Shown here: positions 1-64,000 of the stretch, one piece after another
Position numbering within the stretch: position 1 is the first letter of the stretch
Layout of the letters: each line of letters opens with the position of its first letter
Virus record (IMG/VR): IMGVR_UViG_3300042261_002391
Location: 1-64,000 of that record
Source of the DNA: a virus
Strand: one strand, 5' to 3'
DNA length: 64,000 bases
The notes under the pieces: model-generated
Told to the model about the DNA's origin: nothing
Database searches by the model: none
What the model saw: only the letters and a program-made list of their open reading frames with translations
Program-made: the position numbers and the translations under genes

Positions 1-243
1 ATGACAGATAAAAATCAATTAAATGCCAATGGTCAAAAGCATGACTATTGGGAAGTCTATTGGAGTAATGGTAATCTTTGTAATAGAGGAAATTACATCA
101 ATGGTAAACCTGATGGATATTGGGAAGGATATTATTCAAGCGGTAATCCCACATATAAAGGAAATTATAATAATGGTCAATGCAGTGGCTATTGGGAATA
201 TTATTCTAATGGCTGTCTCAATCATAAAGAATATATAATTTAA
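1..243 (+). CDS. Small MORN-variant repeat protein
   Basis: Repeated GNYxNGxxxGYWExYYSNG units. Confidence 0.7.
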   Translation: MTDKNQLNANGQKHDYWEVYWSNGNLCNRGNYINGKPDGYWEGYYSSGNPTYKGNYNNGQCSGYWEYYSNGCLNHKEYII

Positions 244-274
244 ACCCCACCAGTACCTACCAGTGATATCACTT

Positions 275-330
275 TAATATCGATATGATATGATGATAAT
301 ATCGATATGATATGATGATAATATTGATAT
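275..330. repeat. 22-nt tandem repeat (about 2.5 copies) TAATATCGATATGATATGATGA
   Basis: Exact copies at 275-296 and 297-318 plus a partial third, in the convergent intergenic region. Confidence 0.85.
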
Positions 331-595
331 AAATTTAATATAATAATAACCTGTACTTATGTGTACTATAAACGCAAATAAATGTAAATTTTTATACTTT
401 TTTACACATTAATAGGAGCGTTGATTATCAACTAATTACACGCTGGAATATTATGGTTTATATTTAATATAGGGAGAGTTTATTGATTATCGATAAAAAT
501 TATGAGGAAAACAATAAAAAAAAGAGAAAACGTATGCCCCGCACCCGCATTCTCTTTCCATAATATTTTTTTTAGAAAATCGATTTTATAAAAAA

Positions 596-1012
596 TTATA
601 AAACCTTAATTGATTCGATATTATTGCCAGCAATAACATGACTATCGAGATTACCATAATAGCCAGAGAAAGTATCGCCAGAGAAAGTTATCTTAGCTAT
701 TACCAGAGTATAGTTTTCAGATGCGCTCCCCAAAGTATTCATAAGGGATTGTGCATTTGATTTGTTTCTGAATGCTGAGGAAAACCCAGCGTATTCTTTA
801 TTGTAAAAAGCAGCACTTATTAATGAGTGAGAATCGAGAAGAAAGTTCCAATTGCTTAATCGTCTACAGTAAGCAGGTGGTTTAGGGACAGCACCTGTAT
901 TAAATGGTTGTCCGGTGAATGACGAGTATAGTTTACCAGATTCAATTTCTTGAGCCAATACTTTATAACCTGACTTACATTTGGACTTTTTATTGAAGTT
1001 AATATTGCACAT
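596..1012 (-). CDS. Hypothetical protein, paralogue of 1019..1453
   Basis: Shares MCxINFNKKSxxKSGYKV start and VIAGNNIESI end with its neighbour. Confidence 0.8.
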   Translation of the reverse strand: MCNINFNKKSKCKSGYKVLAQEIESGKLYSSFTGQPFNTGAVPKPPAYCRRLSNWNFLLDSHSLISAAFYNKEYAGFSSAFRNKSNAQSLMNTLGSASENYTLVIAKITFSGDTFSGYYGNLDSHVIAGNNIESIKVL

Positions 1013-1018
1013 ATGATT

Positions 1019-1453
1019 TTAATTTAAGATTTCGATTGATTCTATATTATTGCCAGCGATGACATTAAGATTTGATTGGAAAAACGAATATTGATATTCA
1101 CCAATAAATGTGTTTCCGGCGAACGTGAACTTAGCTATTTTTAATTTATATTGTTCTTTCTTATTAAGAATTTCAAATCTATTAAAGAGTAATTTAGCGT
1201 CTTTCATATTGATAAAGACTGAGGTATGCCCAACATATACATTTTTATAGAAAAAGCAATTTCGCAATAATTTGCTATGCAATTCGGAATTCCATTCGGT
1301 AATAGGTTTTGCTCTATCTGGTGGTGGTTCGACCATACCTTGTTTATACATTTGTCCTGTGAATATTGAATAGACGTTATTGTCACTATCGACAGCGACT
1401 ACTTTATAACCTGACTTACGGTTGGACTTTTTATTGAAGTTAATATCACACAT
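1019..1453 (-). CDS. Hypothetical protein, paralogue of 596..1012
   Basis: Same conserved termini; ECF-type promoter at 1491-1518. Confidence 0.8.
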   Translation of the reverse strand: MCDINFNKKSNRKSGYKVVAVDSDNNVYSIFTGQMYKQGMVEPPPDRAKPITEWNSELHSKLLRNCFFYKNVYVGHTSVFINMKDAKLLFNRFEILNKKEQYKLKIAKFTFAGNTFIGEYQYSFFQSNLNVIAGNNIESIEILN

Positions 1454-1765
1454 AGATAATATTTTAGATTAATATTAATACTTTATAACTTATACGTTTA
1501 TTAATTATAAATGTTACAAAATGCTCGTACATTATGAGTATGGACATTAGTTATTATATTAGCTATCCGGACATTAACTTGGACATTCTAGTTAATATGT
1601 TAATCGTTATTTTTAATCTAACATAATATCATCTCTCGTACAATAGGTGTTGTACATTCTCCCGGACATTCTCGTGGACATTTAGTGTCGGACAATCTTA
1701 AATAAAAAATGCCCCACGATAATATCGCAGGACATTTCAAAAAAAAAATATATGAACAACAGAAA

Positions 1766-2119
1766 TTAGCTTACGATGGTAATGAACCATTGTATAAAGA
1801 GTCCGACCAATAAAACGACCCAAGGTGAGATATAGGTAGCAATCATTTGTGATTTTTTACCGTCATCTGTAACGAATTCAGGTTTGAATGTAGGTTGTGG
1901 ATGGAAGACCTGATTCTTAAACAAGTCGATGACAAACATCAGACCCACGGCTTTCCAGTAGCCTAATTCAGGTACGGTTGGGAATACTGGAATTAAGAAC
2001 CAGTCCCAGAAGCACCATAATACAACACCCCACGATAATGAAGAGTATAATAACCCCAGAGCAAATAAAACGGCGAAAATTAAAACGCCAACAAGAACGG
2101 CAATAATTAATGTGAACAT
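1766..2119 (-). CDS. Small membrane protein
   Basis: Several hydrophobic segments. Confidence 0.7.
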   Translation of the reverse strand: MFTLIIAVLVGVLIFAVLFALGLLYSSLSWGVVLWCFWDWFLIPVFPTVPELGYWKAVGLMFVIDLFKNQVFHPQPTFKPEFVTDDGKKSQMIATYISPWVVLLVGLFIQWFITIVS

Positions 2120-2217
2120 AACGATTTTTAATTAAGATTAATGAATAAGTTTTAAATTAAAAGTATCGACAACTAGTAAGGGCATTTTTTAAATAAGAAC
2201 TTACGAGGGTGATTTGC

Positions 2218-2670
2218 TTACGATTTGAAAGTTGGGGATTGCTCGTCGTAGATTGAGTCATTCCAATTAGGGGGTTGTTTATCAAACTTGTTTCGGTAAG
2301 CTTGGTCGATATCATTGATAGTCCTGAAGCAACGGTTTTTAATAAGGTTGTAAGGACGATGGATTGACTCGTAATGGTCAAGCCAGAGTTTTTTAGCTAA
2401 TGCCGGAGAGTGGGGGTACTTATTAACGTACATTCTCTCAAGTTCGTAATTAACTTTAAAGCACGGGATGGACAATCTTCCGACGTAATCTAAGATTTTG
2501 AAGGTAGCTTCAAAGAGTTCTTCGTGTAATTTGTCGTTGATTGTTTCATTAACAATAACTGCAACGAGTCTAAGTTTTAAGGCATTGAGACTATCTTCTG
2601 CAGTTTTTAATTCTTCCTGATGATTTGGCAAACCGAAATCATGGACAATGAATTGAGGTATATCTTCCAT
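2218..2670 (-). CDS. Hypothetical protein
   Basis: 150-aa ORF in the gene-dense minus-strand run. Confidence 0.65.
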   Translation of the reverse strand: MEDIPQFIVHDFGLPNHQEELKTAEDSLNALKLRLVAVIVNETINDKLHEELFEATFKILDYVGRLSIPCFKVNYELERMYVNKYPHSPALAKKLWLDHYESIHRPYNLIKNRCFRTINDIDQAYRNKFDKQPPNWNDSIYDEQSPTFKS

Positions 2671-2721
2671 AGTAATGAATATTTGGGAGCTAAGGTAAGT
2701 AAACTTATCCGAAGTACCAAA

Positions 2722-2973
2722 TTAATCTTCTGAATTATTTTTTAAAGCATCCCGGAGACTATCGACATATTCTTTACTTTCTCTCAATCCCCATCCCGTA
2801 CATTCTTTCACCCATTTAACTGCCTGAAGAATTTGTCCGTTTTTGATTAAAGCTATTGCTTTCTCACGTATATTATCTTTATTGAGACTAAACTCAATGG
2901 CTGTTTGGATTTCCATTAAGTCAGTATATGACATCGTGGGAATCTTTTCTAAAATAACATCTTTGAATTCCAT
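2722..2973 (-). CDS. Ribosomal protein L7/L12 C-terminal-like domain protein
   Basis: ILQAVKWVKECTGWGLRESKEYVD resembles the bL12 CTD motif KIxAIKxVRExTGxGLKEAKxxVD. Confidence 0.65.
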   Translation of the reverse strand: MEFKDVILEKIPTMSYTDLMEIQTAIEFSLNKDNIREKAIALIKNGQILQAVKWVKECTGWGLRESKEYVDSLRDALKNNSED

Positions 2974-3540
2974 ATTTGTTTTTAATTAAAAGTAATTACA
3001 ATATACTTCTGGGTCACCATGTTCTTTAAGGTAATCTTGTACAATCTTCACAAGACCATCAGAGTTAGGTATCCCGGTACGATTGATTTCGAACCCGAAC
3101 AATCTTGAATGGTCTAGAACCAGACCTTCACCTTCAGGAGTTTCATCTTCCATTTCATTATCGAATAATTGAAGGAAAACACCAAGCATATGGTCATAAC
3201 CTTCAACAATCGTTAATCGATTATCTTTATATGTAGTTATCCTGCTCATTACTTATTCAATATTAAACCGCCAAAAATTGAAATAATAACATATATGCCG
3301 TAGACAACAACTGAGAGTATTATTAATCGAATTATGTTATATATTCCAACAAAAGCTAGAGCAGCACAATTTTCCCAAGTGAATTCTGAGGTTAATTCAC
3401 GGCGCAATCTCTCTTTATCTTTACCAATGCCACTAATGCCAAGCTTAACAACAATCCATCCAATTAAGACCAGAACTGAGATTATAAATACTATAGCTAA
3501 AGTACCTACAATAAAATCAATAAATGTTTCCATAATGTTT

Positions 3541-3996
3541 TTAATTAAAATCGTATACGGTTACATCAACAGTAATTGTCTCATCAATGATTTTCTCAAT
3601 AGTATCCCAATCACCTCCGGCAAGACCTGCGCCAAAGCGTGGACAATGGATTGTAGCGTTATTGGCGACAGCATGTTCATTCACTTTCATCAGACATTCT
3701 CTCACTGCATCATACCTGATTGGAGGTATACCATTCTCATACCAAGTCTGGTGTTGACCAATCATATTGGCGACTACGATATCGTCTTCAACATCGACGA
3801 ACTGTACATTGCCGAGCACCATGTCATCCTTGGACATTGCACGGTATGCTTTCTCCGGAGCGTCCCAGCGACGACTTAAGGCAATCACGAAGCCTAATCC
3901 CCAACCACCCAAATCATTACAGCAGTGAGCTATTATTTTATTCCCATTACCTATTGGTTTGGTTGCGTCTCCCTTAATGTAATTTATTTTCTTCAT
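3541..3996 (-). CDS. Macrodomain protein (Poa1/TARG1/DarG-like ADP-ribose glycohydrolase)
   Basis: YIKGDAT, IAHCCNDLGGWGxGF and PRFGAGLAGGDW motifs; probable start MKKINY at 3996. Confidence 0.85.
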   Translation of the reverse strand: MKKINYIKGDATKPIGNGNKIIAHCCNDLGGWGLGFVIALSRRWDAPEKAYRAMSKDDMVLGNVQFVDVEDDIVVANMIGQHQTWYENGIPPIRYDAVRECLMKVNEHAVANNATIHCPRFGAGLAGGDWDTIEKIIDETITVDVTVYDFN

Positions 3997-4438
3997 AGTA
4001 TAATGATTATGATTATCGATATAATAATTGGGATTAACCAATAGAACAACATGAACTTATTGAAATCGTTTACAGTATTAAATTGCTTGACCACATATTT
4101 GATAAAGAAGTTGCCTTCCCAAGCAATAGTTAATAAAAATGCGAGTAAGCCTAGCATTAAATAAACCAGTGTTACAATAAACAATGCATTCATGGCGCAA
4201 ACTTACTGTTTTAAAATGTCAACTCCAAAATCTCTGCGAACATTTTCGCAAGAATTTAAGTATTCCACAACTGCAGCACTCATTGCATCGCCTTGTTTCT
4301 TCTTGAGATTAGAGACAAGTACAATGGTTTCAATTTCTTTGCCGTTCTCATCCATGTCAACACGAACGACTGGTGTTGGTGAATATTTTCTACCCTTGGT
4401 AGATATTCTGTAATGCGGGTATTGTTTTTCCATAGTTT

Positions 4439-4939
4439 TTAATTAAAAACCTTATCAGGATTAAATTGGTCAATCATTGCAATGTGATTTTTTTCAACCA
4501 TTTCCACATTCTCAGTCATTCCAGTTTTAAGTACAGCAACGAGATATAGATATAAATCATTTTTAACTCCGGAGGTTTGCATTGAATTGTAAAAATTGAT
4601 AGCTTTTTGATATTCTTTATTACTTAATAATGTGACGACGTAGTTAAAGTTTTTATAGGCACGATACAAAATGATTTTCTTTTTATATATCAACAAATCC
4701 TGACCATTAGTCTGGGCAAAAATGCCAAAAACCACCCCAGCAAAAATAAGAATCAATATAAACGCCATTATGCAAGGCATTATTGTAATTCTTGATTTAA
4801 ATGTTTTAAGGGATTCAACAGTAATAATCATTAGCATCATTGCAAAAAAACTCACAATCCCAATGATTGTTAATGTGTAGTAAAGTTTGGTAAATAATTT
4901 TGTCTTGCGACGTTTTTCTCTTTTTAATATTGCTTCCAT
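4439..4939 (-). CDS. Membrane protein with two TM helices
   Basis: Two N-terminal hydrophobic helices. Confidence 0.6.
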   Translation of the reverse strand: MEAILKREKRRKTKLFTKLYYTLTIIGIVSFFAMMLMIITVESLKTFKSRITIMPCIMAFILILIFAGVVFGIFAQTNGQDLLIYKKKIILYRAYKNFNYVVTLLSNKEYQKAINFYNSMQTSGVKNDLYLYLVAVLKTGMTENVEMVEKNHIAMIDQFNPDKVFN

Positions 4940-5757
4940 AGTCTTAAAGTATTGGTTTAATTATTTGATTTCAACTTCTTGATTTTCAAATCTTTTAGGT
5001 TCATCTTGATGAATGACTTCAAGACCAAATGACTTAAGTTGTTCTTTGAGTCTATGCCATTTACCACGCATGGCGTATAGGTCGTTATATTTTATGATTT
5101 CATATGCTGCGTCATAATCATATGTGCCGAGGAATTTCCCATCTTCATTATAGGATAATAATTTGATTTCTGTGAGATATATGTTCTCAACTGGCTCAGG
5201 ATTTCTAACCCAGAATGTTGGGGTTGGTGTTTCGATTTTGGTTTCGATTTTACAGCTTTTAAGCCACAATAAACGTCCATCATGAGCCATCATCATCCAA
5301 CCGACACTACCTTCTAATTCTCGTTTTTTTTCTATACTTATCCTTCTCATCTTGTTTTAATTAAAAAGTTTACCTTGAATAAAAGTAGCTTCACTCGCAA
5401 CTGCTTCTTCGATTATACGAATGTATTGGATTCTGGTTTCAACAGGAAGATTGTCGATATAATATCTAGTTAAACCTTTAGCATAGATATCAACGCCATT
5501 GAGTTTCAATATAACCACATTAGGACGCATAACTGATAGTTTTAATAGTCTTTCGCTTATTTCATTTTCGAGACGTTTAACTTCATTCTGTGCCTCATTA
5601 TATTCTCGTAGATAATCACTGCTTGTTTTCATATTACTTGTACATTACAATACTTATACGTTTGTACATCCGGATTTGTTACAATTAAAGTAACACTTAA
5701 AATAAACCCTCAAACCAACTAAGGTTCAAGGGTTTATAAAAATAATGGCAATATTAA

Positions 5758-6360
5758 TTATTCAGAGGCAATATCGTCATCATGTATTAAGTATTTAATT
5801 GCTATTTGTAATAAATTTACATCATCATTAAAATGACCTAAACCTCTATTACATTTATCACATAACAATCCTCTCACAATATTTGTTTCGTGGCAGTGGT
5901 CAACAACCAATTTTTTATCTAATTCATCTTGGTGTGTGCCACATATTTTACAACAACCCTTTTGTTCGTCGAACAATTTATTATATTGGTCAAGAGTAAT
6001 GCCATAATTTTTCACATATTTTCGATTTCGTATAGAATCTTTATTATTAATTCGATAGCTTTTATACACTTCTTTTCTAATTTCAGATGCATTTGATGGG
6101 TAATTTTTTATTGCATCTTTATTTAAAGCTGCATATTGTTTCTGATATAAAGATATTTCATCAGCGTGTGTTTTTTTGTAATCAATATGTTGCTGCTTGA
6201 TTTTCTCTTTATTCTTTTTATCGTATTCAATTCGTTTCTCTCTAATTCTATCACAATTATCAATACGATATTGCTTTAATTTTTCTTTATTAGCTAACCG
6301 ATATTTTTTTTGATACTCTTTTTTTTCATCGTTTGTTTTCATAGTCAAAATTTTCCTCAT
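5758..6360 (-). CDS. Endonuclease VII-like HNH homing endonuclease
   Basis: YGIT..Y..L...Q.GCCKIC...VVDHCHET..VRGLLCDKCNRGLG; free-standing after rIIB; GTATTTAT motif at 6371-6378. Confidence 0.9.
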   Translation of the reverse strand: MRKILTMKTNDEKKEYQKKYRLANKEKLKQYRIDNCDRIREKRIEYDKKNKEKIKQQHIDYKKTHADEISLYQKQYAALNKDAIKNYPSNASEIRKEVYKSYRINNKDSIRNRKYVKNYGITLDQYNKLFDEQKGCCKICGTHQDELDKKLVVDHCHETNIVRGLLCDKCNRGLGHFNDDVNLLQIAIKYLIHDDDIASE

Positions 6361-6413
6361 ATTATTTAATATAAATACGAGGAAAATTTTAAAAAGGTGA
6401 TTATTAAATTATG

Positions 6414-7649
6414 TTATGAAACATCAAATATTCTTGTTTCTACAATCTTTAATAATTCGGACATTGGACGTGATTCTTTTTCAGCTTTAATTGCTTGTTG
6501 AATAGGTAGTTCATTTGCTCTAACTTTAGCAACCATTTCTTCAAGTTCTTTCTGTTCAAAGGTAGCGTAATCATCTTCAAAGTACTTGCTTTCAATGATT
6601 TCAATCTTACTATTAATAAAATTAGCTACTCCATATGGAAAGTATTCACACACACGCATTTTTGAATGGTCATATTTCGGAACAGCTACTACGTTTGCAG
6701 GATTAACCAAACACGCAAGAATAACTGAACCTCTGTTAGCATAGTTTTCAACATAACGAGTTCCACCAACGTGCAATCCATATGAACATTCTATTTCGGG
6801 GTCACCATCACATTCGCTACGAGGTTTTTGACAAGGCACGCCAAGTTCAATGGTCATTGTTTTGCTGTGCATATCGGTGTACTGAACTTTGATTGGAGTT
6901 TGTTCCTCATCAGCCTTTTTGTTATCGGCAGTAACCAATGCTGCATACAGGTCACCAAGTTTGCCTAAGATTTCAACGCCTTTTTCTTTTTCGTTCCATG
7001 TTTCGGCAGTAGTGGCTTTAGTGATTTCAAGCTTACCTTCGGTTGTTTTGTAAACCACATATTTGTTCGGAGAACATTTCCATTGTGATTTAACATACAG
7101 GTATTTGGTACTGACAAATTCGATGAATGTTTCAGCAAGTTTGACCTCCGGTTTAACTTCTTCTTTGGTATAATCAGATTTCCGGTAAACTGCTTTGTAC
7201 ACCAACATATAACCTTTGTCGGTCAGAACGAAATCGTGTTTCGAAATGAAATCGAACAGTGAGGTACGTACACGAGTGTCGGGATTAATCATCAACAGCT
7301 TCCAGAAGTTCAAGATTGGTTTCAATGGGAATCCATTTTCATGGTATTCTTTGATGATGTCAACCAATGCTTTTGGAACAGGAGTATTGAATCCTGCGAG
7401 ATATACTTCTCCGTTTTCGATATCGGCTTCAAGTTCCTTCAAGCCAACCATGTAGAGAGTGCGGGTTTTTTCGTTAACCAATACACGCAAATGCTTTAAA
7501 GCATCGTCGGTAGGATTTTCTTTGGTTTTCAGCACTTCCCTGAAAATTTCGTTTGCTTCGGTATCGGTTGAACAAACCTTTTTGTACAGCTTACCATCAA
7601 TTGAAATGTTAAGGGTTTTGCCTACTTTAATTACGTTAATCTTTTTCAT
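6414..7649 (-). CDS. rIIB: RIIB-like protein
   Basis: FWKLLMINP, LTDKGYMLVYKAV, CSYGLHVG and VNPANVVAVP..D..KMRVCEY motifs; directly follows rIIA. Confidence 0.85.
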   Translation of the reverse strand: MKKINVIKVGKTLNISIDGKLYKKVCSTDTEANEIFREVLKTKENPTDDALKHLRVLVNEKTRTLYMVGLKELEADIENGEVYLAGFNTPVPKALVDIIKEYHENGFPLKPILNFWKLLMINPDTRVRTSLFDFISKHDFVLTDKGYMLVYKAVYRKSDYTKEEVKPEVKLAETFIEFVSTKYLYVKSQWKCSPNKYVVYKTTEGKLEITKATTAETWNEKEKGVEILGKLGDLYAALVTADNKKADEEQTPIKVQYTDMHSKTMTIELGVPCQKPRSECDGDPEIECSYGLHVGGTRYVENYANRGSVILACLVNPANVVAVPKYDHSKMRVCEYFPYGVANFINSKIEIIESKYFEDDYATFEQKELEEMVAKVRANELPIQQAIKAEKESRPMSELLKIVETRIFDVS

Positions 7650-7715
7650 ACTCTGAATAATTTATTTGTACTAACTTATACGTTTTAAATTTAAATAGGT
7701 TACAAAGTTATGGCG

Positions 7716-10061
7716 TTAAAACACCATAACTTTTTTAAGTATCTTAAGAAGTCCATTATCTGAAAATCTTGAATATCTGTCGTAATAAATGTATTTGAGT
7801 ACATCACTATTGACTCGTTCTAAGAATTTAATATCTTCGATTTTAGCCAAAATCTCATTGTGAACCTTATCCACCTTAACTGAACTAATATCAAAGTAGG
7901 TTGATATTGCACTACGATTGCTGTATACATCAACTTTGCTGTCATTTGGCAATGAGTTCATATAATTATCAATATCAATAATCACATTACCCCAAGTTTC
8001 GTTCAGTTTAACAAAATTCCTATCACGATAGAAGTCTGATATGCTGTAATACTTATCGCTAAATAATTCGATTTTAGCTGATTTTTCAATAACATCGAAT
8101 TTCCTGTAAGCCATTCGATGTTTAAATTCAGACACATGGTAAGCATTTTTGCAGTACTTCATGTATTTGAGATTTCCGACGGCTATTTGGATGAACATTA
8201 CACCACCTTTAGGTTGATTTTTTGCTCCGTGTGAACAATCATAATGGGAGAAATAATTATGATACTCGTTGTAGCCAGTAATCAACATTTTCCTGTTGAA
8301 CAATTGGGAGAAATAGTTATACGCCCTTCCTAATAAATGTTTATCGTCCTGTGTACCATAGAAAATAGTTGCATTGGTTTTAAATAAATCCTGTAACAAT
8401 ACACGTTCTCTCGTGCCACCGTTGAATGAAGCAGGAATTGTTTTTTTCTTCATATCTTCGGTAAGCATTGAACCTCTTTTTCTCGAAAGGATAAATTCTT
8501 CCGGCACTTCCAATGTATCATAATTTTCTAAGTTCTCACGAACAATATCGAAATATTCATTTTGCATTTCAATCAATGATTCAATAAACGGATTCAATCT
8601 TTCACAAGTTCCATCATCGTTCTTAATCATCACACTATCCAAGTGTACATTGAACATATCGCAAATTTGAGAAAGCCTGAATGTATATGCAAGGTTGGTT
8701 GGTGAAACAATATGGAACACACCATTTCTTGTTAATGATTTCAGGTAAGCGAATTTCAAAATCTTACGTTGAAACTCTGAACCTTCTTCAAGATAAACTA
8801 CATTCCTTTTAGTACGGATTTCTTTATAGCTACCTTCGAATGAAGTATTATCGCTACTCCAACGTCTTTTATTTTTCGGTTCGCCATAAGACTGTACATT
8901 GAAAAACAGACTGAACAACTGTTTATCATTCGGCATCTTCATAAAACTATACTTGAAATTGGACAAATCAATTTCTGATTGTTTAATCAGATTACCAACA
9001 TAAATTGTTCTACCATTGCTGAATTCCAATTTACCGTAATCGTTTTTCAGTTCAAAGTACTGTTTAAGGCTCACAACATTTTCATATTGTTTGACCAGCA
9101 TTTCTTTGATTTCAGCTTTTGCCATGTCAAGCTTTTTAATTAACATAGCTATTGTTGTTTTACTGTAATCCAAGCTTTCACGTGATGCAGTTACATTAAC
9201 ATCCCCTATTTCAAGTTTTAATGCAATTGGTAGTTGATAATCATTTGAATATAAGCCAAGTGTGGAAAAATCAATTGGGTATGCTACTTTGCCTAAGCAA
9301 ACGTGAGCGTAATCATGATAATCATTGCCTCTGAATAGGAAGTTTTTGGCACGTACAATCTGATATTCGTTTACGAGAATATCTGAATAACGTTTGATGG
9401 ATTCAAATTCCTCAAAGCCTTCAAAAATGACATTCTCGAAGTAGTATAACTGGCGCACACATTCTTTGGCGAAGTTCGGTAAATCTGACAATAAGATTGG
9501 TACTCGTACTTCTGTACCATTGCGTTCTGTTGTTGGTTCTTCGTGCAATAGGCTGATGATTGGTGCGTCCTGACCTTCGTACATCATATAATAGTAACGT
9601 GTACCGTTATAGTTGGTAATGACGTAAAAGCTATTATCGTATTCATGGTCACCTGTACCTGTTGAACGTTTGTAAGCTAATGGGGTTTTACCACCGATAC
9701 CAAAGCCACCGATTTGTGTATTGTCAACACGTTTGGTTGATTCGAAGTAAACGCCATAGATATTTTCAACTCTGTCAGGTGACATACCTACACCGCTATC
9801 AATAAATGATATGTAATGCATTTCGCTCTCCGGTTCAAAACCTTTACGGACTATTACCGGAAAGTTCACTCCCGCTTCAACGTGACTATCAAAGCAATTG
9901 GATGTGATTTCACGCACGACTGTACCAATAGGATTGGAATATACGTTTTTGGTGAATAACTGAAACACCATTGAAGATGCGTGTTCTGATAACCGCATTT
10001 TCTTTTGTGCTGTTGTTGATTCGATTTCTTGCTTGCCTAACAGATGTAAATTGATTTCCAT
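7716..10061 (-). CDS. rIIA: RIIA-like protein with N-terminal GHKL/HSP90-type ATPase domain
   Basis: YSNPIGTVVREITSNCFDSH, DSGVGMS, STK, IGGFGIGGKTPLAY and NGTEV motifs. Confidence 0.9.
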   Translation of the reverse strand: MEINLHLLGKQEIESTTAQKKMRLSEHASSMVFQLFTKNVYSNPIGTVVREITSNCFDSHVEAGVNFPVIVRKGFEPESEMHYISFIDSGVGMSPDRVENIYGVYFESTKRVDNTQIGGFGIGGKTPLAYKRSTGTGDHEYDNSFYVITNYNGTRYYYMMYEGQDAPIISLLHEEPTTERNGTEVRVPILLSDLPNFAKECVRQLYYFENVIFEGFEEFESIKRYSDILVNEYQIVRAKNFLFRGNDYHDYAHVCLGKVAYPIDFSTLGLYSNDYQLPIALKLEIGDVNVTASRESLDYSKTTIAMLIKKLDMAKAEIKEMLVKQYENVVSLKQYFELKNDYGKLEFSNGRTIYVGNLIKQSEIDLSNFKYSFMKMPNDKQLFSLFFNVQSYGEPKNKRRWSSDNTSFEGSYKEIRTKRNVVYLEEGSEFQRKILKFAYLKSLTRNGVFHIVSPTNLAYTFRLSQICDMFNVHLDSVMIKNDDGTCERLNPFIESLIEMQNEYFDIVRENLENYDTLEVPEEFILSRKRGSMLTEDMKKKTIPASFNGGTRERVLLQDLFKTNATIFYGTQDDKHLLGRAYNYFSQLFNRKMLITGYNEYHNYFSHYDCSHGAKNQPKGGVMFIQIAVGNLKYMKYCKNAYHVSEFKHRMAYRKFDVIEKSAKIELFSDKYYSISDFYRDRNFVKLNETWGNVIIDIDNYMNSLPNDSKVDVYSNRSAISTYFDISSVKVDKVHNEILAKIEDIKFLERVNSDVLKYIYYDRYSRFSDNGLLKILKKVMVF

Positions 10062-10268
10062 AATTAAACTGATTAATGGTTAATAAATTTGTTGCTCGTG
10101 TACTTCTTATACGTTGCGAAGATATAAAAGGTTACAAAATAATCAAACAAATTTTAAATAAAGAAGATTCAGTTTCAATACATCAACCATTCTTAAATAA
10201 AAACTAATCGACTTTCGAATTTAAACACTTGTGTCTATAACGATAATTATATTAAATTATGAGAATAT

Positions 10269-10310
10269 AAGGTAGGTGTGGATTATAACCACCACCCTCG
10301 AAAGACCTCG
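10269..10310 (-). ncRNA. Putative small RNA, divergent copy of the 18.5/25.9 kb element
   Basis: Directly after promoter 10323-10350, no ORF; shares TAATCCACACCTRCCTTATATT. Confidence 0.4.
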
Positions 10311-11117
10311 GCATATAGTTCTTATACGTTTCTTAAATAAAAAGGTTACAGAATTTGTAACCTATTTAGATTTTTTATTTTTAATGATATAGAAATTGTA
10401 ACCCCAAGTATTACCGGACTCACCAGCTTTTTTAATTAAAAACCTATTTGAGCTATACCAACCATTGAAATTATCTTTGGGATAGGATTCAATAGATTCT
10501 ACATGGGTTTTAATTTCATCCCAATTAACATCAATCCAATCACCATATCTTTTGATAAGTGCATCCATGTCGTCGAAGCTTTGGCTAAACCCACTATTGT
10601 TAATATCTTTAACAAAGGTATAACTAAACAAATCGATTTTTTCAACAGCATCGCTCACGAATATTAAAACCCATTCATCAACAACATCTAATTTAGCAGT
10701 AATGTTGGGGAATGTTTTTAATAGCTTCTCAACTAATTGCTGTCCTTCAAGTATGTCAATGCTTGAAGCTTTTTCGTTTACAACTGAACCATTTTCTCTT
10801 GTCGAAAATTCTAATGCTTCATCATTGTCCTCACAGTTTTCACAGTCAAAATATGAGTTTAGATTAACGAAATTAATGATGTTGTTGCGTTCCATAGTGC
10901 TTGTATTGTTGGTTATAGTTTTTATACGTTCTTAATTTAAAAAGGTTACAGGATTGTGATATTTCGGCGATATTAAACGTACATTGCCAGTATTGTGATA
11001 CTTGTACATTGCATAAAATAAAAAAGCCGATGGGTAACCACTCCCATCGGCACATAACCAATAATAAACACAAACAACATCTACAAATTGGGTTCATAGG
11101 AAGAACCCGAAGTATTT

Positions 11118-11864
11118 TTATTTAAAACTGAATTTCTTTGGTATATGAAATTCAACTGAATAACCGTTTACTACTCCACCAACTCTGAACGTATGTAAAT
11201 TATACTCTTTCATTCGCAGCACTGAATGCTTAGGAATGTATTTTAATGGTGTATAGAACACATTCAAAACTTTAACTCCAAACGGTATTTTAACCTTTTC
11301 ATCTTTTTCATCTACTGCAACCACCCAAAGTTTACGTTTGAATTGTTTAACTACGTGTTTGCTGTTATCACGTTTGAGACGAATAGTCTGATAGAAATGC
11401 CTTTGTTCTGCATCTTCAAGCGTGATGTATTGGCGTTTAAACATCGCAATTCTTTCTTTATCTTTAGGATTGCCTAGTTTTTCCCAGAACTCAACCATAT
11501 CTTTGACCTTAACCAAATGAAACCTACCTATACCTTTAAAATTGTCAGCAGATACCTCGCCAGTCTCATAGTATTTGTCAACAGCTTCCTGTGTTCCAAA
11601 GCAACCGTGATAGTTAAGTGTTATTTCTTTTTCTTGTTCAGACATACTTTTGTCAGCAAGAATCTCGCTTCTTGTGCGCATATATGCACCTGATGATTCA
11701 TAAGCACGCCAGTCCAAGTTTTTAGTTAAAATCCTTATTGGATTGTCACAATCTTCGTTACGCATCTTAACCAGCCTCGCAGAATAGCCATAAGACAAAG
11801 CTTTGCGTAAATCGTTTAATGCTGCAAGATAATTTGTTTTCGGTGTGCTCCAATTCGTTTTCAT
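11118..11864 (-). CDS. Hypothetical protein
   Basis: 248-aa ORF behind an ECF-type promoter. Confidence 0.75.
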   Translation of the reverse strand: MKTNWSTPKTNYLAALNDLRKALSYGYSARLVKMRNEDCDNPIRILTKNLDWRAYESSGAYMRTRSEILADKSMSEQEKEITLNYHGCFGTQEAVDKYYETGEVSADNFKGIGRFHLVKVKDMVEFWEKLGNPKDKERIAMFKRQYITLEDAEQRHFYQTIRLKRDNSKHVVKQFKRKLWVVAVDEKDEKVKIPFGVKVLNVFYTPLKYIPKHSVLRMKEYNLHTFRVGGVVNGYSVEFHIPKKFSFK

Positions 11865-11915
11865 TGTGTTTGTATTTTGTGGTTATACTTCTTATACGTT
11901 TTGAATCTTGAAAGG

Positions 11916-12332
11916 TTACAAATTTTCTTGTTTATTGTACCATTCAATAAACTCTACACAGGCAAGCCAAGCTGCCTCAATCACTGTTCTATCTTTTATA
12001 TAATATGTTTTTGAATATAAAAAACCCTCATCCTTTAACATATTTATGAGTGTCAATGAATAACGAATTGAAACATGACTATGGAATACTTCTACTTTTT
12101 CAAGCATACCATTTAAATTAATTTCAACATCTGCTCCAAGTGTTTTAATCTTTTCGAGAACTGGCAATAACCAATCTAAAGATGAATGGTATTTAAGCTC
12201 AGATACGTGTGGAACATATTTTACTGTTGGACTAGATTGCGATGCATAACTTCTTTCATGAAACGCTTTGTCCATTAATTTAGCAATATCCTTATTTCCG
12301 TTGATTATTTGTTCCGGTGTTAGAGTTGTCAT
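11916..12332 (-). CDS. Phage protein with YHxSxDWL motif (ABA-sandwich-like), paralogue of 20572..20958
   Basis: ELKYHSSLDWLLPVLEKI...FIEWYN versus ELKFHISWDWLNTAIEGI...FIDWYN. Confidence 0.65.
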   Translation of the reverse strand: MTTLTPEQIINGNKDIAKLMDKAFHERSYASQSSPTVKYVPHVSELKYHSSLDWLLPVLEKIKTLGADVEINLNGMLEKVEVFHSHVSIRYSLTLINMLKDEGFLYSKTYYIKDRTVIEAAWLACVEFIEWYNKQENL

Positions 12333-12474
12333 TGTGTTTGAATTTGAGGTTATGATGTGAGAAGATGTCAATTCACCATATTTGAAACTAACGAGGTTTC
12401 CCATGTTTTTATTGCTCTGCACAAACTTAAACTATTCTCACAATATCTTATACGTTTTGTTGCCGGAAAGGTTA

Positions 12475-12921
12475 CAAAAAAGAATGGTGCTCTATAATTA
12501 TCGCAACTCGGACGTATTCCGCTTCACAATAAAAAAGAGCACCATTCACATTCAGTCGTCATGGTTGGACGTACAACCTCTGAATGACCATTGCCGATTG
12601 GAGTGTCACTGTCACTGTACCCAGTTCGTTACGCTGGCTCTGGAGGGTTGCTCCCATGTTACTATACACCAATACAGCTATGTTTCTCCCGAACTTAATC
12701 GATTTCAACGGTTGGATTTCTCGCACTGGCATAGTTACTCGAAAACTTTTCAAACCCTGAACATTCCATGCGCATAGTTTGTTCTGAGGTATCGGGATTC
12801 ACGACCATTATTCGCCTTCATACTAGAATATATACTTTCATCTCCGTTCTTCTTATGCATCTTCCAAACTTTGAATCCGGCAACGCCTAGTTTACTAACT
12901 ACCCGAATTTCCTACCAGCAT
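12475..12921 (-). ncRNA. Candidate structured RNA of about 440 nt downstream of the tRNA-like element
   Basis: GC-richer than flanks, no credible ORF, ends in a GAATGGTGCTCT/AGAGCACCATTC stem plus U-tract. Confidence 0.4.
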
Positions 12922-12930
12922 TTAATTTTG

Positions 12931-13052
12931 TGGGCGCAGAAGGATTCGAACCTCCAACTCAATCCTAATCATGTTAACCTAATTAAGACCGAGATACTAA
13001 CAACCAAAGTGCACTGTCATTAGTGTGCGTTTACCAATTCCGCTATGAACCC
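12931..13052 (-). ncRNA. tRNA-like RNA (122 nt) with elongated anticodon and variable arms
   Basis: Acceptor GGGTTCA/TGCGCCC, Leu-type D arm GCGGAATTGGTAAACGC, T arm GGAGG-TTCGAAT-CCTTC; 9-bp and 14-bp inserted stems; own promoter at 13066-13093. Confidence 0.75.
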
Positions 13053-13072
13053 AAATTATACTTCTTATACGT

Positions 13073-13438
13073 TTAAGCTATTAAAAGGTTACAATGACTA
13101 TTAACTTTTTTTGGTTTATATATCATTTTACCTTCCTTATCATTCTTAATTAAAAAGAAATTATGTTTGCCGTAGAAGCCATACAATTTCTTTAGTTCTA
13201 ATCCATGTGCATTGGTAACGTGTAAAATGATTCGAACATTATGTATCTCAGCGTACTTAATAATCTCGGACAATACTGCTGAACCATAACCTTTATTTCT
13301 TTGTGATTTTTTGATGACAATTGATTGTAAACATATGTACAATCCCTGTTCATCCGTACATTGAGATAGATTCAATTCCTGAATCTTGTTTTTGAACTTG
13401 TCCTTTTTTAAATAAGAACTGAATACATCTATATCCAT
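13073..13438 (-). CDS. GNAT-family acetyltransferase-like protein
   Basis: IVIKKSQRNKGYGS motif A and FYGKHNF; GTATTTAT upstream. Confidence 0.7.
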   Translation of the reverse strand: MDIDVFSSYLKKDKFKNKIQELNLSQCTDEQGLYICLQSIVIKKSQRNKGYGSAVLSEIIKYAEIHNVRIILHVTNAHGLELKKLYGFYGKHNFFLIKNDKEGKMIYKPKKVNSHCNLLIA

Positions 13439-13494
13439 AAAAAAAGGTTTAGTATAAATACCAAACCTTTTACTTTATATTATGTACATTGATG

Positions 13495-14415
13495 CTAATG
13501 TAACGGATTGCCTTCGAACATTAGCGTAGGTTCTTCAACATCACCATCCATGATAGCCAACAATTTCCATTTCTTGCTATTAGCAATCATTTCAATTGCC
13601 TGAGTACGATTGTACAAACAGAATGATGCGTCCATTTTTGGATGAATGTTGTTATCAGAATCAACAACCTGAAAGCCAACAAGATTTTCAGATGATATAA
13701 ACACACCATGTTCTTCACAGTCGTCACACCAAAAATCGTTACCATCATCACCTTCCGGATAATCAACAAACTTGTTGTTTTCATTTGGACGAGTCCAAGC
13801 TTTTTGCTGAACATTCTTGCTACCACAATGAGGGCAAACCCGATATGTTTTTTTAGATTGTGGGAATCGCTGATTGTAAATTTTCTCACAGTAGGTTTCG
13901 ATTTCATAACCATAATCATACATGCTTACATCATATGTTAAGTTACCATTCTCATCACGGGAAAACGAATCGGGATTTGAAGCCAAATCATTCAGAATTG
14001 TATCTCTGATGATTATCTTAATGATATCTGCGTGTGACTTATCATCAACAATTGATTCGATAAATTCTTTAGACATGGTTTCATTATCATACAAGGACGA
14101 ACCCTCAATATGCATTGAAAAGATGATATCAGCATTTGCATTGGCAAATATATCATACTCACTTTCAGTTGGTTCTTCACCATCATCAGATAGATTGAAT
14201 ACGAGTTTCTCATCAATACCCATTTCTTCTACGGCAAAGTCTTGCAAGGCATCAATTAAGTTTAATATGCCTTCAATATGTTTCAATCTTTCTTTGATAA
14301 CTATTGCTTCTTTAGGGTAATCATTATCATACTCTGAAATTACAGCAATCAGTGATTGTTTCTGTTCTTTCAACAGTTCCCAATTAATGTTCTGAATGAA
14401 TACAGGTACTTCCAT
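13495..14415 (-). CDS. Acidic mosaic hypothetical protein with zinc ribbon
   Basis: CPHCGS...WCDDCE; ends in TAG. Confidence 0.65.
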   Translation of the reverse strand: MEVPVFIQNINWELLKEQKQSLIAVISEYDNDYPKEAIVIKERLKHIEGILNLIDALQDFAVEEMGIDEKLVFNLSDDGEEPTESEYDIFANANADIIFSMHIEGSSLYDNETMSKEFIESIVDDKSHADIIKIIIRDTILNDLASNPDSFSRDENGNLTYDVSMYDYGYEIETYCEKIYNQRFPQSKKTYRVCPHCGSKNVQQKAWTRPNENNKFVDYPEGDDGNDFWCDDCEEHGVFISSENLVGFQVVDSDNNIHPKMDASFCLYNRTQAIEMIANSKKWKLLAIMDGDVEEPTLMFEGNPLH

Positions 14416-14826
14416 GTTGTTGTGTTTTAAGTGGTTAAAGCCATTCAATTACTTTCGAATAGAATCTCATTTGGTTTTTGTTTTCCTCTGGATTCTTAGC
14501 CAGCTCATCATAAGCTACTTTAGCATCAGCTTTGAATTCTTCTTTGGTTTGATGTTTGCTGATGTGACGGTCAAAAAATGACTGGATTGTTTTTTTGGTA
14601 ATGTAAACTTTTCTCATTATAATATTTTTAATTAAAAGATTTGTTCTTCATCAACACCATTCAACAATTGTTCTAAATCGTTGATTGTTAATTCTTCGAG
14701 GGCTTCTAGTGTTTCCTCATCGTGTTCCTCGCCATCATATTTTGCGAGAATCTGATTAATTAGGTCTTGTCGTTGGCTCATCGTATTAGTTTTATTAATT
14801 ATACTTCTTATACGTTTTAAATTCAA

Positions 14827-15483
14827 TTAGGTTACAGGCTGTTGTAAATAATCTGCAATAGCTTGTTCTTCTTCATTGTACAATGGATATAACTTAGGAA
14901 TCCAAACTTTGTTGGTATCTTCCCAAAAGTATGCTTCGCACATTGCATCATTAGCATTCTCCGAATCTGCATCGAGTTCAAGCTCAATAAATACTTCTTC
15001 TTCGCTTCTACCCCATTTCTTGATGAATGCCATAACTTTTGGGTAAGAGAAGTCAAACACCACATCTGCATCATCTTCTTCTTCCGGAGTTAAATCATCT
15101 TCCCAAATAGGCATTGAGTCAATATTTTCGTTTTGATTGTAAACATCAACAATAAAGCCATCATCATTTTTAATTAAAAACACATTGCCGTTTTTGCCAG
15201 CATGAATTTGAATTTGTTCACGTTGAAGTTCTTCATCGTAGCCTTGAGCAACAATTTCGAAATACAGATTTTCTTTCGGTTGTACATTGGCAATAGACTT
15301 GCTTTCAATCCATCTGCGGAATGCGATTGTAACGTCTTCAGAAGTCCAATTAACGGCATCAGCAGTTTCGTTAATATCTTCAAGACAATAATCAACAATT
15401 TCATCAAAATTTGAAGGAGTGTCCATTCTGTTGAAGTGCATTTCGGTTAATAATGCAGCAACTTCTAATCTTTTCTTTTCCAT
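14827..15483 (-). CDS. Acidic hypothetical protein
   Basis: 218-aa ORF behind an ECF-type promoter. Confidence 0.7.
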   Translation of the reverse strand: MEKKRLEVAALLTEMHFNRMDTPSNFDEIVDYCLEDINETADAVNWTSEDVTIAFRRWIESKSIANVQPKENLYFEIVAQGYDEELQREQIQIHAGKNGNVFLIKNDDGFIVDVYNQNENIDSMPIWEDDLTPEEEDDADVVFDFSYPKVMAFIKKWGRSEEEVFIELELDADSENANDAMCEAYFWEDTNKVWIPKLYPLYNEEEQAIADYLQQPVT

Positions 15484-16299
15484 TGTGTTTATTTTTTTGG
15501 TTATAGTACATTATACGTTAAAGCCTCCCGATTTGTTACAATCAGGAGGCAGTTATTTGTACATTACGATTTATTTGCTCTACGTTTAGCAAACATTTCA
15601 TTCAATGCTTTTCGTTGAGCAATTTTTTCAAGTACTTCTTTCTTGGTTAACAAGTGAACATATTGAAATGTCCATGCATCATCAATTGGAAGATGAATAA
15701 GTCTAACGGGTTTTAAATCAAAAACCATGTACATTGCTTTGCCGTCAGCAACAGGAAAATCAATTATCTCCCCAACGTGTTCGCCCACCCATCCTAATTT
15801 AATCACGTGATTTTTTACCTGCTCAATGAACGCTTCAATCTTCTTTGTGTGTTCAGCATAATTGTAGTTAGCGAAATTAATCTGAGGCACTTCAATACCT
15901 TCCGGAACATTATAAACTTTTGCTGCCATAATCTTGAATTTTAAATAGTTAATAATTAAATGGTATTAACTTATACGTTTGTACATTGGCATTTGTTACA
16001 CTAAATCAGGATATATTTCACCTAATGCATCTTCAATCATATCACGAGCAGTATCGACATCATTATCTTCAACAAATTGTGATGTGTATGAAGCAATTGT
16101 ATATATTGTTTCAGGGTCACCATCTGAGAAGTCGCTATCTTCGTCAATTTCTTTTAATAGCTTTCCTTTAACATTCTTTTCTCTTGCTACATTAATAGCT
16201 GACCTTATTGCTAATTCTGTTGTGTACATAGTAGTTATATTTTTAATTAAAAACATATGCGGTGAATATTGTGTACATTCACCGCATAGTTTGCGGTGA

Positions 16300-16839
16300 T
16301 TAAATCACCACACCGTATTTTTCAAGGTTAGTATTCAGGATAACAATCTCATTTGTACAATGCTTGCGTTTAATTTGATTAACAAGTGTTTGCAGTACAT
16401 TGGTTGAAAACGTGAACAATGGCTGTTTGTAGTTATAGAAACTATATTGCAAACCGTCAGGTGCACCGAACAATATACAGGTTTCCATGAGTTTCTGCAT
16501 TTTCTTTTTATGCTTTTCATTTTCAAGTTCGAGAAGTAAGTCATTAACATAGACCTCCAAATCAACTTTAATTTTGAACGTTTCTCCTTTGGTAAGACTG
16601 CTAGGCAGTTCTTTCTCCGGCAATGTAGCAACATAATCATTAAGCAATTTAATTTGCTCTATTACCTTTTCAGTGTTCTTTTCAAAAATGTTTGGCTGAA
16701 AATCCATTTGACCACCATCACCGGAATCAATAATGAAATAACAAAACACTCCATTAATGTACATATCAGCATTTAAGCCAATACCTTCCATACCCCGAAA
16801 CGTTTTGATTTTTTTGAATGTTACTTTTGGTTCTTTCAT
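16300..16839 (-). CDS. Hypothetical protein
   Basis: 179-aa ORF with DSGDGG motif. Confidence 0.7.
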   Translation of the reverse strand: MKEPKVTFKKIKTFRGMEGIGLNADMYINGVFCYFIIDSGDGGQMDFQPNIFEKNTEKVIEQIKLLNDYVATLPEKELPSSLTKGETFKIKVDLEVYVNDLLLELENEKHKKKMQKLMETCILFGAPDGLQYSFYNYKQPLFTFSTNVLQTLVNQIKRKHCTNEIVILNTNLEKYGVVI

Positions 16840-17207
16840 AATAGTTTTTATTTAAAAATGTTTAATCTAATTGGTTAATGATATCAATCAAATCAATTAT
16901 TGTGCAATCGGCATAAAGAGAGTTATGATAGCCTTCTTTATCTAAGAATGTTAACCTATCATTAATGATAACTAATTCCTTATAACCAAATATATTTACC
17001 GGAATGCAGTTTTCGTTAATGTGTTTAGATTCAACTTTGCTTTCCTCAATTGCTTTTTTTAATGCAAGTTCAACATCAGCTTCAAGCTGGTCGTATCTTT
17101 CGCTAAAATTTTGCTTTGCCATTGTGTTTAATTTTGTGGTTATAACTCTTATACGTTTTAAATTAAGAAAGGTTACAGAAATCAATCTATAACCTTTCTA
17201 TTATTGT

Positions 17208-18020
17208 TTAATACCCACACCTTTCATCTGTGGGTTGAACAACAAATACGCTGTTCTTAATTGCGTCATTATTGGCTTTATTTGCAATCTTTTTCCATTT
17301 CAAGCCTATGATAACACCTTTGCCGTCATTTGGTCTAAAATCGGTTAAATCACCATTTAAAACCGGATATTCCATAAACGATTTGGGTAGTTCAGTTTCT
17401 TTCTTGATGTTGAATACAACAGCAATATTAAAACCTCTATCCAATAACTTTTTGCAAGTTTCAGTATTTCTGCCTGAATAGCTGAAAGTCAGATGATAGT
17501 TTGCAGCTTTGTGAGCGAACTTTGCCGGATTTTTGGTATAATCATAAAAACTAACTTCGGGAAAGTGTTCAAAGATATTCTTTCCGTTAAAGGTTTCGTT
17601 CTGCCAATCAATATCAGACGTACCATTGAGACGAACAGAAAAATCAAAACCCAGTTTTTTTGCCTTGGCTTGTTTCAGCTTAATATCAGCTACAAGCCAT
17701 GCCATAAAAAACAGATTGTTTTCGTAGAACAATTTTGTCTTATTAATACGTGACATTTTAATTCTGTCACTCTTATTGGATATGATTTCCATTCCGGCAT
17801 GACCGGAAGTAGCTAAACAACCTAAACGGCATTCAGGAGTTGAATTAGGGCATACATTATAGCCTGATTCCATTGCCGGAGCAAGGTACAAAATGTAAGT
17901 AAGGTTATTCGAAACCTTTTGGTTTTTAATCAATTTAGCTGATGTGTTAACACCACCTAAATATGCAAAACCTGTCTGTTTGATTGCGTTACCTACAGTT
18001 GAGAAAATTAAATCGTTCAT
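17208..18020 (-). CDS. Phage Gp88-like protein
   Basis: NVCP...CRLGCL..SG, VRLNGTSD, FYDYTK, YHLTFS and GDLTDFRP motifs. Confidence 0.75.
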   Translation of the reverse strand: MNDLIFSTVGNAIKQTGFAYLGGVNTSAKLIKNQKVSNNLTYILYLAPAMESGYNVCPNSTPECRLGCLATSGHAGMEIISNKSDRIKMSRINKTKLFYENNLFFMAWLVADIKLKQAKAKKLGFDFSVRLNGTSDIDWQNETFNGKNIFEHFPEVSFYDYTKNPAKFAHKAANYHLTFSYSGRNTETCKKLLDRGFNIAVVFNIKKETELPKSFMEYPVLNGDLTDFRPNDGKGVIIGLKWKKIANKANNDAIKNSVFVVQPTDERCGY

Positions 18021-18516
18021 GTGTCAAAAGTTAAATGGTTATGATTCTTATACGTTTCTTATTTAAAAAGGTTACAACAAAGATAAACATTTTTAATTAA
18101 AAAACTATTTCTTACTTTTCTTTTTTGGCACGTATGAGAATGTTTCAGTTTGAGGTTCTTTAGGTTTAATATATTTAGCTTCTCTTTGTTTAGCTAAATG
18201 CTTTCTATTGGATGAGTATATTGTTGGCATATTATTGTTCTATGTATTCTGGGAATGCTTGTTTCAGTTTAGCTATCGAATAACCATGATGCCAATATAA
18301 AAAATATAAATAACGTTTCATAGTATCATTACATCTATTTGTAAGCTTCAAATCATCAAACGTTTCAACTTTTGGCTTAACCTCTTTGGTCATTTTGCTA
18401 GGGTCAATTATAATGCAAATCATATTGTGTTATTTATTGGTTGTACTTCTTATACGTTCTTAAATAAAAATAGTTACAGTGTGGTTTTATTTAGAATGAT
18501 TCTAAGTTTAGAGTTT

Positions 18517-18557
18517 AGGGCAGGAGTGGATTACTGCACCCTAGTGTTACCCAGCCT
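18517..18557 (-). ncRNA. Putative small structured RNA
   Basis: AGGCTGGGTAACACTAGGGTGCAGTAATCCACTCCTGCC directly after promoter 18566-18593; near-identical copy at 25888-25928. Confidence 0.55.
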
Positions 18558-19810
18558 ATACTACTTATACGTTCTTAAATAAAAAAGGTTACATTTCTGC
18601 AACCTTTATTTCATCAAACCAACATCGCCATATCTCAAGGTCGATTATTAAATCTCTGGCGTATCCTGAAATGCTGTTAATGCTTGATATAGATTAATTT
18701 TGTCACGGTTTAACCAACCTCTACACCATTTCTTAGATGGTCTGCGCAGTCTTTCTATTTCAGGGAATAATACATCCCACCTGCCGTTATCTTTTATGTT
18801 TTAATTGTTTATGCAACCACTTCAATTCTTTTTTGGTGAGTAATCGGTGAAATCTTTCGCCTTTATGACCTTCCATATAGTTATTGAAGTATTCAACAAA
18901 TTCTTCCTCAGAAAATACACCATGACAATAATAGATGCCGTTCAATACAATTACCTCGCCTTTATTATCTTCGAATTTAACGTATGGTAAACCATCACAA
19001 TTGTAAATTCTACCAACAAATGAAATGCGTTTTTCAAGCCAAAAACCCGGGTTTGCTGATTTTGTAATATCAACATCTTTCATGTTTTCAGTTAATTGGA
19101 TAATCCAACTACCTGTAACTTCCGATATTGAATCTAAGGTTAAAATTTCTTTCATGTTAATATGTGTTATTGGTTATACTACTTATACGTTTTTGATTAA
19201 AAAAGGTTACATTTCTGCAACCTTTTTTATTATTCTTCCATTGTTTCAGCATAGCAATCTGAATAGTACTTTTCCATGATTTCAGCCACCTGACAAATGA
19301 TATCAAACGATAGTTTTTCATAAGGCAATTCGTGACTTGAAATATGCTGTTCACCAGCATAGAAATCAATAACAACACCATCACGTTGATATCCCTCAAT
19401 CAACTGCGATTGGTTTAGTTTGCCGTTTCCAAAAGATTGAATACATGGCGAAGCATTGAGTTTTAACTCTGATGAGGTAGTTTCACCCCATTCGTCAATA
19501 ATGGCTTTGATTCGTTTGATTTTGAAACTAGCTTCATATTCCAAAACACCATTCAATCTTTCAATCATTGCCGGAATGCTGTCGATTGGGACGTTAATAG
19601 CACAATTTGATAAATGACCTTTAGAGTTGATTGGTTCAAGCTGAATCGTGTTCATGTTGCGTGTAAAACCAATACCCTTTTGTTTACCCATTCCGTTTCT
19701 ACCAATGTAGTAGGTTTCTTCGGTGAAAATTAAATCTTTTACCATTGTTTCAATATTTAAGGTTTGTACTTCTTATACGTTTTTAATTAGAAAAGGTTAC
19801 AGATATAAAC

Positions 19811-19842
19811 AAAAAAAACCGCACCATATTTAGTGCGGTTTT
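19811..19842 (-). terminator. Intrinsic terminator
   Basis: AAAACCGCAC-TAAATATG-GTGCGGTTTT followed by U-tract. Confidence 0.8.
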
Positions 19843-20240
19843 CATTTACTACGGGTTATCAGGTAAGAGGCGATATTTGACCGCATTGCCCATAATTGGC
19901 AGCAGATTTCCGGCTATCGTACTGCTCTTGGCTGGCGGTTCTCGGCATTCGGTGGTCGGCGATTTCTCGGCGACCCCATTCATAGTTGTCAGCGATTTCT
20001 CGGTGACTAGTGCCTCGGTGTTCCCGTAGATTTTTTCAGGTTATTTAATAAGTATAATATATATCTTTACCTCTAGGGCGAATCTCTTGTTTTCATAATA
20101 CGCAACTTTAGCGAGTTCATTACTTTCTATAATATTAAGTTTTTTTACGTTCGTTTACCCATCAGGGTCGGTCTCTTGTTCTCATACCTTCCGGTTTTAG
20201 TGTGTTCTTAACTCCTTAATATTTATCTCTGCGCACCCTT
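19843..20240 (-). ncRNA. Candidate ncRNA of about 400 nt with repeated GAAA hairpins and two 7-codon mini-ORFs
   Basis: Bounded by promoter 20250-20277 and terminator; no long ORF. Confidence 0.6.
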
Positions 20241-20571
20241 TGTACTTCTTATACGTTTGGGTTTCGAAAAGGTTACTTTTTTCTCATAACTATTCATCTT
20301 TAAATTTAACAATTTCATACGCTCTCTCAACAGCACCAAAAAATATGGCAGGATGAAGAAAGCCATTTTCCATTGATTTAGTAATCGCTTCCTTATCTTT
20401 AATTGTTTTCTCGCAAATTACTATGATTCGTTCTCTGACCATAGCTAAATCTACGTCTGAAAGTTCTTTTACCATTTTGGTTAGAACGTCTCTGTTTGTT
20501 AAATGTTTTTTCTTTGCCATTGTGTTTGAATTTTGTGGTTATACTTCTTATACGTTTTTTAATTAAAAAGG

Positions 20572-20958
20572 TTACAGTTTATTATACCAATCAATGAAAA
20601 TAATAACTGCATCAAGCACTACTTCAAGGTCTGTTGCTGCAAAAACTTTGGATTTCTTTATGATAAGACCATTAGATATTTTATGTAGCATATCTTCAAA
20701 CGATTGAATGAATTCAACGTTTTCATGCTTGTAACCAGCATTATAAAATACAATCTTTTCTTCAATGCCTTCAATGGCAGTATTCAGCCAATCCCAAGAT
20801 ATGTGAAATTTAAGTTCTTCCGGCATTACTTGATATTCATCCCTGTTAAATGCTAGATATCCATTGGCATACCTTGTAGATTTCTCCCATTTTAAAAAAT
20901 CAGCTATCTTAACGTTTATGGCTGTTTTCTCTCCCCAAGTAAGTTTATTTAAATCCAT
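20572..20958 (-). CDS. Phage protein, paralogue of 11916..12332
   Basis: FHISWDWL motif; own promoter. Confidence 0.7.
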   Translation of the reverse strand: MDLNKLTWGEKTAINVKIADFLKWEKSTRYANGYLAFNRDEYQVMPEELKFHISWDWLNTAIEGIEEKIVFYNAGYKHENVEFIQSFEDMLHKISNGLIIKKSKVFAATDLEVVLDAVIIFIDWYNKL

Positions 20959-21312
20959 TGTTGTTGTATTTGCGGTTAATACTTCTTATATGTTTTTAAA
21001 TAAAAAAGGTTACTCTTTTGTGTATGGTTCTTCCCTATAGTTCAATTCTTGTTCTTTTCTTGTTTCAAACCATTGAACACCAACCAAGTCATTATTAAAC
21101 ATATCATCGGTGTCAATTTCTTCTTCCGGCACATCAAAAGTATAGATGCCAAAATGTTTACCGTCATTGTTGTCGGTTTCATCAACACGCTGTTGCTTCC
21201 AATCAACTAATAAATCTACTAGCATAATATTTGATTTTTGTGGTTATACTTCTTATACGTTTTTAAATAAAAAAGGTTACATTTCTGTAACCCTTATTAT
21301 TCAGTACATTGC

Positions 21313-22530
21313 CTAGTACTCAAAAAACTTTTTATTCAGTGCGAACAAATCTTGTTTGAAGTACATTAGAAACATTGTTGGTGTCATTTGTTGCATCTTC
21401 CAACCTAGTTTTAATACACCTTTATGACAATCTCTAATGTATTCGGTAATCAACATTACTTGTTGTTCGTTGATATGAACATTCTCTTTGCCTAAATGAT
21501 GATTCAGGCATCCGGCATAGTTAATATTATTTCCATGTATTTTAACCCAACCATGTTGTTCAAGCCAAGCATCGGGATTAATTTTCATATCATGTTCTTC
21601 GTCACGTTCATTCTCGTACATTGGAATTACATCAGCTTCCTGTAAAGCACTTGCAATTTGATTGTGCAACATATTGGCAATTTCACCGTTCAAGCCATAG
21701 AACTTACAATCCGGACTTAACCAACCTGCTGACCAATTGTCCATAATGTTAACAGGTTCAATGCCTTTGCTGATTGTTTCTTCAATTTCTCTCATGCTTT
21801 CAATGAATGTTGTAATTCTAGCATCACGTTCGTCATTGAACTCGAAGTCCATGTTTAGGGTTTGCTGCATGGTCAACATAATTTCCATGTTATCAGAATA
21901 AACATCGCCTGAATATTCCTGATATTTATTGAAGTTATCGGTATTGTCGAACTCTTTCCAATTAATCATCATCCAACGCATTGTTTTTTCAATCTCGCTT
22001 GTTTTCAGAATGAATGCTTTGGTAACTTCAATAATTTGTTTAATAGATTCAACTTCTTCACTTTCACGATACCTATTCAATAAATCTTTGTCATTTCCGG
22101 CAATGAATTTGAAAACGTCTTCATAATAAACAGTGACCGAAATAACTTTATTATAACGTCGAATCATTCTCTGGACTTCATTCCAACCAACCAAAAGTTG
22201 ATTTCTACCTTTAGTCACTTTTCTGGCTTGTCTTTCCATGAAGTCTAAAACATTAACCTTTGGATAGGTTTTATAATACTCTGGATTTTCATCTGGTGAG
22301 CAAACAACAACTTCCTGTGTTTCGGTATCTACCATAAGCATTAAGTCACCTTTTAAGACTTTTAAAGCCATATCTACCGGAATACCTATAAGACCATCAG
22401 TAATCGTTTTTAATGCCTTAATCGGGTCATTTGCGTAGATTAAATGCTCTTGTGCGATTGTGGTTAATAGCTTTCCAAAATCTTCTCCGATTGTGAAATG
22501 CACTACACCTGATTCTTTTTTTGTTGCCAT
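21313..22530 (-). CDS. Hypothetical protein
   Basis: 405 aa; AGWLSPD...H...WLEQHGWVKI C-terminal motif; ends in TAG. Confidence 0.75.
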   Translation of the reverse strand: MATKKESGVVHFTIGEDFGKLLTTIAQEHLIYANDPIKALKTITDGLIGIPVDMALKVLKGDLMLMVDTETQEVVVCSPDENPEYYKTYPKVNVLDFMERQARKVTKGRNQLLVGWNEVQRMIRRYNKVISVTVYYEDVFKFIAGNDKDLLNRYRESEEVESIKQIIEVTKAFILKTSEIEKTMRWMMINWKEFDNTDNFNKYQEYSGDVYSDNMEIMLTMQQTLNMDFEFNDERDARITTFIESMREIEETISKGIEPVNIMDNWSAGWLSPDCKFYGLNGEIANMLHNQIASALQEADVIPMYENERDEEHDMKINPDAWLEQHGWVKIHGNNINYAGCLNHHLGKENVHINEQQVMLITEYIRDCHKGVLKLGWKMQQMTPTMFLMYFKQDLFALNKKFFEY

Positions 22531-23862
22531 TGTCGTATTATTTATCGGTTATACTTCTTATACGTTTTTAATTAAAAATAGTTACACTTGTTTGTATTTA
22601 ATTAGTGTATATAAACCGGAAGAAATTAATGGCACTTTAAACCGTTGTTCGTCAGTTTGGGCAACAATAGTTTGAATATAGTATTCATCAACATCTTCAT
22701 TCGTGATTGCTAGTTTATAGATAGCATTTTCAAGGTCTTTTTGTGTTGCCAACATTGCTCTGGCATATACACAATACTTATACCCACAGTGAACACCATC
22801 AACCAACCAATCAAAAAAGATTGCAATTAGTTTTGATTCACGCTGTCTGCCGTAGTGATGAACACTAATTTTGGTTTTAAATTCTTTCTTTGTCATAGCT
22901 GTAAGTGTTTGTACTTCTTATACGTTTTTAATTAAAATTAGTTACAAATATAAACAAAAAAGCGAAACCCTTGGTTGACTGACCAAGGGTTTCTAAGTAC
23001 AAACCTAAATACACAATATGACAAGTAAGACACCTAAGAATCAATCTTCGAGTTCAACGTAGACTACAAAGCAACCGGACATTGAAAATGGGTCAGGTAT
23101 TTTTGGGTTTTCTTCGTCAACACATTGGTCAAGATATGAAGAATCAACACCAAACATTCCACCGCCTTCGTGCTTGTAAATTGCGACCTCAACAGGTAAA
23201 TTTGTGTCGGGGTCAGTTACGGTAACTTCGGTAATAAATTTTGCTTTGCTCATAACATCAATTTTTATTTGTTGTACTTCTTATACGTTTGCTTCGGGAA
23301 AAGGTTACAAATTATGCTACTTTTATTTTTTCACATATCATTTCACAATATTCATCAAAACTACCATACCAGATTTTGTTCATTGGGATTTTCTTTTCAA
23401 TGATTTTATTTGCTAACATCAAAAGATTATACGGCAACAAATAAGCACCATCAAGAATAATACACAATCTATCCTCATGTATATGGATTATAGAATCTAA
23501 ATCCCTATCAATACGATGAATTAATTCGGAATCATTTATTTGTGATTTACATTCAATTCTATCGTTAATTTTATATAACGGGCAATTAAGAACAAATTCA
23601 TTTTTTCGTTCGTTTCCCTTTGGTGTTAAAAATGGCGAACAAGCATCTTCAAATAGTTTATTTTTATTACTGTACTTCTTTAAATTTTCAATTGTTGTGC
23701 TATCATAAGAGCAATACAATTCTTCAATATTTAAAGTACTTAAAATAAACTCTTTTACCTTATTTTCAAGAACGTTATGTCTCTTTATCATAATATGATA
23801 TTTAATGATTAAAATTAAAGGTGTCTGCTGAACATTATACGTTTAACAGACACCTTTGGTTA

Positions 23863-24756
23863 CTACCATGAAGTTAATTTTTTCTTTGGATTGATGTTGA
23901 GTAAAGTATGTATATATTTCTTTACTGAACCAGAGTTGTTACTAACCTTTTTGAAATCATCATTTAATATTGCATTATATGCTGCTTTCATAGTAACTGT
24001 TTCATCCCAAATCAACGGCATAATGGCACGAATTACATAGAAAGGAGTAATATCGGATTTTTTTATCATATTGTCACAAACAGCGCAAACAAACCCAAAC
24101 TCAGTGTTAAATTTTTCCTCTTTTATTTTAGACACCAATGAATCGTCGCAATATACGGACATTTCCCTACTTTTCCCATTCAAGCCATCAGAATCTTTTA
24201 CTAATAAGGCATAAATTCGACTAGGTGTTAATAAGTTCTTTTTAAAATGATATACAGATTCAAATTTAGCTTTCAAAGTAGCAATCTCCATTGCTAACAT
24301 AGCATCACATTTAGTAGCAACTTTGAAATTTGCAGTACCATTCCATTTTTGATTAACAGCATTGATTCTTGACATTGCATTCAGTTTCACTTTAATATCT
24401 GGACTATTGAAGTCAGGTTCTGGTGTTACTAAGAAATTAAGCGGAATATTACAAATCTTGTGCATTTCTTCTCTGTTTGTACCATCACACATTTCAAAAA
24501 TCATGTTGACTATCGTATGTGTCATATTTCCATAATAACGATTTTCTTCAACCAATCGTTTAAACGTGTTCACCCTGTTTTTTTCAATACCACTGGCTTC
24601 GCCACGGTTGTGTTCCATTCTTTTGAAAATATCAAAATTTAAAGTAGTGTATGTTCTACCAAATTCGGTTACTTCGTCAATACTCTCAATAATTGGATAA
24701 TAACTTTCAATTGTTACACCATTGATAACTTTTGAATAAGATTTTTTTAATTCCAT
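23863..24756 (-). CDS. Possible ParB-N-like domain protein
   Basis: HNR...DGTNR resembles the ParB/Srx DGxHR motif; weak. Confidence 0.4.
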   Translation of the reverse strand: MELKKSYSKVINGVTIESYYPIIESIDEVTEFGRTYTTLNFDIFKRMEHNRGEASGIEKNRVNTFKRLVEENRYYGNMTHTIVNMIFEMCDGTNREEMHKICNIPLNFLVTPEPDFNSPDIKVKLNAMSRINAVNQKWNGTANFKVATKCDAMLAMEIATLKAKFESVYHFKKNLLTPSRIYALLVKDSDGLNGKSREMSVYCDDSLVSKIKEEKFNTEFGFVCAVCDNMIKKSDITPFYVIRAIMPLIWDETVTMKAAYNAILNDDFKKVSNNSGSVKKYIHTLLNINPKKKLTSW

Positions 24757-24880
24757 AATTGGTTAATTTATGAATTACTAATAATGAGATTGTTTGTACT
24801 TCTTATACGTTTTTAAATAAAAATGGTTACAGATTTTAATGTTTTTATTTAAAAAAGAAAAGGGGATTTCTCCCCTATCT

Positions 24881-25768
24881 TTATGCAGTTTCCAACAAGT
24901 ATTCCAAAACTTTCGAATCGGTTTCCTGTCGTTTCTCCGGTACGGCAATGTTCCGGTTATCATCGTTCAGGTACTGATTGATACCGTTATAAATCAGCCA
25001 ATCATTAACTCTGCCTTTGTAACCTAAGTTAGGTATTTGTGCTTCGTGGTTGATTCTTGACATGATATCATTCAACGTATTGAAGTTCTTATTGTCAACC
25101 ATAGCGATTTTGGTAGCTTCCAGAACTTCTGCTAAACGTTCAACCGGATTTTTAACCCAACTTCCACCAAGTGCTTCGTATCTTGCAGTAATAGCCAGAT
25201 TTATCTGAACTGCATTTTCGGCAAAGTGTTCCATCATTGCATTAAGCTTTTTAAAGCTTTGTTTAATGCTGTCAGTATGTTTGCCAACAATGCAAAGATT
25301 AAATTCTTTCATTTCCTGAACCGGAACAGTTAAACCATTGGTGCAAACCAAACGGAAGTAACCAAAAGTGATTTTGTATTTGGTCAAACCATTGTAAGAA
25401 TGTTGAACTCTCAGCATCGGGCGAATCTTATCGTTAGTACCTTTCATCTGATAGGCATAACGGTCGTCAGTAATGGTATAATCAGCATAAAAACGGACGT
25501 TATTGATATGGCGATAAGTCACTTCGAATTTAATTCCGTTATCGTTTAATACCTTTTCAATCTCCGGAAAGATTTCTTCGTTTTTCACCAATGCATAAAC
25601 AGGAGAACAATAATTTAAATCCACTTCTTCACCGTCAATAGTTCCGGTTACTACTCGTGAATATTCCTTGTTGGTTTTCCTTGGATTCTTGCGCAATTCA
25701 ACAGGAAAGTAAAATCCTTCTGCTGTCACAATCTGTGCGCCTTGTTTAATCTTTTTTTCTTTTGCCAT
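24881..25768 (-). CDS. DUF932-like protein
   Basis: YALVKNEE, HSYNG and GYFRLVCTNGL motifs. Confidence 0.75.
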   Translation of the reverse strand: MAKEKKIKQGAQIVTAEGFYFPVELRKNPRKTNKEYSRVVTGTIDGEEVDLNYCSPVYALVKNEEIFPEIEKVLNDNGIKFEVTYRHINNVRFYADYTITDDRYAYQMKGTNDKIRPMLRVQHSYNGLTKYKITFGYFRLVCTNGLTVPVQEMKEFNLCIVGKHTDSIKQSFKKLNAMMEHFAENAVQINLAITARYEALGGSWVKNPVERLAEVLEATKIAMVDNKNFNTLNDIMSRINHEAQIPNLGYKGRVNDWLIYNGINQYLNDDNRNIAVPEKRQETDSKVLEYLLETA

Positions 25769-25887
25769 GATTAGCTGTATTAAGTGATTAATAATTGAAC
25801 TATTTGTACTTCTTATACGTTTCTTAATTAAAAAAGGTTACACAAATATACACATTTTTTAAATAAAAATACACTCACCAAAATATA

Positions 25888-25928
25888 AGGCAGGTGTGGA
25901 TTACTGCACCCTAGTATTACCCAGCCTC
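25888..25928 (-). ncRNA. Putative small structured RNA (copy of 18517..18557)
   Basis: GAGGCTGGGTAATACTAGGGTGCAGTAATCCACACCTGCCT after promoter 25939-25967. Confidence 0.55.
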
Positions 25929-27370
25929 ATATAATTATTATACGTTTCTTAATTAAAAAAGGTTACACATTTCTGTGCAACCTCAAATGATTAACTGCTA
26001 GTACCTTTTTGCATTATCCTAGCATTTCTTTCAGCTTCTGTTTCACCTTCAAATCAATCTGTTCTTCCAATGATTCATTGGTTAGTTCTTCGGCAATGTA
26101 TTTCGCTGCTTTTTCTGCCTGCGTTTGAATGCTTTCTCTCAATTCGTCAATTTTCAGGTTTGATTTAATCTCCTGTCTCAATTCTTCCATTAAGCCATAC
26201 TTGGCAGTTTCAAGCAATTCTTTTCTGAGTTCTGGTTTTATCACAACAGTACTCCAAAAGCTACCGGATTTCTTAACCTCAGTCAGCATGAATGTTTTAA
26301 GTTCATTCCTGATTTCATCAACCACATGATTGGCAGCATCTTTCATCGCATCAGTAGCAACAATTGATTTCAAATGCTTTTTGCTGAACTCATGAACGAT
26401 GTTACCACGGATTTCGACTTCAATTTCACTGTCGCCACCAATCAGCCTTTCTAAGGCTTGTAAGCTGTTAATTTGTATCTTTATGCTCATAATAATGTAA
26501 TTAATTGGTTTATAGTTCTTATACGTTTTTTAATTAAAAAGGTTACAAAATTTCAAATTCATTTTTCATTGAATCCATTTAACAGTTCTTCAATCAATAT
26601 ATAACCAACACCTGTAAATGGTAATCCACCATCATAACTCCAATTATATTGAAGTCTTATTTGTGGTTGGTTTGTGGTTGGTTTTACCCTGAAGTTTTGA
26701 AATCTGCTGAATCCAAATATTGATTTTTTCAATATGTTGGTTACAACATCAATTTTTGATAGTTCATCAACAGAAAGATTAGATTTATTAATAGTTTCAT
26801 AACCTTTATTCTGAAGTGATAAATTAGGGTAATTAGTAAAAATATCCATTAAAACATCAAATTCTTCCTTAGTAATTAAATTGATTTTCATTGTGTTTGT
26901 ATTTGTGGTTTGTACTTCTTATACGTTTTAAATTAAGAAAGGTTACACATTTCTGCGTAACCTTTCAACCATTTAACCACTTAAATTAACTATTATGACA
27001 ACAACAAAAGTCTTATTCGTCTTCTTCCATCTCATCTGGTTCTGGGTCTGGATAATCAATTTCAATTACTCCGTCTTCAACACCTTGCCAGAAATTTTGG
27101 CTATTACCTAAAGTACCTTTAGTACCCTCCTGAAGTCTGTTCCTGCTGGGAACTATATTCCCGTAATAATCCTGAGTATCTTCTTCAGGCAAAAAGCACG
27201 CACCAGATTCTAATAAACTCATCGCCTTCCTACCCATTGAACCTTCGAACTTCCACACCTCACCAGATTCAATAAGATTCTGCATCTGGGTCATCCCGTG
27301 TTTGTTCTGAAGTTCTGTTATTCTTTCAAGTGTCATCTCCATTGCCGTCAGTTTTATTGGTTTGTATTGA

Positions 27371-27457
27371 TAGCATTGGTACTGACCACCAGTCCAGTAC
27401 TTTAGGGCTTCCCTTATTGCGAAGGGACGTTGCTGGATTTCACAACTTTCAATGCTA
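27371..27457 (-). promoter_or_regulatory. Multi-stem RNA structure in the 5' leader of 27013..27342
   Basis: Closing stem TAGCATTG/CAATGCTA enclosing three hairpins. Confidence 0.5.
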
Positions 27458-29120
27458 ATTTCTTATACGTTTGAGCTGGGAAAAGGTTACAAATTTAATG
27501 ACGATTATCAATCAAATATCTACCCGCCTTAATATGACCATCTTCAAACAAGCATTTGAATACATGATGAATGCAATACATTGGGTACTTTCCGGCACGA
27601 ATCTTTTCACATTCGCCAAAGTCCATTGTTATTTTTGCGTCATGTTCACTAATCTCGTATTTGTATAAAGCATTATTAGCTTCTTCAATTGCTTCAAACT
27701 CAAAGCTACCACCATAATGCTTTTCAACCAGACGATTAAATTCATCAGCATCCATTTCAATTAACTCTGGTTTGGCTGGCTCTTCCTCGAATAATACATT
27801 GAAAGGATTTTCTTCTGTACATTCAATAACAACATCAACTGGTCTGGCAATTCTTCTTATATCCAATCCCCAATAAATGCCTTTCCGTATAGCATTAATT
27901 ACTTCATCAGTTTCTTTATGGGTTTGAATTCCAACCTCAACATTAATTTTCACTTCTCTTGTTTCCATAACAGTATTGTTTATTGGTTTGTACTTCTTAT
28001 ACGTTCTTAAATAAAAAAGGTTACCGAAATATATTTTAATAATGTAGGTATTTATATAATATTTAGCTACATTTGTAGCAGTGTTTATTGTGACGCACAT
28101 AGTGATTCTCGAATAGACGAGAAATAATGGAGAATATCTCACTCACTAAGATATGTTATTTATAGCATAATCACACAAAAAAGTTGCCCCTACTAGTAAA
28201 AGCAACATTAAATTTGTAAGTTCAGGTGTACATTACCCATAGACAAGTTCGTCGAACAATGCGTATTGTACAATGCTGTCAGCATCTCCGGCATCGTGAT
28301 TATCAATCAATTCGGCAGGGTCAGTACATCTATCTTCGCAGAACATTTTAATGCCTTTAAGCATAGAATCTCTAGTCAGTTTCCATTTGTCTGACGATTC
28401 AGCATCATGCAATGTCAACGAGCCACCGTAACCAATTACGTCTGATGCATAGTTTACTTTTTCTTGGTCTTCATCGCTTACACCAATGATTTTACCATCC
28501 CTGTCTTTATTGATTACAGCTTTCCCACACCAATAGTTGATACCACCTTCAAGTGCAGTTACAACTAAGTCGTTAATGTCTTGAGTGCTGAACTCATGTG
28601 ATAAGGTAATCTCTACTTTAAACTTGTCCATGATAGTATGTTTTAAATGGTTATACTTCTTATACGTTCTTAATTAAAAAAGGTTACAGCTCAATTACAC
28701 TATTTAGTACATTAACAGCATTCGAAATGCCATCCTTACCTATGAAGAATAGGTAATCGTAAGATGTTGAACCTAATCTCATTCCATCATTATCATACCA
28801 ATAGTTATATCCTTTGTTATATTCCTTTTTATCGCCTTTAGCATCATAATAAAAAGAACTTGAACTTGTTTTGGTCTGGTATTTTCCATCAGTAGTTTGA
28901 TATGACTTACCTACAATCTTAATATCTTCTTTACTGTACATTGCCATATGTGTATTGGTTATACTTCTTATACGTTCTTAATTAAAAAAGGTTACAAACG
29001 TACAATAAAAAAGGCGTACATTGCTGCACGCCTTTTCATTAAACAATGTCACAAATAAAAAGAACAAAACAAAATCGATATCTTATACGTTTAATCTTTA
29101 AAAAGGTTACAATTATTATG

Positions 29121-29195
29121 AGCATGGAGTGGGATTCGAACCCACGACTTTACAGTTTTGCAGACTGTTGCCTTTGACCACTCGACCATCCATGC
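29121..29195 (-). tRNA. tRNA-Cys(GCA), copy 1 with own ECF-type promoter
   Basis: Full cloverleaf; anticodon arm ACAGT-CTGCAAA-ACTGT; U73. Confidence 0.95.
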
Positions 29196-29821
29196 ATTAT
29201 CTTATACGTTTTTAATTAAAAAAGGTTACAATTATCCGGCACAACTTTTATACGCTAAGTGAAACACATCAAACTTCTTTTTAATAACGTACAACTCATA
29301 AAAACTATCTGTTTTAGGCTGTACATTATCTACATGAATAATTTTAAATCTGGGTTCATCCGGATAAGTATGTTCTTCAATCGTTTCATGCTTGGCAAAG
29401 TATTCATTCAATGATGCAACCAGCCATTTATGAAACTCTAGTCCTAAATTCTGTTTAATCTTATTCTGATTCCTTAATGCGTACCTTGCCATCAGTTTTA
29501 ATTTAAGAGTTTACGACTTCTTTTTGATACCAGCTTTAACTCATAACCAATACCAATCAATTCAGCTTTTAATTCGTTTATTTCGGCTTCTGTTGGCTTC
29601 TTGCTGTTCTTCACAACATAATCATAGTCACAAGTACTGTGCTGTCCTACGTGTGCATAACAACAAACATCTCCGTTTTGATTTTCAACTTCATAAGGGA
29701 ATATTGCTAGTACTTCTCCTTTGAACTTCCTGAACATTACTCTTATTAGTTTCATAACAGTAAGATATAAGCTTGTATTTCTTCTACGTTTTTAATTAAA
29801 AAAGGTTACAAATGAGTATGC

Positions 29822-30412
29822 TTAAATTGCATACTCATTTTTCAGGCTTTCAAGTTCTGATTGAAGCATTTCCCGACACCGGAATACCATTCCTTTAACT
29901 GTGCCTAATGGAACTTCGCAAAGTTCAGCTATTTCGTTATATTCCATTTCCTTAATGAAAAACAGTTCAGCAATACGCTGATATTTTGGTTTCAAACGAC
30001 TGATAGCAGAATTAATCGTATTCATTGATTCATTGCTTTCAATCGTTTCCTGAACATCGTTACTTGCTTCAAATTGAAACAGTTCGTTTCCATCTTCGTC
30101 AACATAACCGTCAACGTTGATATTCTTACCAAACTTTGCATTTTTGGTTCTCCAATAGTCAATTACCCTATTGTTTGCAATGCTGTAAAGCCATGTAGTG
30201 AAAGCATTTTTGCTATCATATTGGCTGATAAAACGCTGAACTTTCATAAAGGTATCAGCAGTTAAATCTTCGGCTGTCATTTCGTCTTTCACCTTACCAT
30301 TGATGAAGAACTTAACCTGATTGTAAAACTCATTGTAAACTCCGGTAATGTTTCCGGTTGAAACAGCTAACTGAATTGCTTGTTCTTTTGTCTTTGTCAT
30401 TGTAGTTGCCAT
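29822..30412 (-). CDS. ECF (sigma-70 group 4) RNA polymerase sigma factor
   Basis: Region 2 AEDLTADTFMKV...FTTWLYSIANNRVIDYWR; region 4 MEYNEIAELCEVPLGTVKGMVFRCREML. Confidence 0.95.
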   Translation of the reverse strand: MATTMTKTKEQAIQLAVSTGNITGVYNEFYNQVKFFINGKVKDEMTAEDLTADTFMKVQRFISQYDSKNAFTTWLYSIANNRVIDYWRTKNAKFGKNINVDGYVDEDGNELFQFEASNDVQETIESNESMNTINSAISRLKPKYQRIAELFFIKEMEYNEIAELCEVPLGTVKGMVFRCREMLQSELESLKNEYAI

Positions 30413-30455
30413 TGTTGTAAGTATTAAGGTTAAACGTTTGTTCTGAATTGTTTAG

Positions 30456-30487
30456 CAAAGTAAGCGATTATAAATTTACTGTGCAAA
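30456..30487 (-). promoter_or_regulatory. Host (Bacteroidota primary sigma) type promoter for the sigma gene
   Basis: TTTG-N20-TTACTTTG, near the TTTG-N19-21-TAnnTTTG consensus; no ECF-type promoter upstream. Confidence 0.6.
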
Positions 30488-31250
30488 TTTTTTAATACTT
30501 TTTTTAATTAAAATTGTAACATTTTTTTTCGGACAATGATTATCAGATACTTAACTCGTACAATCTTTGCTTTATAATACCGTACAATGTTGAACTATAC
30601 CGTACAATGTGACAAACATTAGTACATTGAACATTCTACATTCTATGTTAATTATCTTTTTTTTTATGCTGTTGATATATTCATGTTGCTATCATATTGT
30701 TGATAGCTAAGTAAAACTATTGTCCTTAATCAAACATAAATCTATTATTAATACACTTTAATATTTGCCGGATATTGCCGGATAGTTAATAATACTGTTC
30801 TGATTATATTGATAATAAACAAATTTGTTTATTTCTTCTCTGCCGGATATTGCCGGATAGATTAATATTTGTTTTGTTATCATAATATTCTGAGGTTTGT
30901 TTTTAATTGTTTTTGTAGTTTCATATATAAAGTATATATACTTTATATATGCCGGATGATATAAACATAATAATCCGGCATGGTTCTCCGGCTTCCGGCA
31001 TCATGTATGGTATCATGTATGGCGCATACGTGTGTGTCTGCGCATCACTCGCTTACGCTCGTGTATTACGCATACGTGAAGAAATCTTCCTTGACAAAAT
31101 ACTAATCCTCCGGATATATCCTAATTTCTATTGATGTTTTTTAACACATTGCCCTTATCTAAAATCATTCTAAATAAGGCTTAGATGTTTTTTAATTAAA
31201 AACTATTCACTAACTTTGTCACATCGTTTAATCTTTAAAACCTCAATACT

Positions 31251-32798
31251 ATGGCAATTATTGTTAAAAAAGCAAATCAGCAAAATGTAGCTATTAGCGA
31301 ACCAATTAAACCCGCTTTCATCCCTAGTGTTTATCAACAGCGTGTTTATGATTTCATTACCTCCGGTAATGGGAATGCTGTGATTGATGCTGTTGCTGGC
31401 TCAGGCAAAAGTACGACAATTGTTAATGCTTTGCGCCTTATTCCCTCTGATAAATCAGTTTTATTCTTAGCTTTTAACAAATCAATTGTTGATGAATTGA
31501 AGTTGAAAATCAGTAACTCAAAAATTGATATTCAAACCTTGCATTCACTTGGTATGCAAACAATTAAAGATACTTTAAGGTTTGTTAATGTTGACGCTTC
31601 AAAGTATAAAATCTATGTTAAAGACTCCCTGAAATACGGCTATATCAAACCAACCGTAAAACTCGAAGAAGAAGAAATGGGCGAATATACCCAAAATATC
31701 AATAAGTTAGTTGATTTGATTCGTGTTTATTTGGCTTCCGATATCAATTTAGTTTATGATATCGCTGATAAGTATCAGATTAATATTATTGATAATGAAG
31801 CTGATGTTGCTTTAAATGCTGTTAATTGGGGTATCAGCAATACCAAAAGTATTGATTTTACCGATATGATTTTTCTGCCGAACGTGAAAAACTACCGGAC
31901 TAAAAAATATGATTTCGTGTTTATTGATGAGTGTCAAGACCTGAACACAGCGCAAAGGGAATTATTTCTGCAATGCCTGAATGATAACGGTCGTTTTATT
32001 GCCGTAGGTGACCCAAGACAAGCGATTTATGGCTTTGCCGGAGCAGATGTAGAAAGCTTCAAAATATTGGCTAATTTGCCTAATACTATCAATTTGCCTT
32101 TATCAATCTCCTATCGTTGTGACTCTGATATCATTAACCTTGCCAAAACTATTGTTCCTCAAATTGAATCTAGACCGAATGCACTTGCCGGAACAGTTGA
32201 CCGGAATGCGCATTTAATTGATATTCAGGACGGTGACATGATTCTTTGCCGGAATACCGCTCCTTTAGTTGACCTTTGCATGAAATTTATTGCTGACAAT
32301 ACCAAAGCCTATGTAAAAGGCAAGGATATAGGCGCAAACCTAATCAATATTATCAAACGTACCAATAAAAAGCTAATGAAAGACGTTTTTGAACGTTTAA
32401 ACAAAGAATTATATAAGATTGGCTGCAAAGTATGTAACAAGCAAAAATGCGATTTTAAGGAAGCTAAAAGCGATTCTCTTTATACTTCTATGAAAGATAA
32501 GATTGAAGCAATTGAAGTGCTTTCAAATAGCCTTGAAACAGCAAACGAAGTAATTGAAAGAATTGAATTAATTTTCAAGGATGAAGATAGAACCGGAATT
32601 TGTTTATCTACTATTCACAAAGCTAAAGGATTGGAAAGTAATAATGTTTACATAATCTGCGAAGAGTTATTCTTTCCTAAACGTGCTATGAAAGTAGCTT
32701 GGCAAGCTGAACAGGAATATAACATCGTTTATGTAGCTTATACACGTGCAAAGCATAAACTAGGATTTGTTATCGACTACGTTTATAAACGTGATTAA
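31251..32798 (+). CDS. UvrD/Rep superfamily 1 helicase
   Basis: AVAGSGKST, FIDECQD, VGDPRQAIYGFAGA, STIHKAKGLE and YVAYTRAK motifs; TAACTTTG element at 31211. Confidence 0.95.
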   Translation: MAIIVKKANQQNVAISEPIKPAFIPSVYQQRVYDFITSGNGNAVIDAVAGSGKSTTIVNALRLIPSDKSVLFLAFNKSIVDELKLKISNSKIDIQTLHSLGMQTIKDTLRFVNVDASKYKIYVKDSLKYGYIKPTVKLEEEEMGEYTQNINKLVDLIRVYLASDINLVYDIADKYQINIIDNEADVALNAVNWGISNTKSIDFTDMIFLPNVKNYRTKKYDFVFIDECQDLNTAQRELFLQCLNDNGRFIAVGDPRQAIYGFAGADVESFKILANLPNTINLPLSISYRCDSDIINLAKTIVPQIESRPNALAGTVDRNAHLIDIQDGDMILCRNTAPLVDLCMKFIADNTKAYVKGKDIGANLINIIKRTNKKLMKDVFERLNKELYKIGCKVCNKQKCDFKEAKSDSLYTSMKDKIEAIEVLSNSLETANEVIERIELIFKDEDRTGICLSTIHKAKGLESNNVYIICEELFFPKRAMKVAWQAEQEYNIVYVAYTRAKHKLGFVIDYVYKRD

Positions 32799-32816
32799 AC
32801 AGGCTAAAAACAAGCT

Positions 32817-32848
32817 AAAAAAGGCAGTCAAATATTGATTGCCTTTTT
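32817..32848 (+). terminator. Intrinsic terminator
   Basis: AAGGCAGTCAA/TTGATTGCCTT plus T-tract. Confidence 0.75.
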
Positions 32849-32983
32849 GCTTTGTGTACATTGCACACGTACATACGGGAAACTATTTTTAATTAAAAAA
32901 GTTTGTCTACCTATTGCACAATTCAAAACTATTTACTTACTTTGTGCCGTTATTCAATCATTAATCTTTAATTCTTTGACACT

Positions 32984-33250
32984 ATGAACACTCAAGCAAC
33001 AACAAATCAGACAGTTAGAAGTTTATCAACTATCGCTCGTGAAATCCGTCAGGATTGGGGTGCAAAAGTTTATTTTGGTGCTAAACCCTATCTTCAGGCA
33101 ATGGGAACACTTGACAAAATATCTGATAACTATTATCAGGACTCAGGCAAAAGTATCGTTTTATACTTTCTCGCAAATGCCGGAACTTGGAGAGGCGAAA
33201 CAGCCAAACGTATTAAGGCAGAACTCAAAAAAATGGCAGGCATCAAATAA
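32984..33250 (+). CDS. Small early phage protein
   Basis: AKPYLQAM...YFLANAGTWRG; host-type promoter ATTG-N20-TTACTTTG at 32913-32944; terminator at 33264-33295. Confidence 0.8.
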   Translation: MNTQATTNQTVRSLSTIAREIRQDWGAKVYFGAKPYLQAMGTLDKISDNYYQDSGKSIVLYFLANAGTWRGETAKRIKAELKKMAGIK

Positions 33251-33544
33251 GACCTGACCGGGCAAAAAAGCTATCAATACCTGATAGCTTTTTTTATTTC
33301 CAGATTCCTTATCTGGAATCAGTCTAAATAAAAATAACATCCTCTGGCGCATATGCGCATACCTATGCACACGTGAATAACATTTTTTTTCAATTATCCA
33401 AACTTTAATGCAATTATTTTCACCCTGAAAAAAAAATCATTTTTAATTAAAAAAAGTTAGCTAAAAGTTTTTTTATTCAAAACTAATTCCGATATTTGCA
33501 TAGAGTTATTTAACCAAATTTTTTAACCGTTTAAATTTAACAAC

Positions 33545-34201
33545 ATGAAAAACATTGCTTTAACAATCGAAATTACTTTGAAAGTGTTAATTGAATTAGT
33601 TATGGGTAAATTAACTACCTTTAAAGCCTTGAAAATCAGTACTAAATTCTCTGATATTATTGAAAGTGTTGCCCGACCTACTTTTGTAGGCATAAACAGC
33701 TATCTTTCAAGTACTTCCGGCGAACTTGCAAACCATGTAATTCTTTGCAATTTCAGCTATAAAAATGCTGTTTTGCGTGACTTGTCAAAACTGCAAAATT
33801 CGACAATTGCCGACGTTGAAGCAATTGCAAAAAACTGTTCTATGCCTATTGAATTAGTGAATGAAGCTATTGAAAAGCTAAAAAATAGCTTTATTAACAA
33901 CATGAATAAAGAAACAGCAAGCAATCAAAGCCTAGCCCAAAAAGATACTTTTACTGTTATTTCCGAAGCTGTTAAAGTTCACAACGAAACCAAACAGATT
34001 TATATCTATGGTTTGGCAATCAGCAAAAAAGTAATTGAAAAAGGCGAATATAAAACAGTTAACAGCAGACCGTTAACAGTCGCACAGAATGAAGTTAAAA
34101 AGTACTTCAACTTCTCTTCTGATAAGTATCGCCAATTTATTGTTAACTCTGAAAATTTGAGTAGTGTTAAAATAAACGGTCAGGAATTAGAACTATGTTA
34201 A
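33545..34201 (+). CDS. Early hypothetical protein
   Basis: 218 aa; terminator at 34216-34245. Confidence 0.8.
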   Translation: MKNIALTIEITLKVLIELVMGKLTTFKALKISTKFSDIIESVARPTFVGINSYLSSTSGELANHVILCNFSYKNAVLRDLSKLQNSTIADVEAIAKNCSMPIELVNEAIEKLKNSFINNMNKETASNQSLAQKDTFTVISEAVKVHNETKQIYIYGLAISKKVIEKGEYKTVNSRPLTVAQNEVKKYFNFSSDKYRQFIVNSENLSSVKINGQELELC

Positions 34202-34443
34202 AAACTAATTCCATTAAAAAGCTAGTCACCTGACTAGCTTTTTTTATTGACTATAATCTTATTAAGAATCATTTTAAATAAGCATCAAACATGAAAATAA
34301 CAGCCAAAATATTTGCATATATCAATTTCAATTTATTGCCAGTTTTTAGGCGTTTTAAAGCACTCACCTTTCAACCGGATGCCTTAATCAGATTAGAAAA
34401 GATAATAAATTGCTGGGCAGATAAACCCTACCCACAGGCGTAT

Positions 34444-34476
34444 CCCACCCTCCCCGATACCCCCCAAGACCCCCCC
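34444..34476 (-). other. G-quadruplex-forming tract
   Basis: Five runs of 3-7 C on + (G on -) in 33 nt. Confidence 0.6.
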
Positions 34477-34723
34477 TTTTCACGTCCGGGGTGCAGCGTC
34501 CATGTCCCCTCATAGTTAAAAAAATTCTCTAAAAAAATTTTTAAAAATCCTAAATCATTTGCCTGATTTCCTGATACTTACGCCATTCTATTAATTTTCA
34601 CGACTAAAAAATTTTCAAAAAAAATTTGTGTGTGGCTTGTGATAATAATCTTGAAGATATTAAACGTCATATTAAAAATCTCACAAGTCATTAACGTAGT
34701 ATTTATAGATAAACATTAGTAAA

Positions 34724-35557
34724 ATGTCAGTTATTAGCATCATAAAAGAAGAGGTATACAAATTTAACGAAGAATATAATCCGGGGGATAAACAATTGTA
34801 TGGGTATCATGTAACGTCTAAAGAGAAATTAGAATCGATTTTCGCCAATGGTTTTACTGTAGGCACACGTCAGATGCAAGGCAGGGGTTTTTATGCTTTT
34901 TATGATTATAGTCATGCTGTACGATATTTAATGAAGGGTGAAATTCAGAATCCTGTAATGGTTAAGTTTGTTGTTACGTGTAAGAATTGTTTACTGTACT
35001 TGAATACTGAGATTGCCAAGCAGGTATTAGGGGCAGATTATCATTTAAAACTGCAATTAGAGCAGCAGTTTAAGTATAGGGGTGGATTAGAGTTTTTATT
35101 AAAGGAAGTTCAGACTGTATATGATAAGAATATGACGATGGAAGACTTAATACAGAAGTTAGATTATATTGAAGAAAACAATAGTGAGGGCAATCAGAGT
35201 TTTTTTATTTTTAACATGATATCTACGAATACTAATGACAGGTTAGATTTAGTATGGAATGGCAATTATGGTTTAGAATATCGAGTGAATTATGTCAGGA
35301 TATTAGACCCTATTGGTTATTATGACTACACGACAACTGACAGGAAATATTATCAGAAGCCTCAAAAGTCTATTGTACCTGATACTGAAGATTATAAAGA
35401 TTTACGTTTGATGTTACGTGATAGTAATCTTTTAGGGACGAAATCAGATTTATTAGAGTTGAAGTACAAGTTATATGATAGGTTAGCTCAGGTAAGAAAC
35501 AACAGAGATTATGACTATTTCGATAATATAATTAATCAGATACAAAATCTTATATAA
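34724..35557 (+). CDS. ADP-ribosyltransferase-like (H-Y-E clade) protein
   Basis: YHVTS...IFANGF...QGRGFY...AVRY pattern; GTATTTATA upstream; IIKEE N-terminus. Confidence 0.55.
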   Translation: MSVISIIKEEVYKFNEEYNPGDKQLYGYHVTSKEKLESIFANGFTVGTRQMQGRGFYAFYDYSHAVRYLMKGEIQNPVMVKFVVTCKNCLLYLNTEIAKQVLGADYHLKLQLEQQFKYRGGLEFLLKEVQTVYDKNMTMEDLIQKLDYIEENNSEGNQSFFIFNMISTNTNDRLDLVWNGNYGLEYRVNYVRILDPIGYYDYTTTDRKYYQKPQKSIVPDTEDYKDLRLMLRDSNLLGTKSDLLELKYKLYDRLAQVRNNRDYDYFDNIINQIQNLI

Positions 35558-36125
35558 GCAAAAAAAGAGTGGTTATATAACCGCTCTTTTTTGTTTTCAC
35601 TTCCCCATTTGTCATCATTTTAGTTCTCCACTTGTCTCATAAATTTTCTGCATCTTGGTGACATATTGTTAAAATCTCTGTCGGTGATAACACGTGGTAG
35701 TCTTATTATTTCGCCTTTTAGTTTATAGTTTGTGTTATAGAGGAATAATATTGGTAGGTAGTCATAGCCTCTGTGTAGCCATTTTTCGAGTGAATCATAG
35801 ATGAATTCACGATAGATATTGTCTTTAGGTATTGTAATAATTATCATTGTATTAGTCTTATTTGTATTTAATTATTTCGTTTGCATCGTCATTAACTAGG
35901 TATTCGAGCACTTCCATTACTCTCAGGTCTTCTTTTCTCATTATGCCACAATAGTCCCATTTTTCCGGGTTGGATATATATTCCATCCATTTTTTTAGTT
36001 CTTCGGGTTTGTCTTGGCAATACTCGACTTTATTTTTAGCTTCATGAATAATTTTGGTAAGTAATGACTTGCGTAATTCAGCTAAAAGTTTATGTGCTTT
36101 ATATTCTATTTTTTCTGCCATACAA

Positions 36126-36569
36126 TTATCGCATTATAGTGTCGTCGATTTTCAATAATTGTTTTTCCTTGTCATCAGGTCGATAAACAACGATTAATTC
36201 TTTATTGAAGTTCCTAAAGTTAATTAGTTCCAAGAATGTTTTATTTTGGAATGCTTTAGATTTAGCTTCGTTTGCTGATAATGCGAAGGTTGAGAAATAT
36301 ATCGATTTTTGATTAGGATTTGTATCGGATTCCGGGTAGCCATATTTAACAACCCATAGTTCGAGTTCGATTGTATCTACATCAACAAAATCCATATATG
36401 GATATTGTTTATCGGTGAATGTTTCGTTGTAGTCACAATGATTGCATTTATGTGGAAATTTTGCCGGGTATGTTGAATATACTACGCCAGTTGGTCTGAG
36501 GAATCCCACATTACATTTAGGACATTTAAAATCGACTTGTACTGTTTTAACATCTTTTCTAGTTTCCAT
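36126..36569 (-). CDS. Zinc-ribbon protein
   Basis: CPKC...HKCNHC. Confidence 0.65.
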   Translation of the reverse strand: METRKDVKTVQVDFKCPKCNVGFLRPTGVVYSTYPAKFPHKCNHCDYNETFTDKQYPYMDFVDVDTIELELWVVKYGYPESDTNPNQKSIYFSTFALSANEAKSKAFQNKTFLELINFRNFNKELIVVYRPDDKEKQLLKIDDTIMR

Positions 36570-36822
36570 TTTTCTTCTCTTTTTTAAGATATGATATTAC
36601 TGTCTTCAATGCCATGTGGTAGTCATATTCTTCTTTGGTTATTTCTTCTTTATCGTCGAATGAATGTTGACCTGCGCCTACTTCAAAATTGCGATAATAT
36701 CTACCATTTTCTTCGGTGTACCAGTAACCAGCACCACGTAATGATGTTAAAACATCAATAGGGTCGATTTCCACCTTTGTTCTTAAATTTCCCCAAACTT
36801 CCATAGTGTTTTTATTTAAAAT

Positions 36823-38127
36823 TTATAATATAAATGCATTATAACTATCATCGACCACTCCTTTGATATCGTATATAATTGATTTATCGTCTTTTTTAAA
36901 TTGATTCAAATCAATTGTAAGAAATTCGTTATGAGCGACGGCTAATGTGATGATATCATATTTTCCCAATTCAGATATATTGTTAATTATATCAATATCG
37001 TATTCTGTTTTTGCTTGTTCTTTATTTACCCAAGGGTCATAGATATCAATGTCATATACGCCTAATTTATTTAGTTGATTGCAGATGTCCACGACTTTGG
37101 TATTACGGATGTCGGTACAATTTTCTTTGAATGTAAAGCCGAGAATTAATATTTTTATAGTTGTAGTATTTCCGTATTTGCGATTTACCAGCATTTTAAC
37201 TGCGACATATTTTGGAAAGCCTTCGTTTACTTTACGTGCATCACTAATAAAATCGGGACGTACACCATATTTTTTAGCTTCTTCGATAAGGTAATATGGG
37301 TCAACGCCAATGCAATGACCACCTACGAGTCCCGGAGTGAATTTCAAGAAATTCCATTTAGTCCCGGCAGCGTTTATAACGTCGTATATATTTATACCCA
37401 TTGCCCGGTAAACAATTGCAAGTTCATTCATTAACGCAATATTTACGTCACGTTGGATATTCTCTGTTATTTTAGCTGCTTCAGCAACTTTAATGCTTGG
37501 TGCGAGATATGTACCGATTGTAATTACTTTTCGATATACGTCATCGATTAATTTAGCTGCTTCGGGGTTTGAGCCTGATGTTATCTTAATAACCTTATCA
37601 ATTGTGTGAATACTATCGCCCGGGTTAACACGTTCAGGTGAATATCCCACATAGAAATCAGTATTACAGATTAACTTTGAATCTAATTGTAGTAAAGGTA
37701 TGCATATGTTTTCAGTTGCTCCCGGGAAGACTGTTGATTCATATACAACAATATCGTCTTTTTTCAACACGGCACTAACGCTACGTGTTGCGAATTTAAG
37801 TGTCGTTATGTCAGGGTTATTATCTTGGTCGATTGGTGTAGGGACAGTAACAATATAGAAGTTACAGTTTTTAACGTCCTCAAGTTTATCGCTAACATAT
37901 AATCCAATTTGATTTGTTTCTGCCGGGTTATCATTAATCAACACAGAAATCAATAATTCCTTATCAACCTCAAGTGTAGTATCATTACCAGCACGCAATT
38001 CATTAACTCTACGTGAGTTTATATCAATACCTACGACTGGAAATTTTGTGGCGAATAATCTGGCTAAAGGTAGTCCAACATATCCTAAGCCAATTACGGC
38101 AATTTTAATATTATCAATATTATTCAT
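36823..38127 (-). CDS. Nucleotide-sugar dehydrogenase (UDP-GlcNAc/GalNAc 6-dehydrogenase, WbpO/TviB-like)
   Basis: GLGYVGLPLA, YESTVFPG, GYSPERVNPG, GLVGGHCIGVDPYYL and GFTFKENCTDIRN motifs. Confidence 0.92.
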   Translation of the reverse strand: MNNIDNIKIAVIGLGYVGLPLARLFATKFPVVGIDINSRRVNELRAGNDTTLEVDKELLISVLINDNPAETNQIGLYVSDKLEDVKNCNFYIVTVPTPIDQDNNPDITTLKFATRSVSAVLKKDDIVVYESTVFPGATENICIPLLQLDSKLICNTDFYVGYSPERVNPGDSIHTIDKVIKITSGSNPEAAKLIDDVYRKVITIGTYLAPSIKVAEAAKITENIQRDVNIALMNELAIVYRAMGINIYDVINAAGTKWNFLKFTPGLVGGHCIGVDPYYLIEEAKKYGVRPDFISDARKVNEGFPKYVAVKMLVNRKYGNTTTIKILILGFTFKENCTDIRNTKVVDICNQLNKLGVYDIDIYDPWVNKEQAKTEYDIDIINNISELGKYDIITLAVAHNEFLTIDLNQFKKDDKSIIYDIKGVVDDSYNAFIL

Positions 38128-38185
38128 TATAAACTATATTGACGCAAAACTACTTATATTTATTTGAAAATACAAGGGTTTATAT

Positions 38186-39088
38186 CTATTTTTTCAATTC
38201 TTTTTCAAGAATTGTTGCCATGTTTTCGAGTTTACGCACAATTGAATTTTCATATAGTTTTTCCACGATTGAGTTTCCCCTCATATATTCAATAGTTGAT
38301 TCGCCATACATTTCGATTACTTTTGAATCTTCACACATATGATTAATTCTCGCATTGTCGAACATTTTTTCAACAATAGACCAGTCACGCATTTCTTCAA
38401 TAACAGAGTGTCCGTGCATTTCCATAACTTTAGACATATGTGCAAGCCTATCTGCTTTGGAGGCTTCATGCATTTCTTCAATATAAGCATCGCCTTTAAC
38501 CATTACAATGCGTGAATGGTCAAACATTTTACAAACCTTAGCATCTTCAGTCATTTTCATGATTTTACTATATTGGTACAACTCTTTAACCTTAGCACAC
38601 CCCATTAATTCAATTATTTTTGTACCGTCGTGCATTTCTTCAATATAACAATCATCGGTGACAAGTCGTATTTCTGTACTATCTTCAACAATTTTTATTC
38701 TAGCATTATCATACATAGCAAAGATTACTGAATACTTAACTTCACCTATACTAGCGTTTTTAGTTAAGATTGCACCTTCATTTAACAATAGATTTCTACG
38801 ACCTTTAATAATCATAGAGAATATGATTTGATTTAGTTTAGCAATTATAGCATCTTGAAAAGCACCATTGAACCATTCCGGGATGAATGTTTCTTCCACA
38901 ACTAAACGATATTCATCTAGCTCATCTAAACGTGACCCTTCTTTAGGCGAATATGTTGCCCGGAAGAATGTTTTATTTTCAATATCATCAGGAGTGATAT
39001 ACTTTTCAATCAAATCGTTATGTGATTTTGCAAATATATTATGAATCACATCTCCATTCTTTTTAATTAAAACCAAGTAAAATTCCAT
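38186..39088 (-). CDS. Beta-helix repeat protein
   Basis: About 9-residue MxxxSxVxE repeats in the C-terminal half. Confidence 0.7.
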   Translation of the reverse strand: MEFYLVLIKKNGDVIHNIFAKSHNDLIEKYITPDDIENKTFFRATYSPKEGSRLDELDEYRLVVEETFIPEWFNGAFQDAIIAKLNQIIFSMIIKGRRNLLLNEGAILTKNASIGEVKYSVIFAMYDNARIKIVEDSTEIRLVTDDCYIEEMHDGTKIIELMGCAKVKELYQYSKIMKMTEDAKVCKMFDHSRIVMVKGDAYIEEMHEASKADRLAHMSKVMEMHGHSVIEEMRDWSIVEKMFDNARINHMCEDSKVIEMYGESTIEYMRGNSIVEKLYENSIVRKLENMATILEKELKK

Positions 39089-39126
39089 AGTCGTTTTTTC
39101 ATAAATATGAAAAAAATAAAAAAAAT

Positions 39127-39158
39127 ATTGAAAAAATGTAACCTTTTTAAATATCTAA
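39127..39158 (+). promoter_or_regulatory. ECF-type promoter overlapping a host-type TATATTTG
   Basis: TGTAAC-N16-CGTATATTTG upstream of the tRNA-like cluster. Confidence 0.75.
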
Positions 39159-39230
39159 CGTATATTTGTGTATCCTAGTTGGAAGACGAGGATTGCATTG
39201 GAGATAATTACGTAATAATACCAATGTATC

Positions 39231-39304
39231 TGTGACGTAGCGCAGTTGGTTAGCGTGCCTCCGGGATAGGGAGAAAGTCGTAGGTTCAAGTCCTGCCGTC
39301 ACTA
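39231..39304 (+). ncRNA. tRNA-like RNA, non-canonical anticodon loop GGGATAG
   Basis: Good acceptor, D and T arms; no U33. Confidence 0.7.
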
Positions 39305-39309
39305 CAAAG

Positions 39310-39384
39310 CAGCAATATAGCATAATTGGTAAATGTGCCTGCCAGTGTTGTAGGAGATTAAGATTCGAGTTCTTTTTATTGTTG
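39310..39384 (+). ncRNA. tRNA-like RNA, non-canonical anticodon loop CAGTGTT
   Basis: Cloverleaf with TTCGAGT T loop; no U33 or purine 37. Confidence 0.6.
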
Positions 39385-39457
39385 GGTTGAAAGCATATTA
39401 AGTACTGTATGCGGTTCAACAAAACATCGAAAATAAGTGTACATATGTTTCGATGTT

Positions 39458-39531
39458 GAGCGTGCCTTCTATGTGGTGTGGATACTCCCTGATTTGTGGA
39501 GAAATTGTTGGTTCAAGTCCAATCACGCTCG
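39458..39531 (+). ncRNA. tRNA-like RNA, degenerate D arm and anticodon loop
   Basis: GAGCGTG/CACGCTC acceptor; GTTGG-TTCAAGT-CCAAT T arm. Confidence 0.6.
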
Positions 39532-39667
39532 CTTTTTGGGGTCTGCTAAAAACAGACACGTGGTTGATATTAGAATGCTTAACGAACCCGAAATTGCCAG
39601 AGTCTGGTTTACTATAGAATGCTTAACAGACCGAAATGCTCTGGCAATTTCCCAAATTTTTAAAACT

Positions 39668-40060
39668 ATGAATAAAATTTATCCAGTAATTCAAGTACCA
39701 GCGAATGGCAAACCGGATTGGTACACAGGAGCGAGGACTCTTTGTTTTGTATATTCTAAGCATCATGGAAACTTCATTCTTGAAGGTTATCGTGGTGAAG
39801 TAATGGAATTTCTTAAAAAGAACTGCACACATTATTTTTATTACGTGTCGATGTGGCATAATGGAAAAGCCAGAGGACATTGGGGTTTTTGGAGAAATTA
39901 TATCACCATAGCTGAACCCGATAAGCGAGTACCAAAGTATAGGAAGCCGGAACACAAATATCGAATATTTACTCGACCAGATGGTTACAGCAATTCAATT
40001 GAGGTAATGAAATTAAAAAGATTACCAAAACGTTGGATACCTGATTTTGATGACTTATAA
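39668..40060 (+). CDS. Hypothetical basic aromatic-rich protein
   Basis: Probable start MNKIYP; the upstream GTG extension overlaps RNA elements. Confidence 0.7.
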   Translation: MNKIYPVIQVPANGKPDWYTGARTLCFVYSKHHGNFILEGYRGEVMEFLKKNCTHYFYYVSMWHNGKARGHWGFWRNYITIAEPDKRVPKYRKPEHKYRIFTRPDGYSNSIEVMKLKRLPKRWIPDFDDL

Positions 40061-40926
40061 TTTTTTATATCTACTACCGTAACAATATGGACAGATTTTT
40101 TTACCCGCAGTGGATGTATTATCATCAATAATACCATTACCACAGCAATATGGGCATATTTGAAAAACAGGAATTTGATTTTTTAGAACATCAATTCTAT
40201 TTAGCACTGCCTCATCGATTTTCCAATAGTCGAATTCATTTTCTTTGGGTTCATAATAATGCTGCATGTAAGTAGTTATATCTTCATATAGCTCATACAT
40301 TCCATTAAAATTGGTAATAAGTTCCCATGTAGTTGCGGGGGTATTGGTATTCCATCGAACTTGGTATGCTTTTTCGGTTACCAATAAAATGGTGATACAC
40401 AATAATGAACTGCTTGATGAAGTCATTCGTATTAAATAAGAATGATTTGCTTCTAAATTTTTATTAATCGACATATCCAATAATTTTTAATGATTTTGGG
40501 TCACAAAGTAATTTTACTTCTCTTCCTTCCTTTTCGATATAAACAATTTGTTTTTTACCAACTAAATTATCCCGGTGAAGTGTTCTACCCTTCAAGCCGG
40601 TTTTAGTTTCAACTAAATATCCTGAATTTCTACTCATGGCATTGATTGTTTTTTACCTACGACCATAATTACACGAATTTTTGGTGTAGAATCATTTAAT
40701 AATGGATATTCATTAGCTTCATGATAATGGATTATTTCGAAACCATCGGCAACTAAATCATAAAAAATTATTTGAAGTTCAGCAAGAGTTACTGATTCTT
40801 CAATTCGTTTGTATTTTATATATCGCTCCATATCACATTAAACCGCAAATTTATTAAATTTAAATGTAAATTGCAAGTTTTTTTGTATTTATAAGAAAAT
40901 AATTTAAGTATTAATTTTTAACTATT

Positions 40927-41088
40927 ATGAGCAAGGAAAGAGATATTGAGATATTAGAGTATAAAATCACTGAAATCGTTGAAAAAATAGCTGCATTTAA
41001 AAAACACGGTATTTCGGAGAAAAAAATGGAAAATCTAATAAGAATGAAAATAAAATACGAAGACCAATTAATCGAATTAAAGCAATAA
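40927..41088 (+). CDS. Small coiled-coil protein (53 aa)
   Basis: MSKERDIE...ELKQ; GTATTTATA upstream, terminator downstream. Confidence 0.55.
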   Translation: MSKERDIEILEYKITEIVEKIAAFKKHGISEKKMENLIRMKIKYEDQLIELKQ

Positions 41089-41678
41089 AAAAAGGGTAGC
41101 CTCAGACTACCCTTTTTTTATTTTGTATAAAATTTCTCACAAAACTAACATCCCTGTCGTATTCACTTGAGTATAAAACAATATCCTCAATATATTTTTG
41201 ATGTCCATCATTATAATATTCAATGAATTCAATACAGATTGCAATTATATCGGCTTCAGTTGTTTTATTCTTTTTGTATAGATTTAGAACCACCACAGCA
41301 CACCATGCCTTAACATCTTTATGTAGTTCAGTATGATAGAGTTTAAAGTATTTTTGAAGATAATCTATCACATATATTTTTTCAATAATGTGATTTTTAT
41401 CACTTAAACCATCAGCAATTTCACCATATGTTTTAATTAAAACATCTGTATCAATAACTGGAAGATTATTAACAATATCTGTTATAGTACTACTCATTTT
41501 TTACATAAAAAGGAATGTGTATTTATTTAAATAAAACGTGTTGTAAAATAAGTCTTGATTCTTAAATCATTAATCTTTAATCCCTGAATACACGAAAATT
41601 GAACATTCAAATCGTTATCGTTTCATGTCGGAAATCAACACAGTGTCTTATATCAACAAATAACACATTCCAATACAA

Positions 41679-42131
41679 TTATTCATCCATTCCCCAAGGA
41701 ATGTCGGTTGTGTAGTTAAAAGTATCTAATTCTTCTTGCAATGCATCGACTTTTTTCTGAAATTGATTGACAATTGTGTTGCGGGTATTTTCGTCATATT
41801 GAACTTCATATTCCCGGAGCATTTCTGCGTAACCTGAAGTTTGTGCGCCTTCAACAACGCTTACTTCATTCCAAAAAACAATCAATGCTTTATATTCAGC
41901 AAGCAAATATATCTTAGACTGAATCTCACGATTGGCTTCGTTGATGACATATTTTAATGCAGTAAGAGTTTCAATCTTACGTAATAATTCAGTATATGCT
42001 TCATCAACGCTAAATTTTTTACCGTTCTGTGAACCAACAAGATACGAGTTCTTATCTTTAATTTGTTGCTTTAGTTTGACAATTTCGCCAACTAAACTCT
42101 TTTTTAATTTTAATGCCTTATATAGTTTCAT
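41679..42131 (-). CDS. DIP1984-like coiled-coil protein
   Basis: MKLxKALxLK...INEAN...LQEELDxFN pattern. Confidence 0.5.
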   Translation of the reverse strand: MKLYKALKLKKSLVGEIVKLKQQIKDKNSYLVGSQNGKKFSVDEAYTELLRKIETLTALKYVINEANREIQSKIYLLAEYKALIVFWNEVSVVEGAQTSGYAEMLREYEVQYDENTRNTIVNQFQKKVDALQEELDTFNYTTDIPWGMDE

Positions 42132-42183
42132 AACTAAAATTTTGTACAAAGAAAGTTAATTATATTTGAAAATACAAGTGTTT

Positions 42184-43071
42184 TTAAATTTTTGTTTTAA
42201 TCCTGAAATCAACTGACCATCCGATTGGCATGTGTTGTGGATTCATTGTATCGATAAAGTGGTTTCGCCAGAGCTTAACAAAATTTTCGATTTTATCTTC
42301 AGAATCAAGTTTTTGAATCACGTGATAGCCGTGGTCATAATACATTCTATTTTCAGCTTTAAACTTATCAACATTATTAAAATGTTCATCTGACAAATAT
42401 TTGTAAATCTTGTATAACTGCAGATAATTATAGCTACATAATGTTTCAAACGGAATACCACTTAACTCAGAAATAAGCTTTAATTTTTCCAATTTCAGTT
42501 CATAACTAATCCAATGATATGATTTAAATAATGAACCAATATTACTAATTAAAATCACATCATCACGACTAAATTCACGAAGTTTGGTGGTATATTCTGC
42601 ATTGAGTTCAGCAATTGTTTTAACGCCATAAATTCGGGCAATTTCATCCTTAAATTGGGTTGCTTTCACTTCATAATCAGCATGTGGCTTATAATTGATT
42701 AAAACAACATCATGATGATTTTTAGACTTATATTCTTCCGGGAAGAAAGACCTATAGCAATATGGAACAATGTGGTGGCGTTGCAGTCCATCTACAACGC
42801 CACTAACAACACATCTGTTTTCACGAGCATTTCTACCAAATTCCTCATTGTCTTCAAAACCATTACCACGTGGGTCGAAGGTGAATTTAATTTTCTTGTT
42901 GCCAATGACTTTAGCAAGGTCTTTTTCCAAGTACCACATTGCTTTTTTCTCACCACAAGTAAACATATGTCTACCATTCGGGTGATGTACCATCCAATTT
43001 TCCTTGTTGAGACTATTACTGCCTTCAATCAATACATTATTATTATTTTTCTTAAACTGATTACCGTTCAT
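42184..43071 (-). CDS. HNH-like protein resembling the EXD2 C-terminal domain
   Basis: TCGEKKAMWYLEK, ENRCVVSG...RHHIVPYCYRSFFP...KSKNHHDVVL and WRNHFIDTMNPQHMPIGWSVD motifs. Confidence 0.75.
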   Translation of the reverse strand: MNGNQFKKNNNNVLIEGSNSLNKENWMVHHPNGRHMFTCGEKKAMWYLEKDLAKVIGNKKIKFTFDPRGNGFEDNEEFGRNARENRCVVSGVVDGLQRHHIVPYCYRSFFPEEYKSKNHHDVVLINYKPHADYEVKATQFKDEIARIYGVKTIAELNAEYTTKLREFSRDDVILISNIGSLFKSYHWISYELKLEKLKLISELSGIPFETLCSYNYLQLYKIYKYLSDEHFNNVDKFKAENRMYYDHGYHVIQKLDSEDKIENFVKLWRNHFIDTMNPQHMPIGWSVDFRIKTKI

Positions 43072-44062
43072 AATAAATCAACATAAATCGATTTTTAATT
43101 GCTTCATAGGATGAATTTAAAATAAAATCATTATAGTCATCATCTAAAGCGTTTTTAAATTTTGAAATAGCTGCACCTAATTCACCGCCCCGTAAATCAG
43201 GTAGCCAAGACATAACAATATCACCATTAAATTTTTGTGAAATCATTTTGTTCCGGGCATCGATTTTGTTTAATCTATCGAGTTCGCCAGTCAAATTAGC
43301 TTCAGGAAAATATTGACTAATTATATCAACATAATCACTTTTGTTACGATTAAACGGATATGAAACATTAATTTCATTATCCTTTAAGTAGTTAAGGAAT
43401 AGATGATATGAACCACGTTTACGATTTCTTTTTTTATCGATGCTGTTTAGGTTTTCCATTTGAAACATAACAGTATCAAAATACTTTCCAGCAATGCAAA
43501 ATTTAAAAATATCTTCAAGCGTATCGAAACCTTGAAGGTATCTATCGTAATCGTATCCACCAAATTCAAAAATTTTTCGTGCATCATTACTCAACAAAAT
43601 ATCGTGTGAGTTTGAACCTTTAAAATTCCTGAATTTGTAAAAAAGTCCCTGCCATCCATATGACAAACCAAACTTATGGTATGTTTTACCCATGATATTA
43701 CCAAGCGGGTCGTAAGAAAAATAAATCTTTGCTGTTTCCCACTTAGTGTTGATAATTGGGATGATGTCAACCTGAAAATTCTTATAATCGAATGAATACA
43801 CACCACCGTTGCAATAAATAGCATTAGGTTTGAAAGTAAATTCAATATAATTTTTCCAATTGATATTTGAATTATGGTCAACCATAACTAACAAATCCAA
43901 ATCTCCATGAGTTTCTTTAGTATGGTAACAAGTGACTACTTCACAAATAGTATTGAAGTCAGATGATACTATCTGAGCTAATTCATAACCGATTTGTTTG
44001 AATTCATCGGTGTTTTTTCTCTCAGTAAAAACACCATATTTTTGTAATGCTCTTCCTCCCAT
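43061..44062 (-). CDS. Pol-beta superfamily nucleotidyltransferase
   Basis: KETHGDLDLLV and FQVDII; ECF-type promoter at 44094-44122. Confidence 0.7.
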   Translation of the reverse strand: MGGRALQKYGVFTERKNTDEFKQIGYELAQIVSSDFNTICEVVTCYHTKETHGDLDLLVMVDHNSNINWKNYIEFTFKPNAIYCNGGVYSFDYKNFQVDIIPIINTKWETAKIYFSYDPLGNIMGKTYHKFGLSYGWQGLFYKFRNFKGSNSHDILLSNDARKIFEFGGYDYDRYLQGFDTLEDIFKFCIAGKYFDTVMFQMENLNSIDKKRNRKRGSYHLFLNYLKDNEINVSYPFNRNKSDYVDIISQYFPEANLTGELDRLNKIDARNKMISQKFNGDIVMSWLPDLRGGELGAAISKFKNALDDDYNDFILNSSYEAIKNRFMLIYYER

Positions 44063-44476
44063 TTCAATTTATTTTTCGTTAATATTTTGCAATTATACGA
44101 AAAATAAATTGAATATGTTACAGGTTTTATTAAAATATTTTAAAAGAAATCGTATTGTCTAGGATATCAGGCTCAGACATTGACCAATTTTCAGTTTCTT
44201 CTATTTCATCTAAAAATATTTCAAGTAGTTCATGGTCTTCATCATAAGCTTCTTGTAATAATTCTTCAGTACTTATAGATTCAAAATCGAAAATTTCTTC
44301 TTCTTCTCCATCTTCATTAATATATGGTATTGAAGTTTCTTCAGGACAATTATCTAAATCATACGACCAAACTATACAATTTCCATCCAATGAATAATTA
44401 CCATTAATCTCATCATCGATGAATTTACTTTCAATTCTTTCGAATAGTTGTTTTATGTTCATATTTAACTATTATA

Positions 44477-45010
44477 TTAATTAACTAATTTTAATTTATC
44501 AATTCCTGATTTATTCCATATGCAACCAGAAGGTATATCCCAGAAATATAACCATGAATAATAATTATCGAGAGCGTTATTCATAGCATATTTATTAAAT
44601 AGCTCTATATAATTAACTATTTCAATACCAGCATAATCTTGTGTAACTTTAATCCAATCAATACCAGGACTTATTGGCTTAATTTTTCTTGATGTATCGA
44701 ATCCTTGATGATATTTTTTAGTAAATTCAATAAAATCTTCATTATTTTTAATTGAAAATACTTTATTATTTGGGAAAACTTCATAGATATATTTTGCATC
44801 ATTTGGTCTATGTCTTTGCGTAATATTAATCCATTTAGTCCCAATTGCATACCAAAACCCTGATGGTTTCATAGTACGTTCATAAGTAATTATTTGTGAT
44901 TTATCAAATACAGAATCAATTTTATTTGGTGATGTATGATATCTACCATCAGGGTTTAACTCTGAATTAAAATTATCTATTTCTTCTTTTATATATTTCA
45001 TTAGTTTCAT
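44477..45010 (-). CDS. Possible ART-fold protein with IKEE N-terminus
   Basis: YHTS...KPSGFWY...YIYEV...YAGIEI...WDIPSGCIW; GTATTTAT upstream. Confidence 0.45.
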   Translation of the reverse strand: MKLMKYIKEEIDNFNSELNPDGRYHTSPNKIDSVFDKSQIITYERTMKPSGFWYAIGTKWINITQRHRPNDAKYIYEVFPNNKVFSIKNNEDFIEFTKKYHQGFDTSRKIKPISPGIDWIKVTQDYAGIEIVNYIELFNKYAMNNALDNYYSWLYFWDIPSGCIWNKSGIDKLKLVN

Positions 45011-45091
45011 AACTTAATTTAATTTTAGATACAATTAACGTGTTTTTCACATAAATACAATAATAATAAAAAAAGCCAGTTTTCACTGGCT

Positions 45092-45721
45092 TTATATTTC
45101 AACTACGATAGGCTCGTATATTGGTACGTAATTATCGTTGAGCAATGCTGCATTAATAAATTTAATACCATCAATTTCACAAATCCCATGACTTTCATGT
45201 AAATGACCAAAACAATGAATCTTAGGTTTTACTCTTTCAAGTACTTCAGTACGTAAAGATTCACTACCTTCATTACTTTTCTTATGCGGTATGTAGTCAA
45301 GAATTTGATGTGGTGGAGTATGTGTTATTAACACATCAGTCTTATCAGGAATCATTTCCCAATATTGTTTTAGTATCTCTTCAGGACGATTAAATGCCCA
45401 ATCATAAAAGGGTTTAGATACTGGTGTTCCATAGAAATACAAACCATCAAGTTCAATACCATCATCTTCCAAATAAAATACATTACTCGGCACTAAACTT
45501 TTTGCTAAATGTGGATTGGTTTCAAATAGAAAATCATGATTTCCGGCAATACAAATTCGATATTTATATTGATTCAAGCTAGAAAACCATTTAAAAAAAT
45601 TAGTCAATTCATGGACACGACCGAGCGGTGTCATATCACCACAATGGATAATTGCATCAGCTTGTGGAAGCACGAATTTTTTATGTAAATTATGAGTATC
45701 AGATATTATACAGATTTTCAT
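45092..45721 (-). CDS. Calcineurin-like metallophosphoesterase (MPPED/239FB-like)
   Basis: ISDTH, HCGD, AGNHD, ITHTPP and FGHLHE motifs. Confidence 0.92.
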   Translation of the reverse strand: MKICIISDTHNLHKKFVLPQADAIIHCGDMTPLGRVHELTNFFKWFSSLNQYKYRICIAGNHDFLFETNPHLAKSLVPSNVFYLEDDGIELDGLYFYGTPVSKPFYDWAFNRPEEILKQYWEMIPDKTDVLITHTPPHQILDYIPHKKSNEGSESLRTEVLERVKPKIHCFGHLHESHGICEIDGIKFINAALLNDNYVPIYEPIVVEI

Positions 45722-46423
45722 TTAGTGTTTTTATTAAATTTTTTTAACTCAAGCAACAAGACATCGATACTAATTTCAATGTCACTAAAAACTCTTGAAT
45801 TAAACAAGTATTCTATTTTATCTTCACAATAGTAATTTAATTCAAAATTATAAAAAGTATTTCCGACGCTATACCAAATTGAATTAATATATATGTCATA
45901 TGTATTTCCTTTGCTTATTATTTTTTCTGGTAAACCATCAAATTTTTCAATAATTTCACCACCAACATTATTTTTAATTAAAAAAACCTTAAATGATTCT
46001 TTATTGTATTGAGTCGGATACACTCCCATATAGAAATTAAGTTATTTACTTATTATTTTTTCATATATGGCATCGATTCTTTTATTGCTATCATTGATTC
46101 TATTATCTATTTTATCCAAACGACTGTTCATTTCATTCTCTAAATCAATAATAGCGTTTTTATTCTCGACACCGTTTTTTTCAATATCATTGATTTTATT
46201 GATTGCAATAACTTTAAATTCACCAATAATGAATGCAGCAATAATTGCAAATATTGCTATTCTCAAAATCCATTTGATAATGATTTTTGTTTTACTTGGC
46301 TTAATTACAACATCTTCAACAATATCATCTAAGATATTACTCATATATTTAAAATTATTTCACATATAAATACATCAATATGAGATAAGAACAGTATAAT
46401 ACGTGTTAAATAGTGTTGATTTT

Positions 46424-47320
46424 TTACGTTAATAATGGGATTTCTTTCAATGAATCTAAACGCATGTGACCAACACCATATTTAGTATTCCAGCTATTTG
46501 TAAATAAATAAGTGAAAATCCCGGCATTATTTAGTTCAACAAAATTTTCGAATCTGTCATCAACAAAAATTTCAATGCCTGCTTGTTTTGCTGCATCAAC
46601 CTTACTTTCCATAATATCAAGACTATAGACTGGTTTTTTCGGATAATTATGTTTATCCAACCATTGTTCAGTAATTTCTTTCTTAACTGGTCTTGATGTT
46701 ATGTAGCAATGAGGTTCGAATGGCAATTCTTCAGCCAAGACCAACGGTTTTAAATTAAGATAAAACTCATCGAGTGTATTGGCATTACGCATAGCCTCAA
46801 ATCTTTTGGTAATTTTTCTATCAAGAAAGAACGAATTTGGCGTTGAGCTAATTTCAGGATACAATTCATGCCATCCACCAGTAAAATCAGCTAATACACC
46901 ATCAATGTCCAATCCGATTTTAGGCATTTTCAAAAATCTTTTTGGTCTATCATCCCCTTGTGGAAATGTGTAATAAAAGGCATTTAAAAAATGTACGTTG
47001 CATGCTGCATGTGCAATGTGTAAGCAACCTGTTTCCGGGTCATAATCTTCGCCAGCTTCCATCGCAGCCACATGTCGTTTTAATGAAGCAATTACTGAAG
47101 TCCAACTAAAACCATTTTCCCAATTCCGGTCATAATATTTGTTTGCCCCAATTGTTAGTACTTCAACAAAATCACGAAAAGCACGAGGTTCTACCAAGTC
47201 ATATCTTAATTTACCTTGATTGAATCTAAGTCCACCGCCTTTGCTGGTGACAGCATTAATATCTTTACCATCAGCCAATAATTTTTCTTTAATATTTTCT
47301 TCCATTTTTTTATTATTCAA
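46424..47320 (-). CDS. DUF5664 dATP/dGTP diphosphohydrolase fused to a HAD 5'-nucleotidase-like domain
   Basis: GKLRYDL...GANKY..RNW...SLKRH...DPETGCLHIAHAACN followed by IGLDIDGVLADF...FVDD. Confidence 0.85.
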   Translation of the reverse strand: MNNKKMEENIKEKLLADGKDINAVTSKGGGLRFNQGKLRYDLVEPRAFRDFVEVLTIGANKYYDRNWENGFSWTSVIASLKRHVAAMEAGEDYDPETGCLHIAHAACNVHFLNAFYYTFPQGDDRPKRFLKMPKIGLDIDGVLADFTGGWHELYPEISSTPNSFFLDRKITKRFEAMRNANTLDEFYLNLKPLVLAEELPFEPHCYITSRPVKKEITEQWLDKHNYPKKPVYSLDIMESKVDAAKQAGIEIFVDDRFENFVELNNAGIFTYLFTNSWNTKYGVGHMRLDSLKEIPLLT

Positions 47321-47675
47321 ATATTTTTACGCCGAACAACTCTTGAAGTTCTCTTAATGGAGCTTCATATGTTTGAGTTTCTGTTTTAATATAGTCAGCA
47401 ATTGAATATACTTCCAATTCAGTAATTTCCATCTGACAATCTTCAATAGTTTGTAATTTTTCAGGTCTTGATTTTTTACGAATACTTGTTACATAAGTAA
47501 AAATTGCACGTAAATGTCCCGGTGGTAGGTCTGGATGTGAGGCAATACGTAACGAACCATACGATTTATCAGTATCGCTATTACGTAATACCCAACGTGC
47601 ATCAACACGTAATTCACTAACAAAACCCCTGACTCTATCCCAATAGGTGTTGTTTAAATCAATATCTTCCATTTA

Positions 47676-47945
47676 TTATTTTATTACCCTTTCAGGACAA
47701 CCATGAATTTCCATTGCTCTAACGCCCAAAGCAGTTACTTTTCGTATTTCGGCAAGAGCTTCTTCATCATTCAAATAATATACAGAATTTTTTGCTTTTT
47801 GTAAATGAAATTCCATATAGTTAATCCATTCAGCAATCGATTTTTCTTCATCTGGAATACCTATTGCTTCCCTTCGTGGTGTCCACGTTGCATCTTGATA
47901 GTCTCTTTCGCCATCAATACGCTTATATACTTCCTGTCTTTCCAT
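47676..47945 (-). CDS. MazG-like all-alpha protein
   Basis: ERDYQD..W...EW...AEIRKVTALGVRAME. Confidence 0.45.
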   Translation of the reverse strand: MERQEVYKRIDGERDYQDATWTPRREAIGIPDEEKSIAEWINYMEFHLQKAKNSVYYLNDEEALAEIRKVTALGVRAMEIHGCPERVIK

Positions 47946-48423
47946 TATTTTTTACGATTATTCTTACGTGATTGTTTCTGCATTTTGTTACGATTTTGAC
48001 GTTTCTTTTTGTACGCAGCATCGAATTGATTAACAGTAACATTTCCCCGGTGAACAATTGGTTTGAATTTAATTTTCGATTGTTTCAACTGTTCAATCAA
48101 AAATTCACGTTTCTGTTCTTCAGTGAGTTCTAATAGTTCTTCAGCATCAGGTACTAATTCAAATTCCGGTGAGGAAATAAAACCGTCAGCTAATTCGTTT
48201 TTTAATTCATCAACAACAGGAGCATTACTTAATACATCCTGCAAATCATCTTTTTCTCGCATATTGTAATAATTTTTAATGTCATCTAAAGTTAACTCAA
48301 TATCTGGATATACCACCTGTTCAATGTCTCGTTTACCTTTAGTCATGTAATTTATTTTTGTGTAAAAATATAAAATGTTTTTTTTATATACAAGAAAAAA
48401 GGGAGCATTGCCCCCTTTTTTAT

Positions 48424-48867
48424 TTACTTCTTGTAAAAATCACCCTTTTCGGCTTTATACACATCATATGCATCGATTGCTATTTTACGTGCTGCTATAT
48501 ATTTTTTACGTGCTTCTTGAATTTTTTCTTCCTTAAGACTTATTTTTACTGATGGTGCTGGACTTTTAAAATCCTTATACACCTCACGTTGCAAGAAGTG
48601 AAAGAAACGATTAATTGTACGCAATGTTTGTTTATTAACACAACTATTGATATTATTCTTCAATTTCTTTCTTTGGTTGAGAGATAAGTTTGTAATCATT
48701 AATGATAAAATGTTTTCATTAATGTTGAAGTTATTCAATCTCCAATTTTCAATTGCAATTTTTTCATTGATTTTTTGTACTGCGGTGTTTACACCTTTTA
48801 CTAACTCGTTTACGCTTCTGTGATTTAATACGTTATTTTCTTTTACTAAAGTTTCCATAATATACAT
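48424..48867 (-). CDS. Basic hypothetical protein downstream of the amber leader
   Basis: 147 aa; structured 5' UTR. Confidence 0.75.
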   Translation of the reverse strand: MYIMETLVKENNVLNHRSVNELVKGVNTAVQKINEKIAIENWRLNNFNINENILSLMITNLSLNQRKKLKNNINSCVNKQTLRTINRFFHFLQREVYKDFKSPAPSVKISLKEEKIQEARKKYIAARKIAIDAYDVYKAEKGDFYKK

Positions 48868-48969
48868 TTTTTATTTTTGATTATAATTTATTGAACAATA
48901 ATAATATTCCAAATTCCGATATGGAATATTTGCGATTCTCAAATCACGAATCTGGTTATAATCAAACTA

Positions 48970-49005
48970 TTATGGAGGTCTGTTGATAATCTATGTGTCT
49001 TTCAT
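48970..49005 (-). CDS. Amber-interrupted leader peptide MKDT(TAG)IINRPP
   Basis: ATG AAA GAC ACA TAG ATT ATC AAC AGA CCT CCA TAA, followed by an 11-bp inverted repeat 48956-48966/48876-48886. Confidence 0.65.
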
Positions 49006-49009
49006 ACTT

Positions 49010-49348
49010 TTAATTTTTTAATGCTAAATCTAATGATTGAGTAATTTTACGCATCTCCGGAGTACCGTAGAAGCATACAGAGGTCATTTGGTTGTCGATG
49101 TCAGGTTCGTGGAACGAAATAACATCAGCACCATTAGAAACTAATTTTGAATAAAGTTTTTGGAGTTCATCTTCATTATTAATTTCAAGTACGATAATGT
49201 AATTAGAAGCTTCATACCATCTATTAAACAATTTATTATTTTTTATCGAAAAATCAGCAATGGCATGATTTGATTGTGCAATCATTAATCCATTACTTAA
49301 ATCATTTCTAACAACAATAACTAATTTATCAATCTACTTATCTTTCAT
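49010..49348 (-). CDS. Pth2-type peptidyl-tRNA hydrolase with in-frame TAG at codon 5
   Basis: MKDK(TAG)IDKLVIVVRNDLSNGLMIAQSNHA...FHEPDIDNQMT; the conserved KLVIVVRxDL strand lies upstream of the called ATG at 49285. Confidence 0.85.
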
Positions 49349-50251
49349 AACTAAACAATTTAATTTATTAATAATATTTTCGTTATATTTTATTCTAATC
49401 ATTCTTATTTTATTTTCAAAGCAATAGTTGTTTTTTATTAAGTCCCTTCTTTTAATGTTTAAAAATTCTGACTTCCCGCCAAATGCATCAATTGGCTTAT
49501 AATGTTGAATTCCATCAAATTCAATGACAATATTTAAATCAGGTAAATAAAAATCAAATCTAAGATTACCATTATCGATACAATTATCAAATGATTTTTC
49601 TCTTATATAGAGTATATTTTCATTGTTTAAAAATTCAGCAATAATAGATTCTCCTTTTGATTCATTACATATTGGACATCCAATTCCTCTCATGTGATGT
49701 ACTGGTGCTTGTTGAAACATACCGTGATTAGGACATATTATTGTAACTTTGGTTTTATTGTTAATATAATTAACCAATGAATAGTCATACTTTCTATTAT
49801 GAATATTATTCGATGTTTCAATAAATTCTTCCTGAGATAATTTAAGTTTATTAGCCTTATATTCAATTGCGCATTTAGGACAGCCTGACTTTTTTAAAAT
49901 GTGACTTTTAGGCGTTTGTTGAAATATACCGTGTTTTTTACACTGAATTTTTATTTTGGTATAATAATTTACATAATCAACCAATGTATAATCATACGTA
50001 TCGCCATGTATCTCGACACATTTAGCAATAATATCTAATGTGGTATGCCTATTTTTTTGCAAAATTTTAGTATACCCACATTTTTTACAACCTTGACCAG
50101 CTATATGATTTTTAGGCGTTTGAAAAAAATCGCCATGAATTGGACACGTGATAATTATTTTTGTAGTGTTATTAATATATTCGACTTTATTATAGTCATA
50201 CTTATCACCATGTTTTTTTATTGCATTAAGTATAAATTTACTAGTATTCAT
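49334..50251 (-). CDS. Homing endonuclease with three DUF723-like Cys/His repeats and a C-terminal Vsr/DUF559-like PD-(D/E)xK domain
   Basis: HGDKYDY...ICPxHGxFxQ..H..GxGCxxC x3; RFDFYLPDLNIVIEFDGIQH; GTATTTATA at 50264-50272. Confidence 0.85.
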   Translation of the reverse strand: MNTSKFILNAIKKHGDKYDYNKVEYINNTTKIIITCPIHGDFFQTPKNHIAGQGCKKCGYTKILQKNRHTTLDIIAKCVEIHGDTYDYTLVDYVNYYTKIKIQCKKHGIFQQTPKSHILKKSGCPKCAIEYKANKLKLSQEEFIETSNNIHNRKYDYSLVNYINNKTKVTIICPNHGMFQQAPVHHMRGIGCPICNESKGESIIAEFLNNENILYIREKSFDNCIDNGNLRFDFYLPDLNIVIEFDGIQHYKPIDAFGGKSEFLNIKRRDLIKNNYCFENKIRMIRIKYNENIINKLNCLVMKDK

Positions 50252-50290
50252 AATATCGTTTACTATAAATACTAAGTATTTGTCTAAAAG

Positions 50291-50353
50291 ATAACCAGCT
50301 TTTAAATCCTTTCTGGTAATCGTAACTAATTTAACCTAGTGTGTGTGTCTCAT
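50291..50353 (-). pseudogene. Displaced Pth2 N-terminus MRHTH(TAG)VKLVTITRKDLKAGY
   Basis: Matches the Pth2 N-terminal motif; frame continues without stops into the endonuclease ATG at 50251. Confidence 0.7.
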
Positions 50354-50440
50354 AACTTTTAGAGTTTAATTATAAATACTATTGAATTGCAAATGTAATG
50401 AATAATTTTTAATATACAAGCAATTTCAAATAAATTTTTG

Positions 50441-50514
50441 AGATTCTAGTGGGATTCGAACCCACGATTTTCAAGTTTTAGAGACCTGTGCAATAACCAC
50501 TCTGCCATAGAACC
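50441..50514 (-). tRNA. Amber suppressor tRNA(CTA)
   Basis: GGTTCTA/TAGAATC acceptor, anticodon arm CAGGT-CTCTAAA-ACTTG, T arm GTGGG-TTCGAAT-CCCAC, U73. Confidence 0.9.
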
Positions 50515-51505
50515 ATTTAATTATTAATCAACTACGATTTCAAAATCGACATCTTTTTCACTTGAGCTGCAGTAAAATCTAAAGCTATAACCCTTATCTT
50601 TACAGGCAGCAATTAATCTGTGAGCAAATTCTTCACCACCACCATCATTTTCAGGCATTAATACCTCAATATCGTCAATTATAATCGTCTTGAATGGCGG
50701 TTCTTTAATACTATCATCATATCTTGCAATGACGCATTTTTTAATAACTTCTTCTTTAACTGTAACATCATTAAGAAGATTAAATTTATTTAAAACACTT
50801 CTCACGTTTTTATGAAATGTATTGCCATTACGAAAACTTACTGATGTTTCAGTGGGTAACACACCTAATTTACCTTCTTTATTCAGAATTGAATTTGCAG
50901 TTCCCAATGCTTTCTCTAAACGAACTACATATTCAGCTATATTGTAGATTTTATTATTCCTATTAATCTTCATTGTCTTCAAATTTAAACATTTTTTTTC
51001 GTATTATCTCGTAGTTTTTAAAGCATAAGCACATTGTTTTAAACTCTTTGCCTTCTTTAGCTACTTGATAAATATATTTTTCACCTTCTTTAATTGTTAT
51101 CTGCAAACCATTATCAATTCCCCAATCTTTTCTTTCTTCCGGGGTACTATGACTCATTATATAAACATAGCCATCACATAAACGTTCGAATTTAGATATT
51201 GGATATGTTCGTTTTAATAATTCAAAGTTTTGCATAGAACTACATTTATATACGAAACAGATTGAAAAAGGTTACAAAATATCTTTAATAATTTCATCAA
51301 ACTCTTCTGCGGTCATACTTACTTCCATTCTAAGCTCAGAAATCTTTCTTATAGCAAACACTGCTTCGCCATAAGCATCTTCATAAATAACAAATAATTG
51401 ATTGTCGTATTCGCCGGAAAATGGCTTCAACAAAGTCATTGCTGAATCTTCGTCGTAAATTGTAATTGCTTTTCTTTTATTTGACATGTTGAGTAAATTT
51501 TTTTG

Positions 51506-51591
51506 TAGCGGATACAGGATTCGAACCTGTGACTCCTTTTGGGAGTTCTGGCTTATGAGACCAGCGAGATAGTCCACTTCTCTAATCCACA
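51506..51591 (-). tRNA. tRNA(CAT), initiator-like Met, with long variable arm
   Basis: Loop CTCATAA; 1:72 mismatch; extra hairpin ACTCC-CAAAA-GGAGT. Confidence 0.85.
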
Positions 51592-51596
51592 ATGTG

Positions 51597-51688
51597 CGGA
51601 AGGTGAGGGATTCGAACCCTCGGTGCGGAGGTTCTCTCCGCACGGTAGTTTAGCAAACTACTGATTTAAGCCACTCATCCAACCTTCC
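51597..51688 (-). tRNA. tRNA-Ser(GCT)
   Basis: Loop TTGCTAA, long variable arm, G73. Confidence 0.95.
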
Positions 51689-52303
51689 TTAATTAATAAC
51701 AATATCCTTATCTGAAAAAGCTTCGCATATTTCAGTATTTGGTTTAATCCATGCTTCACCACATTCAAGCAAATATCTTGGATATAAATGCTCTTTAGCA
51801 AATTTCCTAATATGCTCACAATCTTGAAGCGATAATAACAATACCTTTTCAAGCCGTTCTGCATTATTTGCAGCCAATGCTTCGCTAACTATACTCATAC
51901 TTACTGAACATTAAAGTTTTTCAATATAAATGGATTTGGTTTACCTTTACATTCCGATAAATACCAAGGCAACAACTTTCTTCTCGCAAATGCACTAACA
52001 GCACTTCTAATATCACTCCAATCTGAACCGTTCATTGCATCAAGAATAAGCCTTTCCAAGATTTGAGATGTTTCATATTGTACTTCAGATTTGCTTGCTT
52101 TAATTGTATTTTCAACTAATGTCTGTTCATAGGCTTCTTCAAGAGTATCGCCCGGATAATACCAATGTGGACATAAATGAGCTTCAATACCAAGTGTTTC
52201 GGCTTCATGCTCCCATTCAGGTTTTTCCCACCTATTTGTACGTTTATTTAAACACCAACCATTTTCGATTAGATATTGTTCTCTTTCAAGATTTGTTTTC
52301 ATA

Positions 52304-52528
52304 TTATTCAACTTTTACGTGTTTCAATGAATCACATGGAACACAAGTTATCGATGAATATGAACCGCCTTGTGTGCTAACGCTATTAACAACAGCATAG
52401 CATAAGCCAGTCCGTTCATCTTTAAAATATGTCAAATTTTTCTTAACCTGTTTAATATCTGTTTCTTCACTCATTTGACATGAGGCAACAAAAAATACCA
52501 ATAATAACAATGCAATCTTTTTCATACC
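52304..52528 (-). CDS. Small lipoprotein
   Basis: MKKIALLLLVFFVASC lipobox. Confidence 0.65.
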   Translation of the reverse strand, partial: GMKKIALLLLVFFVASCQMSEETDIKQVKKNLTYFKDERTGLCYAVVNSVSTQGGSYSSITCVPCDSLKHVKVE

Positions 52529-52565
52529 ATTCTTTTTGCAATTATACGAAAACAATTTGAAATTG

Positions 52566-53261
52566 TTACAACTTTTTCAATAAATTTTTATTTTCATTTC
52601 TTTTTTCTCTTCTTTTAGTTCTCCCGTTACCCTTATTTAATGCACCATATGTCGGTGTTAATGAATGGCAATTAGGACATAATAATTCTAAATTATTCAA
52701 GCTATTATTGTCAGAATTTCCATCTTTATGTTCTAATTGTATTGGTACTAATCCAGTAGTTTGATTAATTTCATGCCATCCACACTTCATACATTTATCA
52801 CCACATTTAAATATTAAATATTTTTTATATGTATCTGAGCTATATGTTGTGTTACCCGATTCGATATTATTGAAAATTAAATTTTGTTTATATGTATTAC
52901 TACATTCAACAGAACAAAATTTATTTTGATTACTGTTTAAATCATTTCCACAATTTAAACATTTTTTTAGCTTTACAAAATTGCTCACTCTTTTAGGATA
53001 TTTTCTATTATTATATTTAGCACTACACGACCTACAACAAAATTTTCTACTATCATTAATCATTCCGATAAATTCGCCACCACAATTTAAGCAAACAATC
53101 TTTTCACGTATATTAGATGTATTTTGTTTATATCCTAATTTATTTAATTTAACTTGAACGCTCCTAAAACTACGATTTAATTCTTTAGCGATTCCTTCAA
53201 GTCTCATACCTGATTTATTCAAAAAAACAGCTTTTTCAATATCTTCTTTCGACCATTTCAT
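52566..53261 (-). CDS. HNH homing endonuclease with HTH and zinc-finger N-terminus
   Basis: CMKCG...LEHKDGNSDNNSLNNLELLCPNCH. Confidence 0.9.
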   Translation of the reverse strand: MKWSKEDIEKAVFLNKSGMRLEGIAKELNRSFRSVQVKLNKLGYKQNTSNIREKIVCLNCGGEFIGMINDSRKFCCRSCSAKYNNRKYPKRVSNFVKLKKCLNCGNDLNSNQNKFCSVECSNTYKQNLIFNNIESGNTTYSSDTYKKYLIFKCGDKCMKCGWHEINQTTGLVPIQLEHKDGNSDNNSLNNLELLCPNCHSLTPTYGALNKGNGRTKRREKRNENKNLLKKL

Positions 53262-53319
53262 AATATATAATTTATTATAAATACTATAAAATGCGAAAAA
53301 AGATTTTCGAAACTAATTG

Positions 53320-53393
53320 TGCGGGTAAAGGGAGTCGAACCCTCTCTATTTCTGCTTGGCAAGCAGATGCACCACCAACTATGCGTCACCCGC
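53320..53393 (-). tRNA. tRNA-Gly(GCC)
   Basis: TCTGC-TTGCCAA-GCAGA. Confidence 0.92.
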
Positions 53394-53695
53394 AAATTAG
53401 CAGGAATTACTTCCTGCAATTTTTTTTAAGGCATGAGCCTAAATGTTAGCTTATTTCTAAGTTTTGGATTGCCAACCCAATACACATATTCTTCAGCTTT
53501 TTCATAAGCATAGAATTGGGAAATAGCTTTAACATAGAACGTTAGAACTTCACCACTCGTAAGCGTGAATTCTACCAACCAATATTTCATTGGTTGTTTT
53601 TCGATAACCTTTTTTGAATTCTTCATTCTTGCAATTTATCAGATAATCTGATAAACTACGAACTGTTAACTTTTCTCATACTCATTATTACATTG

Positions 53696-53771
53696 AACGT
53701 CTGGAGGGATTCGAACCCTCATGTATCCAATTACACTTCTCTACGTTCGTAGCGTAGCGTGATACAGACGC
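53696..53771 (-). tRNA. Atypical tRNA-Arg(ACG) lacking a D arm, with a D-loop-like hairpin in the variable position
   Basis: GCGTCTG-TATCACG-CTACG CTACGAA CGTAG-AGAA-GTGTA ATTGGA TACAT-GAGGG TTCGAAT CCCTC-CAGACGT. Confidence 0.75.
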
Positions 53772-53775
53772 ATGT

Positions 53776-54366
53776 TTATTTTTTTCTGTTTTCGTATTTT
53801 AAGTATCTTTCTTTTCTTGCAGAATTTTTATTTTTAGATGTAAATGTATCCAATTGACTATTACAATTAGAACAAACTAATCGTAAATTTTCTCGTTTAT
53901 TATTTGAAGCATCACCGTTAATATGGTCTAGCACAAATACTAAAGGTTTCCCATTCCAAAAATTTTCAATACCACAAATCGCACATTTATTATCTTGTTC
54001 TTTTAATACGTGTTTTTTTACAAACACAGGCATATAATCGGCTCTACAATATTTTTCGTTATTTTTTAAAAAATCTTCGTATTTTATTTTTGCCTTATAT
54101 TCAAACTCACATGTTTTATTACAATATTTCCCACAATAATAATCACATTCTTTACCACAATTAAGACAATAAACAATCTTTTTTTTACCCTTATTTGCTG
54201 GAACAAAATTAATTGGGAATTTAGCTCTCCTTGGTAATGAAATTCCTAAACTATTACATATTTTTTTTATATATGTATCGGAAACATTATACATTTTACC
54301 GATTTCACGATATGTTTTTTTTTCAACAAAAATTAAATTTTCTAATTCTTCTTTAATGTATTTCAT
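53776..54366 (-). CDS. HNH homing endonuclease
   Basis: CAICG...LDHINGDASNNKRENLRLVCSNCN. Confidence 0.9.
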   Translation of the reverse strand: MKYIKEELENLIFVEKKTYREIGKMYNVSDTYIKKICNSLGISLPRRAKFPINFVPANKGKKKIVYCLNCGKECDYYCGKYCNKTCEFEYKAKIKYEDFLKNNEKYCRADYMPVFVKKHVLKEQDNKCAICGIENFWNGKPLVFVLDHINGDASNNKRENLRLVCSNCNSQLDTFTSKNKNSARKERYLKYENRKK

Positions 54367-54449
54367 AATATTTTTTTATATAAATACTATGAATATTAAA
54401 ATCGAACTAAAAAATCAAAAATAAATTTTATTGTTATTGGTTCGATTAG

Positions 54450-54521
54450 TAGGGATTAGAGGATTCGAACCTTTACAATTTTGTTAGGAACAAAATATGC
54501 TATCCATTACATCAAACCCCC
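54450..54521 (-). tRNA. tRNA-Arg(CCT)
   Basis: TTTTG-TTCCTAA-CAAAA. Confidence 0.9.
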
Positions 54522-54649
54522 ATTTAATTTTCATCTGTTTTAATTGGTATATAAATAACCTCACCGCAACATAAACCATAGTCACTTCCATTAATTGGAG
54601 CTACTGGTTGATTACATTTAGGACAATATGCCATATGTTTTAAATTTAG

Positions 54650-54721
54650 TAGGAATTAGAGGATTCGAACCTCTACGATTTCGTTAGAAGCGAAATATGC
54701 TATCCATTACATCAAATCCCC
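54650..54721 (-). tRNA. tRNA-Arg(TCT)
   Basis: TTTCG-CTTCTAA-CGAAA; close paralogue of the Arg(CCT) gene. Confidence 0.92.
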
Positions 54722-55027
54722 GTTAGTGAACATTACCCTATTACCTATAGAGGCAAATATTATTTCTTTCTAAAGAAAACTTTTAATGGGTTTAATTTAG
54801 CAAAGATAAAGTAGAGTATAAAGAAAAATAGAGACAATAGGTAGAAAATAGAAATTGAAAACCAATAACTTCCCGTTGTGTCTATTAACCACTTCAGAAT
54901 AGCGTCGTAACCCATAGGATTGAAAAATGTTCCTAAAAAGAGGAACAGAGTCGCTAGTTTCTCCCTGTTTATTACCTTCATCACTTTCCATATTTTTCGA
55001 ATTAATAAATGTAATTTTTTTCATATG

Positions 55028-55101
55028 AGCCGAGGACAGGACTCGAACCTGCAACTTCCTGATTACAAGTCAGGCACTCTACCAATTAAAGTTACCTCGG
55101 C
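55028..55101 (-). tRNA. tRNA-Thr(TGT)
   Basis: CCTGA-CTTGTAA-TCAGG. Confidence 0.95.
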
Positions 55102-55550
55102 ATTGTTCTTTCTTTTCGACCATTTCCACGATTAGCACCTTTATATGTTGGTGTTAAACTATGACAATTAGGACATAAAAGTTTTAAATTTTCTTCTTTA
55201 TTATTCAAATAATTACCATCAATATGTTCGATTTCCAACGGTATTTTACCAGTGTATTGATTAACTTCAGACCATCCGCATTCAGAGCATTTGTTGGAGA
55301 ATTTTTCAAATATATATCTTTTAATGTGACATGATAATTGATATTCACCTCTCATTCCATCAACTAATCCAGCTTTCCATTTATCGATATACTCCAGATA
55401 TTTAATATCTGCGCCAATTTTTGCTTTTTCAGATGAATGTAATTTTGAGCAATCTTTGCAATATACCACCTTCCATTTTTTTATTTCGGAAGGTCTTCGA
55501 TAGATTGGTTTATTACAATCACTACAATTACAATTTGGTTTTCTCACCAT
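55092..55550 (-). CDS. HNH homing endonuclease; stop codon lies inside the tRNA-Thr 5' end
   Basis: CSECG...IEHIDGNYLNNKEENLKLLCPNCH. Confidence 0.9.
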   Translation of the reverse strand: MVRKPNCNCSDCNKPIYRRPSEIKKWKVVYCKDCSKLHSSEKAKIGADIKYLEYIDKWKAGLVDGMRGEYQLSCHIKRYIFEKFSNKCSECGWSEVNQYTGKIPLEIEHIDGNYLNNKEENLKLLCPNCHSLTPTYKGANRGNGRKERTMPR

Positions 55551-55567
55551 ATTTATTTTCTATTTTG

Positions 55568-55639
55568 AGCCGACTATTGGAATCGAACCAATATTTACGG
55601 GTTACAAAGCCGTAGTAATAACCGTTATACGAAGTCGGC
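55568..55639 (-). tRNA. tRNA-Thr(TGT), divergent second copy
   Basis: ACGGC-TTTGTAA-CCCGT (one mismatch); GCCGACT/AGTCGGC acceptor. Confidence 0.8.
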
Positions 55640-56377
55640 ATTTGTTATATTATATGACCAATTCTCTCTTTCACATGTGCTTTATATCTTTCGATATTTC
55701 TAACACTACCACGTGTTGCCGGGTGATAAATGAATTCATGCGATATTTGGTGCTTTTTAAGCTCTTTTTCGACCTTTCTGCCCATTGCTATTACAACACC
55801 ATTAAATGATTGAATATCGTTTATATCATCTTCAAATACGTTTTTAAACTCACATTCATTCCAATCAATTCCAATGTTTTCAACTGCTTTTGATAAATGT
55901 GCTGCAGCTAATCGCTTATCAACCCAAGTAACATTCATTCTAATTGCAGTATTACTTCTTCTTTCTCCGACAAATAAAAATCGTTTCATATTATTAATTG
56001 TTAATCATTTCGTTTTTAGATTCCAAAAATTTTTCTAAAATCAATTCCTTCCTGAATGTTGTTGTTACATATTCATCAATTTTATTCAAAGTTAGGTTTT
56101 TAATTAGTTCTTCAACAGTAATGTATTTACCTTCAGAATAAACCATTGGTGGATATGAAACACCTTTCCAAATACGTGGAGTAAAATATTTTACTCCCAG
56201 CCTTGCCCAACCATAGATTGCAATTTCTTTTGGTCTAATATTGGTGATTTTTTGGCATTCACTACAATAGCATAAAGAAACCGGAGCATAATCAGTAGAA
56301 TAAACACCTTCACTTTCCCGTTCTTCACAAAAATCACAAATTGTTGCGTTATTCATTCTTTTTATTTAAAAAGTTTG

Positions 56378-56449
56378 CGCTCCGAGGGAATTACGATATC
56401 CCAACCCTCACTTTAACAGAGTGACGCTCTACCTTTGAGCTACCGAAGC
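56378..56449 (-). tRNA. tRNA-Asn(GTT) with atypical T loop ATCGTAA
   Basis: TCACT-CTGTTAA-AGTGA; G73. Confidence 0.85.
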
Positions 56450-56631
56450 ATTTGTTTTAAACATCATCGATGTCTTTTTGTTTTTTCCTATCATACTTCT
56501 TTTTTGATGTATGAATTTTGTTTACTGTCACCCAACCAGTGGAATTTTCTAGTTCGGCTTCTCTCGACCCTTTTCTCGATGCGAGAACATAGTCCGATAG
56601 TTTCTTCTTTTTCATTTCACTAGTTTTTTTG

Positions 56632-56703
56632 CGCCCCGAATAGGACTCGAACCTATAATCTATTGGTTAACAGCCAATTGCTTCACCATTAAGCTATCGG
56701 AGC
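56632..56703 (-). tRNA. tRNA-Asn(GTT)
   Basis: ATTGG-CTGTTAA-CCAAT. Confidence 0.95.
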
Positions 56704-57396
56704 ATTGTTTATTTTTTCATGTAATTCAATATGACAATTAGCACATAGTAATATACATTTATCCACTTCTTTTTTTAAACGTTCGATTGAATAACTTTTA
56801 CCACTAACCGTAAAATCTTTCATATTTGGATTGGTGTGATGAAATTGTAACACACTTATTGACTTATCATATCCACAAATTTCACACTTACCTCCCTTAT
56901 ATTGAATTAACTCAATTTTTTTTCGCTTTCTCCATTCAATAACTGATTGAGATTTTGTTTTTGTCTTTTCCCTCTTAAATATTTTCAAATCGGGTATTAA
57001 TTTTCTCAAAGTATCTCTACTGGTATTAAAATGCTTTGCAGTTAATCTTAGTGATTTTACGGTATTATAGTATGTAATAATCTCATCAACATCAAATCTT
57101 TTTTTTACAGTATTAATTGGTTTATTTAACTTATATTTTCTACATATTTTAATTAACTTATCTTCACTAATGTCAACTATTTTAAGTATTTCATCATATG
57201 TTTTTTCTTCAATCCTTAATTTTTTTATTAATTCGATTGTCCTTTCATCAACGCCAAATAAAAAACTGTTAATATTACCACCAAGACCAGCATTATTTAA
57301 ATGATATGATACCGTACTTTTACTACAATTTAAGTTTTTGGCGATTTCATTAATACTTTTACCCCTTTTCCTTAATTCTAAAATTTTTTCTTTCAT
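56689..57396 (-). CDS. HNH homing endonuclease with HTH repeats; 3' end overlaps tRNA-Asn
   Basis: GGKCEICGY...LQFHH...KCILLCANCH..LH. Confidence 0.9.
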   Translation of the reverse strand: MKEKILELRKRGKSINEIAKNLNCSKSTVSYHLNNAGLGGNINSFLFGVDERTIELIKKLRIEEKTYDEILKIVDISEDKLIKICRKYKLNKPINTVKKRFDVDEIITYYNTVKSLRLTAKHFNTSRDTLRKLIPDLKIFKREKTKTKSQSVIEWRKRKKIELIQYKGGKCEICGYDKSISVLQFHHTNPNMKDFTVSGKSYSIERLKKEVDKCILLCANCHIELHEKINNAPIA

Positions 57397-57485
57397 ATTA
57401 TTAATACCGATGATTAACATCTTTTGTTAATAAATACGTATAACTGCAAAAAAGTTCGATTCTTTATCACAAAATTAATATTTTA

Positions 57486-57557
57486 GCTCTCGTATTGGAC
57501 TCGAACCAATCCCGCCCTGCTTCACGCAGAGTGTACCTTCCACTATACGAACGAAAT
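57486..57557 (-). pseudogene. Degenerate tRNA, possibly His(GTG)-derived
   Basis: D and T arms intact; anticodon arm CTCTG-CGTGAAG-CAGGG lacks U33; C73. Confidence 0.55.
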
Positions 57558-57656
57558 AACTACTACTCAACTTCACCGCTAAATTCCATTTTTTGTAGAG
57601 AACATAAATCTAATCAATGATGTTAGCGCATCATGTTTCAACTTCCAATTCTTTTG

Positions 57657-57730
57657 TAGTGAGGGTGAGGGTCGAACTCACACATCTTTTGCTTATAAGA
57701 CAAATGCCGTCACCATTTAGCTACCTCACC
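57657..57730 (-). tRNA. tRNA-Ile(TAT)
   Basis: TTTGT-CTTATAA-GCAAA; A73. Confidence 0.88.
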
Positions 57731-57951
57731 ATTTATTAACTACCATTCAATAGTAACATCTTTTACTGATTCAACATCAATTTCATGATAATATTTCCTA
57801 TGTTTTTTATTGAAAAGAGTGCTTCTAATATTATTAAAACTACAATCACTTGGGCAATGAATTAGTGCAGTTCCATTTCCTTTTTCTTCCGTGCCTTGAC
57901 AATAATATGTATAGGTATATTCAAGTAAAACATATTTCCATTCCATAACAA

Positions 57952-58353
57952 CTAACTTAAAATTTGTTTTACAATATTACTTACAATAATGTTATCAGCT
58001 TTTCCTTTGTACAGTGCATTAAATTTGCCCATTATCATTCCGAATGATTTCATGTCCAATGCGATTGCATAATCAGCAATAATTGAATCAACTGCTATCT
58101 TAATTTCATCATCAGACATTAATTCTGGTAAATATGCAGCATAGAAATTAGCTTCCTCGATATTTGAACATTCAATCGCCGAATTTTTCATTTGTTTCAA
58201 TACTTCAAACGCAACTGAATCGGGAAGATTTGTAGTCCCTTTACGCTGTAATTCACTTTTAATCATTTTCAAACGATTGATTAGCACGTTGTCACGATTT
58301 TTTTCTGCAAGTGCTTGTTTCAATTCTTCATTTACTTTTTCCTGCAATAGCAT
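57952..58353 (-). CDS. GatB/YqeY domain protein
   Basis: LKMIKSELQ...YLPELMSDDEI...GMIMG...GKAD. Confidence 0.8.
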   Translation of the reverse strand: MLLQEKVNEELKQALAEKNRDNVLINRLKMIKSELQRKGTTNLPDSVAFEVLKQMKNSAIECSNIEEANFYAAYLPELMSDDEIKIAVDSIIADYAIALDMKSFGMIMGKFNALYKGKADNIIVSNIVKQILS

Positions 58354-58427
58354 AGTTTCAATTTTTAAATTAACACACAAAATTAACTAAATAATTCAAT
58401 CTACCAAAATATTTGATAAATTTTTTG

Positions 58428-58501
58428 AGCAGCATCCCGGATTTGAACCGAGACCTCAACCTTGGAAGGGTCATATGCTAACCGTTAAACACCAATGCTG
58501 C
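58428..58501 (-). tRNA. tRNA-Gly(TCC)
   Basis: TGACC-CTTCCAA-GGTTG; U73. Confidence 0.93.
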
Positions 58502-58572
58502 TTATGTGATAAAGAGATAATCAATATGAAGCAATTAAATCGACATACCTCGAACTTTCCGTCATTACCTCG

Positions 58573-59634
58573 CTATAATGTCCGGGAGTTTATCTCTTCA
58601 CATTTTAAGTTAATTAAATCATCATAACTATATTCTTTATTTTCAAGTATTAATAATACAGAAAACCCCAACTTAATATATTCATTAAACTTATCAATAA
58701 TATTATTTTTATTTAATGTAAATTTTGATTTAATTTCAATTATTTTATTTTCATGAGGAATATAAAAATCTGGGATTGCTACTCTATATTTTTTATTAGA
58801 TGAATCCCAATATTTAATTCTAAAATACTCTACTTCATAATCAATTTTATTATTATCTAAATTAATTGCAAAATTTAATTCATATGAACTTCTATAGTAT
58901 ATTTTTTTTCCGTTCCATGTTTCATGCCAGCCATGTTTATATTGGTATTTAGTCTCTGAACTTAAAACATTATTGTTTAACTTACCTATCAAACATGCGT
59001 TAATTTCACTCTCGGATAGATTTCTAGTTTTAATACCAAATGATTTTAATATATGCAATATATTTTCAGAATTTTTATTATAATTATATTTAATTGCAAT
59101 ATCTTTAGGTGATAAATTATTGTCAAAATATTCCTTTAACAATAACTCCCTTATCCTATAATACTCTTCAAATATTTTCAATGTTCCAACAGAATCCAAA
59201 TCAAACCCAAATTCAATTAAATTATTAAACCATTTTTTTGAGTGTTTACATATTTCAATATTTACACATTTTTCCTGTCCACAAATTTTACATAATTTAG
59301 GTTTGTTATTTTTTTGTGACTTTATCGATAAAGTATTTTTTATTTTGTTCTTAGTTGCTTCACTCACTATTCTAATTTGATTATTGAATTTAGCTGAACA
59401 TGAATGTGAACAAAAATTAAGTTGTCTTTTATTCAATGAAGTATTACAAAATTTACATTTATTAGTACATTCAACTCTTCGTCGATTATATGTATTTAAG
59501 TCAAAACCAACAGATTTTGCAATATTTTTCAACTTTAAAATACCTGCAGAATTATCTGAAAATCCAAAATAAACATACGCTTCTGTTCTACTATTAAAAC
59601 TATTTAAAATATCAAACATTTTGCTATTTTCCAT
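58573..59634 (-). CDS. Putative homing endonuclease with TnsA-N-like PD-(D/E)xK domain
   Basis: YRSSYE...IPDFY...IIEIKS; N-terminal CxxC...FCSxSC; GTATTTAT upstream. Confidence 0.75.
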   Translation of the reverse strand: MENSKMFDILNSFNSRTEAYVYFGFSDNSAGILKLKNIAKSVGFDLNTYNRRRVECTNKCKFCNTSLNKRQLNFCSHSCSAKFNNQIRIVSEATKNKIKNTLSIKSQKNNKPKLCKICGQEKCVNIEICKHSKKWFNNLIEFGFDLDSVGTLKIFEEYYRIRELLLKEYFDNNLSPKDIAIKYNYNKNSENILHILKSFGIKTRNLSESEINACLIGKLNNNVLSSETKYQYKHGWHETWNGKKIYYRSSYELNFAINLDNNKIDYEVEYFRIKYWDSSNKKYRVAIPDFYIPHENKIIEIKSKFTLNKNNIIDKFNEYIKLGFSVLLILENKEYSYDDLINLKCEEINSRTL

Positions 59635-59731
59635 ACTAAAGTTTATAATAAATACTTACTTTAGCGGAAAAAACACGTTATGAGCCAAATATAATAAACA
59701 TATTTCCAAGGTTCATAATAATCATATTTCG

Positions 59732-59804
59732 TTGGAAAGGTGGAAATCGAATCCACTTAAACGGTTTTTCAAACCGTCAGATACACCACGTCTCTCACTT
59801 TCCA
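59732..59804 (-). tRNA. tRNA-Phe(GAA), atypical D arm
   Basis: ACGGT-TTGAAAA-ACCGT. Confidence 0.8.
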
Positions 59805-59841
59805 ATATTAAATTTCACATATAAAGAAATTCATATAAAAA

Positions 59842-59996
59842 TGGTTCTGGTGTGAGCCTCCTACTCACGTCTCCCGATGATATTTCGACCATCATAAATG
59901 TCTCGGAGATTATTGATGTATCAAACCGTATTGCCAAGTACGTTTACATTAACTTTCTACTGAACATTAGGTCAGCCTCTTATGCAATCCAGAACC
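59842..59996 (-). ncRNA. Candidate structured RNA of about 155 nt within the tRNA array
   Basis: Terminal stem GGTTCTGG/CCAGAACC; T-arm-like GTGAG-TAGGAGG-CTCAC; internal TCTCCG/CGGGAGA stem. Confidence 0.55.
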
Positions 59997-60070
59997 TTCA
60001 CATCTAAAGATTCATGACTTCTTTTCGATGCACAAACCAAAACGATGGTGTCCTATCCATTTTGGTTTTG

Positions 60071-60165
60071 AGGAAGAAGTCGGACTCGAACCGACACACC
60101 ACGTTCTTCACATGATTACTCGTAGTTTTCAAGACTACTCCCTTACCAATTAGGGTTATTCTTCC
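60071..60165 (-). tRNA. tRNA-Ser(TGA)
   Basis: GTAGT-CTTGAAA-ACTAC; long variable region. Confidence 0.9.
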
Positions 60166-60175
60166 ATTATTATCG

Positions 60176-60256
60176 TAGTGATGGTGGGATTCGAACCCAC
60201 ATTACCTTACGGTACACCTTATCAGGGTGCTGCCTTAACCAATCGACCACATCACT
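60176..60256 (-). tRNA. tRNA-Ile(GAT) with extra variable hairpin
   Basis: GCACC-CTGATAA-GGTGT followed by ACC-GTAA-GGT. Confidence 0.88.
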
Positions 60257-60319
60257 ATATTTTAGTAATACTATGCATTAATTATTGAAAAGCGATAATT
60301 TTCGCATAATATTACTATG

Positions 60320-60394
60320 AGCACGGAGTGGGATTTGAACCCACGACTTTACAGTTTTGCAGACTGTTGCCTTTGACCACTCGACCATCCGTGC
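60320..60394 (-). tRNA. tRNA-Cys(GCA), copy 2, first gene of the array
   Basis: Near-identical to 29121..29195. Confidence 0.95.
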
Positions 60395-60423
60395 ATTATT
60401 TTTACCCAACATGTCAATGAACT

Positions 60424-60459
60424 AAAACAAAAAACCCGAAACTTTTGATTTCGGGTTTT
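60424..60459 (-). terminator. Intrinsic terminator (attenuator) ahead of the tRNA array
   Basis: AAAACCCGAAA-TCAAAAG-TTTCGGGTTTT-TTGTTTT; alternative pairing partner TTGATTCGGGT at 60503-60513. Confidence 0.85.
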
Positions 60460-60478
60460 ACTTTATGCTTAATATTCT

Positions 60479-60613
60479 TTACGAACCTATCGCATCCTCT
60501 ACACCCGAATCAATTACAATATTTCTGCCTGTAATGTTAGAACAGAATATACCATTTCCATTGCGACTTGATGTCCCAAAATTTGAACTTGATATGGTTG
60601 TAAAAGTATTCAT
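60479..60613 (-). CDS. 44-aa leader peptide MNTFTTISSSNFGTSSRNGNGIFCSNITGRNIVIDSGVEDAIGS
   Basis: A-rich initiation region; lies between promoter and terminator; composition mirrors the downstream tRNAs. Confidence 0.8.
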   Translation of the reverse strand: MNTFTTISSSNFGTSSRNGNGIFCSNITGRNIVIDSGVEDAIGS

Positions 60614-60656
60614 CGTTTTTATTTTTAATTGTTAATATTAATTCGTTTTCATCTAA

Positions 60657-60695
60657 ATACGTTGCAAAGGTAAAAAAGGTTACACAATTTGCAAA
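60657..60695 (-). promoter_or_regulatory. Overlapping ECF-type and host-type promoters for the leader/tRNA array
   Basis: TGTAAC-N17-CGTAT overlapping TTTG-N19-TACCTTTG. Confidence 0.7.
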
Positions 60696-60763
60696 CATTT
60701 TTCAGGAAAAAATGAAAAAAAAATCATTAATTTTTATAAGTATTTAATTTTCAAACATATCCA

Positions 60764-63520
60764 TTATGTGGTTACATCAACAATTTTTATTGTATTATCA
60801 CTACCATCAATATATTTTAGCTTAATTGTACCTGTAGATGTTTTAATAATTTCCTTAGAATAGTCGGCAAAGATATGTGTTGCACTTGAAAAATCAATTC
60901 CGACAAAATTAATATTACCAAATATCATATTTTGTTGAAATGTCACTCCCGATATTGGTATATTAAAATATGAAACCAAATGACCGAAAGTATTTAAATT
61001 ACTACCACTTGATAATGTGATATCTATACAACTATCTCCAAATATATTATTAAAACAATTATCATTCAAATGGATGCTATTGCAAGCAACTCCAAATATG
61101 TTTGAATCACACGTAATGCTCAAAAAATTACCATTACAATGATTGCCAAATACATTATTAGTGCAATTCTCACCAATATTGTTATACATACATTTATTAC
61201 CTAAAATAATTGAGTTACAATGACTGCCAAAATTGTTTTCCACACAATTAAAACCTAAAACTGTTGAGGTAACTCCTGATGAAAATACATTTGATATATT
61301 AGCAGCACCTAAAGTACAATTATTTAACCCAAATCCCGATGTATTTATTTGACAATCATCGCCAAAAGTGTTTGAGGTACACTCATCGCCAAAAGTGTTT
61401 GTGGAATTATTTGAATCAAAACGATTAAAGCCACAAGTATTGCCAAAAGTGTTCGCATAACAGTTATAGCCAAAAATGTTCCCATAACAAGTATTGCCAA
61501 AAATATTTTCATTACAACCATCACCAAAAATATTTGAATGACAACTATTACCAAAAGTATTTGAACCACAATTATCACTAAAAATATTTGAATAACAACT
61601 ATTGCCAAAAAAATTCACTGAGCAACTATTGTTAAAAGTATTTGAATAACAGCTATCGCCAAAAGTGTTTCCATAACAAGTATTGCCAAAAATATTTAAA
61701 TAACAACCTACGCCAAAAGTGTTTCCATAACAAGTATTGCCAAAAATATTTAAATAACAACCTACGCCTAAAGTGTTTGAGCTACAATTATTGCCAAAAA
61801 TATTTTCACTACAACCATCAGCTAAAATATTTCCACTACAGTTAATGCCAAATCTGTTATTATAAGAGCCACCGCTTAAAGTGTTTAACCTACAAATATC
61901 ACTAAAAATGTTTTCATTACAACCATTAGCTAAATTATTGGTATTACAGTTATCACCCAAAATATTTGAATAAGAACCACTAAATACATTATCATAACAA
62001 CCATAACCCAAAGTATTGTTATAACATATATTATTAAAAATATTATTATAAGAATAACTTCCAAATTTATTGTAATAACAATTATATGTTAAAGTATTAT
62101 TATTACAATTATCAGCAAAAGTATTGTTAGCACACACACTATATAACGTGTTTGAATAACATCCATCACCAAAAGTATTATTTACAGAATTATTACCTAA
62201 AAAATTTGACTGGCAACCACCATTAAAAATATTTGAAGAGCAATTATTTCCAAACGTGCATAAACTAAAATTTTTTCCTAAAATATTAAAATTACATGAC
62301 TTACCAAAAACATTTGACTGACAATAATCACCAAAAACATTCGAGGCAAATTCCCTTCCAATAATATTATTATCACACCCATTACCAAAAGTATTTGAGT
62401 CACAGTTTATACCAAATATATTACGAGTACAATTATTACCAAAAGTGTTTGATGTAAATAAATCGGAAATAGTATTTAGCTGAAAATCAGCCCCATATTT
62501 ATTATTAGTAATTGAAGAGAATTGGCTATCAATATTACTATTAGATAAATAAAATACGTTATTTTGTAATATCGATGGGATGTACCCTGTTTGGCTATTT
62601 ACGCCATTAATTATTGAATCGAAAATATTATTCTTAACTAATAATTCATATGTATTATACTCATCAAAACCTTGAAACGTTAAACAGTCAATATAGTTCG
62701 AATAACCATCAGAATAAGACATATAGCTCCAATATTGTGTTATATTGTAGTCAACAATTTTTGCCCAAGATGTATCATCTGTGACATCATTTAAATTATC
62801 ATCAATTACACTAAGATAAACACCACCTGTAGAACCTGTTACTTGTACATAAGTATTTACGCTGTATGCAGTCCCACCACTCCACTGAGGATATCCATTA
62901 GTATCTTCAGTAAACAAATATCTTCTGAATTTAACATTTCTAAAGTCATACCCTAAGCTATTATTGTTTTTTACGTCATGTCTTTTATATATAACACCCT
63001 TAAAATCAGGTATTAATGTAACATTAGTTAAATCAGGATTTAAAGCTGTGCCACCAGCATTTTCAGCAGTCGCAAAACCATAATCTAGCATCCAATTGTT
63101 TGGATTCCAGTCGTAATAAATTATATCTTGTGGATATTGTTGTGAATATGCTTGTGGATAGAATTCGCTAATTGTACTTGCTTTAATAATTAGCGGTTCT
63201 AAGTTCCCAACATTAATATCATCAAGTCTATCGTAACCATCAAACATATAATGAACAGTTCTATAATCATTTATTCTATAGAAAGTATTGGGTGTTAATC
63301 CGGAGGTAGTTGTTAAACCAGTTAATTGATTATAAGTTAAATTAATCACACCTGCAGTATTACCACTGATTTCAACAAAATATCCTTCACCATTGAGATA
63401 GGTGTCTGGGTCTTGTGATAGTGTAGTATTTATTGGTGATGATGATACATAAACATCGCCAGTTCTAAGATAATTTCTATAATCGGAAACTGAAAGTTTA
63501 TCTAGTTCTTGTGTTGCCAT
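60764..63520 (-). CDS. Large virion/fibre-like protein with 9-aa NxFGxxCxx beta-solenoid repeats
   Basis: Dozens of N(T/I)FGxxCxx units; QWSGGTAYSVNTYV CBM5/12-like motif; GTATTTAT upstream. Confidence 0.75.
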   Translation of the reverse strand: MATQELDKLSVSDYRNYLRTGDVYVSSSPINTTLSQDPDTYLNGEGYFVEISGNTAGVINLTYNQLTGLTTTSGLTPNTFYRINDYRTVHYMFDGYDRLDDINVGNLEPLIIKASTISEFYPQAYSQQYPQDIIYYDWNPNNWMLDYGFATAENAGGTALNPDLTNVTLIPDFKGVIYKRHDVKNNNSLGYDFRNVKFRRYLFTEDTNGYPQWSGGTAYSVNTYVQVTGSTGGVYLSVIDDNLNDVTDDTSWAKIVDYNITQYWSYMSYSDGYSNYIDCLTFQGFDEYNTYELLVKNNIFDSIINGVNSQTGYIPSILQNNVFYLSNSNIDSQFSSITNNKYGADFQLNTISDLFTSNTFGNNCTRNIFGINCDSNTFGNGCDNNIIGREFASNVFGDYCQSNVFGKSCNFNILGKNFSLCTFGNNCSSNIFNGGCQSNFLGNNSVNNTFGDGCYSNTLYSVCANNTFADNCNNNTLTYNCYYNKFGSYSYNNIFNNICYNNTLGYGCYDNVFSGSYSNILGDNCNTNNLANGCNENIFSDICRLNTLSGGSYNNRFGINCSGNILADGCSENIFGNNCSSNTLGVGCYLNIFGNTCYGNTFGVGCYLNIFGNTCYGNTFGDSCYSNTFNNSCSVNFFGNSCYSNIFSDNCGSNTFGNSCHSNIFGDGCNENIFGNTCYGNIFGYNCYANTFGNTCGFNRFDSNNSTNTFGDECTSNTFGDDCQINTSGFGLNNCTLGAANISNVFSSGVTSTVLGFNCVENNFGSHCNSIILGNKCMYNNIGENCTNNVFGNHCNGNFLSITCDSNIFGVACNSIHLNDNCFNNIFGDSCIDITLSSGSNLNTFGHLVSYFNIPISGVTFQQNMIFGNINFVGIDFSSATHIFADYSKEIIKTSTGTIKLKYIDGSDNTIKIVDVTT

Positions 63521-63643
63521 ATTAATTTCTAGTTTAATATAAATACAAAATATTAACTAAATAACTATAATATTATATACAAATCAAGAACATAAAAAAA
63601 AGGCTGTCCATTTGGACAGCCTTTAATATTATAGAATTATGAA

Positions 63644-64000
63644 TTAAATCTTTTCTTCTTTTTCGCACATGTCGAAAGTGAAATCAACAGATTGTCCGTC
63701 AAGAGTGAGTGTTAATTTATTTTCGTCAAAACTCTTGAACTCGGTGAACCATTTTTTCGATAAGATAAGAGCAAATTTAATTTCAGCAATTTCTTGCATA
63801 ATTTTTCTCTTTTGCTTATTCAAAATGTTCGATTTTGTTTCGAGATATGTTTTTAACACACCCTTTTGCTGTTCTTCAGATAATGTTTTGTAAATATCAG
63901 ATTCGGTCTGTGCAACGTATTTATTAATCGCATCAGCCATAACCAATTCATTAATCTTCAAAGGAGCACCGGATTTAATTTTAGCTACAACATCTTCGAC
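63644..64000 (-). CDS. C-terminal part of a protein starting beyond the window
   Basis: Frame is open from the window edge to the stop at 63644; terminator at about 63595-63624. Confidence 0.7.
   Translation of the reverse strand, partial: VEDVVAKIKSGAPLKINELVMADAINKYVAQTESDIYKTLSEEQQKGVLKTYLETKSNILNKQKRKIMQEIAEIKFALILSKKWFTEFKSFDENKLTLTLDGQSVDFTFDMCEKEEKI

What the first reader, a model, noticed from the sequence alone, without database searches (positions are those of the whole stretch)
48424..50514. Amber-gated operon: suppressor tRNA(CUA) followed by three ORFs with TAG at codon 5-6, including Pth2
Seen: directly downstream of an intact tRNA(CTA) lie MRHTH-TAG-VKLVTITRKDL (50353), MKDK-TAG-IDKLVIVVRNDL...AQSNHA (49348, full Pth2) and MKDT-TAG-IINRPP (49005), all in TAG-RTT context. 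The two Pth2 N-termini are highly diverged yet both keep the early TAG. Elsewhere TAG is a normal stop (10362, 13495, 20290, 21313, 57740, 57952), so this is not genome-wide recoding. Established: Pth recycles dropped-off peptidyl-tRNA, and very short ORFs promote drop-off. Inference: Pth2 is made only when UAG is read through (suppressor active or RF1 limiting), a termination-sensing feedback analogous to RF2 frameshift autoregulation.
Basis: partly seen in the sequence, partly recalled or inferred. Interest (0 to 1): 0.9.

Follow-up and report, generated by a model that had tools for sequence, protein, structure and literature searches.

The report
Suppressor-tRNA-gated phage Pth2 operon
A giant freshwater phage that otherwise uses the normal genetic code puts a UAG stop a few codons into a tRNA-hydrolase-like gene and into a tiny leader peptide, next to its own UAG-reading tRNA. 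These genes are therefore probably made only while that tRNA overrides the stop, a natural translation switch I found described in no paper.

Summary
An intact tRNA(CUA) at 50514..50440 is followed on the same strand by three ATG-(3-4 codons)-TAG starts, while TAG ends 22 of 142 other ORFs.

The three starts are different things:
- The start at 50353 is the relic 5' end of the Pth2 gene, cut off by a homing-endonuclease (HE) cassette.
- The start at 49348 is the working Pth2-fold gene. Its gate TAG is also the endonuclease's stop codon.
- The start at 49005 is a conserved 10-codon leader ending Arg-Pro-Pro-stop. Its last codons pair with the start codon of the next gene.

In 80 related phage loci, 74 keep an early in-frame stop with no canonical start behind it, and at least 56 carry the matching suppressor tRNA within 6 kb. 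Two loci have switched to TAA in both gates and carry tRNA(UUA) instead. Complete relatives are not recoded.

Best reading (0.75): the Pth2-like protein and the downstream gene are translated only when the phage tRNA decodes the gate.

Exceptions: three complete genomes show no detectable suppressor, and one leader gate is mismatched.

This scan has noted the Pth2/tRNA pairing before on other genomes. My literature searches found no published description.

The parts
50440..50514 (-). tRNA(CUA), the amber suppressor that acts as the 'key'
   Evidence: ARAGORN cloverleaf with anticodon cta and discriminator U73. Rfam tRNA 59.3 bits. In an alignment of 34 homologous or analogous phage suppressor tRNAs, 18 of 19 stem pairs show compensatory changes and the CUA anticodon is invariant, except for two with UUA.
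50371..50380 (-). Promoter-like motif AGTATTTATA, 17 nt upstream of ATG 50353
   Evidence: The motif occurs 6 times in the window against 0.86 expected, each time 12-17 nt upstream of a start codon. The same motif precedes Pth2 in complete relatives G001 and G002. Its function as a promoter is inferred.
50294..50353 (-). Relic 5' end of the ancestral Pth2 gene: ATG, four codons, gate TAG 50338..50336, then 14-15 Pth2 codons. It runs in frame into the endonuclease ORF.
   Evidence: Sequence. The peptide VKLVTITRKDLKAGY matches the family consensus. A contig of a relative joins 50294 to 49179 with 109 nt between, in frame, with no endonuclease. Relatives L061-L063 share the layout, with a more decayed relic.
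49334..50251 (-). Homing endonuclease gene (305 aa) with its own AGTATTTATA motif at 50273..50264. Its stop codon is the Pth2 gate TAG.
   Evidence: PHROG 559/681/9084 HNH/homing endonuclease, E 6e-78. Pfam DUF723, treble-clef and CapR repeats. Only this part of the region matches unrelated phages at DNA level. Presence/absence polymorphism. In L061 the endonuclease stops at a TGA overlapping the Pth2 ATG; an indel before the ATG puts it in frame here.
49010..49348 (-). Working Pth2-fold gene: ATG 49348, AAA GAT AAG, gate TAG 49336..49334, then 107 codons to TAA 49012..49010
   Evidence: Pfam PF01981 at 40 bits against a cut-off of 23. AlphaFold model pLDDT 94.6. Foldseek top 13 PDB hits are all Pth2/Bit1, TM 0.71-0.84. 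All family-invariant residues are present. The next canonical start lies 16 codons after the gate.
48970..49005 (-). Amber-gated leader mini-ORF MKDT-TAG-IINRPP-TAA (gate 48993..48991)
   Evidence: The pattern M-K-x-x-stop-(I/V/M)-x-x-R-(P/S/G/A/D)-P-stop is found directly after Pth2 in about 39 of 80 loci and once per genome. Arg and Pro codons vary synonymously across loci. The gate covaries with the tRNA anticodon in L069 and L103.
48968..48976 (-). 5' arm of a long-range RNA helix: last Pro codon, stop codon and 2 nt of the leader
   Evidence: A 9-bp perfect helix with 48862..48854 appears in the MFE fold (z -2.3). Positions -3..+6 are paired in 18-22 of 22 distinct loci, with AT/TA/GC covariation at +4..+7. 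Duplex energy is a median -9.8 against -1.9 kcal/mol for control windows.
48854..48862 (-). 3' arm of the helix; it covers the start codon ATG 48858..48856 of gene X
48424..48858 (-). Gene X, a conserved small helical protein of unknown function (144 aa from METLVK; the ORF listing start ATG 48867 is probably not used)
   Evidence: Homologues follow the leader in at least 22 loci and start ATTATT-ATG-GAA-AC. The model is all-helical with pLDDT 82 and has no PDB match. No Pfam or PHROG family.
48395..48421 (-). Intrinsic terminator closing the unit
   Evidence: It is the only terminator-like site in 48200..50700: a 12-bp stem followed by a T run.

Best explanation
This is a small translation 'lock and key' carried by a standard-code jumbo phage. 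The key is the phage's own amber-suppressor tRNA(CUA).

Lock 1 is a UAG placed 2-5 codons after the ATG of a Pth2-fold, peptidyl-tRNA-hydrolase-like gene. Ribosomes that start at that ATG make only a tiny peptide unless the tRNA inserts an amino acid at UAG. The inserted residue lies in the unstructured tail before strand b1, so its identity hardly matters.

Lock 2 is a UAG at codon 5 of a 10-codon leader. Only a ribosome that reads through reaches the Arg-x-Pro-stop end. There it sits on, and unwinds, a helix that otherwise buries the AUG of the next gene (X). Termination after Pro is slow, which should hold the helix open.

The Pth2-like enzyme and protein X are therefore made only when, and in proportion as, the phage tRNA is expressed, charged and out-competes RF1.

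In this window a homing endonuclease has inserted into the 5' end of the Pth2 gene. The insertion left a relic first gate and brought a second copy of the gate. Readthrough would also extend the endonuclease.

Shown here: the anatomy, the conservation, the covariation, the fold and the helix. Inferred: that the tRNA is charged and decodes the gates, the arrest at Arg-x-Pro-stop, and what the system is for. My guess at its purpose is dosing and timing of tRNA-acting functions to the presence of the suppressor.
For: 1. The early in-frame stop is kept in 74 of 80 related loci. These fall into 62 clusters at 90% identity and 32 at 70%. ATG is mostly 2-4 codons before the stop, and no ATG/GTG/TTG lies between the stop and the conserved core.
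2. The same arrangement occurs in cultured phages of distant hosts. Yersinia fHe-Yen9-03 and Pectobacterium CBB have SD-ATG-2 codons-TAG, and the gene is unannotated or annotated truncated. Mycobacterium Bixzunavirus and Xanthomonas XacN1 ORF364 also have it.
3. Covariation of lock and key: L069 and L103 have TAA in the Pth2 gate and in the leader gate, and carry tRNA(UUA). A sister locus, L080, has a tRNA of the same family with CUA, and TAG in both gates.
4. A suppressor of matching anticodon lies within 6 kb in 56 of 74 gated loci by ARAGORN. Four more have ARAGORN-negative CUA anticodon arms with T arms. Both Rak2-like cultured phages, G001, G002 and G007 each carry one.
5. The genomes are not recoded. 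Code-11 coverage is 0.91-0.92, and TAG ends 6-15% of genes.
6. Pth2 is the only ORF with an unexplained early TAG in three genomes.
7. The protein needs its first residues: strand b1 is residues 3-9 after the gate.
8. The base after the gate is a purine in 74 of 74 loci. That is the context known to favour amber suppression in E. coli (my own knowledge: Bossi 1983). It is a purine at only 38% of ordinary TAG stops.
9. The leader/gene X helix shows compensatory changes, and there is peptide-level selection on R-x-P-stop.
Against: - Nothing is experimental. Expression, charging and decoding by the tRNA are all inferred.
- Three complete genomes with a TAG-gated Pth2 (G006, G008, G009) showed no tRNA(CUA) at any place that Rfam's tRNA model hits.
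- In L088/G010 the leader gate is TAA, but the only suppressor in a complete genome is CUA.
- Some clades have a conventional start just after the gate: GTG in Bixzunavirus, with SD spacing that fits the GTG; ATG four codons later in XacN1; and the cases L090 and L115.
- AUU, a weak start codon, follows the gate in 29 of 62 contexts, including this window's working copy.
- Ordinary TAG-terminated genes show no sign of protection against readthrough. Their median extension is 7 codons, the same as after TAA. An efficient suppressor would therefore lengthen 6-15% of the phage's proteins.
- The purine after the gate is confounded with the conserved Ile/Val residue at that position.
Confidence: 0.75

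Rival explanations
1. No suppression is needed. ATG-x-TAG is a minimal upstream ORF, and ribosomes terminate and re-initiate (or initiate directly) at the codon after the TAG. That codon would be AUU, AUA or GUG acting as a weak start, so the tiny uORF merely tunes Pth2 translation.
For: - AUU, AUA or AUC follows the gate in 36 of 62 contexts.
- Bixzunavirus has ATG-TAG-GTG with SD spacing that fits the GTG.
- L011 has an out-of-frame uORF whose TAG overlaps a GTG start.
- Three complete genomes lack a detectable tRNA(CUA).
Against: - The uORF is in frame with Pth2 in all 74 gated loci, which re-initiation does not require.
- GUA, GUU, AAU, GAA or GGC follow the gate in about 24 of 62 contexts, and these are not start codons.
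- The stop is TAG rather than the far commoner TAA, except exactly where the tRNA is UUA.
- The leader gate is followed by six sense codons that are conserved at the peptide level.
Confidence: 0.1
2. The phage is partly recoded (TAG read as an amino acid in late genes, 'code 15'). Pth2 is just one of many genes with in-frame TAG, most of which lie outside the 27% of the genome in hand.
For: - Only 88 kb of an estimated 330 kb or so is available for this phage.
- Suppressor tRNAs are typical of recoded phages (10.1101/2021.08.26.457843).
Against: - Two complete relatives with the same module (365 kb and 328 kb) are fully standard-code. Coverage is 0.905 and 0.920 under code 11, with no gain from reading TAG as sense. 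No long gene has an internal TAG except same-frame neighbours.
- TAG ends 22 of 142 ORFs in this record.
Confidence: 0.03
3. The TAGs are damage. The Pth2 gene was broken by the homing-endonuclease insertion or by nonsense mutation and is decaying, and the repeated ATG-...-TAG motifs are duplication debris.
For: - An endonuclease did insert here and left a relic copy.
- Gene callers skip or truncate the gene in cultured phages.
Against: - The gate is present in relatives without the endonuclease.
- The coding body keeps all invariant residues and folds with pLDDT 94.6.
- The stop is conserved across proteins only 35-60% identical and covaries with the tRNA.
Confidence: 0.02

Closest known systems
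Stop-codon-recoded phages with their own suppressor tRNAs (TAG read as Gln, 'code 15'; crAss-like, Lak and others; Borges et al., 10.1101/2021.08.26.457843)
   Same: A phage-encoded tRNA(CUA) makes in-frame TAGs readable in a standard-code host. In-frame stops are proposed to delay expression of particular genes until the tRNA is present.
   Different: There, dozens to hundreds of late genes are recoded and TAG is no longer used as a stop. Here the genome is standard-code and TAG still ends 6-15% of genes. Only one gene and one leader carry a single TAG each, always within the first 2-9 codons.
prfB (RF2) autoregulation through an early in-frame UGA
   Same: An early in-frame stop codon in a translation-factor gene makes its synthesis depend on how that stop is decoded.
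   Different: - prfB needs a +1 frameshift and senses its own product.
- Here the gate is in frame and is read by a separate tRNA gene.
- No feedback from the Pth2-like product on UAG decoding has been shown.
Engineered amber-suppressor logic gates
   Same: The output protein is made only if both its mRNA and a suppressor tRNA are present. This is the same two-input logic.
   Different: That system is synthetic. This one is natural, conserved across many phage lineages, and coupled to a second gate that works through a leader peptide.
Leader-peptide control by ribosome arrest: SecM/secA, ermCL, TnaC, and RAPP/RAGP arrest peptides (PMC10951233, PMC7897499)
   Same: A short upstream ORF ends in an Arg-x-Pro type motif. 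A ribosome paused at its end would open an RNA helix that hides the start of the next gene.
   Different: - The pause site here is a stop codon after Pro, not a Pro-tRNA in the A site.
- The leader is only 10 codons long and carries an internal UAG gate.
- Arrest has not been tested.
Lambda bar minigenes and Pth (my own knowledge)
   Same: Two- to five-codon ORFs ending in a stop produce short peptidyl-tRNAs that drop off and need peptidyl-tRNA hydrolase. Without the suppressor, the gate is such a minigene.
   Different: bar minigenes are separate from pth and toxic only in Pth-poor cells. Here the minigene is fused in frame to a Pth2-like gene.

Membership tests
Pth2 (PF01981, archaeal/eukaryotic-type peptidyl-tRNA hydrolase) | Sequence match above the curated cut-off | tested here: met
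   PF01981 at 40 bits against a cut-off of 23, E 5e-10. The family profile against PDB sequences gives 2zv3 Pth2 at E 1e-9.
Pth2 (PF01981) | Pth2 alpha/beta fold | tested here: met
   Model pLDDT 94.6. Foldseek top hits are 2zv3, 1wn2, 1q7s, 3erj and 1xty, TM 0.76-0.84, prob 1.0.
Pth2 (PF01981) | Catalytic residues of characterised Pth2: the Lys of the GKGK loop and the Asp of DAG (residue numbering from my own knowledge of the S. solfataricus enzyme) | tested here: inconclusive
   The Asp equivalent (the EPD motif), the Thr, and the Q..H of AQxxHA are invariant in the phage family. The Lys position is Leu here and Tyr, Ala or Asp in relatives, with a 2-residue deletion in that loop.
Pth2 (PF01981) | Hydrolysis of peptidyl-tRNA | not testable with these tools
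   Needs an enzyme assay. I therefore call it 'Pth2-like'.
Amber suppressor tRNA | Canonical cloverleaf with anticodon CUA in a 7-nt loop (U33, purine 37) | tested here: met
   The loop is CUCUAAA. Stem covariation across 34 phage suppressors.
Amber suppressor tRNA | Is aminoacylated and decodes UAG | not testable with these tools
   Only indirect evidence: the gate codon and the anticodon covary (TAA with UUA). The amino acid is unknown. The nearest paralogue here is tRNA-Cys at 74% identity with U73, but there is no consistent nearest type across genomes.
Stop-codon-recoded (code 15) phage | In-frame TAG in many genes, TAG not used as a stop, higher coding density under code 15 | tested here: not met
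Free-standing homing endonuclease | Endonuclease family match plus presence/absence polymorphism at a conserved gene | tested here: met
   PHROG 559, E 6e-78. A relative's contig lacks 50293..49180. L061-L063 share the insertion. No group I intron or other Rfam element is present.
RAPP/RAGP-type ribosome arrest peptide | Arg at -3 and Pro (or Gly) at -1 relative to the A site, upstream of a regulated gene | tested here: met
   R-(P/S/G/A/D)-P-stop in about 39 loci, conserved through synonymous codon changes. A helix links the leader to the gene X start.
RAPP/RAGP-type ribosome arrest peptide | Demonstrated translation arrest; A-site Pro-tRNA | tested here: not met
   The A-site codon is a stop, not Pro, so this is not a member in the strict sense. 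Arrest itself is not testable with these tools.
prfB-like autoregulation | The product controls decoding of its own in-frame stop; +1 frameshift | tested here: not met
   The gate is in frame with no shift site. Feedback by the product is not testable here.

The most novel reading that the evidence does not exclude
The module is a closed homeostat for nonsense suppression. The UAG gates measure how strongly the phage tRNA is overriding RF1. The two outputs, the Pth2-like enzyme and protein X, act back on that tRNA or its products, for example by deacylating it or hydrolysing its peptidyl form, or by modulating RF1. UAG readthrough in the infected cell would then be held at a set level, useful to the phage but tolerable for its own TAG-terminated genes. 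That would be a natural, trans-acting analogue of RF2 autoregulation. It would also explain why standard-code jumbo phages keep suppressor tRNAs at all.
Probability: 0.2. Interest if true: 0.9.

Novelty: new variant of a known kind. Interest (0 to 1): 0.8.

Why it matters
- It gives a concrete target for suppressor tRNAs of standard-code jumbo phages. The XacN1 paper states that none could be found (PMC5852040). XacN1 ORF364 has the gate.
- It is a natural gene-specific tRNA-operated switch, the logic that synthetic biologists built by hand. It comes with a second, leader-peptide version whose RNA helix and arrest-like motif can be tested directly.
- It shows that gene callers systematically miss or truncate this gene.
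- It may be the smallest step on the road to stop-codon recoding.
- Several carriers are cultured (CBB, fHe-Yen9, Serratia BF, XacN1, Bixzunavirus), so the idea can be tested at the bench now.

Tried and rejected
- Genome-wide or block recoding: rejected.
- Initiator-type tRNA(CUA) starting at UAG: rejected. The tRNA has a G1-C72 pair and no three G-C pairs in the anticodon stem, and an upstream ATG is conserved.
- Group I intron or other known RNA around the endonuclease: none found.
- Identity of the inserted amino acid from the nearest tRNA paralogue: no consistent answer.
- Signs that ordinary TAG stops are shielded from readthrough, by tandem stops or a pyrimidine at +4: none significant.
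- Gene X function: no Pfam, no PHROG, no PDB fold match. The protein atlas could not be reached.
- Expression: no RNA holder was listed for this stretch, and the metatranscriptome run that was laid gave nothing. This is no evidence either way.
- Other candidate TAG-containing ORFs in the window (12382..13104 on the + strand; 10257..10895): no family match, so treated as chance.
- Search for tRNA(CUA) in G006, G008 and G009: none found with ARAGORN, including relaxed and intron modes, or with an anticodon-arm pattern scan of the loci.
- tRNA(UUA) in G010 to explain L088's TAA leader gate: none found.
- Literature: six full-text searches plus reading of five papers found no description of an amber-gated Pth2 or leader.
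Full report
WHAT IS THERE. The window is 64 kb of an 88.5-kb IMG/VR virus record. It has 32% G+C, CheckV estimates about 27% completeness, and it is found in freshwater and lake metagenomes. ARAGORN finds 19 tRNA genes in the window. On the minus strand the region reads as follows:
- tRNA(CUA), 50514..50440.
- A promoter-like motif AGTATTTATA, 50380..50371.
- ATG 50353, four codons, TAG 50338..50336, then 15 codons that match the N-terminus of the phage Pth2 family.
- In the same frame, a 305-aa homing endonuclease (ATG 50251, with its own AGTATTTATA motif), whose last codons are ATG AAA GAT AAG TAG (49348..49334).
- A complete 107-codon Pth2 domain, 49333..49010.
- A 10-codon mini-ORF MKDT-TAG-IINRPP-TAA, 49005..48970.
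- A 111-nt spacer.
- A 144-aa ORF starting METLVK at 48858.
- The only intrinsic terminator of the region, 48421..48395.

THE GATE IS CONSERVED. A first scan gave 13 related loci. In 12 of them the Pth2 homologue is preceded in frame by ATG, one to three codons (15 in L003) and TAG. A profile scan gave 80 loci, mostly on 40-510-kb phage contigs.
- In 74 of the 80, the first in-frame stop upstream of the conserved KLV..R.DL core lies 0-8 codons away. An ATG lies 1-9 codons before that stop (2 in 42 loci, 3 in 19, 4 in 7). No ATG, GTG or TTG lies between the stop and the core.
- These loci fall into 62 clusters at 90% and 32 at 70% protein identity.
- The stop is TAG in 72 and TAA in 2.
- The same layout is present in cultured phages of unrelated hosts. 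Yersinia fHe-Yen9-03 has GAGGAA-6 nt-ATG TCT CAC TAG, with no gene annotated. Pectobacterium CBB has GAGGAA-6 nt-ATG GCA CAA TAG, annotated from an internal Met. Mycobacterium phage IkeLoa has ATG TAG GTG. Xanthomonas XacN1 ORF364 has AGAGGA-8 nt-ATG AAG TAG, annotated from an ATG four codons later.

NOT A RECODED GENOME. I fetched two complete relatives that carry the module, G001 (364.7 kb) and G002 (327.7 kb). Under code 11 they are 90.5% and 92.0% coding, reading TAG as sense adds nothing, and TAG ends 31 of 528 and 27 of 419 ORFs. I listed every ORF that gains an early in-frame TAG when TAG is read through. All but Pth2 have an ordinary ATG, GTG or TTG start within 0-20 codons after the TAG, preceding their coding body. 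For Pth2 the next canonical start is 70, 38 and 16 codons downstream in G001, G002 and this record.

THE PROTEIN NEEDS ITS FIRST RESIDUES. The family model has pLDDT 94.6, and strand b1 is residues 3-9 after the gate. Its best PDB neighbours are all Pth2/Bit1 structures, TM 0.76-0.84, and the profile also finds them by sequence. Starting at ATG 49285 would remove b1 and half of helix 1. The family keeps the Q..H and Asp/Thr motifs of Pth2. It lacks the loop lysine, which is Leu here and Tyr in most relatives, so I call it Pth2-like and leave the substrate open.

THE KEY.
- A tRNA with anticodon CUA lies within 6 kb of the gene in 54 of 72 TAG-gated loci (ARAGORN). Four further loci have CUA anticodon arms with T arms that ARAGORN misses.
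- Both Rak2-like cultured phages have exactly one tRNA(CUA), 3.1-3.7 kb downstream. G001 and G002 have one each. G007 has one 46 kb away.
- The tRNAs are diverse in sequence but keep the cloverleaf: 18 of 19 pairs show compensatory changes, and the anticodon is invariant.
- The decisive observation is covariation. L069 and L103 have TAA in the Pth2 gate, TAA in the leader gate, and tRNA(UUA). L080 has a tRNA of the same family with CUA, and TAG in both gates; its Pth2 is 67% identical to that of L069. A tRNA(CUA) cannot read UAA, so three sites changed together.

THE THIRD 'ORF' IS A LEADER.
- The pattern M-K-x-x-stop-(I/V/M)-x-x-R-(P/S/G/A/D)-P-stop follows Pth2 in about 39 of the 80 loci. 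It occurs once in each of three genomes, against 0.1-0.55 expected by chance.
- Arg is encoded by AGA, CGA, AGG or CGU, and the prolines by all four codons. Selection therefore acts on the peptide.
- Folding the window's RNA pairs UCCAUAAUA (last Pro codon, stop, two bases) with UAUUAUGGA (the start codon of gene X). The helix is 9 bp, and the MFE z-score is -2.3.
- I anchored 22 distinct loci on the stop codon and on the AUG. Position i of the stop region pairs with position -i of the start region. Positions -3..+6 are paired in 18-22 of 22 loci. The positions free of coding constraint (+4..+7) switch among A-U, U-A, G-C and G-U.
- Duplex energies have a median of -9.8 kcal/mol, against -1.9 for neighbouring control windows.
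- A ribosome that stops at the gate ends 15 nt short of the helix. One that reads through comes to rest on the helix.
- Arg at -3 and Pro at -1 recall the RAPP/RAGP arrest motifs (PMC10951233). Pro-stop is a slow termination context (my own knowledge). I therefore infer a pause that exposes the AUG of gene X.
- Gene X is conserved, helical, and without any known family or fold.

THE ENDONUCLEASE.
- Only the endonuclease part matches unrelated phages at DNA level.
- L061-L063 are the closest relatives of the working Pth2 copy (60% identity). They have the same order: gate and relic, endonuclease, second gate, Pth2. The relic there is more decayed, and the endonuclease stops at a TGA overlapping the Pth2 ATG. 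An indel just upstream of the Pth2 ATG puts the window's endonuclease in frame, so its stop is the gate TAG.
- A contig from a wastewater metagenome joins 50294 to 49179 with 109 other bases between. This gives 42+109+170 nt after the TAG, which is in frame: an uninterrupted Pth2 using the window's first gate (one contig of depth about 5).
- So 'two diverged N-termini that both keep the TAG' has a simple explanation. The insertion brought a foreign 5' third of Pth2, with its own gate, and left the resident one as a relic.

WHAT SPEAKS AGAINST, AND WHAT IS OPEN.
- No experiment bears on this.
- Three complete genomes with a gated Pth2 showed no tRNA(CUA) anywhere that Rfam's tRNA model hits. 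Two of them have odd tRNA-like genes with long inserts 1-2 kb upstream.
- L088/G010 has a TAA leader gate but only tRNA(CUA).
- Some clades have a usable start just behind the gate, and AUU follows it in 29 of 62 contexts. Leaky, suppressor-independent synthesis is therefore possible.
- Ordinary TAG stops are not visibly protected.
- The purpose of the system is unknown.

PRIOR NOTICE. The scan's own notes hold this pairing many times on other genomes. I re-derived the core claims independently and added four things: the TAA/UUA triple covariation, the leader-gene X helix, the endonuclease history, and the XacN1 case. Six literature searches and five papers gave no published description.

Noticed in passing
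window 49180..50293 (minus strand): A homing-endonuclease cassette, with its own promoter-like motif, is inserted after about codon 20 of the Pth2 gene. It sits together with a foreign copy of the first 51 or so Pth2 codons. A relative's contig lacks the whole block.
   Followed up: yes
window 3483..3492, 34698..34707, 50264..50273, 50371..50380, 53276..53285, 54379..54388: AGTATTTATA occurs 6 times (0.86 expected), each time 12-17 nt upstream of a start codon and with no Shine-Dalgarno sequence. It is probably the phage's promoter with very short leaders, which would fit a Bacteroidota-type host.
   Followed up: partly
window 48424..48858 (minus strand): Gene X is a conserved Lys-rich helical protein of 105-147 aa that always follows the gated leader. 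It comes in two length classes that share the N-terminus ME(T)xxK and an NQRK motif. No family or fold match was found.
   Followed up: partly
L072, L077, L081, L092 and others, about 17 nt after the leader stop; window 48952..48930 (degenerate): A second conserved hairpin, an 11-bp perfect stem (GATTCGCAATT / AATTGCGAATC), lies between the leader and gene X. Other loci have different palindromes at the same place. No T run follows, so it is not an obvious terminator.
   Followed up: no
L088 (record G010, 325.9 kb, complete): The leader gate is TAA, while the Pth2 gate is TAG and the genome's only suppressor is tRNA(CUA). Either the leader is dead there or something else reads UAA.
   Followed up: yes
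L099:4975-5104, 5250-5336, 5458-5523; L107:4976-5079; L126:4209-4368: Clusters of tRNA-like genes with long inserts in the anticodon or variable region lie 0.5-2 kb upstream of gated Pth2 genes. They occur in a clade where a canonical tRNA(CUA) is weak or undetected.
   Followed up: partly
L162:940-1800 (Xanthomonas phage XacN1, AP018399 243735..244595): In XacN1 the gated gene is a 286-aa fusion of an N-terminal domain with the Pth2-like domain. It is annotated as 'hypothetical protein ORF364' from an internal ATG. The published paper reported no target for the phage's two tRNA(CUA) genes.
   Followed up: partly
L011 (record G004, 436 kb, GC-rich): This Pth2 homologue has no in-frame TAG. An out-of-frame uORF (MAHAGV) ends in a TAG that overlaps its GTG start, and two tRNA(UCA) genes lie 2.5 kb downstream.
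   Followed up: no
L060:7065-7823, L061:6415-7230, L064:6419-7189, L066:6416-7165: A second mobile-looking ORF of 250-271 aa, starting MI(N/D/E)KLNLKE, is inserted next to the module. It lies either between Pth2 and the leader or after the leader. The locus seems to be a hot spot for selfish genes.
   Followed up: no
window 12422..13073: A 650-nt gap in the minus-strand gene array holds only a plus-strand frame with two in-frame TAGs (12382..13104). It has no PHROG match.
   Followed up: partly
window 51505..60394: A dense tRNA island with duplicated species (Thr-UGU x2, Asn x2, Ser-UGA x2, Cys x2 across the window) and two long Ser-type tRNAs. The whole record holds 39 tRNAs.
   Followed up: no

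Follow-up and report, generated by a model that had tools for sequence, protein, structure and literature searches.

A phage leader peptide interrupted by a stop codon is a probable translational switch that reports UAG readthrough

Introduction

Many phages that use the standard genetic code carry suppressor tRNAs without a known target, as genome papers such as the Summit phage announcement point out. In crAss-like and Lak phages that use code 15, a phage suppressor tRNA has been proposed to time gene expression (10.1101/2021.08.26.457843). The locus analysed here raises the question of what a tRNA with anticodon CUA might read in a phage that is not recoded. In this locus, the short frame MKDT-TAG-IINRPP-TAA stands upstream of a gene for a 144-aa protein, and readthrough of its amber codon would bring a ribosome to Arg-Pro-Pro-stop, next to RNA predicted to pair with the start of that gene. 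An earlier note on this DNA had proposed that such readthrough switches the downstream gene on. Having compared related loci and folded them with and without ribosome footprints, we consider it likely that the leader is a translational switch reporting whether UAG is read through.

Results

Source genome and genetic code

The window, meaning the whole stretch of 64,000 nucleotides that was analysed, is the first 64 kb of an 88.5-kb phage contig with 32% G+C, nearly all of whose genes lie on the minus strand. A 339,914-bp contig encodes a protein identical to the 144-aa protein, indicating that the window comes from a fragment of a huge phage. The sequencing runs that matched at least half of the stretch's sampled words came from freshwater or lake-water metagenomes only. 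Shine-Dalgarno sequences were absent and this, together with a relative among Tenacibaculum phages, fits a Bacteroidota-type host. A blastn search of 48300–49400 against phage records gave zero matches, and Rfam found tRNAs and nothing else over the window, which contains a large tRNA array with a CUA-anticodon tRNA among its members (ARAGORN, Rfam).

The window phage uses the standard code and is not recoded. Long ORFs ran unbroken under table 11 across the contig with no in-frame TAG, and TAG was an ordinary stop in 13 of the 89 genes of the window genome. A complete 328-kb relative, G005, also uses the standard code, with TAG closing 18 of 314 genes, and yielded 259 vs 281 ORFs of at least 150 aa when tested for code 15 (TAG read as Gln); neither genome displayed the many in-frame TAGs or the large coding-density gain expected of code 15. 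The pattern of an ATG, a few codons, a stop and a long ORF was not enriched for TAG genome-wide (TAG 27, TAA 55, TGA 22), so amber gating is local rather than a general style of start. The only gated items in the window genome and G005 were the leader and a PTH2-like gene.

The leader and its neighbours

The unit comprises the following elements.

49010–49348, minus strand: PTH2-like gene, itself amber-gated (ATG 49348, MKDK, TAG 49336–49334, then IDKLVIVVRNDL), assigned by profile match
48970–49005, minus strand: leader uORF MKDT-TAG-IINRPP-TAA, 12 codons counting the stop, with a second stop, TAG, at 48969–48967
48991–48993, minus strand: gate codon TAG (leader codon 5); TAG in relatives, TAA in two tRNA(UUA) loci
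48973–48981, minus strand: Arg-Pro-Pro codons AGA CCT CCA, a putative termination-arrest motif conserved across 36 leaders
48956–48966, minus strand: 5' arm of an 11-bp repeat, TTTGATTATAA, the inner extension of the closing helix
48876–48886, minus strand: 3' arm of the 11-bp repeat, TTATAATCAAA, a perfect complement (RNAfold)
48424–48858, minus strand: regulated gene for a 144-aa family A protein, METLVKENN..., its probable start set by those of homologs
48395–48421, minus strand: intrinsic-terminator-like hairpin and T run at the end of the unit, the only terminator-like site in 48300–50600

Everything that the earlier note had read directly from the letters was confirmed. The frame MKDT-stop-IINRPP, followed by TAA-TAG after readthrough, held at every codon position (ATG 49005–49003, AAA, GAC, ACA, TAG 48993–48991, ATT, ATC, AAC, AGA 48981–48979, CCT 48978–48976, CCA 48975–48973, TAA 48972–48970, TAG 48969–48967), as did the perfect 11-bp inverted repeat straight after the leader stops; the further hairpins said to lie within the repeat are present in the RNAfold minimum. 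The start of the next gene needed revision. The note had given that gene as 48424–48867 with the stem ending 8 nt before ATG 48867, a distance that is correct, but all homologs of the regulated protein start with MET and ATG 48867 is ATA in ~95%-identical relatives from two metagenomes, so the start is probably ATG 48858.

The leader peptide is only 10 residues long (MKDT-x-IINRPP), and we found no hydrophobic segment or export or insertion signal in them. The uORF sits 111 nt upstream of the regulated gene, and its ATG lies 4 nt past the stop of the PTH2-like gene (49005–49012, TAA-AAGT-ATG), a spacing that is not kept in all loci. Re-initiation after the PTH2-like stop may deliver ribosomes to the leader, in which case leader translation itself would depend partly on suppression. 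Between the PTH2-like gene and the regulated gene there was no promoter-like site of sigma-70 type and no terminator-like site; the scan covered sigma-70-type promoters, and one of another type may lie within the 111-nt spacer. The regulated protein is predicted to be all-helical, with a helical bundle and a long helix (pLDDT 89). For it and for a second family of regulated proteins described below (families A and B), searches of Pfam, PHROGs, NCBIfam, PADLOC, PDB sequences and the ESM Atlas gave no function beyond a generic helical bundle, and structure-level searches (Foldseek against pdb and viral sets, VIA-align wide) gave nothing informative.

Taken from the window sequence alone, the 11-bp repeat and the fold are not beyond chance. 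Ten pairs of the repeat are A-T, perfect 11-bp seeds occurred 7.2 ± 3.3 times in dinucleotide-shuffled windows against ~24 distinct ones in the actual window, and the whole fold of the locus had z = −2.0 (RNAfold). The case rests on comparison with other loci. A tRNA-like reading of the 91-nt structure was also tried and dropped, as ARAGORN calls no tRNA in it.

A family of stop-gated leaders

We compared ~40 distinct phage loci containing 36 distinct leader sequences. The first loci were retrieved solely by protein similarity to the flanking genes, and later ones by scanning DNA for the pattern and by two alignment-based retrievals. Outside the loci compared, the regulated protein has further relatives at 84% and 56–58% identity; the metagenome scan returned relatives at 52% identity or less only. 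Every locus retrieved through flanking-protein similarity had a homologous leader, and the leader occurred once per genome. Examples, with a slash for each stop codon, are MKPYL/IIRPP/, MIMS/TRPP/, MRHL/MTTRPP/, MKNT/VDIRPP/ and MKDT/VNIRPP/, alongside the short forms MF/IKPP/ and MS/VKPP/ and a GP variant, MKDT/VRQRGP/. R-Y-P-P was seen in a single leader (L133).

The 36 distinct leaders conform to M-x(1-4)-TAG-x(1-4)-[R/K]-P-P-TAA, with synonymous codon changes. Arg is encoded by AGA (19), CGA (4) and AGG (1), Lys by AAG (9) and AAA (3), and all four Pro codons are in use for the first Pro; these codons fall at unpaired positions outside the helix described below. This synonymous variation suggests that the residues past the TAG are under peptide-level selection. 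In the ~95%-identical relatives, the sole change in the leader is ACA to ACT, which is also synonymous. When the count was anchored on PP-stop alone, the first in-frame stop upstream was TAG, with an ATG shortly before it, in 31 of 32 motifs ahead of homologous genes, compared to a 13% background share of TAG among stop triplets there. The terminal stop was TAA in 36 of 36 leaders. Because CCA-UAA can base-pair with UUA-UGG, some of the conservation at Pro-stop could reflect pairing rather than arrest.

Leaders precede two protein families, A and B. We detected no relation between these families (hhalign probability 1.2%), and their shared METxVK start is explained by the overlap of the helix 3' arm with their first codons. 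Two pattern matches (L017 and L023) were rejected as chance; they lie within a RimK-like ORF and have neither pairing nor tRNA(CUA).

Some loci depart from the common arrangement. In some family B loci (L087, ~2300–2500), the amber 'leader' is continuous with the gene (MKHQH-TAG-VLSFDRGSPF...MKTT...) and neither a stop nor a helix is present; such starts would be gated directly, like the PTH2-like gene. Elsewhere, NUMOD4/HNH homing-endonuclease genes lie between the leader and its original target (L003 3967–4823, L034 705–1571, and the upstream regions of L080 and L085). In L034 the anti-start pairing has been taken over by the endonuclease's own ATG, and in L080 and L085 the 3' arm is still present behind the insertion.

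A covarying helix between the leader end and the next start codon

Minimum-energy folding placed a 9-bp helix outside the 11-bp repeat, formed by two arms.

48968–48976, minus strand: conserved 5' arm, U-CCA-UAA-UA (minimum-energy fold; alignment columns 34–46)
48854–48862, minus strand: conserved 3' arm, UAUU-AUG-GA, containing ATG 48858–48856 (fold and alignment)

Here the last Pro codon, the TAA and the next TA (48976–48968) pair with TATT-ATG-GA (48854–48862). We tallied this pairing across loci in a fixed register, in which, for p = −3 to +9, the position p after the T of the leader stop pairs with the position p before the A of the ATG downstream. This register had 211 of 266 cells paired, compared to at most 143 in slid registers, and shuffling of partners reached 211 in 5 of 2000 trials. 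A MAFFT alignment from leader to start gave 85.4% pairing vs 29–56% in slid registers. Helix covariation was 0.214 vs 0.117 (0 of 500 shuffles), with changes on both sides at five pairs, and RNAalifold predicted the outer helix de novo and no other. These comparisons indicate that the conserved functional element is probably the outer helix, which would sequester ATG 48858 directly.

The 11-bp repeat is identical in the ~95% relatives; distant contigs keep the leader and diverge from ~48960–48966, and neither the repeat nor the inner hairpins are kept across the family. The repeat thus appears to be a lineage-specific inner extension of the helix.

The spacer contains a locally conserved block, CCAGATTCG-TGATTTG-(A/C)GAATCGCAAAT, at window positions 48917–48950 and in homologous spacers (alignment columns 55–100), which could be a hairpin or a protein-binding site. 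TTCGCAA/TTGCGAA half-sites recur in the spacers of many loci, and this motif showed no enrichment elsewhere in the genome.

Ribosome positions and access to the start codon

We folded 39 distinct loci with ribosome footprints as constraints. When the last Pro codon occupies the P site, a footprint spanning −12 to +13 nt covers the entire 5' arm. When the A site contains the gate codon, the P site is 15 nt or more upstream of the 5' arm in every variant and 21 nt upstream of the helix in the window. The mean probability that AUGG is unpaired was 0.15 in the free mRNA (median 0.00). Placing the ribosome on the gate gave 0.16 and placing it on the terminal stop 0.43, while a control footprint positioned 40 nt downstream gave 0.17. 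In 37 of 39 loci AUGG was more accessible with the ribosome at the terminal stop than at the gate (p = 7e-8). The corresponding values in the window were 0.00 for the free mRNA, 0.00 at the gate and 0.37 at the terminal stop, the last reaching only this level because weak alternative pairs form. Thus, a modelled ribosome opens the start codon when placed at the terminal stop and not when placed at the amber codon.

Gate codons and the anticodons of neighbouring tRNAs

The presumed reader of the gate codons lies farther upstream.

50440–50514, minus strand: tRNA(CUA), amber suppressor, class I cloverleaf (ARAGORN; Rfam tRNA 59.3 bits)

Of the other tRNAs that the phage encodes, tRNA-Cys resembles it most (74% identity), rather than tRNA-Gln. 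BLAST was too insensitive to find suppressor tRNAs in the relatives, and these were located with ARAGORN on the relatives' DNA. Most loci have a tRNA(CUA) no more than a few kb from the leader, often immediately past the family A gene, and G005 contains a single tRNA(CUA) next to a single leader.

Gate and anticodon change together. Over 63 distinct PTH2-like starts, the pairs were TAG/CUA in 45, TAA/UUA in 2 and TGA/UCA in 1, with 0 mismatched; the TGA/UCA pairing concerns the PTH2-like gene only, at one locus. In both contigs with tRNA(UUA), TAA serves as the gate of the leader and of the PTH2-like gene alike, and the anti-start helix is intact: L091 (881–955, 2347–2385) has the leader MKET-TAA-IKIRSP-TAA-TAA and the PTH2-like start MT-TAA-IKLV, and L160 (4312) has MKET-TAA-IKNRSP-TAA and MK-TAA-VKLV. 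This swap is in our judgement the strongest single result for a linkage between gate and anticodon, although the leaders of the two ochre loci are related and both loci may stem from a single evolutionary event. The ochre module thus occurs on two independent contigs and consists of tRNA(UUA) with a PTH2-like gene and a leader that are both TAA-gated; the leaders end in R-S-P-stop and likewise have TAA as terminal stop (doubled in L091). In a locus with tRNA(UCA) and 51% GC (L012), the PTH2-like gene is ungated.

The PTH2-like neighbour

The gene upstream of the leader appears to carry a gate of its own. As an ORF opened after the TAG (49010–49285), it matches PTH2 from profile position 19 only; once residues across the TAG are included, the match starts at profile position 2, and the stretch from the TAG to the next Met encodes the domain's first strand. 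The protein scored 25.9 bits against Pfam PF01981 (cut-off 23) and 37.6 bits against TIGR00283 (cut-off 82), and it is best described as a distant PTH2-like protein with putative hydrolase activity. Profile searches for this family used the tighter of two alignments, the diverse one being too variable. An ATG followed by 1–7 codons and a TAG, without another start ahead of the domain, was found in 38 of 46 distinct homologs, and the gene almost always occurs within the module. Standard annotation misses the real N-terminus of such genes. In the cultured Tenacibaculum phage pT24 (L214, NC_049383, coordinates 191520–191593 and 194137–195036), a tRNA-Sup is annotated and a PTH2-like gene opens with ATG AAA TAG (MK-TAG-ITKNS...); the GenBank CDS of this gene, gp293, begins downstream of the first strand of the domain, leaving the gate unrecognised. 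No PP-stop leader was present in the 7.3 kb of pT24 examined.

In the window, a homing-endonuclease-like gene (49334–50251, minus strand; DUF723 / CapR repeats, PHROG 559) splits an older PTH2-like copy, whose stranded start, MRHTH-TAG-VKLVTITRKDLKAGY (ATG 50353), lies upstream of the endonuclease. The endonuclease's last four codons and TAG stop at the same time supply the intact copy with its start and gate. From 50353 to 49010 there is one frame, interrupted by two TAGs only, so suppression could also yield fusion products. Some PTH2-like frames in other loci have a further stop after ~31–32 codons (L002 461, L087 3394, L092 2823, L101 1483).

Proposed mechanism and alternative explanations

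We propose that, in the free mRNA, the leader end (last Pro codon, UAA and next bases) would be paired with the next start, hiding AUG 48858, with the 11-bp inner stem reinforcing this helix in the window phage. Charged tRNA(CUA) would compete with release factor at the UAG. Should release factor win, the ribosome would depart when its P site is still 21 nt upstream of the helix, which would stay shut. Should the phage tRNA decode the UAG, the ribosome would continue for six codons to Arg-Pro-Pro-UAA, where slow termination after Pro-Pro would make it dwell at the terminal UAA. The footprint of this dwelling ribosome would hold the entire 5' arm, exposing the start codon and allowing the 144-aa protein to be made. 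For the PTH2-like gene the gate would be simpler, a UAG as the fifth codon of its own frame. The comparison shows the parts and their conservation, the covarying helix, the geometry and the tie between gate codon and anticodon; we infer the readthrough, the stall and the induction of the regulated gene. The claim of the earlier note that only a ribosome passing the amber frees the next gene is favoured by leader conservation, the covarying helix, constrained folding and the tRNA linkage, and the start does appear to be hidden by a helix; the note, however, had assigned this role to the 11-bp stem and missed the outer 9-bp helix, which is the one that is conserved and covaries.

An arrested readthrough ribosome could instead act through A-site mRNA cleavage, tmRNA rescue or peptidyl-tRNA drop-off, so that the leader would control mRNA fate or tRNA recycling. 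Drop-off is favoured by very short ORFs, as in the bar minigenes of phage lambda, which promote peptidyl-tRNA drop-off. This possibility would tie the leader to the adjacent PTH2-like hydrolase, a nearly constant member of the module, and in E. coli arrest at Pro-Pro-stop is followed by cleavage of the mRNA in the A site and by ssrA tagging (PMC3834316). It leaves unexplained why the 3' partner of the leader end is always the next start codon and why the pairing covaries, and cutting at the leader stop would remove the 5' arm too and still de-repress the gene. We consider it unlikely that cleavage or drop-off is the main role of the leader.

It is considerably less probable that the leader is translated without its stop acting as a sensor, with the helix a constitutive damper or mRNA-stability element and the tRNA nearby through synteny. 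The shortness and A/U-richness of the helix in the window, the fold z-score of −2.0 and the ~7 chance 11-bp repeats per window would all suit such an element. Synteny would not account for a TAG gate in 31 of 32 motifs against a 13% background, nor for a gate that turns to TAA exactly where the tRNA is UUA; moreover, the post-gate residues appear to be under peptide-level selection, and a ribosome at the gate leaves the helix untouched.

We regard as improbable, more so than the damper, a transcription attenuator of the trp or his kind, in which the leader ribosome would choose between terminator and antiterminator: no T run stands behind the 3' arm (GGAAAC comes next), 48858–49010 contains no terminator-like site, and the 3' arm is the start codon itself. 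Least credible of all is a functionless short frame derived by homing-endonuclease traffic from a duplicated PTH2-like 5' end, an idea that draws on the resemblance of MKDK-TAG-I... to MKDT-TAG-I..., on three ATG-x3/4-TAG starts within 1.4 kb and on the endonuclease gene that split the PTH2-like gene and left its N-terminus stranded, but which in our view is already refuted by the leader family, as leaders with RPP-TAA and an anti-start helix occur in dozens of loci without that endonuclease, precede two unrelated protein families and have no PTH2-like similarity past the gate.

Discussion

The leader resembles known arrest-based regulators in its parts and differs from them in its input. SecM-secA, MifM-yidC2, ApdA/ApdP and uDF_RQH-secDF2 likewise have a Pro-containing arrest motif at the end of a uORF (PMC10987492, PMC10951233), and in systems of the SecM, MifM and Apd type the next start is hidden in a helix until an arrested ribosome melts it, as our folding models predict here. 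Those uORFs encode long peptides with a secretion or membrane signal and sense Sec or YidC, whereas the phage leader has 10 residues and no signal. Their R-A-P-P motif acts during elongation, whereas R-P-P-stop would act at termination, with UAG readthrough as the input. RAPP arrest occurs between RAP in the P site and a Pro-tRNA occupying the A site, at the motif R-A/G-P-P (PMC10951233); the N-R-P-P-stop of the window has no residue between R and PP and lies outside this definition. Precedents for a stall at the stop are the C-terminal Pro-Pro of E. coli, which hinders termination 'in all genetic contexts tested' (PMC3834316), and Bacteroidota uORFs ending in NSP-stop or NAP-stop, which toeprints show to arrest while the A site contains the stop codon (PMC10987492). 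The latter share with the phage leaders a C-terminal Pro followed by a stop, and our ochre-gated relatives end in R-S-P-stop, but they have no internal stop or suppressor tRNA and regulate secA or secDF.

Sensors of stop-codon decoding also have parallels. When a UAG was engineered into the tna leader, downstream expression likewise required tRNA(CUA)-dependent translation beyond it (PMC6412442); that man-made construct acts on transcription, through Rho/rut masking, and relies on an orthogonal synthetase pair, whereas the phage leader is natural, translational by our model and encoded beside its own tRNA. The trpL and hisL attenuators depend on a terminator hairpin with a U run and an antiterminator, which the phage leader does not have. 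In prfB, the gene for RF2, an early in-frame stop senses termination vs alternative decoding through a +1 frameshift within the gene itself; the phage leader is alike in its early-stop sensor, and instead uses a suppressor tRNA, a separate leader and an RNA helix. Code 15 phages have many in-frame TAGs in late genes, whereas the window genome and G005 keep the standard code and have gates only. Our literature search returned no description of a natural stop-gated leader, or of a stop-gated PTH2-like gene, beside a phage suppressor tRNA, and the preprint of Borges et al. (10.1101/2021.08.26.457843) makes no mention of leaders or hydrolases.

A wider reading, which we hold only tentatively and think possible but doubtful, is that the tRNA, the gated PTH2-like gene, the gated leader and families A and B form a self-contained circuit that acts on termination or suppression, with feedback setting the level of readthrough. 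If so, its products might restrain release factor or recycle tRNA, the circuit would be portable between UAG, UAA and UGA as the gate co-evolves with the anticodon, and it could be a stepping stone from the standard code to stop-codon reassignment in phages.

For suppressor tRNAs of standard-code phages, the leader and PTH2-like gates provide concrete co-evolving targets. If our interpretation is correct, this would be the first natural leader-peptide switch with stop-codon readthrough as its input, a natural counterpart of the synthetic design with a UAG in the tna leader, and would offer a compact natural sensor of amber suppression. It bears, too, on how phage recoding begins, which may be with a few regulatory gates first and genome-wide use later.

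Follow-up and report, generated by a model that had tools for sequence, protein, structure and literature searches.

Introduction

What decides when a virus makes its own tRNAs? Phages often carry large sets of tRNA genes, whose regulation is, to our knowledge, essentially unknown, and tRNA genes in general are held to be controlled at their promoters and not by attenuation. The question is raised here by a stretch of 64,000 nucleotides (the window; positions 1-64,000 of the record IMGVR_UViG_3300042261_002391, which is 88 kb in full) from a giant freshwater phage, in which a tRNA block is preceded by a short open reading frame and a terminator. We argue from sequence comparison that this segment ahead of the tRNAs is very likely a ribosome-mediated (leader-peptide) transcription attenuator acting on the phage tRNA block, one of four paralogous attenuators in the phage family, and that the phage probably makes this tRNA set only when ribosomes are short of the tRNAs it contains.

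Results

A promoter, a leader and a terminator precede the tRNA array

The initial annotation of the locus had described a promoter, a 44-codon leader and a terminator followed by tRNAs, and each of these elements was found where it had placed them, on the minus strand: promoter, ORF, intrinsic terminator, tRNA-Cys and about 16 further tRNAs, in this order (unit A, Table 1). The TTTG-N19-TACCTTTG promoter, which we take to fit the Bacteroidota sigma-A consensus, is overlapped by a phage-type TGTAACC motif (60684-60678), and the promoter region shares 83% identity over 124 nt with the promoter of a second unit of the same record, unit B (record 85372-85493). The terminator is the sole strong terminator-like site on the minus strand within 50-60.5 kb. 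Hairpins of the form ACCCG..CGGGTTTT occur just three times on the minus strand in 88 kb, each time immediately ahead of a tRNA block. The conserved spacer motif that follows the terminator of unit A is present at 11 of the 21 unit terminators described below, chiefly those of A and B type. A reading of GTTCTTTGACAT in this motif as a second promoter was rejected because its -10 box would sit within a tRNA and a TAnnTTTG box is absent.

Table 1. Features of unit A and of the tRNA array behind it (positions in the window).
Feature	Positions	Strand	Description
Promoter	60665..60695	minus	-33 TTTG (60695-60692), 19-nt spacer, -7 box TACCTTTG (60672-60665); read from sequence
Leader ORF	60479..60613	minus	44 codons plus TAA
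Putative sensor codons 2-32 of the leader	60518..60610	minus	Only N, T, F, I, S, G, R, C
Putative antiterminator strand (strand 2)	60502..60514	minus	ATTGATTCGGGTG, codons 34-38
Intrinsic terminator	60425..60459	minus	12-pair stem, 5-nt loop (60459..60431), then T-run TTTTTTGTTTT; -13.5 kcal/mol
Spacer motif past the terminator	60401..60422	minus	GTTCATTGACATGTTGGG; consensus GTTCTTTGACATGYTGG; conserved
tRNA-Cys(GCA), first gene of the regulated array	60319..60394	minus	ARAGORN; Rfam 61.9 bits
Remaining array A	51505..60256	minus	ARAGORN, Rfam; HNH endonuclease, YqeY-like and other ORFs interspersed

Behind tRNA-Cys, the array continues with Ile(GAT), Ser(TGA), Phe, Gly(TCC), Ile(TAT), Ser(TGA), two Asn and two Thr, and then with Arg(TCT), Arg(CCT), an atypical Arg(ACG), Gly(GCC), Ser(GCT) and a CAT tRNA. 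The earlier list of isotypes stands in that the nine amino acids of the leader are those of the array; it falls short in that ARAGORN calls Ser three times and not twice. One of these Ser calls (57486-57557) comes from ARAGORN only, without an Rfam match, and the third Arg (53696-53771) is an atypical tRNA detected by Rfam alone. The array is not compact, as it spreads over about 9 kb with an HNH endonuclease and other ORFs between the tRNAs, and it contains a weak terminator-like site (54947-54928) that could divide the unit. For these reasons, control by a single leader may not hold for all 17 tRNAs of the array. The next minus-strand phage-type promoter motif after the tRNAs lies at 51276. 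Leaderless tRNA genes also exist, directly behind promoters: a stand-alone Cys and a stand-alone Ile in the window, and a Leu/Leu/Met block in a 365-kb relative.

The leader is largely composed of the amino acids of its array

Codons 1-32 of leader A encode M, N, T, F, I, S, G, R and C exclusively, with K, L, E, D and Y absent. This restriction to the nine amino acids of the array, noticed in the initial annotation along with the codons ATA, ATT, TCA, AGT, GGA, GGC, CGC and AGA, was confirmed in every particular, and the sensor codons sample 12 of the 14 distinct anticodons of array A. Over the whole leader, 37 of 43 residues fall in the set versus 19.8 expected (binomial p = 6e-8; expected counts were taken from the record's own ORFs of at least 150 aa), which places leader A 1st of 493 ATG-ORFs of 20-60 aa for in-set content. 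Its in-set run of 32-33 residues is the longest in the six frames of the 88-kb record, the runner-up having 21, in a record where the nine residues account for 46% of all protein residues.

Leader A has no Pfam or PHROG family. We considered that it might be a piece of the adjacent N/F/G/C/S-rich 918-aa repeat protein, and rejected this (BLASTP E = 5.5). A blastn comparison with GenBank phages matched only tRNA-Cys and short AT-rich or terminator stretches. There are 35 small metagenomic homologues (40-80 aa), none of them functionally named; the most divergent leader homologues were P0035 and P0032. The conserved core of the leader reads AGT CGY AAT GGA AAT GGT ATA TTC TGT TCA .. ACA GGC AGA AAT ATT, that is, one or two codons per isoacceptor.

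Four classes of leader match four tRNA blocks

If the match reflects function, leader codon sets should track tRNA content in related arrays, and they do so in four classes, A, B, C and D. Units B and C belong to the same 88-kb record, outside the window, and were located by the DNA similarity of their promoters and terminators, whatever their peptides contained. Behind unit B (ATG at record 85393) come two Asp, two Glu, two Val, four Leu, two Ala, a CAT tRNA and Trp, and 22 of the 34 residues of the unit B leader are D, E, V, L, A, M or W (p = 3e-4), sampling 10/10 anticodons. The tRNAs behind unit C (ATG at record 73850) are Lys(CTT), Tyr and Lys(TTT); K or Y occupies 12 of the 30 positions of the unit C leader (p = 6e-4), with AAA, AAG, TAT and TAC all in use and 3/3 anticodons sampled. 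A fourth class was predicted and then found. In a complete relative of 364,702 bp, with a G+C content of 26%, the class D leader carries the core PQPQQHPQ ahead of three Pro, one His and two Gln tRNAs, with 10 of 23 residues in set versus 1.7 expected (p = 2.5e-6).

All three leaders of the 88-kb record rank 1st of 493 small ORFs, each for its own set, and when leaders were compared with arrays, in a 3x4 matrix for this record and a 4x4 matrix for the complete relative, the own array gave the top enrichment for 7/7 leaders. The K/Y leader of the 365-kb relative shows a weak enrichment (p = 0.04, rank 71 of 1687). K and Y codons are favoured by AT-rich DNA. Two genes upstream of the Lys/Tyr unit lies a gene for an Rnl1-like RNA ligase.

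Relatives were reached through a neighbouring peptidase and through alignments of the leader peptides; the exact 28-nt promoter pattern had no match across the viral contig collection scanned. We analysed in full 21 units from seven related phage records, with five more contigs for the A class. The A-type leader is present in 11 distinct related viral contigs, always followed by a terminator and the Cys/Ile/Ser... tRNAs, and the leader/terminator/tRNA architecture in at least 12 of the related viral contigs examined. A layout of promoter, short ORF and regulated genes on the same strand is kept in 21/21 units. Of these, 20 have a TAnnTTTG box at a distance of 33-94 nt ahead of the ATG; the background density of such boxes is 0.9 per kb and strand. 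The terminator is separated from the first tRNA by 8-40 nt in most units, and by at least 140 nt where there is extra DNA between, such as an HNH gene. A brief look at phage phiCbK found annotated terminators ahead of three tRNA blocks; the ORF that ends before the third block contains QFVRQIQVV, ahead of Phe/Val/Ile/Gln tRNAs, and gp083 is roughly half in-set.

Leaders change mostly within their amino-acid sets

Substitutions in the leaders tend to respect the set. Among B-class leaders, 18 of the 23 alternative residues remain within it (p = 1e-5), and the exchanges between E, L, M, A and V are chemically non-conservative but still in set; in the A class the proportion is 33/51 (p = 0.008). 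Indels remove or add whole codons, preserving the reading frame, and the synonymous changes in the A core are kept to the decoding range of one tRNA (CGC/CGT, TTC/TTT, TCT/TCA). The core peptide of the A type, SRNGNGIFCS..GRN, is conserved beyond what composition sensing alone would need, and about 50 nt of the leader core are invariant at the DNA level. Such excess conservation would allow the core an additional role, whether as a peptide or as RNA.

A strand within the leader can pair with the terminator

The proposal that leader codons can pair with the 5' arm of the terminator as an antiterminator was borne out for codons 34-38: TTGATTCGGGT (nt 100-112 of the leader A ORF) pairs with this arm at -13.5 kcal/mol, and the pairing appears in the MFE fold of a transcript lacking the 3' arm of the terminator (shuffle p = 0.013-0.034). 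In 21/21 units from the seven records, the distal part of the ORF contains a strand complementary to the 5' arm of the terminator, with shuffle p from 0.003 to 0.14 per unit, and this strand covaries with the terminator arm (GAATGGGG/CCCCATTC in the D class versus GAATCGGG/CCCGATTC). There are units in which the 5' arm pairs more strongly with the in-ORF strand than with its 3' partner in the terminator, as with -20.3 versus -15.4 kcal/mol.

The position of this strand bears on how such a switch could work. In classes A, C and D it ends 8-27 nt short of the stop codon, where a terminating ribosome would cover it only in part, so control would have to be kinetic. This caveat, already voiced in the initial annotation, stands for these three classes and is partly eased in class B, where the strand overlaps the stop codon in 4/5 units analysed. 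An anti-antiterminator (1:2) pairing, which in leader-peptide attenuators makes transcription end if the leader goes untranslated, reaches significance in 3/5 B-type units (ACTCGAC/GTCGGGT, p 0.01-0.04) and in one A-type unit, and lacks it in the remaining units tested. Predictions of terminator probability from an equilibrium model in which the ribosome footprint was masked were mixed and differed from unit to unit; we give them no weight as support.

Discussion

The initial annotation's central reading, a translated multi-codon leader that couples read-through to the decoding of the downstream tRNAs, draws support from sequence comparison: the leaders are matched to their arrays class by class, and the putative antiterminator is conserved and covarying. 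In the mechanism that we propose, the host RNA polymerase would start at the Bacteroidota-type promoter and transcribe the short ORF, the proximal two thirds of which consist of codons that the downstream tRNAs decode. With prompt decoding, the ribosome would reach the distal ORF and cover or melt the xTCGGGx strand complementary to the terminator 5' arm; once this strand is covered, the terminator hairpin would form and transcription would end ahead of the first tRNA gene. Were any of the sensed aminoacyl-tRNAs scarce, the ribosome would stall upstream and the free strand would pair with the 5' arm, forming the antiterminator, upon which the polymerase would read through into the tRNA genes and supply would be restored. 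Since read-through would restore the supply of tRNA, the circuit would be one of negative feedback.

Translation of the leader is inferred from the sequence, as are the direction in which the switch works and its kinetics. As to the physiological trigger, which we likewise infer, the candidates are the loss of host tRNAs during infection, the codon demand of late genes, and anticodon nucleases. That the purpose of the system is counter-defence against such nucleases is speculative, the sole hint being the Rnl1-like ligase near the Lys/Tyr unit. We consider it likely that the four units together form a four-channel gauge of the tRNA pool, with regulons C/I/S/F/G/N/T/R, D/E/V/L/A/M/W, K/Y and H/P/Q and about one leader codon per isoacceptor, in which shortage of any single species would open only the regulon that replaces it.

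Other explanations deserve consideration. The leaders could be conserved micropeptides that act in their own right (a membrane peptide, for instance, in class B, a basic one in class C), in which case the terminators would simply end small genes, the tRNAs would be expressed through leaky read-through or from other promoters, and the match would be incidental. We regard this as improbable. It would account for the near invariance of the A-type peptide core across the 35 metagenomic homologues and for the resemblance of the B-type leader to a hydrophobic helix or signal peptide; also, AT-rich DNA often encodes K-rich peptides, and one of the K/Y leaders ranks no higher than 71 of 1687. However, it would require four independent classes to fit each its own tRNA block and not the others, and it leaves unexplained why every ORF holds a copy of the terminator 3' arm that covaries with the 5' arm. 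In the B class, D, E, A, V, L and M replace one another within single alignment columns, which is odd for a membrane helix and expected for membership of a set. Furthermore, the invariance of the A core reaches synonymous sites, which implies that selection is not purely at the peptide level, and a terminator-to-tRNA gap of 8-40 nt is too short for a separate promoter of Bacteroidota type.

Slightly less probable still is that the attenuators gauge general translation capacity (ribosome availability, a global slowdown or host shut-off) and not specific tRNAs, so that any delay opens all arrays. An antiterminator within the ORF would indeed respond to any stall upstream of it, and general translational stress induces a tRNA operon in Anabaena (PMC8421152). 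But such a gauge needs no special codons, and the four leaders hold distinct sets that match their arrays, with about one codon per isoacceptor, and that are maintained in evolution.

We find it very improbable that the leader acts as RNA only, with tRNAs (uncharged or intact) or a protein binding the transcript in a T-box-like or protein-mediated antitermination, and the ORF as a by-product. The frame is open in 21/21 units despite a G+C content of 26-32%, at which stops are frequent, and indels preserve it; the match is to the amino-acid sets and codons of one frame; and neither the T-box nor other Rfam cis-regulatory families have a match in 49-64 kb at E < 0.1. These observations outweigh, in our opinion, the RNA-level constraint suggested by the DNA-invariant A-type core of about 50 nt and the precedent that T-boxes set for direct tRNA sensing by RNA. 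Finally, that an AT-rich intergenic ORF should resemble the tRNA list by chance is hardly credible: even if the nine-residue set was picked after the tRNAs had been seen and is abundant in the record, leader A has the longest in-set run and the first rank among small ORFs, and the match is replicated in three more classes, over seven fully analysed records and five A-class contigs.

If the attenuator reading is true, this would be the first ribosome-mediated attenuation of tRNA genes and the first virus to measure decoding directly; for each isoacceptor, the virus would read how decoding proceeds on the host ribosome and feed this back on tRNA supply. In our literature search we found no published description in which tRNA genes, or phage tRNAs, are controlled by attenuation or by a leader peptide. 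The system would give a reason for the sorting of phage tRNA genes into amino-acid blocks, and its sequence signature could serve to predict which tRNAs a phage expects to become scarce, including possible targets of anticodon nucleases. For synthetic biology, such leaders would offer compact, orthogonal sensors of individual tRNA pools.

Comparison with known systems

The trn operon of Anabaena sp. PCC 7120 is, like the phage arrays, an accessory tRNA array; it is long, of a repressor-controlled (trn/TrcR) type, silent by default and turned on when translation is impaired (PMC8421152; PMC10272220), a behaviour that we predict for the phage. Both are associated with an RNA ligase gene, rtcB in the Anabaena operon and an Rnl1-like one in the phage. 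The accounts of the Anabaena array mention no leader, attenuator or terminator (PMC8421152; PMC10272220). This array also differs from the phage ones in that it is neither isotype-matched nor viral.

The T-box riboswitch makes direct contact with tRNA, by a specifier codon and by the T-box sequence, and translation is not involved. As in the putative phage attenuators, transcription antitermination reports there the state of specific tRNAs and acts on genes for tRNA charging or supply; the phage element, in contrast, is an open reading frame of many codons, and a cmscan of 49000-64000 (E < 0.1) gave no T-box (RF00230), only tRNA and two plastid models overlapping tRNA genes. Closer in mechanism is the pheST attenuator of E. 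coli, with its pheM leader, which controls an aminoacyl-tRNA synthetase. It shares with the phage units the leader-peptide attenuation of a component of the translation apparatus in place of a biosynthetic operon, and it differs in having a synthetase as its target, in sensing one amino acid and in being chromosomal.

The multivalent attenuators of enterobacteria are the classical examples of a single leader sensing several amino acids: the ilvGMEDA leader contains Ile, Val and Leu codons and the thr leader Thr and Ile codons, to which trpL, hisL, leuL and pheL can be added (hisL and trpL are referred to in PMC9291695). All the leader-peptide attenuators that we know to have been described regulate genes for amino-acid biosynthesis or for aminoacyl-tRNA synthetases. 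The phage units resemble the enterobacterial ones in their promoter, their codon-rich short ORF, their intrinsic terminator and a 2:3 pairing that would exclude the terminator, as well as in the predicted sensing of several amino acids by one leader; as in trp, the stop codon lies in strand 2 in 4/5 of the B-type units analysed. They depart from them in being phage-encoded with Bacteroidota-type promoters, in a strand 2 that lies mostly well inside the ORF, and in a 1:2 pairing that is not generally supported. Unlike the single-codon runs of enterobacterial leaders, a phage leader samples up to nine amino acids and 12 isoacceptors with about one codon each, and the four leaders split 19 amino acids among four arrays. 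The novel difference is that the regulated genes are tRNA genes and not biosynthetic enzymes, so that the variable restored by the attenuator would be the tRNA itself and not the amino acid.

Leader composition and matched units

The 88,468-bp record (32% G+C) has a CheckV completeness of 27% and is therefore a fragment of a jumbo phage; the DNA runs containing more than half of the window stretch are freshwater and lake metagenomes. In unit A, the tRNA array of the window, 16 further tRNA genes follow tRNA-Cys as far as 51505, interspersed with genes for HNH endonucleases, a YqeY-like protein and other products (see table). The initial annotation had proposed that the leader senses several tRNAs at once, its first 32 codons being limited to isotypes encoded downstream, and this is borne out. 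Codons 1-32 specify solely M, N, T, F, I, S, G, R and C, the isotypes of array A, and the leader samples 12 of the 14 distinct anticodons of the array. Residues served by the block directly downstream (in-set residues) make up 37 of 43, versus 19.8 expected from the record's own long ORFs (p = 6e-8), which ranks this leader first among 493 ATG-ORFs of 20-60 aa. Its in-set run of 32-33 residues is the longest in all six frames of the record (runner-up, 21).

The decisive support comes from units lying outside 60320-60695. Searching the entire record at the DNA level with the leader region turned up an 83%-identical promoter copy at 85.4 kb and, at 73.7 kb, a terminator like that of unit A. The record holds 39 tRNA genes; ACCCG..CGGGTTTT terminators occur just three times on that strand, each directly before a tRNA block. 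Units B and C were thus found without regard to peptide composition, which makes them a fair test of the proposal. Since the record ends within a gene just upstream of His/Gln tRNAs, a fourth unit was sought in a relative found via the neighbouring peptidase gene, a phage that is complete at 364,702 bp and bears terminal repeats. It has the same four tRNA blocks; upstream of the Pro x3/His/Gln x2 block it carries an ORF of 24 codons (core HIHPQPQQHPQ) and, after that, a terminator. H, P and Q account for 10 of 23 residues versus 1.7 expected (p = 2.5e-6), and the core is a C-rich tract within a genome of 26% G+C. Leader codon sets do track tRNA content in this phage and its relative, a check that the initial annotation had called for: over the two genomes, the highest enrichment was for the leader's own block in 7/7 cases. 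Judging from sequence comparison, the leader/tRNA units appear to be a real, conserved, four-fold regulatory design.

Features of the tRNA units and their surroundings (window coordinates unless stated)
Feature	Position	Strand	Remarks
Unit A promoter, TTTG-N19-TACCTTTG	60695-60665	minus	downstream of 918-aa repeat protein
A-rich untranslated region	between promoter and leader ORF	minus	
Unit A leader ORF	60613..60479	minus	44 codons
Spacer	between leader ORF and hairpin	minus	19 nt
Unit A terminator	60459..60425	minus	12-pair hairpin, then T-run
Spacer	between hairpin/T-run and tRNA-Cys	minus	30 nt
tRNA-Cys	60394..60319	minus	first of array A
Unit B ORF	between second promoter and its terminator		rich in L, A, V, D, E, M, W; motif LLWA.AEDML
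Unit B tRNA block			in order: Asp, Asp, Glu, Glu, Val, Val, Leu x4, Ala, CAT, Ala, Trp
Unit C ORF	before third terminator		rich in K and Y (KKYYGYKSYKK)
Unit C tRNA block			Lys(CTT), Tyr, Lys(TTT)
Second tRNA-Cys(GCA)	29120-29195	minus	stand-alone; directly behind phage-type TGTAACC motif
Second tRNA-Ile(GAT)	39231-39305	plus	stand-alone; directly behind phage-type TGTAACC motif
Atypical tRNA-Arg(ACG)	53696-53771	minus	Rfam 35 bits; missed by ARAGORN
tRNA with anticodon CTA (amber suppressor)	50440-50514	minus	far end of tRNA region; own TGTAACC motif at 51276
HNH or TnsA-like endonuclease ORFs	53776-54366, 55092-55550, 56689-57420, 58573-59634	minus	among tRNA genes
YqeY/GatB-domain protein	57952-58380	minus	PHROG 'tRNA amidotransferase'; inside array A
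918-aa protein	60764-63520	minus	degenerate N-x-F-G-x-x-C-x-x-N repeats; N 16.6%, C 5%
Rnl1-like RNA ligase	record 74853-75983 (L005:1583-2713), beyond window	minus	33% identical to annotated phage RNA ligases
TGTAACCTTTTTTAATTAAAAACGTATAAGAAGTA motif copies	7600-30000, e.g. 19801-19755, 20576-20530, 25842-25796	minus	

Conservation of the leaders

The comparison set comprised 21 units in seven related records, with four family cores: SRNGNGIFCS..GRN (A), L.IL....LLWA..ED.L..VG (B), YYYGKKSYKK (C) and PQPQQHPQ (D). In five additional contigs, the A-type leader always has a terminator after it and then the array Cys (or Thr, Cys)/Ile/Ser... Substitutions follow set membership rather than chemistry: columns of the B family interchange A, V, L, M, E and D, with 18/23 alternative residues in set (p = 1e-5), and the A family gives 33/51 (p = 0.008). 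Indels are of whole codons and preserve the reading frame, and the ORF ends 19-37 nt before the terminator in all units.

The codons of the A core (AGT, CGY, AAT, GGA, GGT, ATA, TTC, TGT, TCA, ACA, GGC, AGA, ATT) read like a list of one codon per isoacceptor, and the few synonymous changes each fall inside the decoding range of one tRNA. Over some 50 nt (60517-60567, minus) the DNA is nearly invariant in six phages, synonymous sites included, while the flanks are about 50% diverged. Such a codon list could suffice alone to explain this; alternatively, the invariance could reflect a pause or structural hairpin, and the core can indeed be folded as one (TATATTCTG../..CAGAAATAT).

Antiterminator and proposed mechanism

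That a strand within the leader pairs with the terminator 5' arm, as first proposed, also stands. ATTGATTCGGGTG (unit A codons 34-38) and the terminator 3' arm pair with the 5' arm at similar strength; in the minimum-energy fold of a transcript cut before the 3' arm, the 5' arm is occupied by ATTGATTCGGGTG. In all 21 units, the last third of the ORF contains a strand complementary to the 5' arm (shuffle p = 0.003-0.14 for individual units); in several it pairs better than the 3' arm of the terminator itself, and it differs where the terminator differs (GAATGGGG/CCCCATTC in the D family, xTCGGGx/CCCGAx in the others). The initial caveat that this strand lies some codons before the stop applies to families A, C and D, where it ends 8-27 nt upstream and timing must therefore do more; it is eased for 4/5 B-type units analysed, whose strand overlaps the stop codon (GTC GGG TAA), so that a terminating ribosome would mask it exactly as in trp. 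The unit B copy in this record has an altered stop and an ORF five codons longer. A trp-like 1:2 pairing is significant in three of the five B-type units (ACTCGAC with GTCGGGT) and in one A-type unit; in the other units analysed, no statistical support for such pairing was found. An equilibrium model with a ribosome footprint gave mixed predictions among units.

In its sequence, the layout is that expected of a ribosome-mediated attenuator. When delayed at a sensor codon, a ribosome would leave the in-ORF strand free to capture the emerging terminator 5' arm, and polymerase would proceed into the tRNA genes; with prompt decoding, the ribosome would cover the strand during terminator synthesis and polymerase would halt. 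Stalling would open the array, because the sensor codons lie upstream of the strand in all units. Given four matched classes and a universal antiterminator strand, we consider the attenuation first proposed to be the best explanation, and probably correct.

A TAnnTTTG box lies 33-94 nt upstream of the ATG in 20/21 units, with TTTG at -33 spacing in most; it resembles Bacteroidota sigma-A promoters, presumably indicating a Bacteroidota host and transcription by its polymerase. A different, phage-specific motif, TGTAACCTTTT..AACGTATAAGAAGTA, is carried instead by about 35 other genes of the window. The phage-specific, promoter-like TGTAACCTTTTTTAATTAAAAACGTATAAGAAGTA (about 35 copies, 50-60 nt upstream of start codons) differs from the TAnnTTTG promoters of the tRNA units and could point to a temporal class of its own or to a specificity factor encoded by the phage. 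Between the unit A T-run and the first tRNA lies a conserved motif, GTTCTTTGACATGYTGG (60401-60422, minus), which follows the terminators of 11/21 units in relatives, chiefly A- and B-type. Its position is unsuitable for a promoter; it might serve as a signal for processing or for modulating termination. In relatives, an HNH/TnsA-like endonuclease gene is inserted between attenuator terminator and first tRNA (G001, a related sequence, 103466-104102).

Unusual tRNAs and possible purpose

The stand-alone Cys and Ile copies in the window have no leader or terminator, and both isotypes also have an attenuator-independent source. The atypical tRNA-Arg(ACG) has merely 4 nt at the D-arm position and a 17-nt insert with a D-loop-like AATTGGATA after the anticodon arm. 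The CTA tRNA, also found in the 365-kb relatives, suggests that some genes rely on read-through or recoding of TAG.

Since what the circuit would sense is the delivery of aminoacyl-tRNA to the A site, a shortage of any kind would set it off; plausible triggers are host tRNA decay in infection, the codon demand of late proteins, or anticodon nucleases. The 918-aa protein, for which no Pfam or PHROG match was found, consists to 66% of set-A residues and has array A immediately downstream; its synthesis may draw heavily on these tRNAs. Just upstream of the Lys/Tyr unit lie the Rnl1-like ligase, two genes away, and a papain-like peptidase. Phage T4 uses its RNA ligase 1 to mend tRNA-Lys cut by a nuclease, and the ligase here is at most a hint of an anticodon nuclease trigger.

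Comparison with known systems

A Rfam covariance-model search of 49-64 kb at E < 0.1 found no T-box match, and a full-text literature search no description of tRNA genes controlled through a leader peptide. The nearest published inducible accessory tRNA array is that of Anabaena, controlled by promoter repeats and a repressor (PMC8421152), and no leader or terminator is mentioned for it (PMC8421152; PMC10272220). In the cultured Caulobacter phage phiCbK (L064, JX100813, 47000-53000), three tRNA blocks have an annotated rho-independent terminator immediately in front of them, with a small ORF ahead of each. One such ORF contains QFVRQIQVV ahead of Phe/Val/Ile/Ile/Val/Gln/Gln tRNAs; gp083 (S/L/P/K, yet also A/T-rich) lies ahead of Pro/Lys/Leu/Ser tRNAs. 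The ilv and thr leaders are multivalent leader-peptide attenuators, which the phage units resemble in their proposed operation and in most structural hallmarks; the regulated genes here are tRNAs. The switching principle is not new: the novelty would lie in the target, tRNA genes, and in the multiplexed sensor.
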